Shown here piece by piece: positions 1-64,000 of a DNA stretch of 64,000 nucleotides (position 1 is its first letter; each line of letters starts with the position of its first letter). The position numbers and the translations under genes were made by a program. Source of the DNA: Candidatus Micrarchaeota archaeon (GTDB lineage: Archaea > Micrarchaeota > Micrarchaeia > Micrarchaeales > CABMGC01); NCBI GenBank assembly GCA_021818925.1, contig JAKASU010000001.1, positions 68,036-132,035 on the forward strand, read 5' to 3'. Under the pieces are notes generated by a model. That model did not search any database, had not been told where the DNA came from, and saw only the letters and a list, made by a program, of their open reading frames with translations.

Positions 1-518
1 CTTACTCCCAAAAAAGGCAAAAGCAGGTAACCTGAGAGGAGCGCGCCGACTATGCTGCCGATAGTTGATATCGCGTACAGGTTACCCGCGCTTTCCCCCA
101 CGCTGCGTACCGTCCTGCTCTTCACGCGCACCGCAAATGGCGAGACCATTCCCAGAAAGACGTTCGGAACCGCGAGCAGCAGCACAGACGCGAACAGCGG
201 ACCGAACTCGTAGCCGAACGCAAGGCCTGCTTGCAGCACTGCCTGCGATATGAACGGCGTAATGCAGATGAATACGGAGGCTGCGAAGACGAACAGAGAG
301 AGCGCTCTTATGTCCTGATTCCTGTCCGCAAGCTTGCCACCCGCGAAATAGCCGAGAGCCAATGCGCCCAGGACCGTGGAAATGGAGCTGGTCCAGCTGA
401 ACAGCGTGTCGCCATAATAAGTGGAAAGTAGCCTGGCGCCCGCGAGCTCCACAACAAGGACTGCCACTCCCGCTGCAAAGACGGTGATCCAGAGCTTTGC
501 TATTTTCATTTCACTCAT
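1..518 (-). CDS. Polytopic membrane protein, N-terminal part of a fused MFS-like/spermidine-synthase-like family protein (3' end runs off the window)
   Basis: Absent from the ORF track because it is open at the window edge. Hand translation from the ATG at 516-518 gives MSEMKIAKLWITVFAAGVAVLVVELAGARLL...GNLYAISTIGSIVGALLSGYLLLPFLGV with no stop down to nt 1. It has repeated hydrophobic helices and family-like motifs. Confidence 0.6.
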   Translation of the reverse strand, partial: MSEMKIAKLWITVFAAGVAVLVVELAGARLLSTYYGDTLFSWTSSISTVLGALALGYFAGGKLADRNQDIRALSLFVFAASVFICITPFISQAVLQAGLAFGYEFGPLFASVLLLAVPNVFLGMVSPFAVRVKSRTVRSVGESAGNLYAISTIGSIVGALLSGYLLLPFLGV

Positions 519-702
519 TAGCATCACGTCCAGATTCCATGTTGTGGAGTTATTGGCTGCAATTTATAAGATAGTATGGGCTCCACTGATTGGGCGATGG
601 CTGTGAAAAGACCAAAAGAAGTGGAGCTTTACTTTACCTGTTCTGTTGCGGGGTTTGCGTTTATCATCTCTTTCGCAATCCTGTTGTGTTTAATGAGGCG
701 AA

Positions 703-1758
703 CTAGTACAGTGCTGTTATCTGCCTGCGCGTGGAGCGATTTGGCTTTCCACCAGCCATGAATATTCTGTAGCCGCAGTTTGCGCACTTCATTTCGTCTG
801 TCAAGTTCCACGCCGCTATGTCGAAGCCTAACCTATCCACAACCATTGATCTGCATCTAGGGCAGTAAGTGTCCTCGTATGGGTTGCCGGGCGCGTTACC
901 TATGTAGACGTAATCCAAGTCGTTTTTCTGTGCAATGTCGTAGTGCTTCTTCAGCGTTGCATACGGCGTAACAGGATAATCAAGCATCTTGTAGTCCGGA
1001 TGGAATGCGATGAACTGTATCGGCGTCTCGGCTCCGAGGTTTTCGCGAATCCATTTCGTCAAAGTGTCGCATGCAGTAAGCGAGTCCCCTACTTTTGGGA
1101 TTACAAGGTCGGTCATTTCCAGATGGATGCCCGCTCTCCTGATTTCGAGCATCGCTTCCTTTATAGGCTCGTTTGACACGACCGCCTCATACTTGTTCGC
1201 GAACTTCATCTCGCCGCTGCCCTTATAATCGACCACGACAGCATCGATGAGCCCCTTCATCGCGCGTACTGCCTCCTTTGTCATGTATCCGTTGGTGACC
1301 CAGAGGTTTTTCAGACCCTTCCTGCGTGCAAGTTTCGCTATGTCCAACGCATACTCTATGAATATGCTTGGTTCGTTGTACGTGTAGGCTATGCTCTGTG
1401 TATCATAAGCAATTGCCATCTCTACCACTTCCTCTGGAGTCATCTCCCTGCCCTTTATCTCACGCTCCTTGCTTATGTTGTGGTTTTGACAAAACAAGCA
1501 TCCCCAATTGCACGAGCTCGTTCCAATCCCGAATACACTTGTGCCTGGCATGAAGTGGTTGAACGGCTTCTTCTCTATCGGGTCTACCTGTACGGCTTCC
1601 ACGAGCCCGTAGGTTTCAAGATAGAGCCTGCCGCCGTGGTTCTGCCGCACGAAGCAGAAGCCATGCGAGCCTTCCGGTATCTTGCAGAGCCTAGCGCATG
1701 CCAGGCACTCCACCCTATTGTCCCCCAGCTTCCTGTAGAGAATCGCCTCTTTCTCCAT
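703..1758 (-). CDS. AmmeMemoRadiSam-system radical SAM enzyme (pyruvate-formate-lyase-activase-like)
   Basis: 351-aa ORF with a CNWGCLFC (CX3CX2C) radical SAM cluster motif, an N-terminal CLACARLC cysteine pair and a C-terminal CPRC..CANC. Confidence 0.85.
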   Translation of the reverse strand: MEKEAILYRKLGDNRVECLACARLCKIPEGSHGFCFVRQNHGGRLYLETYGLVEAVQVDPIEKKPFNHFMPGTSVFGIGTSSCNWGCLFCQNHNISKEREIKGREMTPEEVVEMAIAYDTQSIAYTYNEPSIFIEYALDIAKLARRKGLKNLWVTNGYMTKEAVRAMKGLIDAVVVDYKGSGEMKFANKYEAVVSNEPIKEAMLEIRRAGIHLEMTDLVIPKVGDSLTACDTLTKWIRENLGAETPIQFIAFHPDYKMLDYPVTPYATLKKHYDIAQKNDLDYVYIGNAPGNPYEDTYCPRCRSMVVDRLGFDIAAWNLTDEMKCANCGYRIFMAGGKPNRSTRRQITALY

Positions 1759-1964
1759 GGATCAGCTTGCGCTCTGGGAATATTTAATGCTTGCTTTGAA
1801 AGAAGAAGTGCCTCTGATTTACCAGACCTCTTCATCTTCTTAAAGGTTAGAATCACTATGGCAATGTGTGTTGTTGTAGAAGTAAGACAGTAGCGTTATG
1901 GACTATTCCGGCGACGATGGATTCCACGACGGATTTCTTGTCCATCGTGCCCTGGGTTGTAAAC

Positions 1965-2747
1965 ATGAGTTTAAAAGTATTGCTCGATATGGATTTGTCT
2001 ATGGATGCGGAAGCGGGGAAGACACAGGTGGTTCTCGCGGTTGGCGGCGAGGCCAAGCGCATGGGCCTGGACATACCGAAGGCACTCATACCCCTGAACG
2101 GGAGCACGCTGCTCGACCGCTGCATGGACATGTTCTTGGGCAGCGGATTCCGCGAGTTCGTCTTCCTGCTCGGTTACGAGGACAAGAAGATAACCGAGTA
2201 TCTGGACAGATTCGACTTCAGAGGTGCTAAAATCACAAAGTCATATGACTACGCAAAGGGCATAGCCAAGGGAAAGGCCGTCAAATACGCGCTAGAGAAC
2301 GGGAAGATAGATGCGAACAAGAGATCCGTGTTCGCTTGGCCTGACGACATCTTTCTGCAGAATGACCTGCCGAAGACTGTTCTTGCGGCGCACATGGAGG
2401 CTTCACGCAGGTTTGGCACGATAGCCAGCGAGGTGGTCGCCTCAGCCTTCAGGCTGCCCGCCGGAGTGGTGAATGTTGACGAGCGTGGGGTTGTGACGAG
2501 CTTCGAGGAGCAGCCGCTCATCCCGATACGTGCATCAACAGGCATGCGTATCTTCGATCCTGCAGCATACAGCTATTTCATCGACCTGATCGATCTGAAT
2601 AAACCAGGTCCGATCGAATTCGAGAAGGTGGTGATGCCGATACTCGCTGCGAAGCGCAAGGTATACGCCATACCCATACCTCCCGATTCCTGGCTGCAGA
2701 TAAACACGCAGAAGGAGCTTGAGCAGGCGAAGAAGATGATTGATTAG
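1965..2747 (+). CDS. Sugar-phosphate nucleotidyltransferase (NTP_transferase family)
   Basis: LAVGGEAKRMG (GxGxR-type) N-terminal motif and ALIPLNG. The ORF opens at 1866, but ATGs at 1965/1989/2001 lie closer to the conserved core, so the start is uncertain. Confidence 0.75.
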   Translation: MSLKVLLDMDLSMDAEAGKTQVVLAVGGEAKRMGLDIPKALIPLNGSTLLDRCMDMFLGSGFREFVFLLGYEDKKITEYLDRFDFRGAKITKSYDYAKGIAKGKAVKYALENGKIDANKRSVFAWPDDIFLQNDLPKTVLAAHMEASRRFGTIASEVVASAFRLPAGVVNVDERGVVTSFEEQPLIPIRASTGMRIFDPAAYSYFIDLIDLNKPGPIEFEKVVMPILAAKRKVYAIPIPPDSWLQINTQKELEQAKKMID

Positions 2748-2804
2748 GACACCGGTTCAGCGTAGACCGGACCGTGCTGCTCACGCGCCCTCGGGAACTT
2801 GCGC

Positions 2805-2815
2805 ATGGAGGCACA
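2805..2815. repeat. 11-nt direct repeat ATGGAGGCACA of the tRNA-Val 3' end (att-like)
   Basis: Identical to 4728-4738 (one flanking nt, the discriminator and the 3' acceptor strand of tRNA-Val as read on the + strand). Same orientation. It lies just outside the AT-rich islet. Confidence 0.5.
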
Positions 2816-2919
2816 TAGAGCGGGCCGTGAAGTGGCGTGGGAAGACACAATGAAAGCACAATACTTACCGCAATTTAGCTTCCTCTACTAGCAAATCAAT
2901 AGATAAGTTTATATATTGT

Positions 2920-3498
2920 ATGTATCTATATAATACTATGCGACAGGAAAAGAAAGAATTGCACTATCCAAGACTTGACACAATACTTATGGTAGAAGAA
3001 ACCATGAAAAAGAACGGCGAATACAGATCAAAAAGGAGCCTCTGGCTTGCTCTACCCAAGAAGATGATGTATCAAACTTTCTCGCTTATCTTGGAATACC
3101 TCGAGGAGGCCGGCAAGATTGCAATAAGGGAGGGCAAGATTGTATGGACCCAGACCCCAGAGCTAGCCGCAAAGTACAGGAAATCAAAACCGAAGGCGTA
3201 TAAGGAAGGTTCAAAATCAATACTGAGTATAATAGAAGAAAACAAAGCTTCCCTAGACGTTTATCACGCAAAGAGTATTGGGTTGTTTGGTTCTTACGCA
3301 CGTGGCGAAGAAAGAAAAGATAGCGACATAGATATGGTTGTCGAGTTTCAACCGGGCCAAAAAACATTCGATAATTATATGAATCTTAAATTCTTTTTAG
3401 AGAAGTTGCTGGGCCACAAAGTAGACTTGGTAATCAAAGAGGCCATAAAGCCGGAGCTTAAAGAAAGAATACTCAAGAGCGTTATATATGCAACGTGA
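2920..3498 (+). CDS. mntA: MNT-type minimal nucleotidyltransferase antitoxin fused to an N-terminal winged-helix-like domain
   Basis: C-terminal half carries GLFGSYARGEERKDSDIDMVVEF (GS-x10-DxD). The roughly 95-aa N-terminal extension (LILEYLEEAGKIAIREGKIVWT) looks like a wHTH. It overlaps the downstream HEPN gene by 11 nt. Confidence 0.8.
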   Translation: MYLYNTMRQEKKELHYPRLDTILMVEETMKKNGEYRSKRSLWLALPKKMMYQTFSLILEYLEEAGKIAIREGKIVWTQTPELAAKYRKSKPKAYKEGSKSILSIIEENKASLDVYHAKSIGLFGSYARGEERKDSDIDMVVEFQPGQKTFDNYMNLKFFLEKLLGHKVDLVIKEAIKPELKERILKSVIYAT

Positions 3499-3823
3499 TT
3501 ACAAGATATATCTTAATGACATTCTAGATGCCATAAAAAGAATCGAGGAATACACGAACGGTTTGTCGCTCGCCGATTTCAAAAACAACAGGCTAAAACA
3601 AGATGCCGTAATCAGAAATCTTATAGTCATAGGAGAAGCGGCCAAGGGTTTGCCTGAGAACGCGAGACCAACAGACAAGGAAGTTGACTGGAACAAGATT
3701 GCAGGCCTGAGGGACATAGTTGTGCATCAATACTTCAACGTAGACATAGAGACCATATGGAGCATCGTTACTAGCAATATACAACCTCTGAAGAAGCTAG
3801 TAGCAAAACATTTAGGAAAATAG
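3488..3823 (+). CDS. hepT: HEPN (DUF86) toxin, HepT-like
   Basis: 111 aa with the R-x4-H motif (LRDIVVHQY) and IVIGEAAK, typical of DUF86. It is paired with the upstream MNT gene. Confidence 0.85.
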   Translation: MQRDYKIYLNDILDAIKRIEEYTNGLSLADFKNNRLKQDAVIRNLIVIGEAAKGLPENARPTDKEVDWNKIAGLRDIVVHQYFNVDIETIWSIVTSNIQPLKKLVAKHLGK

Positions 3824-3930
3824 CAGCAAAGTATCTCAAGTCATCTACTCTATCCCCTATTTGCCTTCGGTCTGGAGGCGCAGAGAACCGGCTCTTAAGG
3901 CACATTGGTGATTCACATATACGTATGTAA

Positions 3931-3967
3931 GTGGATTTCTGAGAGGAAAATCTGCAATTAAATCCAC
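3931..3967 (+). other. Hairpin (8-bp stem GTGGATTT/AAATCCAC) between hepT and the orphan gene
   Basis: Inverted repeat read directly from the sequence. Its function is unknown (terminator or regulatory element). Confidence 0.3.
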
Positions 3968-4003
3968 ACGAAGACATAAATACAAGACCAGAATTATTCT
4001 ATT

Positions 4004-4633
4004 ATGAATGAATTTAAAGTCAAAACTGAAAAAGAAGAATTGGGAGCAGACATAAATAGGGCAATCGAGAAAGCGACAAGAATAAAGGCAACAGAAATAT
4101 CACATTCGTTTTTTAAAGAACTTTACAGAAAAGCTCCTCGTATAACTGCTGGTCTGTCAGCAACCAATGAAAGATGGAAAGCTGAAGTTAAGATGGTCTT
4201 GGAGAGAGCGGATGCCGTATTGATAGAATTAATGTATAAAATCGACCATAGGAAAGGCGAGACCCTCGTGTTTTATGAAGCGAAGGGTCGTAAAGAAGAG
4301 CTTGCTGGAAAAACAACATGGACTATGGAATTTGACGTTGGGTACGCGTACCTGAGATTTGATGGAAACGGGTGGGCGGCACTTCCGTATGCTTTTAGCG
4401 GTAGTAGTAGTGGAGACAGAACAATGGTCGACATGCTTTTCAATTCTTCAAGAGGTTTAGTATATGGTTATGAAAGAAAAACTAAAACAATTCTTCACGA
4501 TGTGACAAATAAAAAAATATTGAGAACATTGGACGGTTTCGATTATAAACAGCTTGTGAAAACCGAAAAAGGACTTTTTGGCGAAGAAGCCAAATATCAT
4601 GGATGGATACCCCTTGTGGCTCAGACTCCATGA
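4004..4633 (+). CDS. Hypothetical protein (orphan, AT-rich islet cargo)
   Basis: 209-aa ORF with no motif I recognise. AT-rich codon usage unlike the flanking core genes. Confidence 0.6.
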   Translation: MNEFKVKTEKEELGADINRAIEKATRIKATEISHSFFKELYRKAPRITAGLSATNERWKAEVKMVLERADAVLIELMYKIDHRKGETLVFYEAKGRKEELAGKTTWTMEFDVGYAYLRFDGNGWAALPYAFSGSSSGDRTMVDMLFNSSRGLVYGYERKTKTILHDVTNKKILRTLDGFDYKQLVKTEKGLFGEEAKYHGWIPLVAQTP

Positions 4634-4645
4634 TTCTGAAAAGTG

Positions 4646-4662
4646 AGGGAACCGAACCCAGA
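4646..4662. repeat. tRNA T-arm fragment (16/17 identical to tRNA-Val 4738-4754)
   Basis: AGGGAACCGAACCCAGA versus AGGGAATCGAACCCAGA, same orientation, 67 nt beyond the tRNA 3' end. Confidence 0.5.
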
Positions 4663-4728
4663 ATTTGTCGAGAGGAAATTTTTCTATTTTTGCAATTTTT
4701 AAATTTTGTCGTCGAAGATTTCTGGTAA

Positions 4729-4799
4729 TGGAGGCACAGGGAATCGAACCCAGACCTTCAGCGTGTAAAGCTGACGTCCTACCACTAGACTATGCCTCC
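4729..4799 (-). tRNA. tRNA-Val (anticodon UAC)
   Basis: Hand-folded cloverleaf. The acceptor stem GGAGGCA/TGCCTCC is perfect. The anticodon stem is TCAGC/GCTGA with loop TTTACAC. The T-arm is CTGGG-TTCGATT-CCCTG with one U-U mismatch. No CCA is encoded. Confidence 0.9.
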
Positions 4800-4801
4800 T
4801 C

Positions 4802-6013
4802 CTATCTCTTGCTTCTGCAGAATTCATTAAGTTTATTTATAGCCTCTTCGAGCGTTTCCTTCGGAGGCAGCGACACTATCCTTATGTGGCCCGCAGTTCC
4901 GAATCCGGAACCGCGCGTGAGCTGCACGTACTTTGTCTTGAGCAGCATGTCAACGAACTCCTTGTCGCTCTTGAGCTTCAGGCTCTTAAGATCAACCTTC
5001 GGGAAGATGTAGTATGCGCCCCTGGGCCTCACTGTGCTTAGGTACTTGTTCTCGTCGAGCAGCTTCACCGCGAAGTTCACCCTTTCCTCTATCTCATGTA
5101 CCATATAGCGTATCGCCTTGTTGTGCTCGATTACGTTGTTCATTCCTTCAGCCAGCGCATACTGCGCCGGCGCGTTGGCTGACACTCTTACAGAGGCGAA
5201 ATCTGCAAGCTTCGCCTTCAGCTCCTTTGAGAGTTTGTCCCTGCCTGGCACTATTGTGAATCCAATCCTGAAACCTGTGGCATCGAAGTTCTTCGAGGCG
5301 CCGTTGAGTATAACGTAGGGTATGCCCCTCGCCACCTGCGCTATGCTCGTGAATCTTGCCCCATTGAAGACTATTTCGTCGTAGATTTCGTCGCTGACGA
5401 GCAACAGGTTGTGCTCGTTTGCTAGGTCGACTATTCCCTCCAGCGTCTTCCTGCTGAGCACGGTGCCGGTGGGGTTGTTTGGGTTAGTCAGAAGTACGTA
5501 CCTTATCCTTGCTTTGTGCTTCAGTTTCCTAACGTGCCTGTCAAGCTCGTCTACGTCTATGCCCCAGCCATCGTTCTCCTTGTAGTCCAGCAGGTACTCC
5601 TGGCCCCCGGCAAGCCCTATGTAAGGTATGTACTGCGTGTAGTAGGGCTTGAACACGATGACCCTGTCGTTTCTGTCCACAAGCGCAGAGCTCAGCATGT
5701 AGAGCGCCTCCGAAACGCCAGCGGTGACCACTATATCCTCCTCATTGAGATCCAGGCCATACGCTCTCCTGTATCTGCCCATTATCGCAGCCACAAGCTC
5801 CTCCGCGCCCCGAGTCTCTGTGTAGTGGGTCTTGTTCTCCGATATTGCGTCTATGTAGGCCCTCTTGATGTATTCAGGTGTAGGAAAATATACGGCCGGA
5901 TCTCCGCGGTTCAGTCTTATTATGCTTTTTCCCTTTCGCTCCAGGTAACTGGAGATGGCGTCATCTTCTTCTAAAGGGTTTACTGCGTACTTGCTCCTTT
6001 TGGAAAGCAACAT
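4802..6013 (-). CDS. PLP-dependent aminotransferase, class I/II (aspartate/alanine aminotransferase-like)
   Basis: 403 aa with NPNNPTG and SKNFDATGFRIG (PLP lysine) motifs. Confidence 0.9.
   Translation of the reverse strand: MLLSKRSKYAVNPLEEDDAISSYLERKGKSIIRLNRGDPAVYFPTPEYIKRAYIDAISENKTHYTETRGAEELVAAIMGRYRRAYGLDLNEEDIVVTAGVSEALYMLSSALVDRNDRVIVFKPYYTQYIPYIGLAGGQEYLLDYKENDGWGIDVDELDRHVRKLKHKARIRYVLLTNPNNPTGTVLSRKTLEGIVDLANEHNLLLVSDEIYDEIVFNGARFTSIAQVARGIPYVILNGASKNFDATGFRIGFTIVPGRDKLSKELKAKLADFASVRVSANAPAQYALAEGMNNVIEHNKAIRYMVHEIEERVNFAVKLLDENKYLSTVRPRGAYYIFPKVDLKSLKLKSDKEFVDMLLKTKYVQLTRGSGFGTAGHIRIVSLPPKETLEEAINKLNEFCRSKR
4833..4843 (-). promoter_or_regulatory. TATA-like box (CTATAAATAAA on the minus strand) inside the aminotransferase 3' end; candidate tRNA-Val promoter
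   Basis: It lies about 39 nt upstream of the tRNA 5' end. The tRNA starts 2 nt after the CDS stop codon. Confidence 0.3.
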
Positions 6014-6050
6014 GTTAACTGATTTGATGCTCTTGAAAGTAATAAATTGC

Positions 6051-7577
6051 TTACTGACCTCCCGTGATGCGGTAAAGTGTGCCTGTCACCCCCGAGGAAT
6101 TGAAGACTTCTATCTGCGAAACTGACACAGAACAGTTTTCCTCAGCTCTATATATCATTGAGCTGAGGCTCTTGTTGACAATTACAAAAATGTTCGGTTG
6201 TGCAGTCATTAGTATGAACGCGTTTTTCGGCGGATTGCACGGTATGGAGTAGAGAGGCAGCGCGTCTATGCTCTGATTCTTTGTGATGAAAAACCTGATG
6301 AGCGTTGCCTGCAAATCTACGTTGTCTCCCCACATGTACAAACTTACGTTCTCCCCGCGGAGAGCGGTCGCTAGGTATGAAACCGCAGAGTAGTAGACCA
6401 CCCATTGGCCTTTGATCTGATTGTTAAGTTGGTAGAGCACTGAGTAAGCTGGGACGGAATAAAACAACGAAGACGAAACCAGAACCAATACTGCAATTGC
6501 GGCATATGCCCTTGACTTTTTTTTCAGGCTCTCGTAGACAGCCAACACTGTGTATGCCGCAAGTATCGAGATGGGCATGAGTATCATAGCAAAGAACCTA
6601 TCTACAAGCACAATGGGCGAATACGCAAAAAGCGAGTATGTACCAAAGACGTAATAGAGGAAAACCCCCAAACTTATGGTTGCCAGAACCCAGAACTTGT
6701 CTTTCTTATATAGAGAGATTGCGCTTCCGGTGAGCGAGAGCAGTATGACTGGACCCAAAGAGTACTGCTCGACAGGCCGCACATACTGGAAATTGGCAGG
6801 CGGTATGGGGCTGATCAAGGCAAGCGCCATGCCAATGTTGTTTGGCAGCGTCGATAGCGCATTCGGCAATATCTTCTGAAACTGCACTACGCCCGAAATC
6901 GGATTGCCTGTGTACGCCCAAAAAGCATAAAAGAATCCCGCAAGCGCAATAACCACACCCACTGCAAAATATGCAAACATCCTTTTGTGTTCGTCATCTT
7001 TCCTCAGCCAGAGCGCTGCGAACAACGCAAGCGTGTAAAAGAAGACAAACAAGAACCCGTCAAGCCTTACCGATACTGCGAAGCCGGTTATAAGCCCCGA
7101 TACCAGAAATAGGTAATCCTTCTTAGTGTCAATGGCGTAGAGGAGCACCAACACGGCCAGCGCGACGCACAATCCAAGGAGCGTGTCTGGCAAAATTCTT
7201 GTAGCGTACCCGACTACAGTGGGAGACGTCGCTGCGAACACCGCAGCCAGCACAGCTACGGAGTTGCCTCCCAGCTTCCTGCCAGTAACGAAAGTGGCAA
7301 CGACCAAAAGCAGGTACTCGGTTATCCCCGGCAGCACCGAAGCCGTCAGGTTGAACCCAAAAGTTCCGAAAAACAACGAAAGCACATATATGAATCCGAG
7401 CGAGTAGGATTCTATATAGGTCTGCGGTATAAAGTCGCCCTGGAATATCTGATGCACAAATTGGATGTAGCCTCCGTCGTCGTATACTATATCAGGGCCG
7501 GAAAACAATTGCATGATAAGCGCTAGCCCGATCACAAGGATTACTGCAAGCAGGCAAAAAGCTTGCCAGTCCTTCAT
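6051..7577 (-). CDS. GT-C fold membrane glycosyltransferase (ArnT/PMT-like)
   Basis: 508 aa with at least 10 predicted TM helices, an acidic DD pair in the first loop (VYDDGGY) and a C-terminal soluble domain. No WWDYG motif, so it is not AglB. Confidence 0.6.
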   Translation of the reverse strand: MKDWQAFCLLAVILVIGLALIMQLFSGPDIVYDDGGYIQFVHQIFQGDFIPQTYIESYSLGFIYVLSLFFGTFGFNLTASVLPGITEYLLLVVATFVTGRKLGGNSVAVLAAVFAATSPTVVGYATRILPDTLLGLCVALAVLVLLYAIDTKKDYLFLVSGLITGFAVSVRLDGFLFVFFYTLALFAALWLRKDDEHKRMFAYFAVGVVIALAGFFYAFWAYTGNPISGVVQFQKILPNALSTLPNNIGMALALISPIPPANFQYVRPVEQYSLGPVILLSLTGSAISLYKKDKFWVLATISLGVFLYYVFGTYSLFAYSPIVLVDRFFAMILMPISILAAYTVLAVYESLKKKSRAYAAIAVLVLVSSSLFYSVPAYSVLYQLNNQIKGQWVVYYSAVSYLATALRGENVSLYMWGDNVDLQATLIRFFITKNQSIDALPLYSIPCNPPKNAFILMTAQPNIFVIVNKSLSSMIYRAEENCSVSVSQIEVFNSSGVTGTLYRITGGQ

Positions 7578-8267
7578 TCAATCATCACCAACCTGCGCCT
7601 TCTTATTGGCAAGTCTTGCCCTTTCTATTAGATAAGTCCCATTGTTTCCTGAAACTTCAGTATGCGCTTTTTCTATCACTAATTTTTCCTTGAACATGGG
7701 CGCATCTAGTACCAGAGTTTCGGCCTCCCCTCCTTCAAAAACAAGATTTACGCCACGTTTCCTGTTCGCTTCTTTGAGCTCTTCGATGACCTTTCCATCT
7801 ATGCGCTTTCCTAGCAGGGACGGACTCAAGCCTTCCGCAGACACGGACGTTATTATGGCTTCGTACCTGGAAGCTATCTCATTAAGTTCTTCTACCGGGT
7901 CGATGCGCCACAGTGGGGCGATGTGCTCGATCCCAAGCTTCCTTGCAATCGCGTTTATCCTGTCCGCCTGGTATTTGCTGGACGTCGCTCCGGTGACAAG
8001 AAGTTTGACGTCGTTCGACCTTAGGGCTTCCTCAAGGTCGTCGAGCTCCTCTTCCTTCCTGCCCTCTGTGTCTGAGAAAACGTGTCGCATTCCAAGAGCC
8101 TCTGCCTGCAGCTCCGTAAGCTCCACATTCGGATAGTGGAACATGTAGCTCTCCCTGTTCGCGCTCCTCATAGTTATCAAAAGATCTACGCCTATCCCGA
8201 GCCCCACCGCCTTGTGGAGCGCGAGCGTCGAGTCCTTGCCCCCGCTAAACAGGCAGGCGCTGCTCAT
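7578..8267 (-). CDS. dph6: Diphthine-ammonia ligase-like PP-loop ATPase (MJ0570/Dph6 family)
   Basis: SGGKDS PP-loop at the N-terminus. The ATG at 8267 is preferred over the TTG at 8282. It overlaps the atpD 3' end by 23 nt. Confidence 0.8.
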   Translation of the reverse strand: MSSACLFSGGKDSTLALHKAVGLGIGVDLLITMRSANRESYMFHYPNVELTELQAEALGMRHVFSDTEGRKEEELDDLEEALRSNDVKLLVTGATSSKYQADRINAIARKLGIEHIAPLWRIDPVEELNEIASRYEAIITSVSAEGLSPSLLGKRIDGKVIEELKEANRKRGVNLVFEGGEAETLVLDAPMFKEKLVIEKAHTEVSGNNGTYLIERARLANKKAQVGDD

Positions 8268-8880
8268 TTTCCGCACTCTCAATCTTCTTCTTTACGTGCT
8301 TAAGCGCGGAGAAGGTGTCGCGCTCCATCTCTTCTAGCCTGAAGGAGATGTAGTCACGCTCCTTCTTCAGCTTAGGTAGAAGTATGTATTCCAGGGCGTT
8401 GACCCTTCTCTTCACCTTGTCTATCTCCAGAATCAGCCGCCTTAGGCTCTGCTCCCTCTTTGCCGTGTCTATTATAGTCTCCTTTACTCCGCTGAACGCA
8501 TCGCTGACGTCGCTTACAGCGGTGCTCGTCTGCAAAGTCCACAGCGCAGCGTGTTTTTCCTGCACGTCCTCTATCTCAGGTATCCTGACCCCCATCACGT
8601 TCTTTATGCCCACGTTTATGCCAGACGAATCCTTCATGTAGAGGCTCGCCTGCTCCAGTTCAAAATCGCCCACAAACGTAGAGGCGAGCACCGTGGTCTT
8701 GTACGCTGCTTGAAGCATCTCGTAAAGGCGCGAGCGGTCGCTGCTAGACTGCTTGAGCATACTAAAGAACTCTATTACAAGCGCCTCTCTCTTCTTCTTA
8801 AGTAGTGAGTGGCCTTTGCTGGCTAGCGTCATCTTCTTCCTGGTGTTTATCAGGTTCATCCTTGTAGGGTTCGTAGTCAC
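8245..8880 (-). CDS. atpD: A-type ATP synthase subunit D
   Basis: [22 protein letters not shown]-terminus. The GTG start overlaps the atpB stop (GTGA). Confidence 0.9.
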
Positions 8881-10316
8881 TGTCTTACCCCCTTCTTCAT
8901 ATCCTTCTCTTTCTCCTTCTCCGCCTCAGCCTTGACCCTGTAATTGAGATGGCGCTTCTCTATGTGTTCTCTCTTTATTCTCGTGAGCTCCTTCTCAGGC
9001 AGCTCGGACAAGAGCTCCCAGCCGATGTCAAGCGTCTGCTCTATGGTCCTGTCATCGTAATCGCCCTGGGCTATGAACCTCTTCTCGAAATCGTCGCCGA
9101 ACTTGAGGTAGAGCTTGTCGCTCTCGCTCAGCGCCTCCACCCCTATTATCGCGCTCAGACTCCTAGACTCTTGCGCCCTCGCATACGCCCCGTAGAGTTG
9201 GTCAGCAACTCCCCTGTGGTCCTCCCTGGTCTTGCCCTCGCCTATCCCGTTGTTCATCAGCCTCGAAAGAGAGCCGAGCGGATTTATCGGAGGATAGATG
9301 CCCTTGTTGTTAAGCTCCCTGCTCAGGAAGATCTGGCCCTCAGTTATGTAGCCGGTAAGGTCCGGGATCGGATGGGTGATGTCGTCTCCGGGCATCGTGA
9401 TTATGTTCAGCTGCGTTATGCTGCCCTTCTTGCCCTCCACAATCCCGGCCCTCTCGTAGATGCTCGCGAGGTCAGTGTACATGTAACCGGGGTAGCCTCT
9501 CCTCCCAGGTACCTCCTCCCTTGCGCTGGCCATCTCGCGCAGGCTTTCGCAGTAGTTGGTCATGTCGGTGAGTATGACAAGCACGTGCATGCCCCTCTCG
9601 AAGGCAAGGAACTCCGCGGTTGTGAGCGCAAGCCTAGGAGTGAGTATTCGCTCTATGCTCGGATCATCGGCGAGGTTCATGAAAGCTGCAGTTCGCTTGA
9701 GCGCTCCTGTCTTCCTGAAGTTGTCTATGAAGAACGATGCGTCGTCGTATGTTATGCCTATCCCTCCGAAGACAACAGCGAAGCTCTCGCTCTTCCCAAG
9801 CACTTTCGCCTGTCTTGCGATCTGTGCCGCGAGCTGGTTGTGCGGAAGCCCCGAGCTCGAGAAGATGGGCAGCTTCTGCCCGCGCACCAGCGTCATGAGA
9901 CCGTCTATTGATGATACGCCTGTCTGTATGAAGTCGCTCGGCATGCGCCTCGCTACCGGGTTTATGGGCTCACCGTTTATATCCTTCTTCTTCTCCACGG
10001 CGTATGCGGCCTTCGTGTCCTTCGGTCTGCCCTGTCCGTCGAAGACCCTGCCAAGCATCTCCTCGCCCACGCCGAGCTTGAACGTCTCGCCGAGGAAGCT
10101 GACGCTAGTAGACTTTATGCTTATCCCGCTCGTGGGCCCAAAGACCTGTACGACAGCGAACTTGTCCGTGGTCTCTATCACCTGCCCAAGCCTCTCCTCG
10201 CCGTTTTCCAGCCTTATCTTCGTTATCTCTCCGTATCCGGCGTTCTTCACCGAGTTTATGACCATGAGCGGCCCCGAAACCTTGCCTATCGTCCTATACT
10301 CCGCCTCGAACTTCAT
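8877..10316 (-). CDS. atpB: A-type ATP synthase subunit B
   Basis: 479 aa with the typical regulatory-subunit sequence (GPLMVI..., [20 protein letters not shown]). Confidence 0.95.
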
Positions 10317-12097
10317 CAGCTTTTCACCCCTTCTTCCTCAATCCCGTGCTCTGCCACGAGCTTCTTGAACTGCGAATCCGTCTCCGAGATTATCTTCTTG
10401 CCCTCGGCCTCTACTGCTTCCTCCTTCAGTTCCTTCATCCTCGCTATCTTCTTCACCACGTCAAGCGCCATTATCATGTCTGTGCCCACGCCCTTTCCCG
10501 CAGCCTCCTGCGCCTTCTCCCCGAAGTGCAGCATGGCGTTCATCATGAGGTCCTGCTTCTTCAGGCTCGTGTACGCGTCAACTTCGTCGTATGCGTTCTG
10601 CCTCAGGAAGTTCTCCCTTATCAGCCTGCCGACCTCTAGCAGCACGCGCCCAGTGTCGGGCAGCGCGTCCTCCCCAACGAGCTGCACTATGTCCTTCAGT
10701 TCGGCCTCGCGCTGCAGCAGCTTCATGGCGCTAGCCCTGTCAACCTCGAATCTCTCTCCGATGTTCTCGTCGTACCATTTCTTCAGCGCGCCAAGATAGA
10801 GCGAGTAGCTGTTCAGCCAGTTTATAGATGGGAAGTGCCTGGAACTAGCGAGCGCTGCATCGAGCGACCAGAAGGTCTTCACGACCCTGAGCGTCCCTTG
10901 CGATACCGGCTCTGAGAGATCGCCTCCTGGAGGCGATACCGCGCCTATCACGCTCACAGAGCCGATGCTTCCTCCCAGCGTCTCGACCCTGCCCGCACGC
11001 TCGTAGAAATCCGCTATTCTCTTTGGTAGGTACGACGGATAGCCCTCTTCTCCAGGCATCTCCTCAAGCCTCGTCGATATCTCCCGCATCGCCTCGGCCC
11101 ATCTCGAAGTCGAGTCGGCCATCAGCGCGACGTCGTAACCCATGTCTCTGAAGTATTCGGCTATCGTTATGCCAGTGTAGATGCTTGCCTCCCTCGCGGC
11201 CACGGGCATGTTGCTAGTGTTCGCAATAAGCACAGTCCTCTCCATCAGCGGCTTTCCTGTTTTTGGGTCCTTCAACTCGGGGAATTCTGTTAGCACCTCC
11301 GTCATCTCATTCCCACGCTCTCCGCAGCCCACGTATATGACTATGCTGGCATCGGAGTACTTGGCCAATTGGTGAAGGCTTACGGTTTTTCCGGCCCCGA
11401 AAGGCCCCGGTATGCCTGCCGTTCCGCCCTTCGCAACCGGGAACAGAGTGTCGATTACCCTCTGGCCGGTAATCAGCGGCACCTCAGCCGCGATCTTGCT
11501 CTTGAACCTCGAGCCCTGCCTGACCGGCCTGGTCTGCACCATGCTTATCTTCACAAGCCTGCCGCCGCTCTTCACCGCCGCAACAGTGTCGTCTACGCTG
11601 AACCTGCCTGACTTGATGCTCTGCACTGTGCCGCTCACTCCGGCGGGCACCATTATGTAGTGCTTTATCAGCCCCGTCTCGTCCACGTAGCCGAGTACCG
11701 AGCCTTCGCCGACATGAGAGCCCCTCTTGATCTTCTTGTCTGCGTGGAACTCCCACTTCTTTTTCCTGTCTATCGCCTCGACGTCGCTTCCCCTCTTGAT
11801 GAACGTGCCTGACTTGGCCTTTATTGCGGTGAGCGGCCTCTGCACCCCGTCGAAGATCTGCGAGAGTATGCCAGGGCCGAGCTCTACAGAGAGCGGCTTG
11901 CCGGTAGACACTACCTTCTCCCCCGGCCTGAGGCCGCTGGTGTCCTCATACACCTGGATTATCGCCTTCTCGCCCTCCAGCTTGATTATCTCGCCTATTA
12001 GCTTGCCGGTTCCGACGCGCACGACGTCGTACATGCTGGCTCCGAACATATCGTTCGCGACCACAAGCGGACCTGAGATCCTTTCTATCGAGCCCAA
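10316..12097 (-). CDS. atpA: A-type ATP synthase catalytic subunit A
   Basis: 593 aa with Walker [10 protein letters not shown]. The length is normal, so there is no intein. TTG start. Confidence 0.95.
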
Positions 12098-12105
12098 ACC
12101 ATCAC

Positions 12106-12453
12106 CTACTTCTTCTCCCCCATTATGTCTATGCCCACGGCCCTAAGTATGAGCCTGCGCAGCGTGCCCTCGCCTACCTGCTTCTCATTGTATCCCGCTA
12201 CAGATATGACCAGCGGGTCTATCGAGTTCTCCATCTTGTATCTCACTCTCCTGTCCTTTATCGAGCCCGCGAGGCCCTCGGTGATGACTATCACACCCAC
12301 GTCGTTCCTCTCGAAGAGCGAACGAAGGAGCTTCTCCGCATCCTCCGGCCCTTCAGCAGTGTAGCTTTCCTTCACGCCTGCGAGCTTCATTCCGAGCGGC
12401 AGCACCTCTCCGCCTATAACTACTATCTTCTTCTTGTTCATCACTTTAACCAC
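12106..12453 (-). CDS. atpF: A-type ATP synthase subunit F
   Basis: 115 aa with KIVVIGGEVLPLGMKLAGV, in the canonical operon position. Confidence 0.85.
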   Translation of the reverse strand: MVKVMNKKKIVVIGGEVLPLGMKLAGVKESYTAEGPEDAEKLLRSLFERNDVGVIVITEGLAGSIKDRRVRYKMENSIDPLVISVAGYNEKQVGEGTLRRLILRAVGIDIMGEKK

Positions 12454-13505
12454 GATATCATTCCCCTGATCTCATCGTTGCTGAGACCATAGCCCTTGCC
12501 CTTCATGAGCACCCGGAGCGTGAACACCTCTATCTCCTTGAGGTATAGGAACGCGATAAGCACACCGAACGAGAGGACGCTGTGCCTGACCCCTCGCAGC
12601 GCGCTCGCGAAAACCTCGTTCATAATCGCTATCTCAAAGATCAGGAGCGGCTTTGTCTTACTCTCCCTGTACTCCTCAACCGCCTTCTTCAGGTTGAAGA
12701 TTTTCACGTTCTCCGCAAGCGACTCGGGTGTCCTGCCGGTCCTGAAGAGCGCCTCAAGCTTTATCGAATCCAAGCTGCCGTTCTGAAACAGATAGTTTGA
12801 GACGTGCGCAAAATCGCTTCCGTGCTTCTTCGCCTCTAGAAGCGTGAGTATGTTTCTCATGTCTATCCTTTTCCTTATCAAGGCCGCGGCCTCAGGGTCT
12901 ATCATTGCAAGCCTTCCTATCGTTGCTCCCAGGCGCACGTAGTAAGCGCGCTCAAGCGCTCCGCTCGCCTCGGCAGCGCTGCCCGTTTTCTTGTAGGTAT
13001 CCATCGCCTGTTTTATCTGTGCAGAGTAGGGGGTCTTGAGCATAAGCTTCTCCAGCACGCCCTCGACATTTTTTGAGGCCATCGCCTCCTTTATCGTCTC
13101 AGGACGTGCGTACTGTGATTCTATCAAGTATCTCGAGATGTCGCTGAAGTCCTTCCCGGTGGAGGCGGCTTCAAGCGCAATCTTGATGTTGCCTATGTCC
13201 CAGATCCCGGCTACTGCTACTATCAGCGATCTCTGGTCCTTCGGCGCGATGGATATGAGCTTGCTTGTCTCCCTGCCTTGGTTGCTGCTCAGCGCAAAGT
13301 CGATCAGTGTGTCCATCGCCTTGACACCGCCCAGCTTTTCTACGTCGGCCTTGTAATCGGTCTGAAGAAGCATTGCCGCTATGCTTTCCGGCTCCTTTGC
13401 CGCGAGCATCCTCTCGAGCGCGTCCTTGCGTATCAGTTTCGACTCCATCGCCTTCACTCGCGTGTTAGAGTATGCGTATTTCATAGCAGATCCGAGTCCC
13501 GCCAT
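12441..13505 (-). CDS. atpC: A-type ATP synthase subunit C (V-type d homolog)
   Basis: 354 aa. Called from its operon position between E and F and from the YSNTRVKAMESKL N-terminus. Confidence 0.85.
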   Translation of the reverse strand: MAGLGSAMKYAYSNTRVKAMESKLIRKDALERMLAAKEPESIAAMLLQTDYKADVEKLGGVKAMDTLIDFALSSNQGRETSKLISIAPKDQRSLIVAVAGIWDIGNIKIALEAASTGKDFSDISRYLIESQYARPETIKEAMASKNVEGVLEKLMLKTPYSAQIKQAMDTYKKTGSAAEASGALERAYYVRLGATIGRLAMIDPEAAALIRKRIDMRNILTLLEAKKHGSDFAHVSNYLFQNGSLDSIKLEALFRTGRTPESLAENVKIFNLKKAVEEYRESKTKPLLIFEIAIMNEVFASALRGVRHSVLSFGVLIAFLYLKEIEVFTLRVLMKGKGYGLSNDEIRGMISWLK

Positions 13506-14141
13506 CTATCTCCTCCTTTTTCTTGCCTTCGCCTTGGCGCTCTTCACCGTCACGCGCCGCGTTTTTGGCGTGCTACGCTTCTGGCTGAACGCCTCTTCTA
13601 TCAGCATGGTCTCGATTTCAGGCCTGTTCTTCTCGAATAGGCCCTCTACCGTTGCCGTTATCTTCACTGTGCCGGACCTGTTCGCCAGCACAACCCCGTT
13701 ACCAACGCTTTCGTACCTTATCCTTCCGGAGAATCCCTTCACCAGTTTCGCATCGTTCCTGCTTATGCTCAGTGTGAGCGCTTCGCTTGGGCTGACCATG
13801 TTGGCCTCGCTGATCGCACTGTTTATCATCTTTTCGTAGCCCAGCTTCTTCACCCTCTTCACCGTCATGCCCCTAAGCCTGTGCATGACCTTCTCTATCG
13901 CCTTGTTGCGGGCGTCAAGCAGCAGCTCATTTTCCTGCATCTTTGCGTTCTCCGTCTCCTCCTGCGCCATTCTCTCGATCTCCCTGTTGGCCTCCGCATC
14001 GGCAGCGCTTGATATCTGTGAGGCTTTCGCCTCCGCCTCCTTGATTATCGCCTCGGCCTTCCTTCTGCCCTCCTCCTCTATCTCGTGCGCCTTCCGCTCG
14101 CCCTCCTCCACTATCCTCTTCTCCAGTTTCTCCAGAGGCAT
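13506..14141 (-). CDS. atpE: A-type ATP synthase subunit E (with a K/R-rich C-terminal tail)
   Basis: 211 aa with a charged coiled-coil N-terminus, in the expected operon position. The tail reads KRSTPKTRRVTVKSAKAKARKRRR. Confidence 0.85.
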   Translation of the reverse strand: MPLEKLEKRIVEEGERKAHEIEEEGRRKAEAIIKEAEAKASQISSAADAEANREIERMAQEETENAKMQENELLLDARNKAIEKVMHRLRGMTVKRVKKLGYEKMINSAISEANMVSPSEALTLSISRNDAKLVKGFSGRIRYESVGNGVVLANRSGTVKITATVEGLFEKNRPEIETMLIEEAFSQKRSTPKTRRVTVKSAKAKARKRRR

Positions 14142-14148
14142 CTTACAC

Positions 14149-14391
14149 CTATATGATTCCAGCGGACAGCATGATCAGTATCGCTATGACGAAACCGAAG
14201 ATGAGCAGCGTTTCAGGGAGCACAAGGAAGAGAAGCGCCATTCCGAGCTGGTCAGGCTTCTCGGCTATAAGCCCGAGTCCCGCGGCGCCGATCGCGGACT
14301 GGGCGATTCCCGTACCTACGGCCCCTCCTAGTATCGCCACTCCGGCACCAACAGCAGCTATCGCAGTGTCTATTCCTATCGTCATAATCAA
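14149..14391 (-). CDS. atpK: A-type ATP synthase proteolipid subunit K (c)
   Basis: 80 aa forming two TM helices, with the conserved Glu in VLPETLLIFG. Confidence 0.9.
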   Translation of the reverse strand: MIMTIGIDTAIAAVGAGVAILGGAVGTGIAQSAIGAAGLGLIAEKPDQLGMALLFLVLPETLLIFGFVIAILIMLSAGII

Positions 14392-16286
14392 GCCTCTTTA
14401 GTATAACGCCTTCTGTAAAAGAAGGGTTTGAACTTCACTCCTCCACCTGTGTAGAACTTCGAGAAGAACTCAACGAAATTGAGCCTCGCTCCCTGCACCA
14501 GCCCCTCGAATATTCCCAGGATCATATTCACGAAATGCAGCAATATAAAGATTACCGACGTCAACAGGAAGGGAAGTACGCCTGCGGCGAGAGACGGCGC
14601 GAACGTCCTGTCTATAAGCAGCGCCAATATGACGCTCGCCAGCCCGAATCCCATTATCCTCGCGTAGCTCAACGGATGCGATATGAGACTCACGACCTCG
14701 GTGGCCTCGATTCCGCTCAGGGCCATCGTCGCCACCACCGATGCAATCCCTATGCCCGCCGCTATCTCGGTTACTGTCCCGTTGAAAAGTCCGAAGAGCG
14801 CGCCGCTTACCGCTATTGTGCCTGTGATTATTGCCAGAATGGAGAATAGCTTCGCCACAGCCAGTTTCCCGTGACCGTGCTCCCTGCTGTTTACGAACCC
14901 GAAGAGCAACCCAACGATAACCTGCGCTATCCCGAACAGCACGGTTACCGCAAGCACCAGCGGCGTATCACTGAGCCAGCTGAAGCCCTGGAACCAAGGG
15001 ATGAAGTACTGGTTCAGAGCGAAGCCGAAGTACTGGTTTGAGAGGAACCCAAACACTATTATTGACACGGAGCAGATCTGCCACACCTTCGCAACGTTGT
15101 ACATGAGGCCGTCAGGGTCCGATTTTCTGGCTATCAGCCACGCGAGGATGAACGAGGCGATGCCGTAGCCCACATCCGATACCATCAAACCGTAGAATAT
15201 CGGGAACGACACAATGAAGATCCAAGTGGGGTCCAGCTCATCGCTCCTCGGCAGCGAGAAGAACTCTATAAGGTTGTCGAAGGGCTTGAAGAACTTAGGT
15301 CGTGATATGGAAGTGGGAGCCAATTCGCCGTCTGCAATTTCCTCCACTGCGAAATGTCCATCAGTGAGCTGTGAAAGCTTCGCATACACCTCATGCAGCT
15401 TCTTCTTCTCCACCCAGCCCTCAACAACGAAAGACGATTCTGTCCTCTTGAAGCTAAGGCTTACGCTTGCCCTTTCGGACTCGACAGAAAGCATCTCCAG
15501 CAAGCTTGCTATGCGATCGTAGTCCCTTGACGCGTACTCGCCGAGCCTGACCATGACGTTTCCAAGCTCGCGGACGTCATCCTTTCGCATTTTCGCGAGC
15601 TCCGCAATCACGCGCTCTGGCGTAGAATCAAATCTTTCGCTCGAGATGTCCAGCTCCCTGACTCCTGTCAGGTGGGAAAACTCTTCTACTGCGGCTCCGT
15701 TCTCTTTTTCATATGCGACAAAAACGACCCTGCCCGTCTTGACCCTGTTTTCTATGACTTCAGACTCGTGTCGCAGCGAGGACAGGTGCCTGTGCGCCTT
15801 CCTGTAAGCCTTTTCGCCAAGAATGTACGCAGAGAATCCCAGAGCGCCGCTCCTGAGCCGCGAGAAGTCAATTCCTGAGCCGAGAAACAACGAGATGATT
15901 CTTGTTTCAGAATCAATCCTTGCGACGTCAGCTTCTATCGCAGTCTTCCTCTCGTCAAGTGCCATCACGTCCGAAACAGGTTTGAAGCCTGCGGTCTTTT
16001 TCAGCAGAGCAGAGAGACGCGGCTGTCTCTCAATTGCGCGGTGTTTTTTACGCTCTTCCCTTTTCCTGTACTTCGCAAGTATCGACAGTGCCGAATTGTA
16101 TCTCACCACCAGCTCCGAAATGCCCGGTAGCGATTCCGCAGGCTTGTCGTCCTCGATCTCCAGCGAGCTCTTCCTGATGTCAATGACTCCCAGCCTGTGC
16201 AGCTCCGCGATTATGCTTGCTTTCTGTTCCTGCAGTCCTACGATCCTGATCTTCTGCATTCTTTCTGTGCGGAACAGCCTAATCAC
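14388..16286 (-). CDS. atpI: A-type ATP synthase subunit I (a)
   Basis: 632 aa with a soluble N-terminal half and a polytopic C-terminal half. Confidence 0.9.
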   Translation of the reverse strand: MIRLFRTERMQKIRIVGLQEQKASIIAELHRLGVIDIRKSSLEIEDDKPAESLPGISELVVRYNSALSILAKYRKREERKKHRAIERQPRLSALLKKTAGFKPVSDVMALDERKTAIEADVARIDSETRIISLFLGSGIDFSRLRSGALGFSAYILGEKAYRKAHRHLSSLRHESEVIENRVKTGRVVFVAYEKENGAAVEEFSHLTGVRELDISSERFDSTPERVIAELAKMRKDDVRELGNVMVRLGEYASRDYDRIASLLEMLSVESERASVSLSFKRTESSFVVEGWVEKKKLHEVYAKLSQLTDGHFAVEEIADGELAPTSISRPKFFKPFDNLIEFFSLPRSDELDPTWIFIVSFPIFYGLMVSDVGYGIASFILAWLIARKSDPDGLMYNVAKVWQICSVSIIVFGFLSNQYFGFALNQYFIPWFQGFSWLSDTPLVLAVTVLFGIAQVIVGLLFGFVNSREHGHGKLAVAKLFSILAIITGTIAVSGALFGLFNGTVTEIAAGIGIASVVATMALSGIEATEVVSLISHPLSYARIMGFGLASVILALLIDRTFAPSLAAGVLPFLLTSVIFILLHFVNMILGIFEGLVQGARLNFVEFFSKFYTGGGVKFKPFFYRRRYTKEA

Positions 16287-16605
16287 CGAGAATCAGCTCA
16301 GCTGCTTTTTGCGAAACCTTGTTTAGCACCCGTATGCTTATCCTTGAGTTTGCAACCTTCGCCGCGGCCTTTCGCGCCTCTTCCAGTCTCTTGTGCAGCA
16401 ACTCCGCAAGCGCTTTGCTCTGCTTATCTATCTTCTCCGCTTTGGATTTCTCCGAAGCCTCTACAGCATCCTTGATTATTTTCTGCGCCTTGGCATTCGC
16501 GTCCTCCGTGATGCGAGCGGCCCTGACGTTGGCATTTTCCAAAGCCTGCCTGGCTGCCGCTTCGGCTCTCTCTACTCTTTCTATGGCCTCCATCCCTGAA
16601 TTCAT
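16279..16605 (-). CDS. atpH: A-type ATP synthase subunit H
   Basis: 108-aa Ala/Glu/Lys-rich coiled coil, first gene of the operon. Confidence 0.8.
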   Translation of the reverse strand: MNSGMEAIERVERAEAAARQALENANVRAARITEDANAKAQKIIKDAVEASEKSKAEKIDKQSKALAELLHKRLEEARKAAAKVANSRISIRVLNKVSQKAAELILGD

Positions 16606-16636
16606 CTTCTCCCAACCGAACGTGGTTAATTCAAAC

Positions 16637-17287
16637 TCAATTCTTATTAGGCTTTACGTCGCTGCTCGGGCAGATGTCTTTGAGCACGCACCTGACGCAT
16701 TCCTTGTTCCTCGCCTTGCAGGTGTCCCTGCCCAGCTCTATGAACGTGTTCGACACGCGCCCCCAGTCCTTCCTCCGGTATATCTTCAGCAGCGCCTTCT
16801 CGATCTTGTAGGGGTCCTTGCTCCTGGAGAAGCCCATGCGCCTTGCGACCCGTCCGGCGTGCGTGTCTACCGCTATGCCTTCGTCTATTCCGTAGCCCTC
16901 GTTAAGGACAACGTTCGCCACCTTCCTGCCCACCCCGGGCAGCTCCATCAGTTCATCCAAGGTTCTAGGCACCCTGCCGTGGAACCTTTCGACTATCATC
17001 TTTGCCGATTCTCTGAGATGTTTGGCCTTGGTCTTGTAGTAGTTCATGCCCCTGAGGTACCTTCTCAGCGTCTTCGGATCCGAGTCTGCGTAATCGCCGA
17101 ACGTCCTGAATCTCCTGAAGAGCCTCTCCGTGGTCCTGTTGGTCTGCGCGTCAGTGGACTGCGGGGAGAGAAGCACGGCGACGAAGAGATGGGTCATGTT
17201 CCTGTGCCTGAGCTGCGTGTGTATGTTGTATCCGTACCTCCTTGACAGCCTCCTGAGAACAAGCTGCGCGTACTCCCTGCTGGGCAT
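16637..17287 (-). CDS. nth: Endonuclease III (DNA glycosylase/AP lyase)
   Basis: HhH motif LPGVGRKVANVVL and a C-x6-C-x2-C-x5-C Fe-S cluster loop. The ATG at 17287 was chosen because the longer ORF to 17572 would overlap the Memo gene. Confidence 0.9.
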   Translation of the reverse strand: MPSREYAQLVLRRLSRRYGYNIHTQLRHRNMTHLFVAVLLSPQSTDAQTNRTTERLFRRFRTFGDYADSDPKTLRRYLRGMNYYKTKAKHLRESAKMIVERFHGRVPRTLDELMELPGVGRKVANVVLNEGYGIDEGIAVDTHAGRVARRMGFSRSKDPYKIEKALLKIYRRKDWGRVSNTFIELGRDTCKARNKECVRCVLKDICPSSDVKPNKN

Positions 17288-17329
17288 ACTCTCATAAAGC
17301 AAATTCTTCCAAATAATAAAAGGGTTTGC

Positions 17330-18151
17330 GTGACAAGGAAACCAACGGCCGCAGGAACATTCTACCCAGCGGATCCCCAGCAGCTTCAGTCGATGATGCA
17401 GAAACAGCTGCTGAAAGCGGATGTCGGGGCCCTTTCCGAGTGCAAGGCCTACGTAGCTCCCCATGCCGGCTACCAGTACTCCGGCCAGATCGCTGCGAAC
17501 ACCTATGCGGCGATGCAGCAGGCGTACGCAAAGAAGAACTTCGAGACAATAGTGATAATCGGACCCAATCATACTGGCTACGGCAGGCCCATAGCGGTCT
17601 CATTCGAGGACTGGCAGACCCCGTTGGGCGTGGTGAAGAACGACAGGGAGCTCTCGCAGGCGATAGCCGACATGCCCGACATGTACTCAGATGAGATAGC
17701 GCACGCGTTCGAGCATTCGATAGAGGTGCAGCTTCCATTCCTGCAGAAATGCGGCATAGAGGCTAGCTGCGTCTTCATCTGCATGGGAGACCAGTCGTAT
17801 GAGGCGTGCATAGCCCTGAGCAACGCCATAGTGATGGCAGCGAAGGCGAAGAAGAGGAAGATAACCATACTGGCTAGCTCTGATTTCAACCACTACGAAG
17901 CTGCTTCGGTGGCGAAGAAGAAGGATGTGCCCGCCATAGACGCCGCGCTGCAGCTTGACGCCGAAAAGTTTCACGATCTGATACACAAGAACAACGACAG
18001 CGCCTGCGGCTACGGCCCGATAACTGTTGCGACGATGTTCGCGAGAAGGAGCGGCGCGAAGTCCGGCATGCTGCTGAAGTACGCGACCTCCGGGGACTTC
18101 ACGAACGACTACAATTCGGTCGTCGCCTACGCGAGCATAGTCTTCGCATAA
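17330..18151 (+). CDS. MEMO1-family protein (AmmeMemoRadiSam system protein B)
   Basis: AGTFYP and APHAGYQYSG motifs. GTG start. Confidence 0.85.
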   Translation: MTRKPTAAGTFYPADPQQLQSMMQKQLLKADVGALSECKAYVAPHAGYQYSGQIAANTYAAMQQAYAKKNFETIVIIGPNHTGYGRPIAVSFEDWQTPLGVVKNDRELSQAIADMPDMYSDEIAHAFEHSIEVQLPFLQKCGIEASCVFICMGDQSYEACIALSNAIVMAAKAKKRKITILASSDFNHYEAASVAKKKDVPAIDAALQLDAEKFHDLIHKNNDSACGYGPITVATMFARRSGAKSGMLLKYATSGDFTNDYNSVVAYASIVFA

Positions 18152-18183
18152 ATACGTTTAAAAGTAGCAGTATCCTATTATCG

Positions 18184-19920
18184 GTGAATCAGATGGCAGT
18201 GCTAGGGATACACGACGCACACGACTCAGGAGCAGCCATAACTCATGAGGGCAACGTTATCGGAGCGGTGAACGAGGAGAGGTTCACCAAGAGGAAGAAC
18301 GACGTCGGCTTTCCCACAAACGCCATAGACTACATGCTGAAGAACTGTGACGAGGAGGTAACGAAGGTAGCGATCCCGTGGATCGGAGGAAGCGCACTCT
18401 TCGCAAGGATGATGCCTGACCTTGAGGTAAGGCGCAGGCTGCTTTGGAGGAAACAGGCACCGAAGCCCAGCAGGCTCAAGATGGAGGTAACTGACCTAAT
18501 ATTCAAGCTCGTTCAGGACCAATGGCCGAGATGGTTCTGGGACGCTACTGGAAGGGGCGTAGGAGGAAGCATACTGAAAAGCAAGCTGCGCAAGATGGGA
18601 ATAGAAAAGGAGATGGTCTTCGTAGACCACCATCTAGCGCATGCGGCAACAGCGTACTACGCATCGGGCTTCAAGGAGGCGCTTGTGATAACGCTCGACG
18701 GCGCGGGCGACGGGCTCAGCGGGACTGTGAGCATAGGTGATAACGGCAAGCTGAAAAGGATAAACGAGTTCAAGGCAAGCGCAAGCCTCGGCCTTCTCTA
18801 CGGCGCAGCCACCCTCGCGTGCGACCTGAGGTTCAGCGAAGACGAAGGCAAGCTGATGAGCCTTGCAGCGTACTCATATCCTGCGGAGATAAAGGAACTG
18901 GACAGCTTCGTGAGGTACGACGAGAAGAAGAAGCAGCTGGTCAGCGACCTGGGCATAAAGTACGAGTTCCTGCTCGCCGAGCACATAAAGGACACGCTTC
19001 TTTGGAAGTACAACAGGGAGGCGCTCGCCTACGCGGTGCAGAAGCACGTGCAGAACCAGGTGATGAAGATAGTCGAGGGCTACATCAAGGAGACGAAGAT
19101 AAGGAATGTGGCGGTATCTGGAGGCTACTTCTCCAACATAATCACCAACATGGAGATAAACGAGCATCCCGAGGTAAAGAACTTCTTCGTCTTCCCGCAG
19201 ATGGGGGACGGGGGCCTTGCTCTCGGAGCAGCTTACTACGTGGACTTCCAGGAGAACGGGAAGTTAAACCCGAAGCAGGTTGACAACTTCTATTACGGAC
19301 CGTCTTACACCGATATCGAGATTGAAAGAACGCTCAGGAAGCAGAAGAAGGCGAAGAAGATAACCTATCACGAGGTAAAGGGGATAGCGAAATACGTTTC
19401 GGGGAAGATCGCGGAGGAGAACAAGATAATCTTGTGGTTCCAGGGCAGAATGGAGTTCGGGCCGAGGGCCCTGGGCAACAGGAGCGTGCTTGCACTTGCG
19501 AACCACAAGGAGAACAGGAACGAGATAAACCTCATGATCAAGCGTAGGCCATACTACCAGCCCTTTGCGAGCACTATACTTGAGGAAGATGCAAGGTCGC
19601 TGCTTGACCCGTACCCTCGCGGCAACAAGTTCATGACGATCGGCTACAAGGTAAGGCCCGACAAGTTCCCTGAGCTCGAGGCTGCATCGCACATAGACAT
19701 GACCACAAGGCCGCAGACGCTGGGGAAGGAGAACATGCTCTACAGAGACGTTCTTCTTGGGGTAAAGAAGAAGATCGGGTACGGGGCGGTGCTGAACACC
19801 AGCTTTAACAAGCACGGCATGCCGATAGTGATGACGCCGGAAGACGCTCTCTGGACGCTCGAGAACACCGGCGCAAAGTACCTTGCGATAGGCAACTTCT
19901 TCGTGGAGAAGGTGAAGTAG
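18184..19920 (+). CDS. Carbamoyltransferase (NodU/CmcH family)
   Basis: LGIHDAHDSGAAI...NEERFTKRKND N-terminus. 578 aa. The start is either the GTG at 18184 or the ATG at 18193. Confidence 0.85.
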   Translation: MNQMAVLGIHDAHDSGAAITHEGNVIGAVNEERFTKRKNDVGFPTNAIDYMLKNCDEEVTKVAIPWIGGSALFARMMPDLEVRRRLLWRKQAPKPSRLKMEVTDLIFKLVQDQWPRWFWDATGRGVGGSILKSKLRKMGIEKEMVFVDHHLAHAATAYYASGFKEALVITLDGAGDGLSGTVSIGDNGKLKRINEFKASASLGLLYGAATLACDLRFSEDEGKLMSLAAYSYPAEIKELDSFVRYDEKKKQLVSDLGIKYEFLLAEHIKDTLLWKYNREALAYAVQKHVQNQVMKIVEGYIKETKIRNVAVSGGYFSNIITNMEINEHPEVKNFFVFPQMGDGGLALGAAYYVDFQENGKLNPKQVDNFYYGPSYTDIEIERTLRKQKKAKKITYHEVKGIAKYVSGKIAEENKIILWFQGRMEFGPRALGNRSVLALANHKENRNEINLMIKRRPYYQPFASTILEEDARSLLDPYPRGNKFMTIGYKVRPDKFPELEAASHIDMTTRPQTLGKENMLYRDVLLGVKKKIGYGAVLNTSFNKHGMPIVMTPEDALWTLENTGAKYLAIGNFFVEKVK

Positions 19921-19923
19921 GCA

Positions 19924-21132
19924 ATGGAGAAGCCGAGCATCACGATAATAGTGCTCGATACCCTGAGGCTTGACACGTTCAACAGCCTTAGCGGGCAGAA
20001 GGGACGCGAGCTCTCGCGACTTGGCGACTTCGTAACGCTCCAGGGTTGCATAGCCCCGTCATCATGGACTCTTCCCTCACACGCGTCCCTGTTCACCGGC
20101 CTCTATCCGAGCGAGCACGGCGCACACGAAACCAAGACTGTGAAGGCCCTTGACATAGCCAAGATCTCGCTCAAGAAGCGGACGTTCGTAAGCGACCTCA
20201 AGTCGATGAGGTACAAGACCTACGCAATATCCGCCAACCCCTACGTGCACCCGGTGTACGGCTTCGATGAATTCGACTCGTTCACAGAGGAGTCATACTT
20301 CACTGACATATGGGGCAGCGTGGTGGAGATAGCGGATAGGCTCAAGCCAAAGGTAGCAAAGTACAGGAACGAATATGGTAGCGACCTGCTCAAGCTCTCT
20401 TCAGCGATGCTCAAGGAGGATCCGAATCTGTTCTTCGAGACCGCGCTAAGCGGTCTTGCACTTACCCCCATCGCAGCGGTCAAGAAGATGAAAGCAAGGC
20501 TGATAGACGGCTGGCCGATAGAGAAAGGCGGGAGGAACACGGTAGCGAGAGTCAGGCGGATGAGTATGAAGAGGCCATTTTTCCTCTTCGTTAACCTGAT
20601 GGAGGCCCACGACCCCTACACTGTCTCAAAGAAGAAGGCCATGAGCTGGGTCACGCCGTTTCTGAAGGAGAAGACAAGCGAAGCGACGCTCAGCCTGTGG
20701 GAGAAGCTGTACTGGAAGGCGGCGCAGAGGGGCTACGCATACGCGTACAGCATAATCGAGGACGTGATCGAGAGGTTCGGGGACAACCAGATCGTCATAT
20801 TGACCAGCGACCACGGCCAGGAGTTCGGCGAGCACGGCTTCATAGGCCACGGCACAGTGCTCGATGACGAGGTTGTCCGAGTTCCCATGGCCGTGCTTCT
20901 GCCAAAAGGCTTCGGAAGGGGCAAGCGCAGGCAATACTCTTCGCTCGTTAATGTCAGGAGGTTCCTGTCTGCGGCGCTTTCAGGGAAAAGGGACGCGATA
21001 GCAGAGCTTTACAGCAAAGAGGTAAGGGCGGAGAGCTTCGGAGTTCCCGCAGCGATATCGAGGATCGCTGGCATAGACGTGCGCAAGCTCAGGGCGCACG
21101 AGAAAGCAACGAAAAGAAGGTTCAGGAGCTAG
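19924..21132 (+). CDS. Alkaline-phosphatase-superfamily (sulfatase-like) hydrolase/transferase
   Basis: IIVLDTLRLD metal-binding start and SWTLPSHASLFTG. I saw no C/S-x-P-x-R formylglycine signature, so this is probably not a true sulfatase. Confidence 0.7.
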   Translation: MEKPSITIIVLDTLRLDTFNSLSGQKGRELSRLGDFVTLQGCIAPSSWTLPSHASLFTGLYPSEHGAHETKTVKALDIAKISLKKRTFVSDLKSMRYKTYAISANPYVHPVYGFDEFDSFTEESYFTDIWGSVVEIADRLKPKVAKYRNEYGSDLLKLSSAMLKEDPNLFFETALSGLALTPIAAVKKMKARLIDGWPIEKGGRNTVARVRRMSMKRPFFLFVNLMEAHDPYTVSKKKAMSWVTPFLKEKTSEATLSLWEKLYWKAAQRGYAYAYSIIEDVIERFGDNQIVILTSDHGQEFGEHGFIGHGTVLDDEVVRVPMAVLLPKGFGRGKRRQYSSLVNVRRFLSAALSGKRDAIAELYSKEVRAESFGVPAAISRIAGIDVRKLRAHEKATKRRFRS

Positions 21133-22358
21133 TCCAGCGTGCCTATCCCTGCGAACTTGCTGTCGCTGTAGAGTACAAATCTCCCAAGCTCCCTTGTAAC
21201 GTCATAGCTCTCCACCGGCACCTTTCTTACAAGCCGAACTTCGGCCTCAACCGCCTCAAGCGGCTTCGCTTTCTTGGTTCTGACTATCTCTCCTGTGGTC
21301 GTGTCAATGTCGTGCAGTATCTTCACACTCTTGCACGCGATCTCGGTGCCGTTGAACCTGGCAAGAGTTCTCTTTCCGAACCTGCCTGTGACGAATATCT
21401 TTAACTTTATCTTGTCTTTCAACTCTGGTTTGTTTGCGCTGCTTGCGATTACAGATCCTCGCAGTTCTCCGTCAATCACCCTGTCCAGCGCAAGCGCAAC
21501 ATTCTCTCCAATTACCCCCGTCCTGACCTTCTTGCCTTTCACCACTATTCCCTCCACTGTGGCGTTGCTCCCGAGCGGCAACACGCTTATTCTCTCTCCA
21601 ACGCTAACGCTGCCATTGACCACTCTTCCAACTATGAGTTCGCCTTTATCACCGGATATTGTGCCCTGTGTTATTATCCTCAGAGCGCCTTCATGCTTCT
21701 TGCCGCCTTTCCTGGCCTCGTCATAAAGAACGTCTATGAGCGGCCTTCCCCTGTACCACTTGATCTTCTGGCTCTTCTTAACAAGGTTCTCGCCTTTGTA
21801 CGCAGATATGGGCACGAAATGAACGTTCTGCTTTGCAAAGCCTATCTTGAATATGAATCTGCTGAGCTCTCGCTCTACGTCTTCAAACCTTTCCTGCGAG
21901 TAGCCAACGGTGTCCATCTTGTTGACTGCAACGATAAGCCTGTCTATGCCCAGCATCCGCGATATGAACAGATGCCTCTTGGTCTGGTCCCTTACCCCCT
22001 CGTCCTGCTTCGCCGATACTAGGAGCAGGGCAATCTCCCCGTAAGATGCGCCGCTGATCATGTTTTTTATGAGCTCCTCGTGCCCCGGCACGTCGATCAG
22101 CGCGAACGCAAGACCATTGTGCTTTATCTCGGCCCTGGTGGTGTCGAAGGTCATCTCGCCGAGCCTCTCCTCTGCGAAGCTGTCGAGAATAAACGCAGGC
22201 TCGAAAGGTTTGTGCATACGCTTGCTGTACATCTCAGCTTCGCGGATTCGCGCCTGCGTGGCAGCGCCGGTCTGCATCAGCATGCTGCCGATTAGCGTGG
22301 ACTTTCCATGGTCCTTGTGCCCAAGAAGTGCTACGCTCTTTACAATCATCAGAATCAC
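21129..22358 (-). CDS. cysN: Sulfate adenylyltransferase subunit 1-like translational-type GTPase (CysN/EF-1alpha-like, no APS kinase domain)
   Basis: G1 GHKDHGKST, G3 DVPGH, G4 NKMD. It overlaps cysD by 4 nt. Confidence 0.75.
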   Translation of the reverse strand: MILMIVKSVALLGHKDHGKSTLIGSMLMQTGAATQARIREAEMYSKRMHKPFEPAFILDSFAEERLGEMTFDTTRAEIKHNGLAFALIDVPGHEELIKNMISGASYGEIALLLVSAKQDEGVRDQTKRHLFISRMLGIDRLIVAVNKMDTVGYSQERFEDVERELSRFIFKIGFAKQNVHFVPISAYKGENLVKKSQKIKWYRGRPLIDVLYDEARKGGKKHEGALRIITQGTISGDKGELIVGRVVNGSVSVGERISVLPLGSNATVEGIVVKGKKVRTGVIGENVALALDRVIDGELRGSVIASSANKPELKDKIKLKIFVTGRFGKRTLARFNGTEIACKSVKILHDIDTTTGEIVRTKKAKPLEAVEAEVRLVRKVPVESYDVTRELGRFVLYSDSKFAGIGTLD

Positions 22359-23143
22359 ATGTAGCCCAGGGCGCGCAATTTCTGCATCACGTATTCGCGC
22401 TCTTTGTCCATGCTTCTACCAGATCTCTCTTCCGTCTTTGTCGTCTCAAGCTCTTTTATTATATCATCAATGTTTTTTGCGTTGGATTTGAGCGGCACGG
22501 TACAGTGGGTGCAGCCAAGGCTCCTATATCTGTATCCGTTCCTTGAGAAGTAAAGCGGGTTGACAGGTATGTGCTCCTTCTTTACGTATGACCAGATGTC
22601 CACCTCATTCCAATCCAAAAGCGGGTGTACGCGTATGTGGCCTTTTGTGTCGAGCTTTGAGGCGTAGTCGTCCCACAGCTCAGCAGGCTGGTCCTTGTAG
22701 TTCCACTTGAAGTTTTCGTCCCTGGGCGACATGTACCTCTCCTTAGCCCTTATCCCATGCTCGTCCCTCCTTATCGAGACTATGAGAGCGTCAAAGCCAT
22801 ACTCCTTCATTATCTTCTTCAAGGTTTCTGGCTTGTTCTTGCCGCAACACGCGGCCCCTACCAGATCAGGCTTGATCTCGCTCTGGCCTACTATGACCTT
22901 GAAGTTCCATTTCTTCGCCAGATACTCACGGAAAGCGTAGGTTTCTGGAAAATCAATCGAATTGTCGATGTGAATGACCGGGAAGGGTATCTTTCCGAGG
23001 AACGCTTTCCTTGTGAGTGCAAGCATCGTGGTTGAGTCCTTGCCCATGCTCCACAACGCCGCGACGTTTTTAAACTTCAGCTTCGTCTCGCGTATTATGT
23101 ATATGCTCTTCTCTTCCAAAGTTTTGAGGTCTTGTTTTATCAT
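22355..23143 (-). CDS. cysD: Sulfate adenylyltransferase subunit 2 (PAPS-reductase-like PP-loop)
   Basis: SMGKDST PP-loop, RRDEHGIRAKER, RVHPLLDWNEVDIW. The tail TEERSGR...KLRALGYM is collinear with E. coli CysD as I recall it. Confidence 0.85.
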   Translation of the reverse strand: MIKQDLKTLEEKSIYIIRETKLKFKNVAALWSMGKDSTTMLALTRKAFLGKIPFPVIHIDNSIDFPETYAFREYLAKKWNFKVIVGQSEIKPDLVGAACCGKNKPETLKKIMKEYGFDALIVSIRRDEHGIRAKERYMSPRDENFKWNYKDQPAELWDDYASKLDTKGHIRVHPLLDWNEVDIWSYVKKEHIPVNPLYFSRNGYRYRSLGCTHCTVPLKSNAKNIDDIIKELETTKTEERSGRSMDKEREYVMQKLRALGYM

Positions 23144-23446
23144 CTAATCCACCAGATTCGAAACCCTAAGCCCTTCCAAATATATCGTGGCGCCGCGCAG
23201 CTTCTTGCCCTCCTTCTTGAATATGGGCACCGAGGTGACCTGCCTGAACTTAGAGTCGTAAAGCTCAACAGAGGACTTCGCAAGGTCCTGCATCTTGCTC
23301 AGTTTTCCCTCGTTCGCGAATATGGCCTTATAGTATACTATGCCGCTGCCCTTCAGCGCCTTCGAGAACTTCTCCCAGTTCTGGTCAGTCGGCTCCTTCC
23401 AGAGCGTGCTGGCTATCTCCTTTATGTTGGTCTTTGCCATAGGCAT
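23144..23446 (-). CDS. Hypothetical protein (100 aa) in the RHH-cysDN operon
   Basis: The ORF fills the space between the RHH and cysD genes exactly (0 and 6 nt gaps). No recognisable motif. Confidence 0.55.
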   Translation of the reverse strand: MPMAKTNIKEIASTLWKEPTDQNWEKFSKALKGSGIVYYKAIFANEGKLSKMQDLAKSSVELYDSKFRQVTSVPIFKKEGKKLRGATIYLEGLRVSNLVD

Positions 23447-23452
23447 CCTCCA

Positions 23453-23677
23453 CTAAGCGTAACCAAGCGCCCGCAGTTTCTCCAGGACGCCCTCTGTATC
23501 CTTCTTGCCCGCCTTCCTCATCTCCATCTCTGATGTCGTCTCCCTCAGTATATAGGTCACGTAGTCCGACACGGAAGAGAAACCAGTGTTCTTTATCCTC
23601 TCCTGCAGCCTCTGGAATAGCGGCGCCGGTATTGTTATGGTCGTATACTTCCTCTTTATGCCAGCATGCTTCACCAT
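23453..23677 (-). CDS. Ribbon-helix-helix (CopG-like) protein with a CysD-like C-terminal tail
   Basis: The N-terminal TTITIPAPLFQRLQERIK is RHH beta-strand plus helix. The C-terminus EKLRALGYA mirrors the CysD C-terminus QKLRALGYM. Confidence 0.7.
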   Translation of the reverse strand: MVKHAGIKRKYTTITIPAPLFQRLQERIKNTGFSSVSDYVTYILRETTSEMEMRKAGKKDTEGVLEKLRALGYA

Positions 23678-23720
23678 ATAATCTATAATGTTACTGCATT
23701 ATAAGATATATAAAGATTCG

Positions 23721-23729
23721 CTTTACGCT
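23721..23729. repeat. Target-site duplication, left copy (CTTTACGCT)
   Basis: An identical 9-mer lies at 28422-28430. Both copies abut the outer ends of the 18-nt inverted repeats. Confidence 0.8.
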
Positions 23730-23747
23730 GGCTTTGTTGATTTAGTC
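23730..23747. repeat. Terminal inverted repeat, left (GGCTTTGTTGATTTAGTC)
   Basis: Perfect reverse complement of 28404-28421. Confidence 0.85.
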
Positions 23748-23786
23748 CAAAACTGTTGATTAAGTCCTCAAATCGTTGAAGAAGTC
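23736..23786 (+). repeat. Three direct 12-nt subterminal repeats GTTGAnnnAGTC (23736, 23755, 23775)
   Basis: GTTGATTTAGTC, GTTGATTAAGTC and GTTGAAGAAGTC at 19-20 nt spacing, immediately upstream of the TATA-like box CTTTTAAGAA (23790-23799) of the nuclease gene. Confidence 0.7.
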
Positions 23787-23818
23787 AAGCTTTTAAGAAT
23801 TGGGTTCGATAGTTCTTT

Positions 23819-24475
23819 ATGCCCTTAAATATGGCAGACCTGCAGGATACTTTGAAAGAAATGAAGAACCTGCATATCGCTGGTAGACGAGGAAGCTATA
23901 ATCAAGCAGTAAGAACCCAGCAATTCATCAGAAAGCTACACTCTTATGCAATAAGGGAATTTGCAAGAGTTGGAATAAAGAAAACCAGAGACATAGACAT
24001 TCTGACAGAAAAGAAGATTCTTGGCTCGTTCAAACAGAAGAACGTGGATATTCTCGTTTTACACAAGATTACAGGGGCTATGATTATCGTGTCGGTTAAA
24101 AGCCTTATGTCAGCGATAACCTCAAACTTTACCAATACTTTCGAGGCTATGATAGGCGATGCCTCTACGATGCACGAGAGATATCCTTATTTGATTATGA
24201 CTGAGCTATTCCTGTTTCCGAAAGAGGTTCTGAATCGCTCCGAGACCTATCCGTTGGACTACTACTCAAATCTGTTAAGCAAGATAAACAAGAGGCAGTC
24301 TCAGATAGATGACAATAAAAAATATGAGAGGATAGGCTTGGTAGTTGCTGACTTTAACAAAACGCCACTTCCAACAGTATATCATTCGCCAAAGGAAAGT
24401 AAAGACTTATACATCGAGACCTTCTTTGATGATGTCAAGAAGATATACGAATATAGATACGAGGATTTGCTCTAA
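23819..24475 (+). CDS. Candidate type II restriction endonuclease (PD-(D/E)XK-like)
   Basis: 218 aa. NVDILVLHK...IIVSVKS fits a D...(E/S)xK nuclease core. It is convergent with the methyltransferase and overlaps it by 4 nt. No family was recognised by eye. Confidence 0.5.
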   Translation: MPLNMADLQDTLKEMKNLHIAGRRGSYNQAVRTQQFIRKLHSYAIREFARVGIKKTRDIDILTEKKILGSFKQKNVDILVLHKITGAMIIVSVKSLMSAITSNFTNTFEAMIGDASTMHERYPYLIMTELFLFPKEVLNRSETYPLDYYSNLLSKINKRQSQIDDNKKYERIGLVVADFNKTPLPTVYHSPKESKDLYIETFFDDVKKIYEYRYEDLL

Positions 24476-26400
24476 ATAAGCAGTCCGTATTTCTTTATCA
24501 AGAAGTCATTTATCTTACTCTGATTGCTCTCTGATTTGAGGAATGTCTTTTCTTTCTCTGTAAACACAGGCATCTTGAAGCCTTCAAGTATCTTCTTATT
24601 CACTACCCAGAACTCGTTCCTTATTTTCTTAGCCTGCTTGGTTATGTAATACCAAAACACATTCGAGTTCAAGACCTTGATTAACCACTTGCCATCTTTT
24701 TTCGTAAGATAGCAGTAGCCCGCTATAAAAAGTGCTTCATCATTTATCAGCTCGAATCTCGGCTCTGGCATCATAGTCGGGCATACGAGTTTCTCTCCTC
24801 TTGCGTTGTAGCCCTGAACTCTCCCATACGCATACCAGCTACCATATTCTTTTACTCTTTCCTGCCCCTTGTCTCTCTTCATAAGTTCTGGTTTTATGGC
24901 TTTCAGATACTGATAAGCAGAAGGATACCTCTCTTTCAAGAGAGCCTCCTCCAATACTGAATATCGGTCGCCTTTCAATCTATATGGGAAGATTATCCTA
25001 TCGTAAAGTATCTTTACTTTCTTTGACTTTATCTTGTTAGCAAGAAGGATAGGTCTTGTTATGCTTTTTTCTATGAAATAGTCCTGCCCAGAATAAGTTT
25101 TGTGCAGGTATCTTTCATCTCTGCCATTATTCAGCAAGTATAAGTCATCACTAAGTGTCGCAACTCCAATTTTCACAGGATAGAGGTCTCCGAGCCTTAT
25201 GGGCTGCTGTGCTATTTTACTGAGGTTCTGGTTGTCTCGATGCCCATTTATCACTATCTTGTCTTCTGGCAAATCTTCATACTTTTCCTTCCTGAACTTT
25301 ATCTCGCTTAGCTCTTGCATTTCTTTAGGTTGATATATTTTGTAATACTCGAACGTGTCTTTTGGTTGCTTGTCGAGAGTTATTATGGCAGTATAGGTTA
25401 TGACATCATTAAACACTTGATGGTAATTGAAATCAAGTATCTTCTCGATATATCTGTTCTTTCTAAGTATCTCTCGAATCGTCTTTCCTGCCTCAGAATC
25501 AAAGAAGCTCTTCGATACTATGAAGGATACCCTGCCTTCTTTCTTGATTAGTTTGAGCGATAGCTCGATGAAGGGAATATACAAGTCCACATTATACTTG
25601 TATGCCGATAGCCATCTCTTCTTGATTACCTGCCTCGTTTTCACATCGAGGTTCTGTATCCTTACATAAGGCGGATTTCCTATCACAAAATCGAATCCGA
25701 ACTTTGGACTTCTTGTGATTATCGTGCTTGTATCCTGAATGCCGAAAACCTCTGGAAATTCGAGTTCCCAATTTGCCTTTAGACTATCCCTGACAATAAG
25801 ATTGAATTTTATCTCTTCCTTATCCTCTTTGTTCAGTAGTGCAAGAAGAGACAGAATCAGTTTTGTTCTCTCCACACTTCTTTTCGATATGTCGCACCCG
25901 TAGATTCTGTTTTCAAGTATTTCTGTGAGCGGTTTGTTGGTGAGCTTGTGCAATCTCTCCGTAGCCGAGACAAGAAACGCACCGCTACCGCAAGCAGGGT
26001 CACATACGAGACCGTCTTTCGTGATAGTAGTTTCGACTATGTAGTCCACTACGCTCGTCGGCGTGTAGAAAGCACCATTTATCTTTCTCTCCTTCTCCTC
26101 GATTATGAGTTCAAAGACTCTCTCTATGTTCTTAAGAGAGATGGATTCCTTATTAAGCTCCAGAAATCTTAACAGGTCTTCGCATACGCCTTCGGTTGCC
26201 CTTTTAATCTTGTCAAGAACAAGCTCATTTCTCAGAACCCGCAATTCGTTGCTTTGAACAAACAAGTAGACAAGCCCAGATTCAATCTCATCTATGCTAT
26301 GCTTCTCTATCAAGTCTGACATATTCATAGGTTTAAGTTCCATCTTCCCCTCTTTCCCCTTACTCTTCTCTTTCAATAACATTATTTGAGCGTCATTCAT
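24472..26400 (-). CDS. N6-adenine DNA methyltransferase, gamma class (Eco57I/TaqI-like, with a C-terminal target-recognition domain)
   Basis: Motif X GAFYTPTSVV, motif I DPACGSGAFL, motif IV IGNPPY. The ATG at 26400 is preferred over the TTG at 26412. Confidence 0.9.
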   Translation of the reverse strand: MNDAQIMLLKEKSKGKEGKMELKPMNMSDLIEKHSIDEIESGLVYLFVQSNELRVLRNELVLDKIKRATEGVCEDLLRFLELNKESISLKNIERVFELIIEEKERKINGAFYTPTSVVDYIVETTITKDGLVCDPACGSGAFLVSATERLHKLTNKPLTEILENRIYGCDISKRSVERTKLILSLLALLNKEDKEEIKFNLIVRDSLKANWELEFPEVFGIQDTSTIITRSPKFGFDFVIGNPPYVRIQNLDVKTRQVIKKRWLSAYKYNVDLYIPFIELSLKLIKKEGRVSFIVSKSFFDSEAGKTIREILRKNRYIEKILDFNYHQVFNDVITYTAIITLDKQPKDTFEYYKIYQPKEMQELSEIKFRKEKYEDLPEDKIVINGHRDNQNLSKIAQQPIRLGDLYPVKIGVATLSDDLYLLNNGRDERYLHKTYSGQDYFIEKSITRPILLANKIKSKKVKILYDRIIFPYRLKGDRYSVLEEALLKERYPSAYQYLKAIKPELMKRDKGQERVKEYGSWYAYGRVQGYNARGEKLVCPTMMPEPRFELINDEALFIAGYCYLTKKDGKWLIKVLNSNVFWYYITKQAKKIRNEFWVVNKKILEGFKMPVFTEKEKTFLKSESNQSKINDFLIKKYGLLI

Positions 26401-26545
26401 ATTAAACACCAATCTTGTGCGTGGCTAACGCTAACAGAAGCGACATCACCCAGAAACAGAATGGCTAATTTATTCGGCGTTTTGCCATACGCACTTTGAC
26501 CGATAACATTAAGAAAGTAAAGGAATTTATTCTTTGCTCCGCTTC

Positions 26546-26791
26546 TCATTTTTTCGCCTTAATCTTCATCGCCTTCTTTACGTCTTTAGCATAAGGCTTA
26601 TTCCAATAAGGAGACTTGCAGGTAGGATTAGGGCACACAGTAGGCAGTTCATCAGTTCTGGGTATCCATTCGTGCCCACATCTTGTGCATTTCAATTTAT
26701 GTTCGAATTCAAAACCACAACGAGGGCACTTAATCATATTGAGGGGTTCGATGCTATTGCTTTTAACCCTTTCGTTATTGACTTTCGCCAT
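26546..26791 (-). CDS. Small zinc-ribbon protein (81 aa)
   Basis: CPRCG..x..CTRCG and CPNPTCKSPYW cysteine pairs, with a basic C-terminus. Confidence 0.6.
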   Translation of the reverse strand: MAKVNNERVKSNSIEPLNMIKCPRCGFEFEHKLKCTRCGHEWIPRTDELPTVCPNPTCKSPYWNKPYAKDVKKAMKIKAKK

Positions 26792-26875
26792 ATATACTTC
26801 GCCTCAACCTTTATAGTATATCATTCAAGGTATATAAAGCTATCTCCTTTGTATCGGACTCCTATAACTATACCA

Positions 26876-26893
26876 ATAGGTATATATACCTAT
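26876..26893. promoter_or_regulatory. Perfect 18-bp palindrome ATAGGTATATATACCTAT over the transposase promoter region
   Basis: Read directly from the sequence. It lies 33-50 nt upstream of the transposase ATG and is TATA-rich. Confidence 0.4.
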
Positions 26894-26925
26894 AAGTATA
26901 TAGTAATATTGAAAGGAATGGTCTT

Positions 26926-28143
26926 ATGGAATACCAAGAACTCTTGCAGATGCGTAAGGAAAGGGGCTACGAGATAGCCAAGAAGGAGAAGATAGTGCAG
27001 AAAAATGGAAAATGGCTCGTGCCGAGTGCTACGAATCCACACAAAACTTATGAAGTGGTCTTGACAATAAGCGGAGCAGAATGTAATTGCCCTGACTTCA
27101 CGGAAAGAGGGATAAAGTGCAAGCACGCCTTCGCTGTTTATTGGACTCTTACCAAGACCAGAAACAAAGATGGTTCGACAACCATAACAGAAACTAAACG
27201 CATTACTTACCCGCAGGATTGGAAAGCTTACTCAGAGGCAACTGAACAGCAAAAAGCTCTCTTCCAGAAACTTCTGAACGACCTGTGCAATACAATAGAT
27301 GAGCCAGCATACACTTTTGGCAGACCGAGAATGTCTATGCGGGATATGGTCTTCAGCTCCGCTTTGAAGGTCTACACTACCTTCTCTCTGCGACGTTTTG
27401 CTACGGATAGCAAAGAAGCACAGAGCAAGGGCTACATAAAGAAAACACCTGATTATAGCACGGTAGCCAAATATATGGAAAGCTCAGAGCTAACGACGAT
27501 ATTGAAAGAGATACTACAAATATCCGCCCTACCTCTCAAGTCCATAGAAAACGACTCATTCAGCATAGACTCCTCTGGTTTTAGCCCTAACAAATTTAGC
27601 CGATGGTATGACTATAAATGGGGCAGAGAAAGAGACCGCAAGCTATTCTACAAGGCTCACCTGCTAACAGGAAACAAAACCCACATAGTTTGCGGAGCGG
27701 AGATAACAACGCAGTATATCCAAGACGTGACTATGCTTCCGCAATTAGTTCAGGAAGTCAGTAAGAACTTCCACATAGGAGAACTCGCTGGAGATAAGGC
27801 ATATAGTAGTAGGGGAAACGTAGACGTTCTTGACAAACTGGGCATAATGCCACGCATACCTTTCAACGAGAGAGTGACGGCAAACCCAAGAGGGCATAGT
27901 CACATCTGGCGAGACCTATACAATTACTTTACCTATCACAGAGAGGCGTTCCTTGAGAAGTATCACCAGCGAAGCAACATAGAGTCTGTATTCTTTATGA
28001 TAAAGAGCAAGTTCGGGGATTATGTAAGGAGCAAGACGGACACAGCGTGCATCAACGAGATTTACCTCAAACTGATTTGCCACAACCTGTGCTGTGTAAT
28101 ACAGGAGACGTTTGAGCTTGGGATACAGGCTAACTTCTCGTGA
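26926..28143 (+). CDS. DDE transposase (IS4/IS5-superfamily DDE_Tnp_1-like) with an N-terminal SWIM zinc finger
   Basis: SWIM CNCPDF...CKHAFAV. DDE candidates are IDSSGF, GDKAYSS and YHQRSNIESVFFMIKSKFG. Confidence 0.85.
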   Translation: MEYQELLQMRKERGYEIAKKEKIVQKNGKWLVPSATNPHKTYEVVLTISGAECNCPDFTERGIKCKHAFAVYWTLTKTRNKDGSTTITETKRITYPQDWKAYSEATEQQKALFQKLLNDLCNTIDEPAYTFGRPRMSMRDMVFSSALKVYTTFSLRRFATDSKEAQSKGYIKKTPDYSTVAKYMESSELTTILKEILQISALPLKSIENDSFSIDSSGFSPNKFSRWYDYKWGRERDRKLFYKAHLLTGNKTHIVCGAEITTQYIQDVTMLPQLVQEVSKNFHIGELAGDKAYSSRGNVDVLDKLGIMPRIPFNERVTANPRGHSHIWRDLYNYFTYHREAFLEKYHQRSNIESVFFMIKSKFGDYVRSKTDTACINEIYLKLICHNLCCVIQETFELGIQANFS

Positions 28144-28350
28144 TTACTTCTTGCTTCTCTTGAAGTGCCTTATCCCATCTACTATATCCGCCACCTTCGT
28201 TATTTTTTCCTGCAAATCTTCTGGGCTTGAAGGTATTGGATTCTGCATATCGTTTGGCAGATACCTATGTGTGATAAAGAATACTCTGCCGTTCTTTCCG
28301 TTGCTCCAGCTTATCAAGATTCGGTCTGATTCGCCGACCTTTTTAGCCAT
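28144..28350 (-). CDS. Hypothetical 68-aa protein inside the right transposon end
   Basis: The ORF abuts the transposase stop codon, tail to tail. Repeats lie upstream of its start. No motif recognised. Confidence 0.35.
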   Translation of the reverse strand: MAKKVGESDRILISWSNGKNGRVFFITHRYLPNDMQNPIPSSPEDLQEKITKVADIVDGIRHFKRSKK

Positions 28351-28370
28351 AGAAACCCCATTCTTAAATT

Positions 28371-28415
28371 GTTGATAAAGTAATAAAAATGTTGATAAAG
28401 TCAGACTAAATCAAC
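28371..28415. repeat. Right-end copies of the GTTGAnnnAGTC repeat (two direct at 28371 and 28391, one inverted at 28404)
   Basis: GTTGATAAAGTA and GTTGATAAAGTC, then GACTAAATCAAC. The last two form a near-palindrome. Confidence 0.65.
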
Positions 28416-28421
28416 AAAGCC
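28404..28421. repeat. Terminal inverted repeat, right (GACTAAATCAACAAAGCC)
   Basis: Perfect reverse complement of 23730-23747. Confidence 0.85.
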
Positions 28422-28430
28422 CTTTACGCT
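28422..28430. repeat. Target-site duplication, right copy (CTTTACGCT)
   Basis: Identical to 23721-23729. Confidence 0.8.
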
Positions 28431-28595
28431 AAGCCAGACCCTAATCGTATACAAACAATAAGAATGTTCCACGCCTATTCAGCTAGATCAGGATGGCAAA
28501 GGGCAGATAATTCCAAACAGCATGCTACTAGCCGGAGCCTCGTTTCCTTGCTCTCTTTTTATTCATTCCGTTTCCAATACTAGCAGTGCTTCGAT

Positions 28596-30290
28596 ATGAA
28601 GATACTCCAGTTGGACGTAGAGAAACTTACATACGACGTGCTCAAGCCCGAGGCTAGCGTCTATGAGGAGACCAAGGAGAAGCATGCGGAGTTCAGGGAC
28701 GCGCTTGTGATGTGGGTCTGCGTGGAGAAGGGGGATACCGACGATACCGCAGACGCCGCGCTCAAAGACACTGTGTCTTTCATGGAGCAGGTGGGTAGGA
28801 AGAAGCTCGTGGTCTACCCGTTCGCGCATCTGAGCAGTGATCTAGCAGAGCCGAAGGAGGCGATGCGCATACTCGACCATATGTACAAAGGAGTTCCGAA
28901 GAATATAGAGGCAAGCAAGGCACCGTTCGGCTGGACCAAGAAGTTCACCATAGAGATGAAAGGGCATCCGCTTGCTGAGCAGGCGAAGAGCTACGACAGC
29001 AAGGGCGGGGGGAAGAAGACCTATAAGAAGGCGAAACCGACAGGCATAAACACGGCAATAGTCAAGAAGAGCGACTGGGCGGGCCTTCCGGAGAACGACC
29101 ACAGGACCATAGGCGAGAAGCTTGACCTGTACAGCTTCCAGGAGGTATCCCCGGCCATGGTCTACTGGCACCCAAAGGGCTTCACGATATACAAGCAGCT
29201 CGTTGCATTCCTCAGGGAGAAGGAGGATGAGTACGAGTACGAGGAGGTGAGCACTCCTGGCCTAGCGAACGTGGCGCTGTGGCACATGAGCGGCCACGAC
29301 GAGCACTACAAGGAGAACATGTTCACCTTCGAGTCGCAGTTCGGCGAGATAGGGCTTAAGCCGATGAACTGCCCGTCTACGATAATGATCTACAAGTCAA
29401 GGAAGTGGAGCTACCGCGACCTCCCGTTCCGCACAGCCATCTTCGACAGGCTCTACAGGAGCGAGCTCAGCGGAGCTGTCACCGGCCTCTTCAGGGTCAA
29501 GGAACTTACGCAGGACGACGGCCACATCTTCGTGCGCGAGGACCAGATAGACAAGGAGCTGGACTCGCTGCTGCGCATGGTCAAGGAGATCTACGACACC
29601 TTTGGGCTCAAGTATGCACCCAAGCTCTCCACAATGCCCGACGACCATGCGGGTGAGAAGGCAGAGTGGGACAGGGCGACTGCGCAGCTGAAGAAGGCGC
29701 TTGACGAGCACAAGATGAAGTACGAGTTGAAGGAGAAGGAGGGCTCGTTCTACGCCCCGAAGATCGACTTCGACATCTTCGACTCGCAGGGTCGCGCATG
29801 GCAGGTCGCAACAATACAGCTCGACTACCAGATGCCGAAGAGGTTCAAGCTCGAGTACACCGGCGAGGACGGCAAGGAGCACACGCCCGTGATGATCCAC
29901 AGGGCCATTCTCGGCAGCCTTGAGAGATTCGTCGGCATACTCGTGGAACATTACCAGGGCAAGTTCCCAACGTGGCTGGCGCCTGTGCAGGTAAGGGTGA
30001 TCGCCATATCCGACCAGTCTAACGAGTACGCTCACAAGGTCTACGAAAGCCTCAGGAAGGCGCACATAAGAGCTGAGGAGGACATCGGCGGAAAGACGAT
30101 GGAGTACAAGCTCAGGGACGCCATAGGCCAGAAGATACCTTACGTGCTTGTTGTCGGCAAGAAGGAGGTGGACGCCGGCACGGTAGCGGTAAGGACAAGG
30201 AGTGGCGGACAGAAGTTCGGTGTAAAGCTCGATGACTTCGTAGGCAAGATAAAGGTCGAGAGCGAGAAGAGGCTCGCAAGCCCCAACTAG
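28596..30290 (+). CDS. thrS: Threonyl-tRNA synthetase (archaeal type with an N-terminal editing domain)
   Basis: 564 aa with a class II core, HRAILGSLERF and a C-terminal anticodon-binding domain. Confidence 0.95.
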   Translation: MKILQLDVEKLTYDVLKPEASVYEETKEKHAEFRDALVMWVCVEKGDTDDTADAALKDTVSFMEQVGRKKLVVYPFAHLSSDLAEPKEAMRILDHMYKGVPKNIEASKAPFGWTKKFTIEMKGHPLAEQAKSYDSKGGGKKTYKKAKPTGINTAIVKKSDWAGLPENDHRTIGEKLDLYSFQEVSPAMVYWHPKGFTIYKQLVAFLREKEDEYEYEEVSTPGLANVALWHMSGHDEHYKENMFTFESQFGEIGLKPMNCPSTIMIYKSRKWSYRDLPFRTAIFDRLYRSELSGAVTGLFRVKELTQDDGHIFVREDQIDKELDSLLRMVKEIYDTFGLKYAPKLSTMPDDHAGEKAEWDRATAQLKKALDEHKMKYELKEKEGSFYAPKIDFDIFDSQGRAWQVATIQLDYQMPKRFKLEYTGEDGKEHTPVMIHRAILGSLERFVGILVEHYQGKFPTWLAPVQVRVIAISDQSNEYAHKVYESLRKAHIRAEEDIGGKTMEYKLRDAIGQKIPYVLVVGKKEVDAGTVAVRTRSGGQKFGVKLDDFVGKIKVESEKRLASPN

Positions 30291-30298
30291 CCTCGATT

Positions 30299-30335
30299 AA
30301 AGATAAAAAAAAAAGAAAAAGGAAAACAAAAAACA
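30299..30335 (-). terminator. Long oligo-T tract (A-rich on the + strand) downstream of the minus-strand small gene
   Basis: The minus strand reads TTTTTTGTTTTCCTTTTTCTTTTTTTTTT. Archaeal terminators are T-tracts. Confidence 0.5.
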
Positions 30336-30351
30336 GGGTGGGAAGGAAGAA

Positions 30352-30507
30352 TCAGTTGTTCTTCTCTATCGCCTTTATCCTTTCAGCCACGCCCTTCGCT
30401 TCCTCCTCGAGGTTCTTCTTGTACTCCTTCAGCATCTCTATTTTCTCCTCCTTGGTCAGGAAGTTTCTCATTCCGTATCCGCCTCCGCATCCACAATCTC
30501 CGTTCAT
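30352..30507 (-). CDS. Small 51-aa protein: Cys/Gly-rich N-terminus plus coiled coil (DUF5320-like)
   Basis: Below the ORF-track size cutoff. Hand translation gives MNGDCGCGGGYGMRNFLTKEEKIEMLKEYKKNLEEEAKGVAERIKAIEKNN. It is divergent from the PadR gene. Confidence 0.55.
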   Translation of the reverse strand: MNGDCGCGGGYGMRNFLTKEEKIEMLKEYKKNLEEEAKGVAERIKAIEKNN

Positions 30508-30534
30508 TTTATTTCACCTATTGCGTCCAAATAT

Positions 30535-30585
30535 AGGACATCATATATTATGCATCAGCATATATTTAAATATATCGTATGTCCT
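30535..30585. promoter_or_regulatory. Imperfect palindrome (AGGACATCATATAT...ATATATCGTATGTCCT) in the divergent PadR/small-gene intergenic region; candidate operator
   Basis: The outer arms AGGACA/TGTCCT are perfect and the AT-rich core holds both TATA candidates. Confidence 0.4.
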
Positions 30586-30601
30586 ATACTTGCTGGATGC
30601 G

Positions 30602-30910
30602 ATGCGCGGAGACTACGGATGCGACATGCGCGGCATGCTCTCGTTCCAGGTAATGTGGCTGCTCTCCAGGAGACCGATGCACGGCGACGAACTCGCCGAG
30701 GAGATAGCGAAACGGAGGGGCAGCAAGCCCAAGGCGGGTACGATCTATCCCGCGCTCAAGGCACTGGAGGAGAGCGGAGTAATCTCAGGGAAGAAGAGGG
30801 GCAATACCGTAGTGTACTCGCTCACAGCAGAGGGCAGGAGGGATGTAAAGCGCGCGGTCATCTACTTCTGCCACTCGTTCGGGGAGATATTCGAGGCAGG
30901 CACGGCCTAG
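30602..30910 (+). CDS. PadR-family transcriptional regulator
   Basis: 102 aa with GTIYPALKALEESGVISGKK (wHTH). The ATG at 30602 was chosen because the upstream part of ORF 30338 is low-complexity and antisense to the small gene. Confidence 0.85.
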   Translation: MRGDYGCDMRGMLSFQVMWLLSRRPMHGDELAEEIAKRRGSKPKAGTIYPALKALEESGVISGKKRGNTVVYSLTAEGRRDVKRAVIYFCHSFGEIFEAGTA

Positions 30911-31031
30911 AGTAGATCTCAGACCGTGCCTGCGGTCACGGGCCAAGGCAAGCAATCCGGAGGCATGCTGCCACTGACGCAAACCCGACATTCCAGCAAC
31001 ACTTATATCCTTTAGGGTACATAATCGATGC

Positions 31032-32435
31032 ATGGTAGGGAAGGTTCCCATTGCCGCGGCAGTGGCCGTACTGATTGTGATAGTCGCAGCTGTCATGCTG
31101 CTCGGAGGCCAGCCTGCTGCTGCGCATAACGTGATGGCGATACAGCTCACCGATCCGCCGCAGGTGCCAAACGGCACGACGGCGCTGGTCATAGCCTACT
31201 CGTCGGTCGCGGTGCAGGTCGGCGGAGTCGCCTCTTCCGGCTGGCTGTCGGCGAACGGCACCGGCAGCGTAGACCTAATGAAGGTGATCAACCTGAAGCA
31301 GACCATAGGCACTATCGCCATGCCCCAGAACGCGATGGTTGAGATGGTCAGGTTCAACGTCACGTCTGCGCAGATAACTGTAAATGGCACCACATACAAC
31401 GTGACAGTGCCGAGTGGTCAGATAACCGCGCACATCAGCGGCGGACTCTCAGTGAACGGCAACGAGAGCATACTCATGGACCTATCGCCCACCGTAGCCA
31501 CGATAATCACCAGCAACTCCACGCTCTTCGTGCTCGTGCCTTCGATCAGGGCCGTACTTGTGCCCGGTGCCAGCAACTCCACCACGCGCTCTATCGGAGC
31601 AAGGGTGCAGCTGCACGGCAACGACACCGCAGAGCTGGAGGCGCATACACCTAACATAAGCGTGTCGAACGCAGCGCTCTCGGTGGTTGGCAACTCTACA
31701 CACCTCTCGCTCACTGTAACTGACAACTCGAACTCCAGCGTGAGCCTGCAGCACCTAGACCTGTCCGGCAACCTCACGGTATCATTCAACGCTACAGCGG
31801 CGCAGCAGTCCGCCCATTCAATGCTCGTCAACCTGGCAAGCAACCTGAGCAGCTTCTGCACTGCGGTCAACGCATCGGGCAACGCCACTGCTAACGCCAT
31901 CGTGAAAGAGAGGACGAACATAAGCAGCGAGGCGCATATCGAAGCCAACGCGAGCAACGGCAGCGGGGCGTTCCAGAAGTTCAACGCGAGCAACATAGAC
32001 CGCGCGGCCAACGCTTCCATCGCCTCGAGCTCCGAGTTTGAGGCCGAGGGCCACGCCTTCGGTGACATAAGTGTGGAGATAAACGCGAGCGCTTGCACCC
32101 ACGCTGGCCTCTCGAACATTACCGCGAAGATAGAGGACAGGATAGCGAACTTCAGCCGCAGGATAGAGAACGAGCAGATGGGCTTCAGGTTCATCACATT
32201 CGCCATATCGAACAACGGCACGCTGGTTGTGCCATCGAGCGAGACCAGCCTGTTCGAAAACTCGAACCTAACGCTTCAGTCCAGGCAGTCGGTCACACTG
32301 CAGTTCAGCGGCCCGCTTACCTTCGCGGACAACCACTTCCTCTTCGCGGTCCATCCAGGGAGCACTTATAAGGTGACGGTGCAGGGCGAAGAGGGCGCGC
32401 GCGCCTCGGCGAACGTGACCGCAACTCAGGGCTAG
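31032..32435 (+). CDS. Membrane-anchored, heavily sequon-decorated surface protein with a DUF4382-like N-terminal domain
   Basis: N-terminal TM/signal anchor, then IQLTDPP...VDLMKV...VTVPSGQI (DUF4382-like pattern). I counted 28 N-x-S/T sequons in 467 aa by hand. Confidence 0.7.
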   Translation: MVGKVPIAAAVAVLIVIVAAVMLLGGQPAAAHNVMAIQLTDPPQVPNGTTALVIAYSSVAVQVGGVASSGWLSANGTGSVDLMKVINLKQTIGTIAMPQNAMVEMVRFNVTSAQITVNGTTYNVTVPSGQITAHISGGLSVNGNESILMDLSPTVATIITSNSTLFVLVPSIRAVLVPGASNSTTRSIGARVQLHGNDTAELEAHTPNISVSNAALSVVGNSTHLSLTVTDNSNSSVSLQHLDLSGNLTVSFNATAAQQSAHSMLVNLASNLSSFCTAVNASGNATANAIVKERTNISSEAHIEANASNGSGAFQKFNASNIDRAANASIASSSEFEAEGHAFGDISVEINASACTHAGLSNITAKIEDRIANFSRRIENEQMGFRFITFAISNNGTLVVPSSETSLFENSNLTLQSRQSVTLQFSGPLTFADNHFLFAVHPGSTYKVTVQGEEGARASANVTATQG

Positions 32436-32497
32436 CCCTAAAGCGCATGGCGATACGACCGTCCAACTCCTTTAGGGAGGCGTTCGAAAGCCGGTAG

Positions 32498-33682
32498 TCA
32501 GTCCTGTGGTCCTCCTCCTCCGGTCCAGCCTCCACCGCTGCCCGGTATCTCGCAGTAGGAATCGCCGTAGACAGGAATGGGGAAAGGCGTTGTCTCAGTC
32601 CAGTTGCTTATCCCAGAGCTGGACACCCGTGCGTACCACGACTGGTGGCCAGAGCTTGTGTTGTCACGGCTTCCCACGCAGTAGATGTAGCCATCGTGTA
32701 TGTCGCATCCTCCCTGTATGAGGGCGAAGGGCGCATTTGTGGTCTGCGTCCATTTGCCTATACCGTTGCCTGACACCGGAGCGAAGTAGGTCTGGTTCTC
32801 GTTATACGCGTTGCCGCCTAAGCAGTATATGTAGCTGTCGTAGATGGAGCAGCCGTCGAGTGTGAACTCTGTCGGGAAAGGCGTTGTAGGCTTCCATTGC
32901 CCTATTCCATCGCTTGAGACGTTGGCGAAGAACGTCAGACTGCTCGTCCTGTTCTGGATTACAATGTCAACGTCATAGTCCGTCGCACCGATGGCGTGCT
33001 TGACCTCCGCACCTCCCACGCAGTATATGTATCCGTTGCTTATCGCACAGCTTCCCCAGTAGAACGGGATGGGATACGGGGTGGAGTTCCGCCACTGGCC
33101 TATCCCCGAGTCTGATATCGACGCATACTCAGTCGCGTTCTGTTCGTAGTACCACCAATCACCCACACAGTACATGTAGCCTCTATACGCCGAGCAGCTC
33201 TGGTAAGACACGCGGAACGGGTAGCTTGTTGTTCGTGTCCAATTGCCTATGCCCGACCCCGATATAGGAGCGTAGTAGGACTCGTTTTCCAAAAAGGTTG
33301 CATTTGTTCCAGTGCAGTAGATGTACTTGTGGTAGATGTCGCATCCAACGTCGTCAACACCCACCGGGTATCCGGTTGTGTTGTGCCATTGCCCGATTCC
33401 GCCAGAGGTGAGCGGCGCGAAGAACGTGAGGTTCTGGTTGCCATGGCCCGAATCTCCGACGCAGTAGATATATGTTGTGTTGGCTGTAGTGTTTGTCCTT
33501 ACGACGCTTTGAATGGTGCTGGCGCTGACATTTAAGGAAGAGTTCCGAATCGAGAAGTAAGACAGCAATCCCACCAAACCGACAAAGAGCGTTATCGAAG
33601 CTAACACAATGATGGATTGCAGGCGTATGCGCTTCCTTCTCTTAGCTTTCGCGGAGTACGGCATGCTAAGGAAAGAAATCAT
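32498..33682 (-). CDS. Membrane-anchored six-blade beta-propeller-like repeat protein (Kelch-like, YIYC repeats)
   Basis: One N-terminal TM helix, then six roughly 50-aa repeats of the form YIYC(V/L)G...Y(F/Y)AP(I/V)S(G/S)xGIGxWxxTTxxP...C. The start may instead be M7 at 33664, which lies about 25 nt downstream of a TATA box. Confidence 0.7.
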   Translation of the reverse strand: MISFLSMPYSAKAKRRKRIRLQSIIVLASITLFVGLVGLLSYFSIRNSSLNVSASTIQSVVRTNTTANTTYIYCVGDSGHGNQNLTFFAPLTSGGIGQWHNTTGYPVGVDDVGCDIYHKYIYCTGTNATFLENESYYAPISGSGIGNWTRTTSYPFRVSYQSCSAYRGYMYCVGDWWYYEQNATEYASISDSGIGQWRNSTPYPIPFYWGSCAISNGYIYCVGGAEVKHAIGATDYDVDIVIQNRTSSLTFFANVSSDGIGQWKPTTPFPTEFTLDGCSIYDSYIYCLGGNAYNENQTYFAPVSGNGIGKWTQTTNAPFALIQGGCDIHDGYIYCVGSRDNTSSGHQSWYARVSSSGISNWTETTPFPIPVYGDSYCEIPGSGGGWTGGGGPQD

Positions 33683-33715
33683 GATTTTATAAATGCTTCT
33701 GGAGAGGAGCAGCGG

Positions 33716-34018
33716 CTATCGCAGCGCGCCCTCGCGGACGAGCATGCGCTTCTTGGCCTTTGAACCGCCCCTGCCGGAATAGTTCCCAATCCCGTCGACG
33801 CGCACGACCCTATGGCACGGTATCATGGGAGCAAGGGGATTGATCCGCATCACGTTGCCTACTGCACGGTATGCCTTGGGCTTGCGAACCGCAACAGCTA
33901 TCTGCTTGTATGTTCTTGTCTCTCCTTTAGGTATTGCTGCAGCAGCAACCAGCACATCTTTCTGGAATTTTGTAAGCCTGTGCTTGTTGAGAAGCTTTCT
34001 TGCTGTTTTAGCATTCAT
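33716..34018 (-). CDS. ogt: Methylated-DNA-protein-cysteine methyltransferase, minimal (C-terminal domain only)
   Basis: PCHRV active-site motif and YKQIA. About 100 aa from the ATG at 34018. Confidence 0.8.
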   Translation of the reverse strand: MNAKTARKLLNKHRLTKFQKDVLVAAAAIPKGETRTYKQIAVAVRKPKAYRAVGNVMRINPLAPMIPCHRVVRVDGIGNYSGRGGSKAKKRMLVREGALR

Positions 34019-34052
34019 GTTCGTATCTTTGCAATGCAAATTTAAAAGCATC

Positions 34053-34124
34053 AGCCCCAGGAGGGGATTGAACCCTCGACTTCCAGTTTACAAAACTGGC
34101 GCTCTGCCACTGAGCTACTGGGGC
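34053..34124 (-). tRNA. tRNA-Thr (anticodon UGU)
   Basis: Hand-folded. Acceptor GCCCCAG/CTGGGGC, anticodon stem CCAGT/ACTGG with loop TTTGTAA, T-arm GAGGG-TTCAATC-CCCTC. Confidence 0.9.
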
Positions 34125-34136
34125 ACGCTAATAGCT

Positions 34137-34150
34137 AAGGTTTAAACCTT
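34137..34150 (-). promoter_or_regulatory. Palindromic TATA-like element AAGGTTTAAACCTT upstream of tRNA-Thr(UGU)
   Basis: It lies 13-26 nt upstream of the tRNA 5' end. Confidence 0.4.
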
Positions 34151-34199
34151 TTAAATCGCTTGCGCTGGCCCCTACTACAAGTCGAGCCGCAGATGCCCA

Positions 34200-34337
34200 C
34201 TACTTCCTCAAGCCCGCCTTCCTGATGGCCTTGCCTGCCTCCGCGGTCATCATGTGGCTGATCCGGCTGAGGCCCTTTATATCTGCGGGTATCGCTGAAA
34301 TCTCGTCCTTTTCCTCTACCCTGATTACCCTTGACAT
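34200..34337 (-). CDS. Possible small 45-aa protein (helix-hairpin-helix-like)
   Basis: The ATG at 34337 is preceded by AGGAG. The longer 125-aa ORF would overlap the GT4 gene start. Weak call. Confidence 0.3.
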   Translation of the reverse strand: MSRVIRVEEKDEISAIPADIKGLSRISHMMTAEAGKAIRKAGLRK

Positions 34338-34452
34338 GTACTCCTGATTACTTGTTAGATCGCCTTTAAATACGTCGCCGGAGTGTGCGTCATGAAACGA
34401 AGTTTTGTATATCAAGGTTATAAAGTTTGCAACAGGACTTATAGCGGTTCGT

Positions 34453-35502
34453 ATGCGGGTACTGATGATCGGCCACGACTTCGACTTCAGCGCAGGTGAC
34501 GGCATCAGCAGGTACTCTGCGGAGATATACAAGGGCGTAAGCAGGAAGGCCTCCACGAAGACCATCGCCACGGGCAAGATGCCAAGGCCGATACGCGCGC
34601 TCTATCCGCTCAGCGTCAAGGACGTAGACATAGTCCATCTGATGTACCCTGACGTGATGAAGGTCAACAAGGGCAAGGCAAGGATGGTCAGCATGTGGCA
34701 CGACCTGCGCATGCTCAACAAGTACTCAGAAAGAAGCCAGCAGCGCTACAGGCCCAAGCTTTCGGAGAGATTCGGCATAGCGAGCTCGATAGTCAGGAGA
34801 TGGAGCACCGGCAACTACTGTCAGAGCGACGCTGCGATATTCAACAGCAGCCAAACGCTGAAGGAGCTCAGGGCATACCTTGCTGGGCGCGGCCTCTACG
34901 ATTCCGGCAAGATACACGCTGTCATACCGCTTGGCGTTGATCCCGCTTTCCTCCGCGCAAGGATCTGGGACGGCGAACGAAAGGACTTTGCTTACATAGG
35001 CTCTATACACCTGAGGCACAAGAACCTGCCCGGCCTGCTCCGCGTGTTCGAGAAGATAGCCGCAGGTAGCGACTCGAGGCTGCACGTCTTCACCTCGAGC
35101 ACCGACGCGCAGAAGATACTGAAGGCGCACATGAGGTACCACAAAGGGCTTTCAGAAAGGAACGTGCTGCTCCACTTCCACGCCTCTGACGCGGTTGTGG
35201 CAAGGTATCTGCAGACGCTCGCGGGCTACCTGCACCTTTCGCGCTATGAAGGCCAGGGAGTGCCGATACTCGAGGCGCTAGCATCAGGCACGAACGTGCT
35301 CACGCTCAAGGGCAGCGTCATACCAAAGGAGACGACCAGGTACGCATTCAAGGGCACCGAATCCGAGATAGTTGCCAAGGCACTGCAGCTTGCGAGCAGC
35401 TCAAAACCGGCTTCGAAGCAGGCGGTCGAGTACGCACGCGGCTTCACCTGGGAGCGCACCGTGCATGAAACCCTGAAAGTCTACAGGCAGACCCTAAAGT
35501 AA
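34453..35502 (+). CDS. Glycosyltransferase family 4 (GT-B, Glycos_transf_1)
   Basis: MRVLMIGHDF start and the YEGQGVPILEALASGTNV signature. Confidence 0.85.
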   Translation: MRVLMIGHDFDFSAGDGISRYSAEIYKGVSRKASTKTIATGKMPRPIRALYPLSVKDVDIVHLMYPDVMKVNKGKARMVSMWHDLRMLNKYSERSQQRYRPKLSERFGIASSIVRRWSTGNYCQSDAAIFNSSQTLKELRAYLAGRGLYDSGKIHAVIPLGVDPAFLRARIWDGERKDFAYIGSIHLRHKNLPGLLRVFEKIAAGSDSRLHVFTSSTDAQKILKAHMRYHKGLSERNVLLHFHASDAVVARYLQTLAGYLHLSRYEGQGVPILEALASGTNVLTLKGSVIPKETTRYAFKGTESEIVAKALQLASSSKPASKQAVEYARGFTWERTVHETLKVYRQTLK

Positions 35503-36711
35503 CGCTATCCGTATCCTTTTGCCGTAGTGCTCGAGGAACGATTTTTCAACTGCGGTTTTTGAATAGGACATCGAGCCCTGCACATCACTGATGATTTTTT
35601 TCATCTCCTCAATGCTGTTCACAGTCTTTTCGGTGTTTTCCCTGTAGCTTTTGATGTGGTTCATTTCCATCTTCAGGTTCGCGATATCCGCTTCCATCTT
35701 TCGTTTCCTCTCGTTCGCAGATCTGACCGACTTGATCATTGAATAGATGTCTGAATCGAGCAGCCGTTCAGCAGCGCTGCTGACGGCATCGTGGTTCTTC
35801 ACACTTATCTTTCCCTCATCTAGGCGCTCCTTGAGCTCCTTCACCATCGCCATGAACTCCAAGTATCCGGATTCGTCTCCTATCGTGTTCGCCGCGTCGC
35901 TCACAAGCCTGTGCAGCTGTTTTTTACTAGTCGACATGTGGTCGAACTTCTTCGCCGCCTTTTCCAGCGGAGCCACTAACGAGGTTATCGCGCTGTTAAG
36001 GTCCGCCACCTGGCTACTCACAGTCCTCTCTTCCTCTCTTTTGCTTTCAAGCATGCTCGCGGTCTCGCTCTCGTCCCTGTCAATCGAGGCCGAAATGTTC
36101 CGCGCCGAGCCTGCGCCCAGTGCCTTATTCCTGTTCTCGAGATTATGCAGCTCATCGAGACGAAGTCGGAGTTCGAGTATCTGGTCATTTACCTTGTTGT
36201 ATTCGTAAAGCTCCGCGCCTCTTCTTTCCAGCTCGTTTTTCATAGCCGCAATGAGCTTCTCCAAGTCAGATTCACTCCTCTTGAATCCGCCTAGGTGCTT
36301 TGCGTAGCAGTGCAGCACGATCCTGAAGCGCGCATTTGTCCTGAGCATCTCCGTGTTCGAGCTTTCCACGTTGGCGAGAATCCGCGCGTATCTCTCATAG
36401 GTGTTCTGGGCGCCTTCTGTGGCGGTCTGCAGGTCACCGATTACTTTCCTGATCGACCTTGCATACAGATCCTTCTGGGTTTTTATCGAATTTATGTTTG
36501 GATTGTAGATGTCTTCTGTGTCAGGCATGGCATCAAGCTTCTCGAACCTGTCACAGGCATCAAGGAACTGGCGCCTTACGCTGTTCATCTCTTTCACTAT
36601 GCCTGACGCCTTCGACTCAAGCTTTGCAAGCTTCTTGTCGAAAAGCGCGTTGAGCATCTGATGCAGCGAAGCGACCTCTATGTTTTCGACTTCGCTGCCC
36701 CAAAGAGACAT
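35494..36711 (-). CDS. Hypothetical coiled-coil protein (405 aa)
   Basis: Heptad-rich and Glu/Lys/Leu-rich throughout. Divergent from hel308 with a 60-nt spacer. Confidence 0.6.
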   Translation of the reverse strand: MSLWGSEVENIEVASLHQMLNALFDKKLAKLESKASGIVKEMNSVRRQFLDACDRFEKLDAMPDTEDIYNPNINSIKTQKDLYARSIRKVIGDLQTATEGAQNTYERYARILANVESSNTEMLRTNARFRIVLHCYAKHLGGFKRSESDLEKLIAAMKNELERRGAELYEYNKVNDQILELRLRLDELHNLENRNKALGAGSARNISASIDRDESETASMLESKREEERTVSSQVADLNSAITSLVAPLEKAAKKFDHMSTSKKQLHRLVSDAANTIGDESGYLEFMAMVKELKERLDEGKISVKNHDAVSSAAERLLDSDIYSMIKSVRSANERKRKMEADIANLKMEMNHIKSYRENTEKTVNSIEEMKKIISDVQGSMSYSKTAVEKSFLEHYGKRIRIALL

Positions 36712-36771
36712 CCAATCATATCTTCAATTGTCCGGAAAAGTTCTTATAATCGAAGCCGCAAAAACACTTTT

Positions 36772-38886
36772 ATGATGCAGGCAGGCGAGCTCAAGGGCAC
36801 TATTCCTAACGAGATGCTCGAAACGATGGAGCAGCGCGGCATCAAGAGCCTTACTCCGCCGCAGGAATTGGCGCTCAAGAAAGGACTCCTTAAGGGTGGA
36901 AACGTGGTTGTCGCATCGCCCACGGCCAGCGGCAAGACGTTCATAGCCGAGATGGCGATGATAAACAGCGTGATCAGGAACAGGAAGAAGGCGATATATG
37001 TTGCGCCGATGCGCGCCCTGGTGAGCGAGAAGTATGAGGAGTTCAAGTCCGCGTACCCGTTCCTCAAGATTGCGATGTCGATAGGCGACCTCGATTCTTT
37101 GGACCATTGGCTTTCCAGCTATGACATCATATTTGTCTCCACAGAGAAGTTCGACAGCCTCATCAGGCACGGTCTTACCTGGCTCGAATACGTAGGCTGC
37201 GTTGTCGTTGACGAGGTGCACATGCTCGACGACCCAGGCCGCGGCCCCACCCTGGAGATACTCATAACCAAGCTGAAGAGGCTTTGCGAGCACGCCCAGA
37301 TACTCGCGCTCAGCGCAACGATAGGCAACGCCAATGAGCTTGCCGAGTGGCTCAATGCTGAGCTTGTAGAAAGCGACTACCGGCCAGTCAAGCTCGAGAA
37401 GGGCGTAGCATTCAGCGGAAAGGCATACTTTCTCGACCGCGAGGACGAACTCGAAGGCGCGAGCTCGATACCAGAGATACGCATAGTCCAGGACACGCTC
37501 GGGAGGAGGAAGCAGATACTCATCTTCTACGGCACGAAGCGCAACGCAGAGGCAGGAGCAGAGAGGCTCTCGCAGATGATCGACGACGGGCTAACACCTG
37601 CGGAGCGAGCGAAGCTCGCAGTTGTCAGCGACGAGATACTTCACGCGCTCAGCAAGCCGACCGCGCAGTGTGAGAAGCTCGCCAAGACGGTTGCAAGAGG
37701 GGCAGCATTCCACCACAGCGGGCTCGTAAACGCGCAGAGGCACGCGATAGAGAGCGCATTCAAGGACAACCTCATCAAGGCGATCTGCTCCACACCGACG
37801 CTTTCTTTGGGCGTAAACCTCCCCGCACATACTGTGCTTGTGAGAGACACGAGCAGGTACAGCGAGGGCGCGGGCTCCGAGAAGCTGAGCGTGAACGAGG
37901 TCACGCAGCTCTTCGGCCGCGCAGGCAGGCCGAAGTACGATAAGGAGGGCAGGGGGCTTCTGATCGCGAAGACCAGGGCGGAGATAATGGACCTCTACGA
38001 GCGCTACATCAACGCGCAGCTGGAGCCGATAAGCTCCAAGCTCGGCGTGCAGCCAATCCTGCGCATGCACGTCCTAGCATTCATAGCGACACGCATGCTC
38101 AAGACCCGCGAGGGCATACTCTCGTTCCTAAAGGAGACCCTGTACGGCTACCAGTTCTCTAATACACGCGAGCTCGAAGTCATACTCGCAGATGTGCTCA
38201 ACGAGCTCGAGCTCTGGGGCTTCGTCGAGCGGCGCGGAAGCGTCTACGAGCCCACGCGCATAGGCCAGCGGGTGAGCGAGCTCTACATAGATCCGCTCTC
38301 GGCTAAGTGGCTGATAGACACGCTGCCGAAGGCAGTGGACGAGGTCTCATACCTGTTCACAGTCTGCAACACCATCGAGATGCGGCCGCACGTGAAGGCA
38401 ACCGAGGAGGCGAGCGAACTCTTCTTCCAGTACGAGAACCTGCTCGAGAACACCACAGTTAACTACGAGGCCGACGCCTTCAGCTACTACGACCCGATAA
38501 AGCCGCTGAGCACCGCGCTGATGCTGCGCGACTGGGCCAACGAGGCGCCAGAGCGCGACCTTGTCAGGAAGTACGGTACCACACCCGGCACCCTCTTCGT
38601 GAAGATGAACAATGCTGACTGGATGCTCTACGCCAGCTCCGAGATAGCCAAGCTGATGCACCTCAGCATAACGCGGCTTCTCGAGCTGCGGGTGAGGACC
38701 AAGTACGGTATAAGGAAAGAACTGCTCGACCTCATACGCCTTGAGCAGGTCGGAAGGGTGAGGGCGCGCACGATGTACGACAACGGGATAAAGCAAGTGT
38801 CAGACCTGAGGCTTCCCGGATCTGCCGAGAAGCTCGAGAGGCTGTTCGGCAAGGAGATAGCCAGGAAGATACTCGAGCAGCTGTGA
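36772..38886 (+). CDS. hel308: Hel308/Ski2-like DNA helicase
   Basis: Walker A SPTASGKT, DEVH box and a C-terminal HhH-like domain. A TATA box CTTATAAT lies about 26 nt upstream of the ATG at 36772. Confidence 0.9.
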   Translation: MMQAGELKGTIPNEMLETMEQRGIKSLTPPQELALKKGLLKGGNVVVASPTASGKTFIAEMAMINSVIRNRKKAIYVAPMRALVSEKYEEFKSAYPFLKIAMSIGDLDSLDHWLSSYDIIFVSTEKFDSLIRHGLTWLEYVGCVVVDEVHMLDDPGRGPTLEILITKLKRLCEHAQILALSATIGNANELAEWLNAELVESDYRPVKLEKGVAFSGKAYFLDREDELEGASSIPEIRIVQDTLGRRKQILIFYGTKRNAEAGAERLSQMIDDGLTPAERAKLAVVSDEILHALSKPTAQCEKLAKTVARGAAFHHSGLVNAQRHAIESAFKDNLIKAICSTPTLSLGVNLPAHTVLVRDTSRYSEGAGSEKLSVNEVTQLFGRAGRPKYDKEGRGLLIAKTRAEIMDLYERYINAQLEPISSKLGVQPILRMHVLAFIATRMLKTREGILSFLKETLYGYQFSNTRELEVILADVLNELELWGFVERRGSVYEPTRIGQRVSELYIDPLSAKWLIDTLPKAVDEVSYLFTVCNTIEMRPHVKATEEASELFFQYENLLENTTVNYEADAFSYYDPIKPLSTALMLRDWANEAPERDLVRKYGTTPGTLFVKMNNADWMLYASSEIAKLMHLSITRLLELRVRTKYGIRKELLDLIRLEQVGRVRARTMYDNGIKQVSDLRLPGSAEKLERLFGKEIARKILEQL

Positions 38887-38994
38887 GAGCGCAGCCGTTT
38901 ACCTCAGCTTTGTCAAGCCTGCCACTATCGGCGCGGGAAAGAAAAGGTTAAAAAGCTGATACTTATTATATAGTGATTGCGACCGGTGAAAAGA

Positions 38995-39375
38995 ATGGGA
39001 GTTTTCGATAAGCTGGGGCAGGCCTTTGGCGTTGCCTCTTCGAAGGAACTGAACATAGAACAGTATATGAACTCGGCTGAGATGGACGACGTAGACATGA
39101 TGCACGAACCCGCGGACATGTACGTCAAGCCAGTTTCGATCTCCAGCGAGGATGAGATCAAGCTAATAGAGGACGAGCTCTCCAAGAAGAACATACTTCT
39201 ACTTAGCATAGAGGAGCTGGCAAAGAGGCCGACCACGAGGAACAACGTGATAACGGCCCTGAAGGACTACGCCAGCAAGATAAACGGTGACATAGCGCAG
39301 ATAGACGATACGCGCATATTGATAACGCCCGCAAAGGTAAAGATAATCAAGAGGAAGAAAGCGGCGCAGATGTAG
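38995..39375 (+). CDS. sepF: Cell division protein SepF (archaeal FtsZ anchor)
   Basis: MGVFDKLGQAF N-terminal amphipathic start plus a C-terminal SepF core (VKPVSISS..IEDELSKKNILLLSI). A TATA box lies about 28 nt upstream. Confidence 0.8.
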   Translation: MGVFDKLGQAFGVASSKELNIEQYMNSAEMDDVDMMHEPADMYVKPVSISSEDEIKLIEDELSKKNILLLSIEELAKRPTTRNNVITALKDYASKINGDIAQIDDTRILITPAKVKIIKRKKAAQM

Positions 39376-40065
39376 TCACTTCAGCGCTGTTATGAGCGCG
39401 TGAAGCTCCTGCCTGCTTGGCTGTGTGCTCCTTATCATTCTCCGGAATACGCTTAGCACCGCCTTCCTGTTCCTCATCCGCTTCCTGCTTATCATCTTCT
39501 CGAAAAGCCTCAGCAGCATCTCTGTCTCCTTCGCTTCAGGAGGAGTGCCGCGCATGCCGCCCTCGCCGCTCTCCCGCAGCTCTTCGCGTCTCATCAGGTA
39601 TAGGAGTATCGCCAGGGCGTGAGAGACGTTGAGAACCGGGTAGGTGGGATTGGTCCCTATGTAGGCGAGCATATCGCATCTCGATATCTCATCACTCGTG
39701 AGCCCGATATCGTCTCTCCCTATCAGCAGCCCCACGCGCGTTCTGCCTCCTCTGCGCCTTATCCTTCTTACGGCCTCCTCAGCAAAGTAGATGCGCTTGA
39801 AGTTCGCCTTCGCCTTCTTCGTTATTCCAGTCGTTCCGAGAATGAGGTCGCAGTCCTTAGTCGCCTCACCAAGGTTCCTGTACGTCTTGGCACCCTCAAG
39901 GAGATGGTAAGCGTGCTTCGAGTACATCCTTGCGCCCTTCCCGCGCAGGCTTGCCCTGGGATTCACGACATACAGGCGCTCCACTCCGAAGTTCATGGCG
40001 GTTCTTGCGATGTAGCCGAGGTTGACCTGGTACTTCGGCTCTACAAGTATGAGCTTTACTCGCAT
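39376..40065 (-). CDS. SpoU/TrmH-family RNA 2'-O-methyltransferase
   Basis: LILVEPKYQVNLGYIARTAMNFG and LGTTG...IGRDDIGL are typical of TrmJ/TrmH-like enzymes. Confidence 0.85.
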   Translation of the reverse strand: MRVKLILVEPKYQVNLGYIARTAMNFGVERLYVVNPRASLRGKGARMYSKHAYHLLEGAKTYRNLGEATKDCDLILGTTGITKKAKANFKRIYFAEEAVRRIRRRGGRTRVGLLIGRDDIGLTSDEISRCDMLAYIGTNPTYPVLNVSHALAILLYLMRREELRESGEGGMRGTPPEAKETEMLLRLFEKMISRKRMRNRKAVLSVFRRMIRSTQPSRQELHALITALK

Positions 40066-40073
40066 TCCGACGC

Positions 40074-40895
40074 CTAGATGATGAACGCTACGGTGCTAAC
40101 AAGCGTCAGCGTGTTCACAAGGATGTGCGCAACTATCGAAGGATAGAGCGAGTTTGTCTTCCTGTATATGTAGCCGGCCAGCAGCCCGAAGATGAATGCG
40201 GCTATCACCTCTATCCCGAGGTTGCCGGTGACGAAGAGCAGGGCCAGTATGAGTATCGCCAGCGCCAAGTTCCACGAGCGCGTCTTGAACAGCACCACCA
40301 GTATGGCCAGCGCCGCCACGACCCCCGAGACAGCAGCTACGGCTTCGGAGGGCACGTAGCTCGTGCTCATGTACGTGAAGTGGCCCACCGCGAACAGCGC
40401 CGCGCTGAGCACTATGCCGATTCGCGGAACCATCAGCCCCCTGAAGAGCGTCTCCTCGTTGACCGGGGCGACGAGCGAGGCGAAGACCAGGAACCACATG
40501 GGCGCGCCCGCGAGTAGCAGCTGCGCGTTGGTGTTTATCTGCACGCCCGTCACGCTGCTTATCAGGCCGACCACTATCTCGAGAAGGAAGATTATCAGGA
40601 AGAGGAAGACCCCGATGAGCAGGTTCTGCAGCGTGAGGTGCTTCCTGGCAAGACCAAGCATCTCCACTATGCTCCTCTTGCTCTTCCTCGTTGTTGCCAG
40701 GTATATTATTGCCGACACTGAGAAGGAGAAAGATGTCGCTACTGTGGACAGGTACTGGAATGTGCCTATGCTGATCGCTGAGTAGTAGTACAGGAAAGAT
40801 AGTGTTATGTTTGAGGCGAAGAACAGGGCGAGAAGTATGACGATGAAATAGGCAGCAAGCACAATTCCGTGAGCCCTTCTCTGTTTTTTCTGCAA
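40074..40895 (-). CDS. CPBP-family intramembrane glutamic protease (CAAX protease-like)
   Basis: EETLFRG, FAVGHF and AHILVN motifs in a polytopic protein. TTG start. Confidence 0.85.
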   Translation of the reverse strand: MQKKQRRAHGIVLAAYFIVILLALFFASNITLSFLYYYSAISIGTFQYLSTVATSFSFSVSAIIYLATTRKSKRSIVEMLGLARKHLTLQNLLIGVFLFLIIFLLEIVVGLISSVTGVQINTNAQLLLAGAPMWFLVFASLVAPVNEETLFRGLMVPRIGIVLSAALFAVGHFTYMSTSYVPSEAVAAVSGVVAALAILVVLFKTRSWNLALAILILALLFVTGNLGIEVIAAFIFGLLAGYIYRKTNSLYPSIVAHILVNTLTLVSTVAFII

Positions 40896-40906
40896 AGAGA
40901 ATCAAC

Positions 40907-41068
40907 CTACTTTTTCTCCTTCCATTCTGTGTATCCGCACTTTCCGCACGCGAACCTGTCCTTGTGGTCGCCCATCCTGGATCCGCACTTCGGGCAGAAC
41001 TTCGTCGCCGGCTTGTACTGCTTTATGCTCTTCTTCTCCTTCTTCGGCGCCGCCTTCTCTTCAGCCAT
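40907..41068 (-). CDS. rps27ae: Ribosomal protein eS31 (S27ae)
   Basis: Below the ORF-track cutoff. Hand translation gives [53 protein letters not shown] (C4 zinc ribbon). Confidence 0.85.
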
Positions 41069-41076
41069 TCATTCAC

Positions 41077-41436
41077 CTACTCCTTCTTCCCCTTCTCCTG
41101 CTCGGCCGAAGCCGCTGCCGCTGTGGCTGTCGATGCTGGCTGCGCCTTCCCCTTCTTCGCGTTCGGCCTCGAGATCATGTGCTTCTGCGCGATCTTCATC
41201 GCCTCCTTGTCATGGTACTCGTGCACCAGCGCGCTTCCCGCCTTTGTGCCGTACAGCTGGCTCGTTCTCACCACCACAAGGTTCTCCTGCTTCAGGTTGA
41301 ACCTGTCCGCCAGAGTCTTCTTGATCTCCTCCCTTGAGGGAGTCGCTCCATCGAACTCCAGCGAGACTGCGAGCTCCTTGCGTTTGAGCATCTTGTTGTC
41401 CCTCTCCTTCTCTATCTTCGCGTCTGTTATTGCCAT
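41077..41436 (-). CDS. rps24e: Ribosomal protein eS24 (S24e)
   Basis: KMLKRKELAVSLEF...TPSREEIKK is typical of S24e. It carries an Ala/Lys-rich C-terminal tail. Confidence 0.9.
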   Translation of the reverse strand: MAITDAKIEKERDNKMLKRKELAVSLEFDGATPSREEIKKTLADRFNLKQENLVVVRTSQLYGTKAGSALVHEYHDKEAMKIAQKHMISRPNAKKGKAQPASTATAAAASAEQEKGKKE

Positions 41437-41849
41437 CAGCTTCCTCCTCCCACAACTCTCGTTATCGCCCTCTTGCCCATGGTCTCGAGCACCTCCACCT
41501 CTATGCCCGACTTGACAGAGCCCCTGAGGTCTTCCGGTATTGGCGAATCGAATATCTCATAGTTCTCCAGGTCCATAAGCTGGGCCGAGCTCTCACTGAC
41601 GGACACGACCTGGGCCCTCTTCTTCTTTATGTCAGGCACCGGCACCTCGCCGTGACCTGAAAGCAGCAGCGTCTTCTTCGACCCATCGAAGATGCCTATC
41701 GCGGTTATCCTCGACTTTGCGGCTCCGTGCTTGCCGGGAGCCGAGGTCTCTATGTCAACTATCTTGCACGGTACGCCGTCTATTATGATGAAGCTGCCCT
41801 TGCCTATCTCCTTCGCTGATTTCAGGTTGTAGCCTCCTTCCTCTGCCAA
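41436..41849 (-). CDS. eif5a: Translation initiation factor 5A
   Basis: Hypusine loop SAPGKHGAAKSR. Confidence 0.95.
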   Translation of the reverse strand: MAEEGGYNLKSAKEIGKGSFIIIDGVPCKIVDIETSAPGKHGAAKSRITAIGIFDGSKKTLLLSGHGEVPVPDIKKKRAQVVSVSESSAQLMDLENYEIFDSPIPEDLRGSVKSGIEVEVLETMGKRAITRVVGGGS

Positions 41850-41908
41850 CTAATCACTAACAAAATTCACTTTAGATAAGGCAAGAAGGTTAAAAATACC
41901 TTACTCCT

Positions 41909-42934
41909 TTACCAGATCTGGTCGATGGCCTCGAGCCTGAGCCTCTCCGCCGCCTCCAGCTTCGTCTTCAGCCCGAACTTCGCCTTCACTCCTGTGACCA
42001 CGCTCATCACGCGTATCTGGTCCCTGAGTTCAGGTATCAGCCTGGCTCCAAAGATTACGTTGGCGTCGGGTGCAAGCCCCTCGGTGACCCCGGCCCCTAT
42101 CCTTGTGGCCTCCTCTATGGTTAGGTCGCTGCCTCCCGAGACGTGCACCAGAGCGCCCTTCGCGCCTTCGTAATCTACGCTGAGAAGCGGGTGGGTCCTT
42201 GTGGAGCGTATGACCTGCTCTGCACGGTCAGTTCCGGTGCCCGTGCCTATGCTTATCACCGCAGTTCCGGTGTTCTTCACCACAGTCCTGAGGTCCGCGA
42301 AGTCGAGGTTGATCAGGCTAGGCAGCATTATCGTGTCAGCTATGCCCTTCACCGCGTTGCCCGTTATGTTGTCCGAAAGCTCAAAGGCCTTCTCCATCGG
42401 TAGGTTAGGTACGTAGTCGAGCAGCTTCTGGTTCTCGACCACTATCACCGCATCAGCCTCCTTGCTGAGCTGCTGCACTCCCCACTCCGCCTTAAGCTTC
42501 CTGCTTCTCTCGAGCTCGAACGGGAAAGTTACAGTAGCTATGACCGTGGCTCCCATCTCCTTTGCAACTCTCGCAACGGTCGGAGCTGCTCCAGTTCCTG
42601 TGCCGCCTCCCATTCCAGCAGCGACGAACACAAGGTTGTAGCCCTCGAGAACCTTCTCAAGATCTCCCTTGCTCACGTCAGCGCACTTCGCAGCCACTTC
42701 AGGGAAGCCTCCTGCTCCTAGTCCCTGCGTTATCTCCCTGCCGATTAGCACCTTCTTGTGCGCCTTTATCACGTTCAGGTGCGCAAGGTCCGTGTTTATC
42801 GCTATCGTGTGCGCGCTCTTTATCCCGTTGCTGAACAGCCTGTTCACCAGGTTGCTTCCCTGACCCCCCACTCCCGCAACAGCGACGCGAGGCGTGAATG
42901 CATCGTAGTCGAATTCGTCTGCCATTCCATCCAC
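41909..42934 (-). CDS. ftsZ: Cell division GTPase FtsZ (downstream paralog)
   Basis: GGGTGTGAAP tubulin signature and VAGVGGQGSN. Confidence 0.95.
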   Translation of the reverse strand: MDGMADEFDYDAFTPRVAVAGVGGQGSNLVNRLFSNGIKSAHTIAINTDLAHLNVIKAHKKVLIGREITQGLGAGGFPEVAAKCADVSKGDLEKVLEGYNLVFVAAGMGGGTGTGAAPTVARVAKEMGATVIATVTFPFELERSRKLKAEWGVQQLSKEADAVIVVENQKLLDYVPNLPMEKAFELSDNITGNAVKGIADTIMLPSLINLDFADLRTVVKNTGTAVISIGTGTGTDRAEQVIRSTRTHPLLSVDYEGAKGALVHVSGGSDLTIEEATRIGAGVTEGLAPDANVIFGARLIPELRDQIRVMSVVTGVKAKFGLKTKLEAAERLRLEAIDQIW

Positions 42935-43972
42935 CTATATAGAGTCTATCCCGGCGTAGTTCGTCTCCTTCTTCTCAGCGAACTTACCAAGTATGCTCTC
43001 TCCTCTGACTCCGGTGACTATGGCCACGATCTCCAGCTGGCCCTCATAGCCGGGCACGATCCTGGCGCCCCACTTGACTGTGGCCTTAGGGTCCATGCGC
43101 TCTGTTATGATCTCTCCGGCCTTTATAGCGTCTCCCAGGGTCAGGTCGCTTGCTCCCGATATGTGTATCAGGGCGCCCTTCGCGTTCTCGAAGTCCACGT
43201 CAAGAAGCTTGTTCTTGAGCACAGACTCGCTCGCGCTTGTGACCTTGTCCGTTCCCTTGCCCGTGCCAACCGATATGAAGCCCACGTCTCCGCTTCCCAT
43301 TATCGCCCGCACGTCCGCAAAGTCTATGTTGATCAGGCTGGGCTGCGTTATCGTCCATACGAGTCCGCCTATCGCCTTCGCAAGCACGTCGTCGGCCACG
43401 GCGAAAGCCTCGTTCATCGGCAGGTTAGGCACGAGCCTGACCAGTCGGTTGTTGTCCACGATAACAACGCTGTCGCAGTACTTCCTGAGCTGCTGTATGC
43501 CCTCCTCCGCCTTGACCTTCCTCACTCGCTCAAGGTCGAACGGGTATGTCACCATCGCAACAACTATCGCTCCGGACTCTTTCGCTATCTGCGCAATCAC
43601 CGGCGCAGCGCCGGTTCCGGTTCCGCCTCCCATTCCAGCGCACAGAAACACGAGTTGAGAGTTTGCAAGCACCTCTTCGAGCACCTGCCTGTCCACCTCA
43701 GCCGCCTTGAGACCCACGCTCGGGTCTCCTCCAGCTCCGAGTCCCTTGGTTATGGTTTTTCCAATAAGCACTTTCTTTATACGGTCGTCCACAATCTTGA
43801 AGTGCGTGACGTCGGTGTTTACCGCAACCAACTCCGTTCCCTTGACTCCAACCTTAAGGAGCCTGTTGACGGTGTTGTTTCCCGCTCCGCCTACTCCCAC
43901 AGTAACTATTTTTATCTGTGGAGTAGCACCCGAACCACTGGTACCCAATATGTCTGTTCCAAAGTCGCCCAT
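42935..43972 (-). CDS. ftsZ: Cell division GTPase FtsZ (upstream paralog)
   Basis: GGGTGTGAAP and VGVGGAGNN. The ATG at 43972 was chosen. Its stop codon abuts the start of the next ftsZ. Confidence 0.95.
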   Translation of the reverse strand: MGDFGTDILGTSGSGATPQIKIVTVGVGGAGNNTVNRLLKVGVKGTELVAVNTDVTHFKIVDDRIKKVLIGKTITKGLGAGGDPSVGLKAAEVDRQVLEEVLANSQLVFLCAGMGGGTGTGAAPVIAQIAKESGAIVVAMVTYPFDLERVRKVKAEEGIQQLRKYCDSVVIVDNNRLVRLVPNLPMNEAFAVADDVLAKAIGGLVWTITQPSLINIDFADVRAIMGSGDVGFISVGTGKGTDKVTSASESVLKNKLLDVDFENAKGALIHISGASDLTLGDAIKAGEIITERMDPKATVKWGARIVPGYEGQLEIVAIVTGVRGESILGKFAEKKETNYAGIDSI

Positions 43973-44136
43973 CTGATCGCCTATTAAGTATTTGTAAATA
44001 GGTTTAAATATCTTATGTAGTCGTCGATAATACAAGATCGGCGAAACGTTCGGTATATTTGCTATTATCCAGTATATGGTAAGTGTATCGAAGTATATGA
44101 TAATTTACCAGAGTCTTGGGCAAAAATCGGTTATTT

Positions 44137-44322
44137 TTACGCTTCCACAGCCTTTCTTATTGTCTGGTCCATTGACCTTGAATCAGAAACGCGGGCTATG
44201 CGCAGCATGCGTATCAGCTGTGCTGGAACGAAGTTGTGCGAGCCGCTGAAGAGCACTAAATTCGTCCCCAGCCCCTTCGCGAACGCCTGCAACGTTTCGA
44301 GAGGGCTGTCGTTGACCGACAC
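44137..44322 (-). CDS. Doubtful 61-aa ORF downstream of the adenylyltransferase gene
   Basis: GTG start 21 nt after the upstream stop codon. No motif. It could be a gene remnant. Confidence 0.25.
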   Translation of the reverse strand: MSVNDSPLETLQAFAKGLGTNLVLFSGSHNFVPAQLIRMLRIARVSDSRSMDQTIRKAVEA

Positions 44323-44343
44323 GACGCGCCTGTCTGGGTTCCG

Positions 44344-44907
44344 CTAGACCCTGACCGTGCGCCTCGAGATAACGTTCTGCGCAGCCTCGGGGATCAGCTC
44401 AGAAACAGGTTTGCCGTCGCGGAGCAGCTCCCTGAGCTCCTTGCCGCTTATGCCGTTCCTTCTTCCTATGTTCTCCATATCTCTACCCAACAGCGTTGCA
44501 CCGAAGGTCTTGTAGGAAAGACCTCCGTACCCGTCTCTTATGTAAACCCTCCCTGGGGTCTGCAGGAAGTTTTTCAGGGAAAGCGCTCTTACCTCGAACT
44601 CTTCTGCGTCAAGGCCCGCCTTCAGCAGCGATCTTTCTATCATTTCTTTTCTCTCTTCATAGGAGAACGGGTTCGGGTCCAAGGTGTCTTTTCCGAAGCC
44701 GTGGGCTACGGACCTGAAGGCGTCGTGGAAGCTCCTCTTTGATGTCCCCCTTTCATACGAGAAGAACTCTCCAACGAACACAGTAAGGAAATCGCATTTT
44801 TCCTTCGCAAGCTTCACGAATTCAAGGTGCCCGTTGTGGAAAGGCTGGAACCTCCCCAGCACAATCCCCCTTTCCGCACGTGCCTTGTCTTCCTCGACCG
44901 CGTCCAT
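44344..44907 (-). CDS. Cytidylyltransferase-family nucleotidyltransferase (archaeal NMN adenylyltransferase-like)
   Basis: GRFQPFHNGH signature. Confidence 0.75.
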   Translation of the reverse strand: MDAVEEDKARAERGIVLGRFQPFHNGHLEFVKLAKEKCDFLTVFVGEFFSYERGTSKRSFHDAFRSVAHGFGKDTLDPNPFSYEERKEMIERSLLKAGLDAEEFEVRALSLKNFLQTPGRVYIRDGYGGLSYKTFGATLLGRDMENIGRRNGISGKELRELLRDGKPVSELIPEAAQNVISRRTVRV

Positions 44908-44964
44908 GCCTTATCCCCGATTCAAGTTGCTTTCGAGCTAATTTAAGCATTTCTGCGTGTTTCG

Positions 44965-46743
44965 TCAGGCCTCCTCGCCCACCTTGGTCTTCCTCTGCTG
45001 CCTGAACATCTCCAGTATCTCCTTCGTCGTCGTCGCCTCCTCCGGGCTCTTGTCCTCGCGTATCCCGTTGCTCACTATGCGCGGGAACCGCAGCGCGTAG
45101 CCTATCTCCTCATCACCCTCCTTGTGCCTGCCCGCAGTATGCATCGGCGACTTGGTTATCTCATCGGCGCGGACGGTTACCACGTACTTCGGCTCTATCC
45201 AGTAGTCTGGCTCAATGAGAGATTCAACCCTCGCGGGCCTCTTCGCAGTCTTTATCTTCTCAAAGAGCTTCTTGAGGGCGCGCATGTTCTCCTCGGTGAA
45301 TCCCGTTCCTATTCTGGTTATCGTTTCGAACATGTCAGTCTTCTCATTGTATACCGCCGCGAGCATGCCTCCGAATCCGAATTCGGTCCTTATGCCCCTT
45401 CCCCTGTAATATCCTACGACAACAAGGTCGACGGTGTCTGACAGTTCACCCTTGTAGCTCCTCTTCATCTTTATCCAGCTGAACTTCCTCGCTCCGGCGA
45501 TGTATGGGGCATCGAGATCCTTGGCCACTATCCCCTCAAGCCCGTCCTCTATCGCGGTCTCGAAATACCTCTCCATCTCCTTTGGTTTAGTTACGAGCAT
45601 CATGTCCGATAAGCGTATCGTGCCGTTTCCCTTGACTATCGACTCCAGCGTCTTGCGTCTCTCGCTGTACTTTTTGTTGAGGTAGCTCTCGCCATCGAGA
45701 TAGAGAAGGTCGAACGCGAAAAGATGGAGCGGCATCTCCGTGCTCATCTCCTCAACGCCGTGCTTTCTCTTCCTCTGTATCGTCTCCTGGAACGCGCGGA
45801 ACTGGTTAGTTGTCTCGTCGTAGGCGATCGCTTCGCCCTCGAGTATCGCTTTGTCTGCGTTCACCTCCTTTAGCGCTGCCGCGGTAATCTCAGGGAACAT
45901 CTCGGTCAGGCGTTCCAGCCTTCGCGAGAATATCTCGACGCGCTTGCTCTTCCTGTCGACGTGCACCTGCGCCCGCAGCCCGTCGTACTTGCTCTCGACC
46001 GCGCACCTGCCGTGCATCTTCTCAAGTATCTCCTCGGCTGTCGGGAGCCTTTCGGCCAGCGCCGGCCTGATCGGATTGAAGAGCGTTACCTTGAACTCTT
46101 CTATTCCCTTCTTTCCGTCCCTCATCATGGTCTCGCCTACAAGCCCGAGGTCGCTGCAGATGTTGTAGGCCTCCTCAAGCCTCGGCTTGAACTCCCTGTC
46201 CCCGGTAGCGGCCTTGGAGAGCGCCTCAAGTATCGTAGCATCTCCGGCTCCCAGCCTGAGTTGCCCTAGCGCAAACCTCACAATGTACCTTGCCTCCAGC
46301 GGCCTGCTTGCAGCGAGCAGGTTCGCCAACATCTTTATCTTCGCGTCCTTGCTTCCCTCCCCTCCAGTCCGAGCTATCTTCAGCATCGTCTCCAGCACAT
46401 CGTTTATCTCGAATTTGTCGCCGCTCATGCGCCTAAGCCTGCTGCCGGAGATGAATTGCTCTGCGGTCAGCCCGAGGTCTCCGGTCTTCTTGAAGCTCGC
46501 CTCCACCTTCGCCTTCTCCGCGCCTGTCGCGGTGGCTATCGCCTCCTCGGCGAGCTTCTCCGCTACGCCCAGATCCACTCCCTGGAACGGCGGCGCCGGG
46601 GAGCCCACCGTCATGTATATTATGCTCTTTATCTCGCCCTTCTTCGCCTTTTTGAACAGTTCTGTGAGCAGGTCTATCATTTCCAGCCTGGAACTTGTCG
46701 ATTCCAGCTTGCTGTAGTACTCAGCCACCTGCTCAAAAAACAT
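44965..46743 (-). CDS. lig: ATP-dependent DNA ligase
   Basis: Adenylation motif ESKYDGLR and the motif V/VI context. 592 aa. Confidence 0.95.
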   Translation of the reverse strand: MFFEQVAEYYSKLESTSSRLEMIDLLTELFKKAKKGEIKSIIYMTVGSPAPPFQGVDLGVAEKLAEEAIATATGAEKAKVEASFKKTGDLGLTAEQFISGSRLRRMSGDKFEINDVLETMLKIARTGGEGSKDAKIKMLANLLAASRPLEARYIVRFALGQLRLGAGDATILEALSKAATGDREFKPRLEEAYNICSDLGLVGETMMRDGKKGIEEFKVTLFNPIRPALAERLPTAEEILEKMHGRCAVESKYDGLRAQVHVDRKSKRVEIFSRRLERLTEMFPEITAAALKEVNADKAILEGEAIAYDETTNQFRAFQETIQRKRKHGVEEMSTEMPLHLFAFDLLYLDGESYLNKKYSERRKTLESIVKGNGTIRLSDMMLVTKPKEMERYFETAIEDGLEGIVAKDLDAPYIAGARKFSWIKMKRSYKGELSDTVDLVVVGYYRGRGIRTEFGFGGMLAAVYNEKTDMFETITRIGTGFTEENMRALKKLFEKIKTAKRPARVESLIEPDYWIEPKYVVTVRADEITKSPMHTAGRHKEGDEEIGYALRFPRIVSNGIREDKSPEEATTTKEILEMFRQQRKTKVGEEA

Positions 46744-46809
46744 AGAACCGAGTAATATGCTCTTCGAAAGCTTTTATAGTCTGCATGTTGAGGTAGGAGT
46801 GGTGGAAGA

Positions 46810-47421
46810 ATGGTCTTTGTTGACCTGCTTACGAGCCAGCTGTTCGGGATCGGTTTTGCAGGACTGCTCGTAGCGTATCTTTTCGTGGACAGCTACCTGC
46901 TATCAAAACGCGGCAAGAAGATAGGGGAAAGCATAAGGTATGCAGCCATTCCGATCGCCGCTCTTGGCGTGTATCTTCTTCTAACGAGCCTCTTTGGCCA
47001 GTTTGCGTGGCCCCTTCCCGGAAGCTACAACATACTCTTCTTCGAGCCGCTCTCATTCGCCGCATTCCTTCTTCTAGCCTTCGTGTGGGCCGTGCGCAGT
47101 GGTTCTGCGACAAGCCCGGTAGGACTTCTGGGCTTGCTTCTAGGGATTATTACAATATACTATGGTTACGAAGGCTACCTGCTGAACATGACCCAGTCGC
47201 CGATCGCGATGTTCGGCATGTACGCCCTGCTCGGCATAGCTGGCGTGTTCTCATATCCGGCAACGATCGCGCTTGACCAGCTTGTGTCAGGCACAAGGAG
47301 GCTTGAGTCGAAATACTTTATACTGTGCGCCATCTTCGTGGTCGCTTTGGTCCTCGGCAGCCTGATCGCCATAGGGACTGGTGTGATGGCGGTCCCCGCG
47401 CATCTCGCGAGCCCACCATGA
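46810..47421 (+). CDS. Polytopic membrane protein (about 6 TM helices), function unknown
   Basis: Hydrophobic repeat pattern only. Confidence 0.6.
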   Translation: MVFVDLLTSQLFGIGFAGLLVAYLFVDSYLLSKRGKKIGESIRYAAIPIAALGVYLLLTSLFGQFAWPLPGSYNILFFEPLSFAAFLLLAFVWAVRSGSATSPVGLLGLLLGIITIYYGYEGYLLNMTQSPIAMFGMYALLGIAGVFSYPATIALDQLVSGTRRLESKYFILCAIFVVALVLGSLIAIGTGVMAVPAHLASPP

Positions 47422-47430
47422 ACCGAGCGG

Positions 47431-47907
47431 CTATCTCTTCAGCTCGAGCATCAGCAGCCTGCTTATCTCCGTGGCCACGCGCCTCACCTCTGCCACAAAC
47501 TTGGTGTCCATCTCCCTTAGGTAATTCGGCCTGTACACTTCAAGATATGTCGAACCGTGGTCGCACTTGTCCGATTTGACGTCAACGTATAGCAGAGGCC
47601 TGATGATTCCGCTTTCAAGAGCGTCATTGACTATCATTATCTCCGCCTTTGTAGCCGGCAGCCTCAGGTGGTAGAAGCCGTACGTCTCTCCCACCTCGTG
47701 CTCCTCTCTAAGCGTGCAGCCCTTCCCGCTTTTGGAATCGTAGCATATGCAATCCCGCGGAGAAACGGTCTTTATGAAAAGATCGTTGCGCGCCTGCGCC
47801 GAATAGGACGGCCTGTAAGCCCTAAGTATGTCGCCCTCGCGTTTGCGTTCCCTCTCGTCCCACTTCGATGCCATCCGGTCGCCAGAGCCGTCTTCTACTG
47901 GAAACAA
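47431..47907 (-). CDS. Hypothetical protein (158 aa)
   Basis: The ORF fills the gap between neighbouring genes and its codon usage resembles the core genes. No motif recognised. Confidence 0.55.
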   Translation of the reverse strand: MFPVEDGSGDRMASKWDERERKREGDILRAYRPSYSAQARNDLFIKTVSPRDCICYDSKSGKGCTLREEHEVGETYGFYHLRLPATKAEIMIVNDALESGIIRPLLYVDVKSDKCDHGSTYLEVYRPNYLREMDTKFVAEVRRVATEISRLLMLELKR

Positions 47908-47943
47908 TATAAAGTTTCCCTACACGTGCGGCATTTGTGTGCG

Positions 47944-49185
47944 CTATCTCTGTATCTTCAGGATCTCCCGGACCTTGTCCAGGGAGGCTATCGCCGTGTC
48001 TATCTCTGCCTGCGTGTTGTAGATATAGAAGCTCATCCTAGGCACAGCCGGCTCGTTAAGTATCTTGGTGACGAGCGGCATCGCGCAGTGGTGACCGGAC
48101 CTTATCGCCACGCCCTCGCTGTCGAATATCTGTGCTATGTCGTGCGCGTGCGCACCCTTCATCGAGAACGAGATCACGCCAGCCTTCTTATCCATGTCTT
48201 CCTTCCCAGGTCCGTGTATGGTGACACCAGCATGCGAAAGCCTGTCAAGCGCATAAGAGGTCAGCGTCTTCTCATGCTCCCTCACATTTTCCATCCCCAG
48301 TCTCTTCAGATACTTGATTGCGGCTGCGAGACCTATAGCGCCCTCGATGTTCTGCGTTCCTGCCTCGAACTTCCAGGGGAGCTCGTTCCACGTAGACTCC
48401 TGGAAATCGACAGTGCGTATCATGTCGCCTCCGCCATGGAACGGCGCCATGCCTTCGAGTATCTCCTCGCTGCCGTATAGCACTCCGATGCCGCTTGGGC
48501 CCAGCATCTTGTGTCCCGAGAACGCGTAGAAATCAGCGTTTATCTCGCTGACGTTCACAGGCATGTGCGGCACTGCCTGTGCACCGTCAATCAGCACCGT
48601 AGAGCCTGCTTCATGCGCCATCTTTGTCATCTCCTGCGCCTGGTTTATGGTGCCGAGCACGTTGGAGACATGCGAGAACGCTACGATCTTCGGCTTGAGC
48701 GAGAGCTTCGAAACGAAGTCGTCGTGGTCAAGGAACTTGCCATCAGAAACCTTCACGTAGTCCAGCACCGCTTCCTTCCTCTTTGCGAGCATCTGCCACG
48801 GCACGATGTTGCTGTGGTGCTCCATCTCTGTTATGAGTATGTGGTCGCCTTTGTCAACGTTGACGTCGCCCCAAGCGCGTGCGACCGCGTTTATGGCCTC
48901 TGTTGTGCTCCTGAAATAGATCACGCTCCTGTAGCTCTCTGCACCGACAAACTTTGCCACAGTCTCCTTTGACTTTATGTACTGCGCAGTGGCGTCCTCG
49001 GCAAGCTTGTATATGCCGCGGTGTACGTTCGCGTTGCTCTTTTTGTAGTGTTTTGATACGGCGTTGATCACCTGCCTCGGCTTCTGAGCCGTGGCCGCGT
49101 TGTCAAGGTACACCAGCGGCTTCCCGTTGGCCATGCTCTTCAGTATCGGAAAATCCTTCCGTATCTTCTCCACGTCAAGCGTCAT
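47944..49185 (-). CDS. sufS: Cysteine desulfurase SufS (class V aminotransferase)
   Basis: FSGHKMLGPSGIGVLYG (PLP lysine) and RSGHHCA (catalytic Cys loop). The start is the ATG at 49185, or at 49215 if it overlaps sufC. Confidence 0.9.
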   Translation of the reverse strand: MTLDVEKIRKDFPILKSMANGKPLVYLDNAATAQKPRQVINAVSKHYKKSNANVHRGIYKLAEDATAQYIKSKETVAKFVGAESYRSVIYFRSTTEAINAVARAWGDVNVDKGDHILITEMEHHSNIVPWQMLAKRKEAVLDYVKVSDGKFLDHDDFVSKLSLKPKIVAFSHVSNVLGTINQAQEMTKMAHEAGSTVLIDGAQAVPHMPVNVSEINADFYAFSGHKMLGPSGIGVLYGSEEILEGMAPFHGGGDMIRTVDFQESTWNELPWKFEAGTQNIEGAIGLAAAIKYLKRLGMENVREHEKTLTSYALDRLSHAGVTIHGPGKEDMDKKAGVISFSMKGAHAHDIAQIFDSEGVAIRSGHHCAMPLVTKILNEPAVPRMSFYIYNTQAEIDTAIASLDKVREILKIQR

Positions 49186-49189
49186 GAGA

Positions 49190-49912
49190 TCAAAACCTGT
49201 ATCCTTCCTTCTCAATCCTGTCAGCTAGATCTCGTCCGCCTTCCTTAACGATTTTTCCATCCACCATCACGTGCACGAATTCGGGCTTCATGTAGTTCAG
49301 TATGCGGCTGTAGTGAGTTATGAGCAGCAGCCCGGCCTTTGACTTCTGCTGGTATTCGCTGACGTTCTGCGCTACCACGCGCACGGCGTCTACGTCCAGC
49401 CCGGAATCTGGCTCGTCGAGTATCGCTATCTTCGGCTTCAGCACCTGCATCTGCAGCACCTCCACCTTCTTCTTCTCCCCTCCGGAGAAGCCGTAGTTGA
49501 GCGAGCGCCCGATTATGTCCTCCTTGATGTGCAGGTTCTTCGCGTTGTCCTTCACCTCGCCCATGAAGTCCTTGAAGGAGAGGCTGCCCTGGAGCGAGGC
49601 CTTCGCGGTGTTCAGGAAGTTCAGCAGGCCCAGTCCCTCAACCTCTATCGGGCTCTGGAATAGGAGGAAGAGTCCCAGTTTTGCGCGCTTGTCTGTGCTC
49701 ATCTTAAGCACGCTCTCCCCGTCTACTAGTATGTCGCCCTTCGTGACCTTCATCTTAGTGTGGCCCATTATGGTCCTTGAGAGTGTCGTCTTCCCGGAGC
49801 CGTTCGGCCCCATCAGTACGTGGAACTCGCCCTCGCTTATCGTCAGGTCTATGCCCTTTATCACTTCCTTCTCCTCAACCTCCACGTGCAAGTCTTTTAT
49901 TTCCAATTTCAT
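49190..49912 (-). CDS. sufC: Fe-S cluster assembly ATPase SufC
   Basis: Walker A GPNGSGKTT, ABC signature FSGGEKKK and Walker B ILDEPDSGLD. Confidence 0.95.
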   Translation of the reverse strand: MKLEIKDLHVEVEEKEVIKGIDLTISEGEFHVLMGPNGSGKTTLSRTIMGHTKMKVTKGDILVDGESVLKMSTDKRAKLGLFLLFQSPIEVEGLGLLNFLNTAKASLQGSLSFKDFMGEVKDNAKNLHIKEDIIGRSLNYGFSGGEKKKVEVLQMQVLKPKIAILDEPDSGLDVDAVRVVAQNVSEYQQKSKAGLLLITHYSRILNYMKPEFVHVMVDGKIVKEGGRDLADRIEKEGYRF

Positions 49913-49916
49913 GTTG

Positions 49917-51143
49917 TCATCTCTTTCCCGGAACTATCCACAAGTTCTGCATGCTTATCTTAGGCACTCCGGAGTGCCTGTCGTTGTCCAGCTTGTCAAG
50001 AAGTATTGATATCGCAATTTCTTTTACTATATCGTTCTCTATGTTCGCAAGGTACTTCGAGAGGAAGCTCGCGATGAATATTCTCTTCGCCTTCGCCTCG
50101 TCGATTCCCCTTGACATCAGGTAGAAGAGCGCCTCCTTGTCCACGGGCGCCGTAGACGCGCTGTGCGACGCGAACGCGACGTCCTTGCAGTCTATCGACA
50201 TGTCAGGCAGCGGCTGTATCCTCGCGTCGGGGTCTATCACGAGCCCCTTCTCCTCTACATTCGAGTATGAGCCCCTGGTGCCCTCCGACACCTTGGCGTA
50301 GCCTTTCAGTATGCAGAACGATCTTCCCTTCAACACCGCCCCCGTTTTCAGCACCGCCTTCGTGGACTGGCTGGAGTTGAGCATGAATGTATTTATGTCG
50401 AACTTCTGGTCCGCATGGCCTAGCACCACCTCATTTACAAGGAGGTCGCTTCCCTTTCCTGCGGCTTCTGCGAACGTGCTTGATCGGGTCACGCCTCCGC
50501 CGTTGTATATCGCGTTGAATCTCATTACGGAGTCCTCGCCTGCAGTTATCTTGTTCATGGCCCCGACTCTCGACTTCGGCCCCTCGTTGTGCAGCACGTT
50601 TATCTCCACGTTGGACTTTACGCCTGCGTCTATGACATGTAATGGCGCGCTCATCGATCCGGACTCCGAAACTGAACCGAACCACTCGAACAGGCTAAGC
50701 CTTGATCCCGCTCCAGCGTTCACGAGTATCTCCACGGGCATGTTCGCCCCGTCCTCCAAGAGCAGGAAGTTGAGCTTCGCCTCCCTGTTATCTGGTACAG
50801 TCACCTCGATTATGCTGTCTGATTTCGCGGAGACATAGCCTCCAAGCCTCTCTTCGAAGTGCGCCTCTGCGTTCTCCTTGTAGTCCGCTACATTTTTCTT
50901 GCTGACCTTCACGAACTCGCTGCTCGATGAGATGCCGCCGGTGCCGTTTGACACGTCAAACTTCAGCCCCGAGCCCGAGATTATCTGCTTCTTCAGTTCT
51001 TCGATTCCGCTTCCCTGCGCGCCTCCCGAGTCATGAGGAATGGGCACGTTTATCACGTACCTCTTGTACAGCTCCTTGGCCTCGAAGGGCACGCTCGCGT
51101 AGCTAGCAATAGCTTGCTCTACAATCCTTTGTCCGCTCTCCAA
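49917..51143 (-). CDS. sufD: Fe-S cluster assembly protein SufD
   Basis: SufB/D beta-helix family sequence, positioned between sufB and sufC. Confidence 0.85.
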   Translation of the reverse strand: MESGQRIVEQAIASYASVPFEAKELYKRYVINVPIPHDSGGAQGSGIEELKKQIISGSGLKFDVSNGTGGISSSSEFVKVSKKNVADYKENAEAHFEERLGGYVSAKSDSIIEVTVPDNREAKLNFLLLEDGANMPVEILVNAGAGSRLSLFEWFGSVSESGSMSAPLHVIDAGVKSNVEINVLHNEGPKSRVGAMNKITAGEDSVMRFNAIYNGGGVTRSSTFAEAAGKGSDLLVNEVVLGHADQKFDINTFMLNSSQSTKAVLKTGAVLKGRSFCILKGYAKVSEGTRGSYSNVEEKGLVIDPDARIQPLPDMSIDCKDVAFASHSASTAPVDKEALFYLMSRGIDEAKAKRIFIASFLSKYLANIENDIVKEIAISILLDKLDNDRHSGVPKISMQNLWIVPGKR

Positions 51144-51163
51144 AAGAACACTTCGTGTAATCT

Positions 51164-52582
51164 CTAACCTACAGAACCTGCCATGTCCAGCTTTATCAGG
51201 CGCTTGAGCTCCAGCGAGTACTCCATAGGCAGCACCTTTGTGAGGTCGTTGAGGAAACCAAGTATTATCATGGCGATGGCGTCGCTCTCTGAGATGCCCC
51301 TGGACATGAGGTAGAAGACCTCGTCCTCGCTTATCTTCCCCACTTTCGCCTCGTGGCTTATCATCGCATCGTTGCGCTGTATGTCAACGTAAGGGTATGT
51401 GTTCGTCTTCGCGTGGTCGTCCATCAGAAGCGCGTCGCAGGTCGTGTTGACCTTTGCGTTCTCTGCGTCCTTTGCCACGTAGACCAGGCCCCTGAAGGTG
51501 GTGAGCCCGCTACCCTTGGAGATGCTCTTCGAGACCATCCTCGATGTTGTGTCCGGAGCAAAGTGGTAGACCTTACCTCCCGAGTCCTGCACCTGGCCCT
51601 CGCCCGCAAGAGCTATCGAGAGTATCTCGCCCTTCGCGTGCCTGCCACGCAGGTAGACGCTCGGGTATTTCATGTTGACCTTGCTTCCGATGTTGGCGTC
51701 GATCCATTCGACGTGCGCATCCTCCTCGACGTTGGCCCTCTGCGTCACCAGGTTGAAGACGTTCTTTGCCCAGTTCTGAATCGTCACGTACCTTATGTGC
51801 GCTCCCTTGTGTGCAACCATCTCTACAACAGCGGAGTGCAGCGAATTCGCCGAATACACCGTGGCGGTGCAGCCCTCTATATAGGTAACGTCTGCGCCCT
51901 CATCCGCGATTATAAGCGTTCTTTCGAACTGCCCCGACCTCTCCGCGTTTATCCTGAAGTATGCATTCAACGGCATGGGAACCTTGACGCCTTTCGGCAC
52001 GTAAATAAAACTCCCGCCTGACCACACGGCTGAGTTCAGAGCGGCAAATTTGTTATCTGTAGGAGGTATCACCGTTCCGAAATACTTCTTCATGAGTTCC
52101 GGATACTTCTTCACCGCAGTGTCCGTGTCCGTGAAGATTACTCCGAGTTTTTCAAGGTCTTCGTTGACCTTTGAGTAAACGACGCCGGAGTCGAACTGCG
52201 CCTCGGCGCCCGCGAAGAACTTTCTTTCAGCCTCAGGTACTCCGAGCTTTTCGTATGTCTTCTTTATCTCGTCTGGGACGTCCTCCCACTTCGCCGCCTC
52301 CTTGGCCTTCGTCACCCTGTAATAATAAATGTCGTCGAAATCTATGCTGCTCAAGTCTGCGCCCCACCTCGGCATCGGCTTCTGCTGGAACATCTTGTAG
52401 CCCAGCAGTCTCTTGTCCAGCATCCAGTCAGGCTCTCCTTTAAGCTTCGATATCTTGCGCACGACGCCGTCTGATATGCCCTTCTCGAAGTCGTCGTACT
52501 CCACCTTTGTCGAGAATCCGTAGCGCTCCTTGTAGTCTTCCGCAGCCAGTATATCTTGTACGTTCACAGCCATGTTAACCAT
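51164..52582 (-). CDS. sufB: Fe-S cluster assembly scaffold SufB
   Basis: Conserved SufB core (NSAVWSGGSFIYVPKGV, FERTLIIADEGA). The ATG at 52582 shares one nt with the regulator's TGA stop (TGATG). Confidence 0.95.
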   Translation of the reverse strand: MVNMAVNVQDILAAEDYKERYGFSTKVEYDDFEKGISDGVVRKISKLKGEPDWMLDKRLLGYKMFQQKPMPRWGADLSSIDFDDIYYYRVTKAKEAAKWEDVPDEIKKTYEKLGVPEAERKFFAGAEAQFDSGVVYSKVNEDLEKLGVIFTDTDTAVKKYPELMKKYFGTVIPPTDNKFAALNSAVWSGGSFIYVPKGVKVPMPLNAYFRINAERSGQFERTLIIADEGADVTYIEGCTATVYSANSLHSAVVEMVAHKGAHIRYVTIQNWAKNVFNLVTQRANVEEDAHVEWIDANIGSKVNMKYPSVYLRGRHAKGEILSIALAGEGQVQDSGGKVYHFAPDTTSRMVSKSISKGSGLTTFRGLVYVAKDAENAKVNTTCDALLMDDHAKTNTYPYVDIQRNDAMISHEAKVGKISEDEVFYLMSRGISESDAIAMIILGFLNDLTKVLPMEYSLELKRLIKLDMAGSVG

Positions 52583-52947
52583 CAATCGGGCTCTGCCGCC
52601 TTCTTTGCGTAAGCGTGCGAGAATGCGCACGCGATGTTGTTCGCTACGCCGCATATTGTGCATATGCACACGTTCACGTACTCCTCCTTGCCCTCCGATA
52701 TCTTCTTTATGTAATCGTCAATCAGCTCGCGCTGGCCCTGTATCTTGCCCTCTATCTCTTCCACCTTCTCCTTCAGGCTGTCTGAGTACTTCTCAGTTAT
52801 GTACTTGCTTATCGCGGCCTGCGCCACGCCAAGCCGCTTCGCGACATCCGTCTCATTCATGTTGTGCTTGAGAACCAGAGCCCTTGCGATTATCGACTTC
52901 GCTGCCGGCACCGTCTCCTCGGAAATTGTCTCGTATTTGCTGGGCAA
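52582..52947 (-). CDS. HTH transcriptional regulator with a C-terminal C-x-C-x2-C-x7-C cluster; first gene of the suf operon
   Basis: The HTH is ETDVAKRLGVAQAAISKY. The C-terminal region is VCICTICGVANNIACAF. Confidence 0.7.
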   Translation of the reverse strand: MPSKYETISEETVPAAKSIIARALVLKHNMNETDVAKRLGVAQAAISKYITEKYSDSLKEKVEEIEGKIQGQRELIDDYIKKISEGKEEYVNVCICTICGVANNIACAFSHAYAKKAAEPD

Positions 52948-53022
52948 GATTTCCCCTATAACTCAGTTATAACTGATAGGCACTTATATGTTTATATACC
53001 TAATTTTTAGTGGGAGGATCTT

Positions 53023-53409
53023 ATGCTGGAAAAGAAAGCGATAGCCATGATCGAAGAGAAGAACTTCGCGTTCCTTGCTACGGTTTCGAGGGATGGATCG
53101 CCGCAGCTCACGCCCACGTGGGTGGACACAGACGGCAAACGCCTGCTGATAAATACCGCGATGGGGAGGGCCAAACAGAGGAATACGGCGAGGGACAGCA
53201 GGGTGGCCGTGGTCGTGCCCGACAGCAAGAACATGTACAGCTACCTGTACGTCAAGGGCAGGGTTGTAGAGCAGAGAACAGCGGGCGCGGACAAGCACAT
53301 AGACAAGCTGGCCAAGAAGTACCTCGGCAAGGACGAGTATCCGTGGAAGAACCCGAAGGAGACAAGGGTTATGCTCGTCATAGAGCCGGAAAAAGTGATT
53401 TCGCAATGA
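53023..53409 (+). CDS. Pyridoxamine-5'-phosphate-oxidase-like FMN/F420-binding split-barrel protein
   Basis: FAFLATVSRDGSPQLTPTW and RDSRVAVVV are typical of the PPOX class. Confidence 0.8.
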   Translation: MLEKKAIAMIEEKNFAFLATVSRDGSPQLTPTWVDTDGKRLLINTAMGRAKQRNTARDSRVAVVVPDSKNMYSYLYVKGRVVEQRTAGADKHIDKLAKKYLGKDEYPWKNPKETRVMLVIEPEKVISQ

Positions 53410-53798
53410 TAAGATTCACGAAGAATGAGGAGGAGTTCATGGAAAAGCAGGACGTGGCGAGGATAGCCACAGTTTCGCCTAAGGGCTGGCCCCAGGTCAC
53501 GCCGGTGGTGCACCTATACCACGATGGCCGCATCTACTTCATAACAGATTACGGAAGCAGGAAGCACAAGAACATAGAGAAGAATGGAAAGGTTGGCGTG
53601 GCGGTAGACGTGTACTCCAGGCAGCCCTCAAGCGTGATCATACAGGGCACGGCTGAGATAATAGAACACGGAAAAGAGTTTGCCGATATCGAGAAACTGT
53701 TCGAGGAGAGGCACGCGTACTACAAGGCGAACCCCGTCAAGGAGGGCGACGCTCCGCTGATAAAGATAACCCCTGTGAAAAAGTTCAGCTCTTTCTGA
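53406..53798 (+). CDS. Second PPOX-like split-barrel protein (tandem paralog)
   Basis: VARIATVSPKGWPQVTPVV and KNGKVGVAVD. ATGA overlap with the upstream paralog. Confidence 0.8.
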   Translation: MIRFTKNEEEFMEKQDVARIATVSPKGWPQVTPVVHLYHDGRIYFITDYGSRKHKNIEKNGKVGVAVDVYSRQPSSVIIQGTAEIIEHGKEFADIEKLFEERHAYYKANPVKEGDAPLIKITPVKKFSSF

Positions 53799-56142
53799 TC
53801 TCCAAAGAGATCTCAGTGCCTGGAACCTTTTCTCCACCCTTCCCCACGCTTATCCGTTTTATGTTCATCGCGCCCTTCACATCCTCTGCAAGCTCCTCAA
53901 GGTTTTCGCTGAGCACGACCTCCTGAAGCTCCGCGTTGAGCGCCATCTTGTTGTTGTGTTTCCACTGCCTGATGTACTCTATCACCTTCTGCGCAGCGTC
54001 CCCCTGCTTCAGACTCTTCTCATCCACCCATTTCTTGTCGAAAGTCGGCCAATCGGAAATATGTATCGATACTGCTTTGTCGAGTTTGCCCCTGAACAGG
54101 TTCTGGTATATCTCCTCTGTCACGAACGGCATGAAAGGCGCGAGCAGCTTCAGTACGAGAAGGAACACGTAACCAAGGGTCATGTTCGCCGACGGATCCT
54201 TGCCGTATATCCTGTACTTCACGAACTCGAGGTAGTTGTCGCTGAAGAACCAGAAGAACTCCTCGGCCGCGCGTTTGGCGCCGGCGTAGTTGAAACTTTC
54301 GAGGAGCTCGGTAGACTCCTTGAGCACGTACAGGGACCTCGCCGTTATCCACTTGTCAATCTCCTTGGGCTGGCCCTCAAAAGTTTCGCAGTTCTGCTCT
54401 ATGAACTTCGCGACGTTCCAGAGCTTGTTGGTCAGCCTCTGCGCGCTTATCATGTCCTTCTCCTGAAACGAAGACTCTTCGCCAAGGTTCGACGATGCCG
54501 CCCAGTACCTTATGGAATCAGCGCCATACTTCTCAAGAGTGCTGACTGCATCTATTATGTTGCCGAGAGACTTGTGCATTGGCCTGCCCTGCGGGTCCAG
54601 CCCATGGCCGTTTATCATGACCTCGGCCCACGGCAGCTTCTTGGTGTGCAGATACGATTTGACTATCGTGGTGAAGAGCCAGAAGGTTATGATGTCGTGT
54701 CCCTGGGTTCTCAGATTCATGGGGTAGATTTTGTCCATATATTTCTTGTCTGTGGCCCAGTGAGCGTTTATCAGCGGCGTGAGAGATGAAGTGGCCCAGG
54801 TGTCAAGCACGTCCGCTTCCGGTATAAACTCAACGGAACCGCACTTCGAGCAACCCAGTTTCGGCTTATCCACCAACGGGTTGACCGGAAGCTGCTCCTT
54901 CTCAGCAAGCTTCACCTCCCCGCAATTCTTGCAGTACCATACCGGAAAGGGTATGCCAAAGAACCTCTGCCTGCTTATCCCCCAGTCCCACTGCAGGTTC
55001 TGCACCCAGTTGTCGTACCTGTGGTGCATGTACTCTGGGTGCCACTTAAGTTGCCTGCCGAGCCTGAGAAGCTCGTCCTTCAGGTCGAGATACTTGATGT
55101 ACCACTGCTCCTTGACTATGAATTCTATCTCGCTCTTGCAGCGTTCGTGTATCTTTATGTCGTGGTCTATCTCCTGCTCCTTAATCACGAATCCTCCTTT
55201 CCTAAGCTCCTCTATTATCTTCTGTCGTGCCTCCTTTGGTTTCATTCCTTTGTAACCCTCGACTGTCATCCTACCCGAATCGTCGATGGCTATACGCAGG
55301 TCAAGGTTGTACGCTTTATACCACTCGATGTCCGTCTGGTCGCCGAAAGTGCAGCACATGACCATGCCGGTCCCCTTCTCCGGATCAACCCTCTGGTCAG
55401 AAAGTATCTTTATCTCGTTTCCGAACAGCGGCACCTTCACCTTCTTTCCAGCAAACTTTGCGTGCTTCTTATCTTTGGGATTAACAAAAATGGCGACTAT
55501 CGCAGGCAAGAGCTCCGGTCTGGTGGTCGCGATCTCTACGTCCTTGTCGAACTTTATGTAGACGAATTTGGTCTTCTCTGTCTTGTCTTCCAGCTCCATT
55601 TGTGACACCGTGGTTCTGTCCTTCGGGCACCACAGCGTCGGCGTCTCCTTCCTGTATGCCCGTCCCATCGTGTACAGCTCTATGAAAGAGAACTGCGAGG
55701 CGATGCGTGCATCATTGCCCATAGTGGTGTAGAGCAGTGACCAGTCGACCGAAAGCGCGAGCGAATTGAACACTCTCTTGTACTCTTCTTCGTACTTCTC
55801 CTTGGTCTTCTCCACAAGCTCTATGAACTTCTCCCTGCCGAGCTTCTCAGCTACAACGTTGTGCTCCTTCTCTACCAGTATCTCGGTAGGCAGCCCGTTG
55901 TTGTCAAGGCCCACAGGATAGAAGACGTTGTAGCCGCGCATGCGCTTGTATCTAATCATGAAGTCGTGTTGTGACAGCCCAAAAAGGTGTCCCGTGTGCA
56001 GCTTACCAGAAATCGTAGGAGGCGGCGGATCTACTGCGTACACTGGCTTCTTGCTCTTCTCGCCGAACTTGTAGACCTTCTCCTTCTCCCAGAGCCCGGC
56101 TAGCCTTTTCTCAGCCTCCTTGTAATCATACTTGCCGAGCAT
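53785..56142 (-). CDS. valS: Valyl-tRNA synthetase
   Basis: PPPTISGKLHTGH (HIGH region), MHKSLGN (KMSKS-like) and the DTWATSS editing/CP1 context. 785 aa. Confidence 0.85.
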   Translation of the reverse strand: MLGKYDYKEAEKRLAGLWEKEKVYKFGEKSKKPVYAVDPPPPTISGKLHTGHLFGLSQHDFMIRYKRMRGYNVFYPVGLDNNGLPTEILVEKEHNVVAEKLGREKFIELVEKTKEKYEEEYKRVFNSLALSVDWSLLYTTMGNDARIASQFSFIELYTMGRAYRKETPTLWCPKDRTTVSQMELEDKTEKTKFVYIKFDKDVEIATTRPELLPAIVAIFVNPKDKKHAKFAGKKVKVPLFGNEIKILSDQRVDPEKGTGMVMCCTFGDQTDIEWYKAYNLDLRIAIDDSGRMTVEGYKGMKPKEARQKIIEELRKGGFVIKEQEIDHDIKIHERCKSEIEFIVKEQWYIKYLDLKDELLRLGRQLKWHPEYMHHRYDNWVQNLQWDWGISRQRFFGIPFPVWYCKNCGEVKLAEKEQLPVNPLVDKPKLGCSKCGSVEFIPEADVLDTWATSSLTPLINAHWATDKKYMDKIYPMNLRTQGHDIITFWLFTTIVKSYLHTKKLPWAEVMINGHGLDPQGRPMHKSLGNIIDAVSTLEKYGADSIRYWAASSNLGEESSFQEKDMISAQRLTNKLWNVAKFIEQNCETFEGQPKEIDKWITARSLYVLKESTELLESFNYAGAKRAAEEFFWFFSDNYLEFVKYRIYGKDPSANMTLGYVFLLVLKLLAPFMPFVTEEIYQNLFRGKLDKAVSIHISDWPTFDKKWVDEKSLKQGDAAQKVIEYIRQWKHNNKMALNAELQEVVLSENLEELAEDVKGAMNIKRISVGKGGEKVPGTEISLEIRKS

Positions 56143-56202
56143 ACGATCAGTCTAGAGACTAAATACTTGTAATCATATAAAGCTTAAAGTTTCATTATCT
56201 GC

Positions 56203-56586
56203 ATGGAAGATGCGAAGTGCATATTCTGCAAGATAGTCGCGGGGAAGGTGCTGGCCTACAAGATATACGAGGACGAGAGTTTTGTTGCGTTCCTCGACCT
56301 TTACCCTGTGGCAAAGGGACAGGCGCTGGTGATACCTAAGAAGCACATGGGCAGCAAGTTCTACGAAGCGGAGGACAAGGAGCTTGCAGGGCTGATGCTT
56401 GTGGCGAAGAAGGTCTCAAAAGCAATAATCAAGAAGCTGCCTGCAAAGCGAGTGAGCCTCGTCTTAGAGGGGCTTGATGTAAACCACCTGCACGTAAAGC
56501 TGTATCCCGACAGGGGAATAGCTCATCTGGGCCCAAAGGCGACCGACGAGGAGCTAGAGGAGATAAGGAAGAAGATTGCGGAGTAG
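56203..56586 (+). CDS. HIT-family nucleotide hydrolase/transferase
   Basis: Histidine triad NHLHVKL and the CIFCKI N-terminus. Confidence 0.9.
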   Translation: MEDAKCIFCKIVAGKVLAYKIYEDESFVAFLDLYPVAKGQALVIPKKHMGSKFYEAEDKELAGLMLVAKKVSKAIIKKLPAKRVSLVLEGLDVNHLHVKLYPDRGIAHLGPKATDEELEEIRKKIAE

Positions 56587-56591
56587 ATCGC

Positions 56592-56903
56592 ATGCCGGAA
56601 GAGCCAAAAAGATTCAGACGCCTGCAGGAAGACTTCAGGTGCTTCAACTGCGGCACCGAGGTGAAGGGAACCGGCTACACGGACCACTGTCCGCGCTGCC
56701 TCTGGAGCCTTCACGTAGACGACAACCCCGGGGACAGGTCGTCGCCCTGTCGGGGAAAAATGGAACCGGTGAGTGTGATCTACAAGAACGGCGAGTTCAT
56801 AATCAACTACGTGTGCGCAAAGTGCGACACGAAGAAGAAGTTTGGCGCTGCGGTAAACGACGATAAGGAGCTGCTCGCGTCGCTTGTGAAGATGGCGATG
56901 TAG
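56592..56903 (+). CDS. RNHCP-domain zinc-binding protein
   Basis: FRCFNCG...YTDHCPRCLWSLHVDDNPGDR...C..KM matches the RNHCP pattern. Confidence 0.7.
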   Translation: MPEEPKRFRRLQEDFRCFNCGTEVKGTGYTDHCPRCLWSLHVDDNPGDRSSPCRGKMEPVSVIYKNGEFIINYVCAKCDTKKKFGAAVNDDKELLASLVKMAM

Positions 56904-56949
56904 AACCTGCAAAGCGGTTTCATTCGCGCATCGGCCAGACCCACAAGCA

Positions 56950-57849
56950 TCATTGGCCTTTCTTCACGTAGTTCTTTGCAACCTTCAACGCGATATCCGC
57001 AATTTCGGATTTCACCCGTTCCTCGTCCTCAACCTTGCTCTCCACCCCGATGGTCACGCCGTAGCTGGCCAGTCCGACGTCAGTGATCATGACCAAAGCC
57101 CTGTGCTGCAGCGCCTTCTTCAGCTTCTTATGCGCATCTATTTTGCTCAGCACGCGCCTCTTGAACTCGTCGAAGTTCGCAGCCATCGGCAACTCAACCC
57201 TAAACTTTGTGTAGATCGTGTCGGAGATGGAGTAGTTGATTATCGCTGCCTGGTTCATTATGCCGTTTGGCACGAAGAAGTCAGTGCCGTCATCCAGCTT
57301 AAGCTTCGTGTAGATCATCCCCATCTCCTCTATGATCCCGCTGTAGCCCGGCAGGATTATTCCGTGCGTGTAAGACGGCGGCACTGTGCCGTACTGCCAG
57401 GTGGAAAATGTAACCCTGTCACCTATCGCAAAGGGCTTCGAAGCCATCATCGAGATGCCTGCGAAGAGGTTGCCTAGCGTGGATTGCGATGCCAAGCCGA
57501 TTACTATTCCAAGGAAGCCGGCTCCTATAAGCACTCCTGTGAAATTTATCCCGAATATTGTGAGGAGAAGGAAGAAGAGCACAACGTAGCCGAGCAGGCT
57601 CGTCAGCCTTGCAAGCGGCTTCTCGTCTACCCGCGGCATATGCCTGCCGTAGTCGAGTATCGAGGAAGAAAGCAGTTTGATGGCTGCATAGCCGAACACC
57701 AAAAGGACTGCAGTGTCTGCGATCTTGCCGTACGCTGCCGCGCTTATCCCAACCGCGTTCAGTACGCTAGAGGAAAGCAAGGCAAGGGCCGTCCCTGCGG
57801 CTATGGTGGCTATGCCGGCTATGAAGTAAAGATAATAAGTACCTTTCAT
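56950..57849 (-). CDS. Small-conductance mechanosensitive channel (MscS family)
   Basis: TM3/beta-domain junction TLGNLFAGISMMASKPFAIGDRV. Confidence 0.9.
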   Translation of the reverse strand: MKGTYYLYFIAGIATIAAGTALALLSSSVLNAVGISAAAYGKIADTAVLLVFGYAAIKLLSSSILDYGRHMPRVDEKPLARLTSLLGYVVLFFLLLTIFGINFTGVLIGAGFLGIVIGLASQSTLGNLFAGISMMASKPFAIGDRVTFSTWQYGTVPPSYTHGIILPGYSGIIEEMGMIYTKLKLDDGTDFFVPNGIMNQAAIINYSISDTIYTKFRVELPMAANFDEFKRRVLSKIDAHKKLKKALQHRALVMITDVGLASYGVTIGVESKVEDEERVKSEIADIALKVAKNYVKKGQ

Positions 57850-57894
57850 GCTACCGCATTGAACAGTCCGAACTCCTGCTCTTCAGCCGAGCGA

Positions 57895-58074
57895 CTACTC
57901 CTCGTCCCTTACCGCGGCATGTATCTTTGCCATAGTCGACTCATCAATGGTGACCATGTTGTGTGCCTGCGCAGCATGCGCTTTTATCTGCGCCATGAGA
58001 GCGTCCTTGTTCTCAGCCCTTGCGGTGAAACCGCACTGCAGTCCTATGTCGCTGCACTTGAAAGTTTTTGCCAT
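57895..58074 (-). CDS. DUF1059-like small protein (59 aa)
   Basis: Below the ORF-track cutoff. Hand translation gives MAKTFKCSDIGLQCGFTARAENKDALMAQIKAHAAQAHNMVTIDESTMAKIHAAVRDEE. Confidence 0.65.
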   Translation of the reverse strand: MAKTFKCSDIGLQCGFTARAENKDALMAQIKAHAAQAHNMVTIDESTMAKIHAAVRDEE

Positions 58075-58197
58075 TTAATCACACAATGATGTGGAAGCCA
58101 ACGCTTATAATTTAGTTTTTGTATTCGGCATGCGTGGATGTGCACTTCCACGTTTGTGGAAGGTGTAAAGCTCGAAGCACGAGCAGAGCCGACAAGC

Positions 58198-59445
58198 TTA
58201 CCTTCTGAACCCTCTCCTATTCCTGGGAGAGAACTCGTATCTGTTTTGTTCCTGCCTGTTGGAGCCTCTCCTCCCGAATCTCGAGCCATGACCGCGGCCT
58301 CTCTCCCTTATCGGAAGCTCGATTCGCTCAAAGGGAAGCGTGTTGAGTTCCAGCCTCGTCATCCTGATGTTGGCCGTGTGCTCTATGTCCCTGAGCGCCA
58401 CGAGCTCGTCGTGGCCTGCTATGGTCATCGATCTGCCTTCCTTTCCCATCCTTGCGCTCCTTCCTACGCGGTGTATGTACACCTTCGGGTCTTCCGGAAC
58501 CCCAAAATTGATTATGTCTGTAACGTCGTCTATGTCTAGTCCCCTTGATGCTATGTTCGTTGCTATAAGGAACCTGGCCCCGCTCCTGAAGCTGCCCAGA
58601 GACCTCTCCCTAGCAGATTGGGTGAGCCCTCCGTGCATGAGTATCGCCTGATACTTCTGGCTACCAAGCACCCTGCTCAGGGTGTTGGCCTCGAACTTTG
58701 TCCTTGAGAATATTATCGCCTTCTTCGGAGAGTAGTCCTTTATGTAGGCAAGCAGGCCTGAGAACTTAAGCTTGCCGGGCACTATCGCGTACGTGTGCTT
58801 TATCGTGTTAACAACCGGCTCCTCATCCGGCCCCACGCTGACCATGCCACTGTCCTTAGAGTACTTCTCCGCAAGCTTCTGCACCTCCTTCGGCACGGTG
58901 GCCGAGAAGAGCATCATCTGCCTCTCGCGCGGCATCCTTCCTATTATATCATCAACGCTCTCAACGAAGCCCATGTCCAGCATTATGTCTGCCTCGTCCA
59001 GCACCAGGTACCTGACCCTGTCTGTCTTGAGCACACCCCTGTCCATAAGGTCCAGTATCCTGCCAGGGGTACCTACAAGTATGTTTGCTCCCTGGCGCAG
59101 GGAGTACATCTGCGGGCCTATCGCGGCGCCGCCGTACACGACTACTGTAGTTATGCCGAGCGGCCCTCCCACTTCGCGCGCGAACTGCGCTATCTGCTGC
59201 GCCAGCTCCCTCGTAGGCGCAAGTATCACAGCTTCCATCTCCCTAGTGCGGCCCATGTTCTGCATGATCGGCAGCAGGAAAGCTGCAGTCTTGCCCGTTC
59301 CTGTTTTGGCCCTCACAATGAGGTTCCTGCCCCTCAGCAGTTCCGGTATCGCCTTCTCCTGCACCTCAGTAGCGGTGACGAACCCTATCCTTTTCAGGGA
59401 TTCGACCAGCTCCGGTTTCAAATTCATCTCTCTGAATTCTGTCAA
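58198..59445 (-). CDS. DEAD-box ATP-dependent RNA helicase
   Basis: AKTGTGKT, DEAD, SAT and HRVGRSAR motifs, with an R/G-rich C-terminal tail. Confidence 0.95.
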   Translation of the reverse strand: MTEFREMNLKPELVESLKRIGFVTATEVQEKAIPELLRGRNLIVRAKTGTGKTAAFLLPIMQNMGRTREMEAVILAPTRELAQQIAQFAREVGGPLGITTVVVYGGAAIGPQMYSLRQGANILVGTPGRILDLMDRGVLKTDRVRYLVLDEADIMLDMGFVESVDDIIGRMPRERQMMLFSATVPKEVQKLAEKYSKDSGMVSVGPDEEPVVNTIKHTYAIVPGKLKFSGLLAYIKDYSPKKAIIFSRTKFEANTLSRVLGSQKYQAILMHGGLTQSARERSLGSFRSGARFLIATNIASRGLDIDDVTDIINFGVPEDPKVYIHRVGRSARMGKEGRSMTIAGHDELVALRDIEHTANIRMTRLELNTLPFERIELPIRERGRGHGSRFGRRGSNRQEQNRYEFSPRNRRGFRR

Positions 59446-59622
59446 AGTTTACACCGAAAATAAGGAAAAATAGAATTTTTCTCAATTATTTTACATATTC
59501 ATTTAGTCGTCATGGTATTTAACACTTGGCATTTACCTGGCTTGTTTTACACGGGGGTTCATGGGATTCCGCGCCTACTTTAGGTGCAGGTAATTTAAAT
59601 CATATTGTTTGAATAAGATGCG

Positions 59623-60075
59623 ATGTCGACCAAGGACTGGGCCGTGTCCCCGATATGGGTCTACCTCTTCGGAATCATAGCGGTGCTCGTACTCATAGCC
59701 GGTATCGCCATGATTGCGTATGGCAACCTGATAGGCATTGTTCTGGTGGTTATTTTCGCTGCATGGGCTGCGGGCCCGATCATGCAGTGGAGGTCTGATG
59801 TCCGCGAGAAGAAGGGAGAGAAACCCTCGGCTGTGCAGAATCCCCGGGGGATGCCGCTGGCATGGATCGCATTTCTTGGTTTCTGGATCTTAGTCGGCAT
59901 CTATCTCCTGGCGTTCGTTCCAGTGCTACGAGTGCTGGGCGCGTTCGAAATAGCCCTGATGCTGCTGATCGGCTATATCTCTAATAGGAGGTACAACAGA
60001 ATGGTGGCCAAGGGGAAGGAAGTGAGAGCCAAGCTGCAGGACGAGAGTGGTGTGGTAAAGAAACCCTGGGAGTGA
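59623..60075 (+). CDS. Hypothetical membrane protein (150 aa, about 4 TM helices)
   Basis: Hydrophobicity pattern only. Confidence 0.55.
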   Translation: MSTKDWAVSPIWVYLFGIIAVLVLIAGIAMIAYGNLIGIVLVVIFAAWAAGPIMQWRSDVREKKGEKPSAVQNPRGMPLAWIAFLGFWILVGIYLLAFVPVLRVLGAFEIALMLLIGYISNRRYNRMVAKGKEVRAKLQDESGVVKKPWE

Positions 60076-60080
60076 ACCTT

Positions 60081-60809
60081 TCATTCCTCTCCGGCCTTCT
60101 CTGCCATCGACCTTATGTCGTCCATATTTTTCAGGACGTCTTCCACTTTCTCGCTCATGTAGGCGGATGCTTGGCCGGTGTTAGGATACTTCGGGTCTTT
60201 CGCGTACTTCCCGGCCTCGTCCGATACCGGCGCCAAGGGCTTCTTGATTTTAATGTGCGTTTCAATCTGAACCCTTCCCTTCGACATGCCGAGCGTTAGC
60301 GCCTTCATCACTCCCGCAGCCATGCTTTTTCCTATCGGCACTCCCTCGAACTTCATCACCAGGCTCTCGTCGCCGAGGAGCGACTTCTCGTTGCGCACCT
60401 TTATCAGCACGTTCATACCGTCTAGGTTGTCCCTGTGCTTCATCTCTTCAGCCATGGCTTTCGCCATTCCCGCTCCCGCTGCCGCAACACGCTTCTTGTA
60501 ATCAGCATCGTACTTTATCAGCTTCTTTATATACTCATAGTCATAGACGTAGTTGTGGACAGGCCACTGGTACTTCTTGAACAATGATTCGACCTTCTCG
60601 CCCAAGATAAAGGCACGCAGGTTCGTGACTATGAGTTGGCCCTCCTTGTTAATGTTCGCGTTGCCGATCATGTTCGTGCTACTGTAAACGTACGCCACGT
60701 ACTCTGCCCTGTCCGATACGAAGAGCGCATTCTCACCCGGCTCCAGGAAATCCTTATATGTGGACCCTCCCAGATAATCAGTTAGCCCATACCCTTTCAG
60801 TTCTCCCAT
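60081..60809 (-). CDS. Hypothetical protein (242 aa) with a possible N-terminal bacterial-PH/GRAM-like fold
   Basis: GENALFVSDRAEYV...GQLIVTNLRAFILGEKV resembles the bPH/GRAM pattern. Otherwise unrecognised. Confidence 0.55.
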   Translation of the reverse strand: MGELKGYGLTDYLGGSTYKDFLEPGENALFVSDRAEYVAYVYSSTNMIGNANINKEGQLIVTNLRAFILGEKVESLFKKYQWPVHNYVYDYEYIKKLIKYDADYKKRVAAAGAGMAKAMAEEMKHRDNLDGMNVLIKVRNEKSLLGDESLVMKFEGVPIGKSMAAGVMKALTLGMSKGRVQIETHIKIKKPLAPVSDEAGKYAKDPKYPNTGQASAYMSEKVEDVLKNMDDIRSMAEKAGEE

Positions 60810-60876
60810 GCATTTCAGGGACTACTCCGTGATTAGTTATATAAATCTTACGTCACAACTCACCTTAGGAGAGCAG

Positions 60877-61182
60877 ATGGACAGTGCGGAGAAGTCAGCG
60901 CTTCTGAAATTCGCAGCTGGAGTCGTGGTCATACTCCTGCTTTCGTTCTTCAGCAGTGGCGCGCTCTGGTTGCTGCCGATCTGGATAGTTTTCTGGATCT
61001 ACATCTTGATGTTTGCCCTGGTAAAGGAGCTCTCGGAAAAGGTCCTTGACAAGCTCGGATTCGAGGGACATGGTATTATAAAGACCGTGCTTCAGTTGGG
61101 CATGGTGCTGTTCGCATACGCGGTTCTATCAATAGTACTTATACTCTTCTTCTTCATCATAGGTCCGAGTATTGGAATCTGA
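60877..61182 (+). CDS. Hypothetical small membrane protein (101 aa, 3 TM helices)
   Basis: The ATG at 60877 was chosen. Hydrophobicity pattern only. Confidence 0.5.
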   Translation: MDSAEKSALLKFAAGVVVILLLSFFSSGALWLLPIWIVFWIYILMFALVKELSEKVLDKLGFEGHGIIKTVLQLGMVLFAYAVLSIVLILFFFIIGPSIGI

Positions 61183-61271
61183 GGTCGGAGTCTCGTCCTC
61201 CCTCGCCCGAATTCCATAGCTTAGATTCACTGTAACTGTTTAGCCGTTTGAAGTTACTCTACAAGCAGGCG

Positions 61272-61343
61272 AGCCCCAGGAGGGATTTGAGCCCTCGACT
61301 TACTGCTTACGAAGCAGTCACTCTACCACTGAGTTACTGGGGC
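61272..61343 (-). tRNA. tRNA-Thr (anticodon CGU)
   Basis: Hand-folded. Acceptor GCCCCAG/CTGGGGC, anticodon stem ACTGC/GCAGT with loop TTCGTAA, T-arm GAGGG-CTCAAAT-CCCTC. Confidence 0.9.
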
Positions 61344-61398
61344 ACACCATGTATAAAAACATAGGAGCAAATAAATACTTGCTCTAAATACGATTCAC

Positions 61399-64000
61399 AT
61401 GGATGTTTCAGGGATGCCAGACAGCCAGCCGCCGCAGCCGGAACCGGAAGCACAGTCCCCCACACCACCTCCAATATCCCCTCCAACACCTCCTCCTACG
61501 CCTCCTCCTTCCCAGCAGCCTTCCCAATACCAAGGGACGTATCCCAGGCAGGGGCTCGGTATCAAGCTGCCGCAGCCAAGGATACTCGTCTCAATCGTGG
61601 CAGTGATAGTGGTCATAGGGCTCTTGGTGGTGTTCGGACCATCGCTGACCTCTCCTTCTTCCACGACGCTTACTACCTCGGTCCAGCCGGTCAACCTTTC
61701 CCGCATAAGCGGATGCGAGACGATAACTCGACCAGGCACCTACTACCTGGTAAGCGACATAAACTACTCGGGCACGCAGGGCTCGTGCATCACAATAGCT
61801 TCGAGCAGGGTCAGGCTGATAGGCAACCTGCACAGGATAGTGGGCAACGGCCCGTACATCGACGTTCCTCCGTTCTCTTATGGAATAGAGATACGCGGCG
61901 CATCAAACGTGAACGTTTCAAGCGTCATTCTCTCCCGTTTCTCGTACGGCATATTCCTCAACGGCTCCAGCAACTCGGTGCTGATAAGCAACAACGTCAC
62001 CAACTCCACACTTTCGGGCATATACCTGTCTGGAGCTAACAACAATACGGTCACACGCAATTACGTGTCGCGCTCGCAAAGTACTCAGGGTGGCATCTAC
62101 GCACGCAGCGGTAGCGGCAACCGCTTCATCAACAACACAATAGCGGGCAACGCCTACTACGGCATAACGGTCAATTCCACTGGCAACAACTTCACCCAGA
62201 ACATATTCTCAGGCAATCCTGCCGACTTCGTGTGCAATTCCACATCTGCGCCGCGCTACTCCAACTCGTTCAGCGGCAGGTGCACCGTCAATGATTACTG
62301 CGGTTTCGCATCGTGCAGCACCAACGTGCCGTTCAATGTATCCACGATAAGGCTCTCGCCCGGACGCGTGAGCTCCTGCGGCTCGATATACGCCCCGGGG
62401 AACTACACGCTCTCCAAGAGCATAAGCACTGCCACGTACCTCAACACGTCCAATCCCCTCGCCAAAGGCGTATCTTGCATACAGATACTCGCGCCCAGCG
62501 TCAACCTCAACTGCGCAAACAGGCAGATCAACAACTCAGGCTACGGCATCTTCATAGGCTCGTCAACGAACGTCAACGTGTCTAACTGCGTGCTCTACAA
62601 CGACAACTACGGGCTGTTCGCCGCAAGCTCCTTCAGCCCCTCTATCAGCAACGTTACCGCGATAAACGACACATATGGCATATTCATAAGCAACACCACC
62701 GGAGGCAGGGTCTCCAATGCCATATTGATAAACAACAACACCTTCGGCCTATACATAAATTCCTCAAGCGGGCTGCTCTTCAACAACATACACGCAGTGA
62801 ACAACACCTACGGCGTTTACGTAAGCAGCGGCGGGAGCAACGTCTTCAACGGCGGCAAGTCCAACAACAACACCAAGTCAGACGTATACTGCAGCGCTGC
62901 AACATACAACTCTACCACGAACCTGGCCCAGAGCTTCGCTTGCGGGCTGACCTCGTGCCAGTGGGCCTCATCATCCTGCTCGCAGACCGTGCTGCCCTCA
63001 TTGGCCGTGTTTCCCGTGACATCCTGCAAGACTATAACGACTCCGGGCAACTACTCGCTAAACCAGAACATACTGACATCAGGCACATGCTTCAGGATCG
63101 CGTCCAACAATGTTGCCTTCAACTGCAACTCCCACTCGATGACCGGAGCATCCTTCGGAAGCGCGTTCCAGCTCTCCGGCAGGAGGAACGTGAGCATATC
63201 CAATTGCGCTGTCTCCAAATTCACGACCGCGGTCAACGCAACCAACTCAACCCAGGTCAGCCTTAACTCGTTCGCTATCAACAACACGTTCCAGGGCGTC
63301 GCGTTCTCTCGCATATCTCAGAGCACAGTGAGCAATGTCAAAGTGTCGACCCAGTCTGGCATCGCGTTCAACTTCACCGACGTCAACACGACGAACATAC
63401 ATAACAACGGCGCGTCAAAGGGCGTCGGGAGCGCCATCGGCTTCCTCTTCTCCGACTCCGACCACAACCAAATCTCGTTCAACAATGCTACCAGCAACCC
63501 TCTCTACGGCTTCAGGTTCGTAAACTCGGAGAACAATACTGTATTCAACAACAGCGCATTCAACAACGTGAAGTACGACTATTCATGCTATGGCACCTCG
63601 GACGGCCTCTACTCGAATCCTGTGAGCGTGAACGAGGGCCTGACAAAGAGCTCCTGCAAATGGCTCGTTGCCCTGAGCCCGCTCATAACCGGACCTTCAT
63701 GCCAGGGCATCTTCACCCCAACCCTCGTCTCGTTCAACCGCGACCTGCTCTACACATCCGGAACGACCTGCTTCAGCATATTCACCACCAAGAACACTAC
63801 AGCCAACGCCACCACCATTGACTGCAACGGCCACATCGCCTACGCCCCGAACGGCGGCACCTTCGCAAGCATAGTCGGCGCGGCTAACGTGAAGGTGCAG
63901 AACTGCCTGCTCTGGAACTTCTCTACCGGTGTGCAGAGCAACGGCCTGGGCACCGTGGTCTACAACAACACCTTCGCCGCGGGGGGCAACGCGGTCGTGC
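61399..64000 (+). CDS. Giant membrane-anchored surface protein made of tandem right-handed beta-helix (PbH1/NosD-like) modules; 3' end beyond the window
   Basis: Absent from the ORF track (open-ended). I translated frame 1 from the ATG at 61399 to 64000 and found no stop (867 codons). It has a Pro-rich N-terminus, one TM helix (ILVSIVAVIVVIGLLVVFG) and at least 4 modules of about 216-225 aa. Confidence 0.85.
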   Translation, partial: MDVSGMPDSQPPQPEPEAQSPTPPPISPPTPPPTPPPSQQPSQYQGTYPRQGLGIKLPQPRILVSIVAVIVVIGLLVVFGPSLTSPSSTTLTTSVQPVNLSRISGCETITRPGTYYLVSDINYSGTQGSCITIASSRVRLIGNLHRIVGNGPYIDVPPFSYGIEIRGASNVNVSSVILSRFSYGIFLNGSSNSVLISNNVTNSTLSGIYLSGANNNTVTRNYVSRSQSTQGGIYARSGSGNRFINNTIAGNAYYGITVNSTGNNFTQNIFSGNPADFVCNSTSAPRYSNSFSGRCTVNDYCGFASCSTNVPFNVSTIRLSPGRVSSCGSIYAPGNYTLSKSISTATYLNTSNPLAKGVSCIQILAPSVNLNCANRQINNSGYGIFIGSSTNVNVSNCVLYNDNYGLFAASSFSPSISNVTAINDTYGIFISNTTGGRVSNAILINNNTFGLYINSSSGLLFNNIHAVNNTYGVYVSSGGSNVFNGGKSNNNTKSDVYCSAATYNSTTNLAQSFACGLTSCQWASSSCSQTVLPSLAVFPVTSCKTITTPGNYSLNQNILTSGTCFRIASNNVAFNCNSHSMTGASFGSAFQLSGRRNVSISNCAVSKFTTAVNATNSTQVSLNSFAINNTFQGVAFSRISQSTVSNVKVSTQSGIAFNFTDVNTTNIHNNGASKGVGSAIGFLFSDSDHNQISFNNATSNPLYGFRFVNSENNTVFNNSAFNNVKYDYSCYGTSDGLYSNPVSVNEGLTKSSCKWLVALSPLITGPSCQGIFTPTLVSFNRDLLYTSGTTCFSIFTTKNTTANATTIDCNGHIAYAPNGGTFASIVGAANVKVQNCLLWNFSTGVQSNGLGTVVYNNTFAAGGNAVV

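Follow-up and report, generated by a model that had tools for sequence, protein, structure and literature searches.

A recently mobile IS903-like transposon carries a predicted type II restriction-modification system in a Micrarchaeota archaeon

Restriction-modification (R-M) systems are highly mobile, yet the vehicles that move them are seldom caught in the act. IS903 is an insertion sequence of ~1.06 kb that carries one gene and no passengers and generates a 9-bp target duplication, and transporter IS, which do carry passengers, are usually sporadic derivatives inside IS families. In the eukaryotic MULE/Mutator elements, a DDE transposase bearing a SWIM zinc finger occurs together with 9-bp target site duplications (TSDs) and subterminal repeats; the catalytic domain is IS256-related and the SWIM finger is C-terminal. 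Tn7 is much larger, depends on the TnsA/B/C/D machinery with att or RNA-guided targeting and makes 5-bp TSDs. Benler et al. (2021, PMC8649781) describe defence-rich cargo, including R-M systems, in Tn7-like transposons. R-M units lying between inverted repeats (IRs) and 8-bp TSDs were recognized by empty-site comparison in Xanthomonas oryzae and Neisseria gonorrhoeae (Furuta, Abe & Kobayashi 2010, PMC2853133); these are isolated cases in which the transposase is absent or degenerate and the agent of mobility is unknown.

The element described here lies in a 64,000-nucleotide stretch of Candidatus Micrarchaeota DNA, which we refer to as the window. Its left IR arm, GGCTTTGTTGATTTAGTC, at 23730-23747 on the plus strand has an exact reverse complement at 28404-28421 on the minus strand, giving a perfect 18-bp repeat, and the 9-mer CTTTACGCT stands as a direct repeat outside both arms (23721-23729 and 28422-28430). 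The two arms are the only matches to the IR in the window when up to three mismatches are allowed, and two matches were obtained in 0 of 100 shuffles; the IR and the TSD are real, non-random features. The AT-rich segment that they enclose measures 4,692 bp from IR to IR, has a GC content of 0.41 compared with 0.535 across the rest of the window, and contains a single transposase gene by tblastn. At the same threshold no inner IR copy is present near this gene. A composite transposon was rejected, since the window contains a single transposase gene and no IR copy besides the two arms. An earlier sequence-only reading had picked out the IR with its outer 9-mer, the AT-rich interior, the missing inner IR, the archaeal host and the lone SWIM+DDE transposase at the right end; all of these held, the host being a member of the Micrarchaeota and tblastn and Pfam agreeing on the transposase.

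A transposase gene at one end of the segment is also what would be seen if an ordinary ~1.5-kb IS, alone mobile, had come to lie beside an older R-M island, and homologs of the R-M pair do occur outside such transposons (L115 and L116). Such an IS should have an internal IR, which is absent, and the insertion site itself speaks against it. The search for an empty site suggested by the sequence-only reading succeeded at seven loci (L002, L003 and L007-L011) in six assemblies (ERZ27237490, GCA_027364175.1, ERZ27237285, JGI 3300039716, GCA_027342905.1 and ERZ27237444), which represent the same Micrarchaeota population as the window. Each locus consists of the left flank, one CTTTACGCT and the right flank, with identical flanks and the entire 4,692 bp missing. 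The site is occupied in further assemblies (ERZ27237336, DRR872537 and GCA_027364155.1). In addition, a second locus, contig k141_139756 of ERZ27237319, holds a 4,692-bp copy with 100% identity that is bordered on each side by TGGAGGGGC, a perfect 9-bp duplication of its own. Because the empty sites carry a single CTTTACGCT and the identical copy has its own TSD, the whole 4.7 kb moves as one unit, as the earlier reading had proposed. The same observations refute an IS beside an island, which we regard as scarcely credible. That this movement was very recent is indicated by the 100% identity of the two copies along their 4.7 kb and by polymorphism at the chromosomal site between strains that are nearly identical.

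The second copy has as neighbours ORFans and genes for a resolvase and an integrase; searches of the neighbours against Pfam and PHROG gave no informative matches except these two. The replicon is probably plasmid- or virus-like. Integrase and resolvase genes close to one copy, together with a GC content below that of the flanks, could point to an integrase-mediated, site-specific genomic island, and misassembly could also be considered. However, the element encodes no integrase, the two insertion sites (CTTTACGCT and TGGAGGGGC) have no sequence in common, and terminal IRs with 9-bp duplications are the signature of DDE transposition, while identical junctions recur across ENA, NCBI, JGI and Logan assemblies. 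With unrelated sites and junctions recurring across assembly sources, a site-specific island or an artefact is effectively refuted and extremely improbable.

Some assemblies showed individual features. Contig k141_301647 of ERZ27237336 terminates exactly at the right IR (28404-28421). ERZ27237313 has the left junction with no matching TSD and in ERZ27237345 the element sequence diverges beyond base 2846; each may be an assembly chimera or a variant. For the L099 variant a nested insertion was considered but set aside: the junction resembles a family IR (13/16), but no subterminal repeats were seen in it by eye and the other end is missing. Scans of JGI metagenomes with the left end of the element and the flank of the second site gave no match.

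The transposase (405 aa; 26926-28143, plus strand) joins an N-terminal SWIM zinc finger (residues 42-73) to an IS5/IS903-type DDE domain (DDE_Tnp_1, residues 213-388; PF01609, E 1.4e-17). The SWIM ligands are C53, C55, C65 and H67, the catalytic triad is D215, D290 and E353, and a Y-(2)-R-(3)-E-(6)-K motif (Y346/R349/E353/K360) lies with the triad in the DDE_Tnp_1 domain; all of these residues are invariant across 24 homologs. The sequence-only reading had favoured IS4/Tn5-like chemistry, an identity that we reject: the best NCBIfam match is transpos_IS5_2 at 123.6 bits, under the cutoff of 140, whereas transpos_IS4_1 reaches only 37.8 bits (cutoff 115) and aligns to C-terminal residues 337-389 alone. 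The protein aligns with the IS903B transposase over residues 132-364 (24% identity, E 3e-12), and the IR begins with the tip GGCTTTGTTGA, the same as the IS903B IR over its first 11 nt (IS903B right end, GGCTTTGTTGAATAAATC). Since IS903 has the same tip, the same IR length of 18 bp and likewise a 9-bp duplication, the element is classified by sequence as IS903-like within the IS5 family.

The likeness to IS903 and IS903B thus extends from the termini to the DDE_Tnp_1 domain with its YREK motif, whereas the IS903 transposase (annotated in L096 with 322 aa) lacks the ~130-aa N-terminal SWIM region of the 405-aa protein. Nor is the element a simple ~1-kb IS: in addition to the SWIM domain it has 4-5 passenger genes (R, M, orf50, Zn-ribbon and orf68) in 4.7 kb, and each end bears three binding-site-like repeats in an asymmetric arrangement. 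These repeats comprise the terminal IR and two subterminal copies of its inner half, which the earlier reader had overlooked at both ends. In the IS903B copy, no such subterminal repeats were noticed on plain reading. At the left end, GTTGATTAAGTC (23755-23766) and GTTGAAGAAGTC (23775-23786) are direct copies on the plus strand; at the right end, GTTGATAAAGTA and GTTGATAAAGTC (28371-28382 and 28391-28402, plus strand) have the same orientation as those on the left and therefore run opposite to the right terminal repeat. We consider the subterminal copies putative additional transposase-binding sites. SWIM finger, 9-bp TSDs and subterminal repeats recall MULEs, but no homology to the MULE transposase was detected past the SWIM motif; this is a resemblance only. 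With passengers and a single transposase that move together inside one IR pair and produce a TSD, the element corresponds to a unit transposon, or a transporter IS as recognized in ISfinder and TnCentral.

The convergent nuclease and methyltransferase genes, the Zn-ribbon ORF and the 68-aa ORF listed in the sequence-only reading are all present, and its proposal of a complete type II R-M cargo is borne out at the level of prediction by Pfam, PADLOC and AF2/Foldseek. The candidate restriction endonuclease (218 aa; 23819-24475, plus strand) matches the PADLOC model REase_II PDLC03558 (E 4.9e-14) and has a predicted PD-(D/E)xK fold. Its AF2 model, built on a 68-sequence alignment from a full HMMER search, reaches a pLDDT of 95.9, whereas four sequences gave only 41. 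The best Foldseek matches of this model, BbvCI, XisH, BstEII, BspD6I and Mus81, are weak (E ≥ 5.7e-3, TM ≤ 0.39), as are the matches of its relatives to Pfam XhoI and HSDR_N_2; phmmer and profile searches of PDB sequences returned nothing meaningful. In all four of its close relatives (4/4) the endonuclease gene is convergent with an Eco57I-type methyltransferase gene. Here, too, the gene is separate from, adjacent to and convergent with that of a gamma-class N6-adenine DNA methyltransferase (24472-26412, minus strand; 646 aa from a TTG start, or 642 aa from the ATG at 26400). The methyltransferase contains the motifs DPACGSGAF and NPPY (GNPPY) and matches Pfam Eco57I (8e-36) and N6_Mtase (2e-23) and, over its whole length, PADLOC MTase_II PDLC03335 (E 4e-122). 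We infer that the cargo is a complete type II R-M system, with both enzymatic activities predicted.

Upstream of the methyltransferase gene lie orf50 (50 aa; 26397-26549, minus strand), which the earlier reader had not noticed, and a gene for an 81-aa Zn-ribbon protein (26546-26791, minus strand); the latter gene opens the M operon and is oriented divergently to that of the transposase. orf50 has 4-nt overlaps with both the methyltransferase start and the Zn-ribbon stop; it is annotated as a gene in independent assemblies, and a family search gave no match. From this arrangement the Zn-ribbon gene and orf50 are judged to be translationally coupled to the methyltransferase. Homologs of the Zn-ribbon protein precede different methyltransferase classes at the same position (L109, L059, L037, L053, L118 and L119), and we regard it as a candidate regulator and backbone gene. 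A palindrome-rich segment, GGTATATA...TATATACC (26814-26905), between the Zn-ribbon and transposase genes is a putative divergent control region, and a comparable palindrome occupies the equivalent position in the sister element L109. A presumed promoter box, TTTAAGAATTGGGTT, lies upstream of the R gene (23785-23806, plus strand), with a second copy at the right end (28354-28375); a box of this type is kept upstream of the R gene in the sister element. The putative 68-aa ORF (orf68; 28144-28350, minus strand) has no homologs, is missing from the sister element and may not be a gene at all.

The insertion lies 44 nt upstream of the RHH gene start (23677), as the sequence-only reading had noted. 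Its further suggestion, that the promoter of the RHH-cysDN operon had been rewired, appears unlikely from the sequence, because the 9-bp duplication keeps the bases directly upstream of the TATA-like box, including the BRE position, and because the thrS start is 165 nt from the other end.

The sister element (4,437 bp, TSD CAAAAATAA) retains the order R-M-Zn-ribbon-Tnp at ~70-80% identity, and both elements belong to a large family, in which transposase homologs number more than 2,000. Of the 80 loci examined in genomes, 46 have an IR with an exact 9-bp TSD, as do 4 of the 6 on viral contigs. Beyond the insertions at CTTTACGCT and TGGAGGGGC there are 50 more such elements, making 52 bounded elements from archaea, bacteria and predicted viral contigs. 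The bounded elements for which sizes are given (n=48) range from 1.8 to 9.0 kb with a median of ~4.4 kb; 47 of the 48 exceed 2.6 kb (2.7-9.0 kb) and one is IS-sized, which again argues against a mobile transposase unit beside an island. The three-site asymmetric end layout is conserved across the family, whose IR consensus is GGCTTTGT(T/G/A)nAAtAAGT. Pfam matches of the cargo are mostly to DNA methyltransferases and restriction enzymes, and PADLOC on the pooled cargo again returned methyltransferase models and nothing else. Thus, unlike in the usual transporter IS, cargo is the rule in this clade, and it is mostly R-M. The R-M units of Xanthomonas and Neisseria likewise place R-M genes between IRs with a short target duplication, but the present case adds a cognate transposase that is intact, insertion at another site and numerous family members. 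In contrast to Tn7, these elements rely on one IS5-type transposase, and no single target site is evident among them.

PLSDB and INPHARED yielded distant IS5-type matches only (≤26% identity, partial), and the exact 18-nt IR gave two chance matches in IMG/VR, neither with a transposase. An ISEc28-like region (L093) was rejected as a family member since it has no GGCTTTGTTGA ends. Full-text literature searches gave no description of SWIM-containing IS5/IS903 cargo transposons, and the family is apparently undescribed in the literature searched. A tentative reading, to which we lend slightly less belief than doubt, is that it forms an undescribed IS5/IS903-derived clade, with SWIM+DDE transposases, triple asymmetric sites and 9-bp TSDs, that acts as a vehicle for R-M and defence genes across DPANN and methanogenic archaea, Acidobacteriota, Alphaproteobacteria, Planctomycetota and predicted viruses, with a subgroup that swaps cassettes behind the Zn-ribbon gene.

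For the element itself, an autonomous, recently active unit transposon of the IS903-like branch is very probably the correct description. The 405-aa transposase would recognize the 18-bp terminal repeats and two subterminal sites per end, and the entire 4,692 bp would be moved and inserted via 9-bp staggered cuts, by cut-and-paste or replicative transposition. The passenger would be a type II pair of PD-(D/E)xK endonuclease and gamma-class methyltransferase, the latter expressed from the coupled Zn-ribbon/orf50/M operon, which runs divergently to the transposase gene. Retention of the element is presumably paid for by the R-M system through virus defence and post-segregational killing, and a jump onto a plasmid- or virus-like replicon may carry it from cell to cell. 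The transposase activity is predicted from sequence, and multiple related elements co-occur in these communities; a non-autonomous element that a related transposase mobilized in trans, or an old, inactive insertion, might also account for the locus. We consider this very unlikely: the transposase ORF is intact with every catalytic and SWIM residue, the IRs are perfect, 100% identical copies occupy two sites with the chromosomal one polymorphic, and between sister elements the IRs and subterminal repeats vary together with the transposases.

This transposon unites in one element a clean empty site, an identical second insertion, an intact cognate transposase and a sister that has kept the cargo, and with it the passage of R-M systems from genome to genome can be tested directly in a system of one protein. 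The IS5 family gains a new architecture, a SWIM domain with asymmetric three-site ends. In DPANN archaea, the element points to active traffic of defence genes between the chromosome and a probable plasmid- or virus-like element. If the family is indeed an undescribed clade of defence vehicles, the mobility long inferred for R-M systems would have a general mechanism that needs a single protein.

The 4,692-bp element is delimited by perfect 18-nt terminal inverted repeats (IRs), GGCTTTGTTGATTTAGTC at 23730-23747 (IR-L) and its exact reverse complement at 28404-28421 (IR-R), and each arm is directly abutted on its outer side by the same 9-mer, CTTTACGCT, as a sequence-only reading of this DNA had described. 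With up to 3 mismatches allowed, the 64-kb window contains no further IR copy (two copies arose in 0 of 100 dinucleotide shuffles), in agreement with the earlier statement that an inner IR copy is lacking. A single transposase gene, also as claimed, was found in the window by tblastn, and the interior is indeed the more AT-rich: GC is ~0.40 inside the element versus 0.52-0.58 in the flanks; measured against the remainder of the window, the values are 0.409 and 0.535. Overlooked in that reading was the inner half of the IR (GTTGATWWAGTC), which is present twice more at each end with ~20-nt spacing, at 23755-66 and 23775-86 on the left and at 28371-82 and 28391-402 on the right.

The ThrRS and RHH proteins encoded in the flanks were looked up by exact match, which retrieved independent assemblies of the same population. 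At 7 loci from 6 assemblies (ENA ERZ27237490, ERZ27237285 and ERZ27237444; NCBI GCA_027364175.1 and GCA_027342905.1; JGI 3300039716), we observed the predicted empty site, in which a single copy of CTTTACGCT directly joins the left flank to the right and the flanks are identical. The site is occupied in ERZ27237336, DRR872537 and GCA_027364155.1; one ERZ27237336 contig breaks off precisely on the final base of IR-R, which is what a polymorphic or repeated element would produce. Look-ups with the element's 218-aa protein and its transposase identified a second context (site 2) on ERZ27237319 k141_139756, where a copy of all 4,692 bp with 100% identity is bracketed by TGGAGGGGC on both sides. 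The empty sites and this identical copy with its own duplication show that the whole 4.7 kb moves as one unit, as had been proposed, and has done so very recently. The three outcomes named beforehand as contrary to a mobile unit (a shorter transposase-only unit, R-M genes at this locus without IR and target site duplication [TSD], and a conserved regulatory palindrome) were all answered in the element's favor.

At site 2, the element is flanked by ORFans, an Arc-like gene, a serine resolvase and a tyrosine integrase (L106:1-1947 and 6640-13361) in a block with a GC of 0.54-0.59. Apart from the resolvase, integrase and Arc-like gene, these neighbors gave no Pfam or PHROG matches, and they have no similarity to the window. 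The replicon is probably an uncharacterized plasmid-like, virus-like or integrated element of Micrarchaeota. Two further junctions were irregular. In ERZ27237345 k141_335918 (L099:3150-4598), the element's first 2,846 bp (100% identical) give way to unrelated low-GC DNA that contains one ORF of 157 aa, one of 171 aa and part of a third (123 aa); the breakpoint, element base 2846 (window 26575), bears a weak likeness to a family IR. Two Logan contigs (L103 and L104) stop at exactly the same base, 2846, which points to a variant or nested insertion in several samples. In ERZ27237313 k141_890 (L107:1-892), a copy with the site-2 right flank has a different left flank (..CCATACTTGC adjoining IR-L) and no matching TSD at the left junction, so that it is either a chimeric assembly or the product of recombination between copies or MGE variants.

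The transposase (26926-28143, plus strand, 405 aa) combines a SWIM domain (residues 42-73) with DDE_Tnp_1 (residues 213-388). In an alignment of 24 homologs, the SWIM ligands C53, C55, C65 and H67, the DDE triad D215, D290 and E353, and the YREK residues Y346, R349, E353 and K360 are invariant. The chemistry had been assigned as IS4/Tn5-like, a proposal that does not hold: the best NCBIfam model is transpos_IS5_2 (123.6 bits, under its cutoff of 140), versus 37.8 bits for IS4_1. The right end of an annotated IS903B copy reads GGCTTTGTTGAATAAATC, and the element IR has the same first 11 nt and the same 18-bp length. IS903 makes 9-bp duplications. Over the catalytic region, the two transposases are 24% identical (E 3e-12). 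Together, the IR match, the 9-bp duplication and the transposase alignment mark the chemistry as IS5/IS903-like. However, because the element adds a SWIM domain, passenger genes and subterminal repeats and scores below the model threshold, it is not a bona fide IS903-group insertion sequence.

The methyltransferase gene (24472-26400/26412, minus strand) encodes a protein with Pfam Eco57I and N6_Mtase matches and the motifs DPACGSGAF and NPPY, and over its full length it matches a PADLOC model for type II MTases (E 4e-122). The 218-aa protein (plus strand) itself has no Pfam match. Five lines point to it as a restriction enzyme candidate: (i) a match to the PADLOC REase_II model (E 4.9e-14); (ii) among 68 tested of its 293 remote relatives from a full HMMER search, weak XhoI matches in five and HSDR_N_2 in four; (iii) an AF2 model with pLDDT 95.9, built with an alignment of remote relatives; (iv) top Foldseek matches that, although weak (E ≥ 5.7e-3), are all PD-(D/E)xK nucleases (BbvCI, XisH, BstEII, BspD6I and Mus81); and (v) convergence with an Eco57I-type MTase in 4 of 4 close homologs. 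The earlier proposal of a complete type II R-M system is thus accepted at the level that sequence analysis allows. Homologs of the same R-M pair (endonuclease 55% identical) were also seen outside the transposon family, adjoining an IS6-type transposase, with an HTH regulator, at L115:169-4362 and an ORF resembling a Bro-N domain by eye at L116:70-3317; this R-M cassette is promiscuous in its own right.

Between the methyltransferase and Zn-ribbon (26546-26791) genes lies a previously overlooked 50-aa ORF, orf50 (26397-26549). The three minus-strand genes overlap by 4 nt each, forming an operon divergent from the transposase gene, from which it is parted by a palindrome-rich 134-nt spacer (palindromes at 26814-26905). 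Conservation is uneven: one Zn-ribbon homolog reaches 83% identity, against just 51% for the transposase N-terminus next to it. The remaining ORF, orf68, is an unverified candidate gene for which no homologs were found and which is absent from the sister element L109. Just ahead of it at the right end, 28354-28375 is a 22-nt inverted copy (TTTAAGAATnGGGTT) of the promoter-like box of the endonuclease gene at 23785-23806.

Homologs of the transposase numbered 2,268 at E ≤ 1e-3, most of ~405 aa, the nearest non-identical one being 76-77% identical; two of those listed, from Micrarchaeales and Halobacteriota MAGs, are named "IS5 family transposase" at source. A scan of GTDB species genomes gave 80 loci, in archaea (Micrarchaeota, Aenigmatarchaeota, Woesearchaeota, Pacearchaeota, Methanomicrobia, Methanoperedens and Hadarchaeota) and in bacteria (Acidobacteriota, Alphaproteobacteria, Planctomycetota and others). 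Plasmid and phage collections from cultured organisms contain virtually none of the family. Elements were bounded where an IR with at least 13/16 matches spans the transposase and is abutted on its outer side by an exact 9-bp direct repeat; this was so at 46 of the 80 GTDB loci and at 4 of 6 loci on IMG/VR predicted viral contigs, or 52 elements when the window and sister elements are counted. The 48 non-viral ones span 1,802-9,041 bp (median ~4.4 kb), with only one below 2.6 kb. TSDs of bacterial members (L042-L090) often take the form CCCnnnnGG (CCCTTGTGG, CCCTCCAGG, CCCGCGGGG, CCCTTGGGG and CCCTTGCGG; TGGAGGGGC at site 2 of the window element), a recurrence that suggests a target preference.

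An autonomous IS903-like DDE unit transposon best accounts for these observations. An insertion sequence next to an R-M island, a composite transposon, an integrase island, an assembly artifact and a defunct or non-autonomous element are contradicted or disfavored jointly by the presence of only two IR copies in the window, empty sites that lack the whole element, invariant catalytic and SWIM residues, the identical site-2 copy with its own TSD, and the bounded family elements.

Across the family, the commonest end layout is an asymmetric three-site pattern or its mirror image. At one end, the terminal repeat is accompanied by two direct subterminal copies (positions ~7, 25 and 45); at the other, the two subterminal copies keep the same genomic orientation and are therefore inverted relative to their own terminal repeat (~-62, -42 and -17). 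This asymmetry suggests that the ends are functionally differentiated. The end-repeat sequence varies among elements along with the transposase, the sole gene common to all in a clustered set of 25 elements (the window element and 24 loci).

Cargo Pfam runs on two sets of naive ORFs (n=72 and n=51) gave N6_Mtase (7 and 11), Eco57I (5 and 6), Methylase_S (4 and 2) and HSDR_N_2 (3 and 5), besides C5 DNA_methylase (3), N6_N4_Mtase (3), D12 (2) and MT-A70 (1). Single matches included the restriction enzymes MunI, Eco47II, MamI, BamHI and DraIII as well as HNH and Vsr, and some other conflict genes occur, e.g., AEP-TOTE and AbiEii-type ATPases. A methyltransferase is recognizable by motif in 15 of the first 24 elements, and GC is under that of the flanks in 20 of 21 testable elements. 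The Zn-ribbon gene, present in a subset, is always first in the methyltransferase operon and divergent from the transposase. Behind it stand MTases of different classes: gamma N6A (window element and L109), C5 (L037), N6/N4-motif (L053 and L059), N6_N4 (L119) and D12 (L118). The gene thus seems to belong to the backbone and not to the cargo, the R-M cassettes being swapped behind it.

The adjoining operon (21129-23677, minus strand) is conserved in all empty-site assemblies; its products are an RHH protein, a 100-aa protein lacking a Pfam match, a CysD-like protein of PAPS_reduct type and a CysN-like protein of GTP_EFTU type. Since the duplication leaves in place the 9 nt ahead of its TATA-like box, among them the position of any BRE, and the thrS start is 165 nt from the element's other end, little effect would be expected on the neighboring promoter, whose rewiring had been suggested earlier.

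R-M systems on transposon-like units are an existing concept (Furuta et al. 2010, PMC2853133), and Tn7-like elements are likewise established as carriers of defense genes (PMC8649781). In full-text literature searches, we found no description of SWIM-IS5/IS903 transposons or of their R-M cargo habit. The R-M passenger would favor retention of the element through defense and addiction, and movement onto other mobile elements would provide for horizontal spread. Members on predicted viral contigs (L120, L121, L124 and L125 from IMG/VR), bounded at 3.3-3.9 kb by exact 9-bp TSDs, indicate that transposons of this family may ride on viruses.
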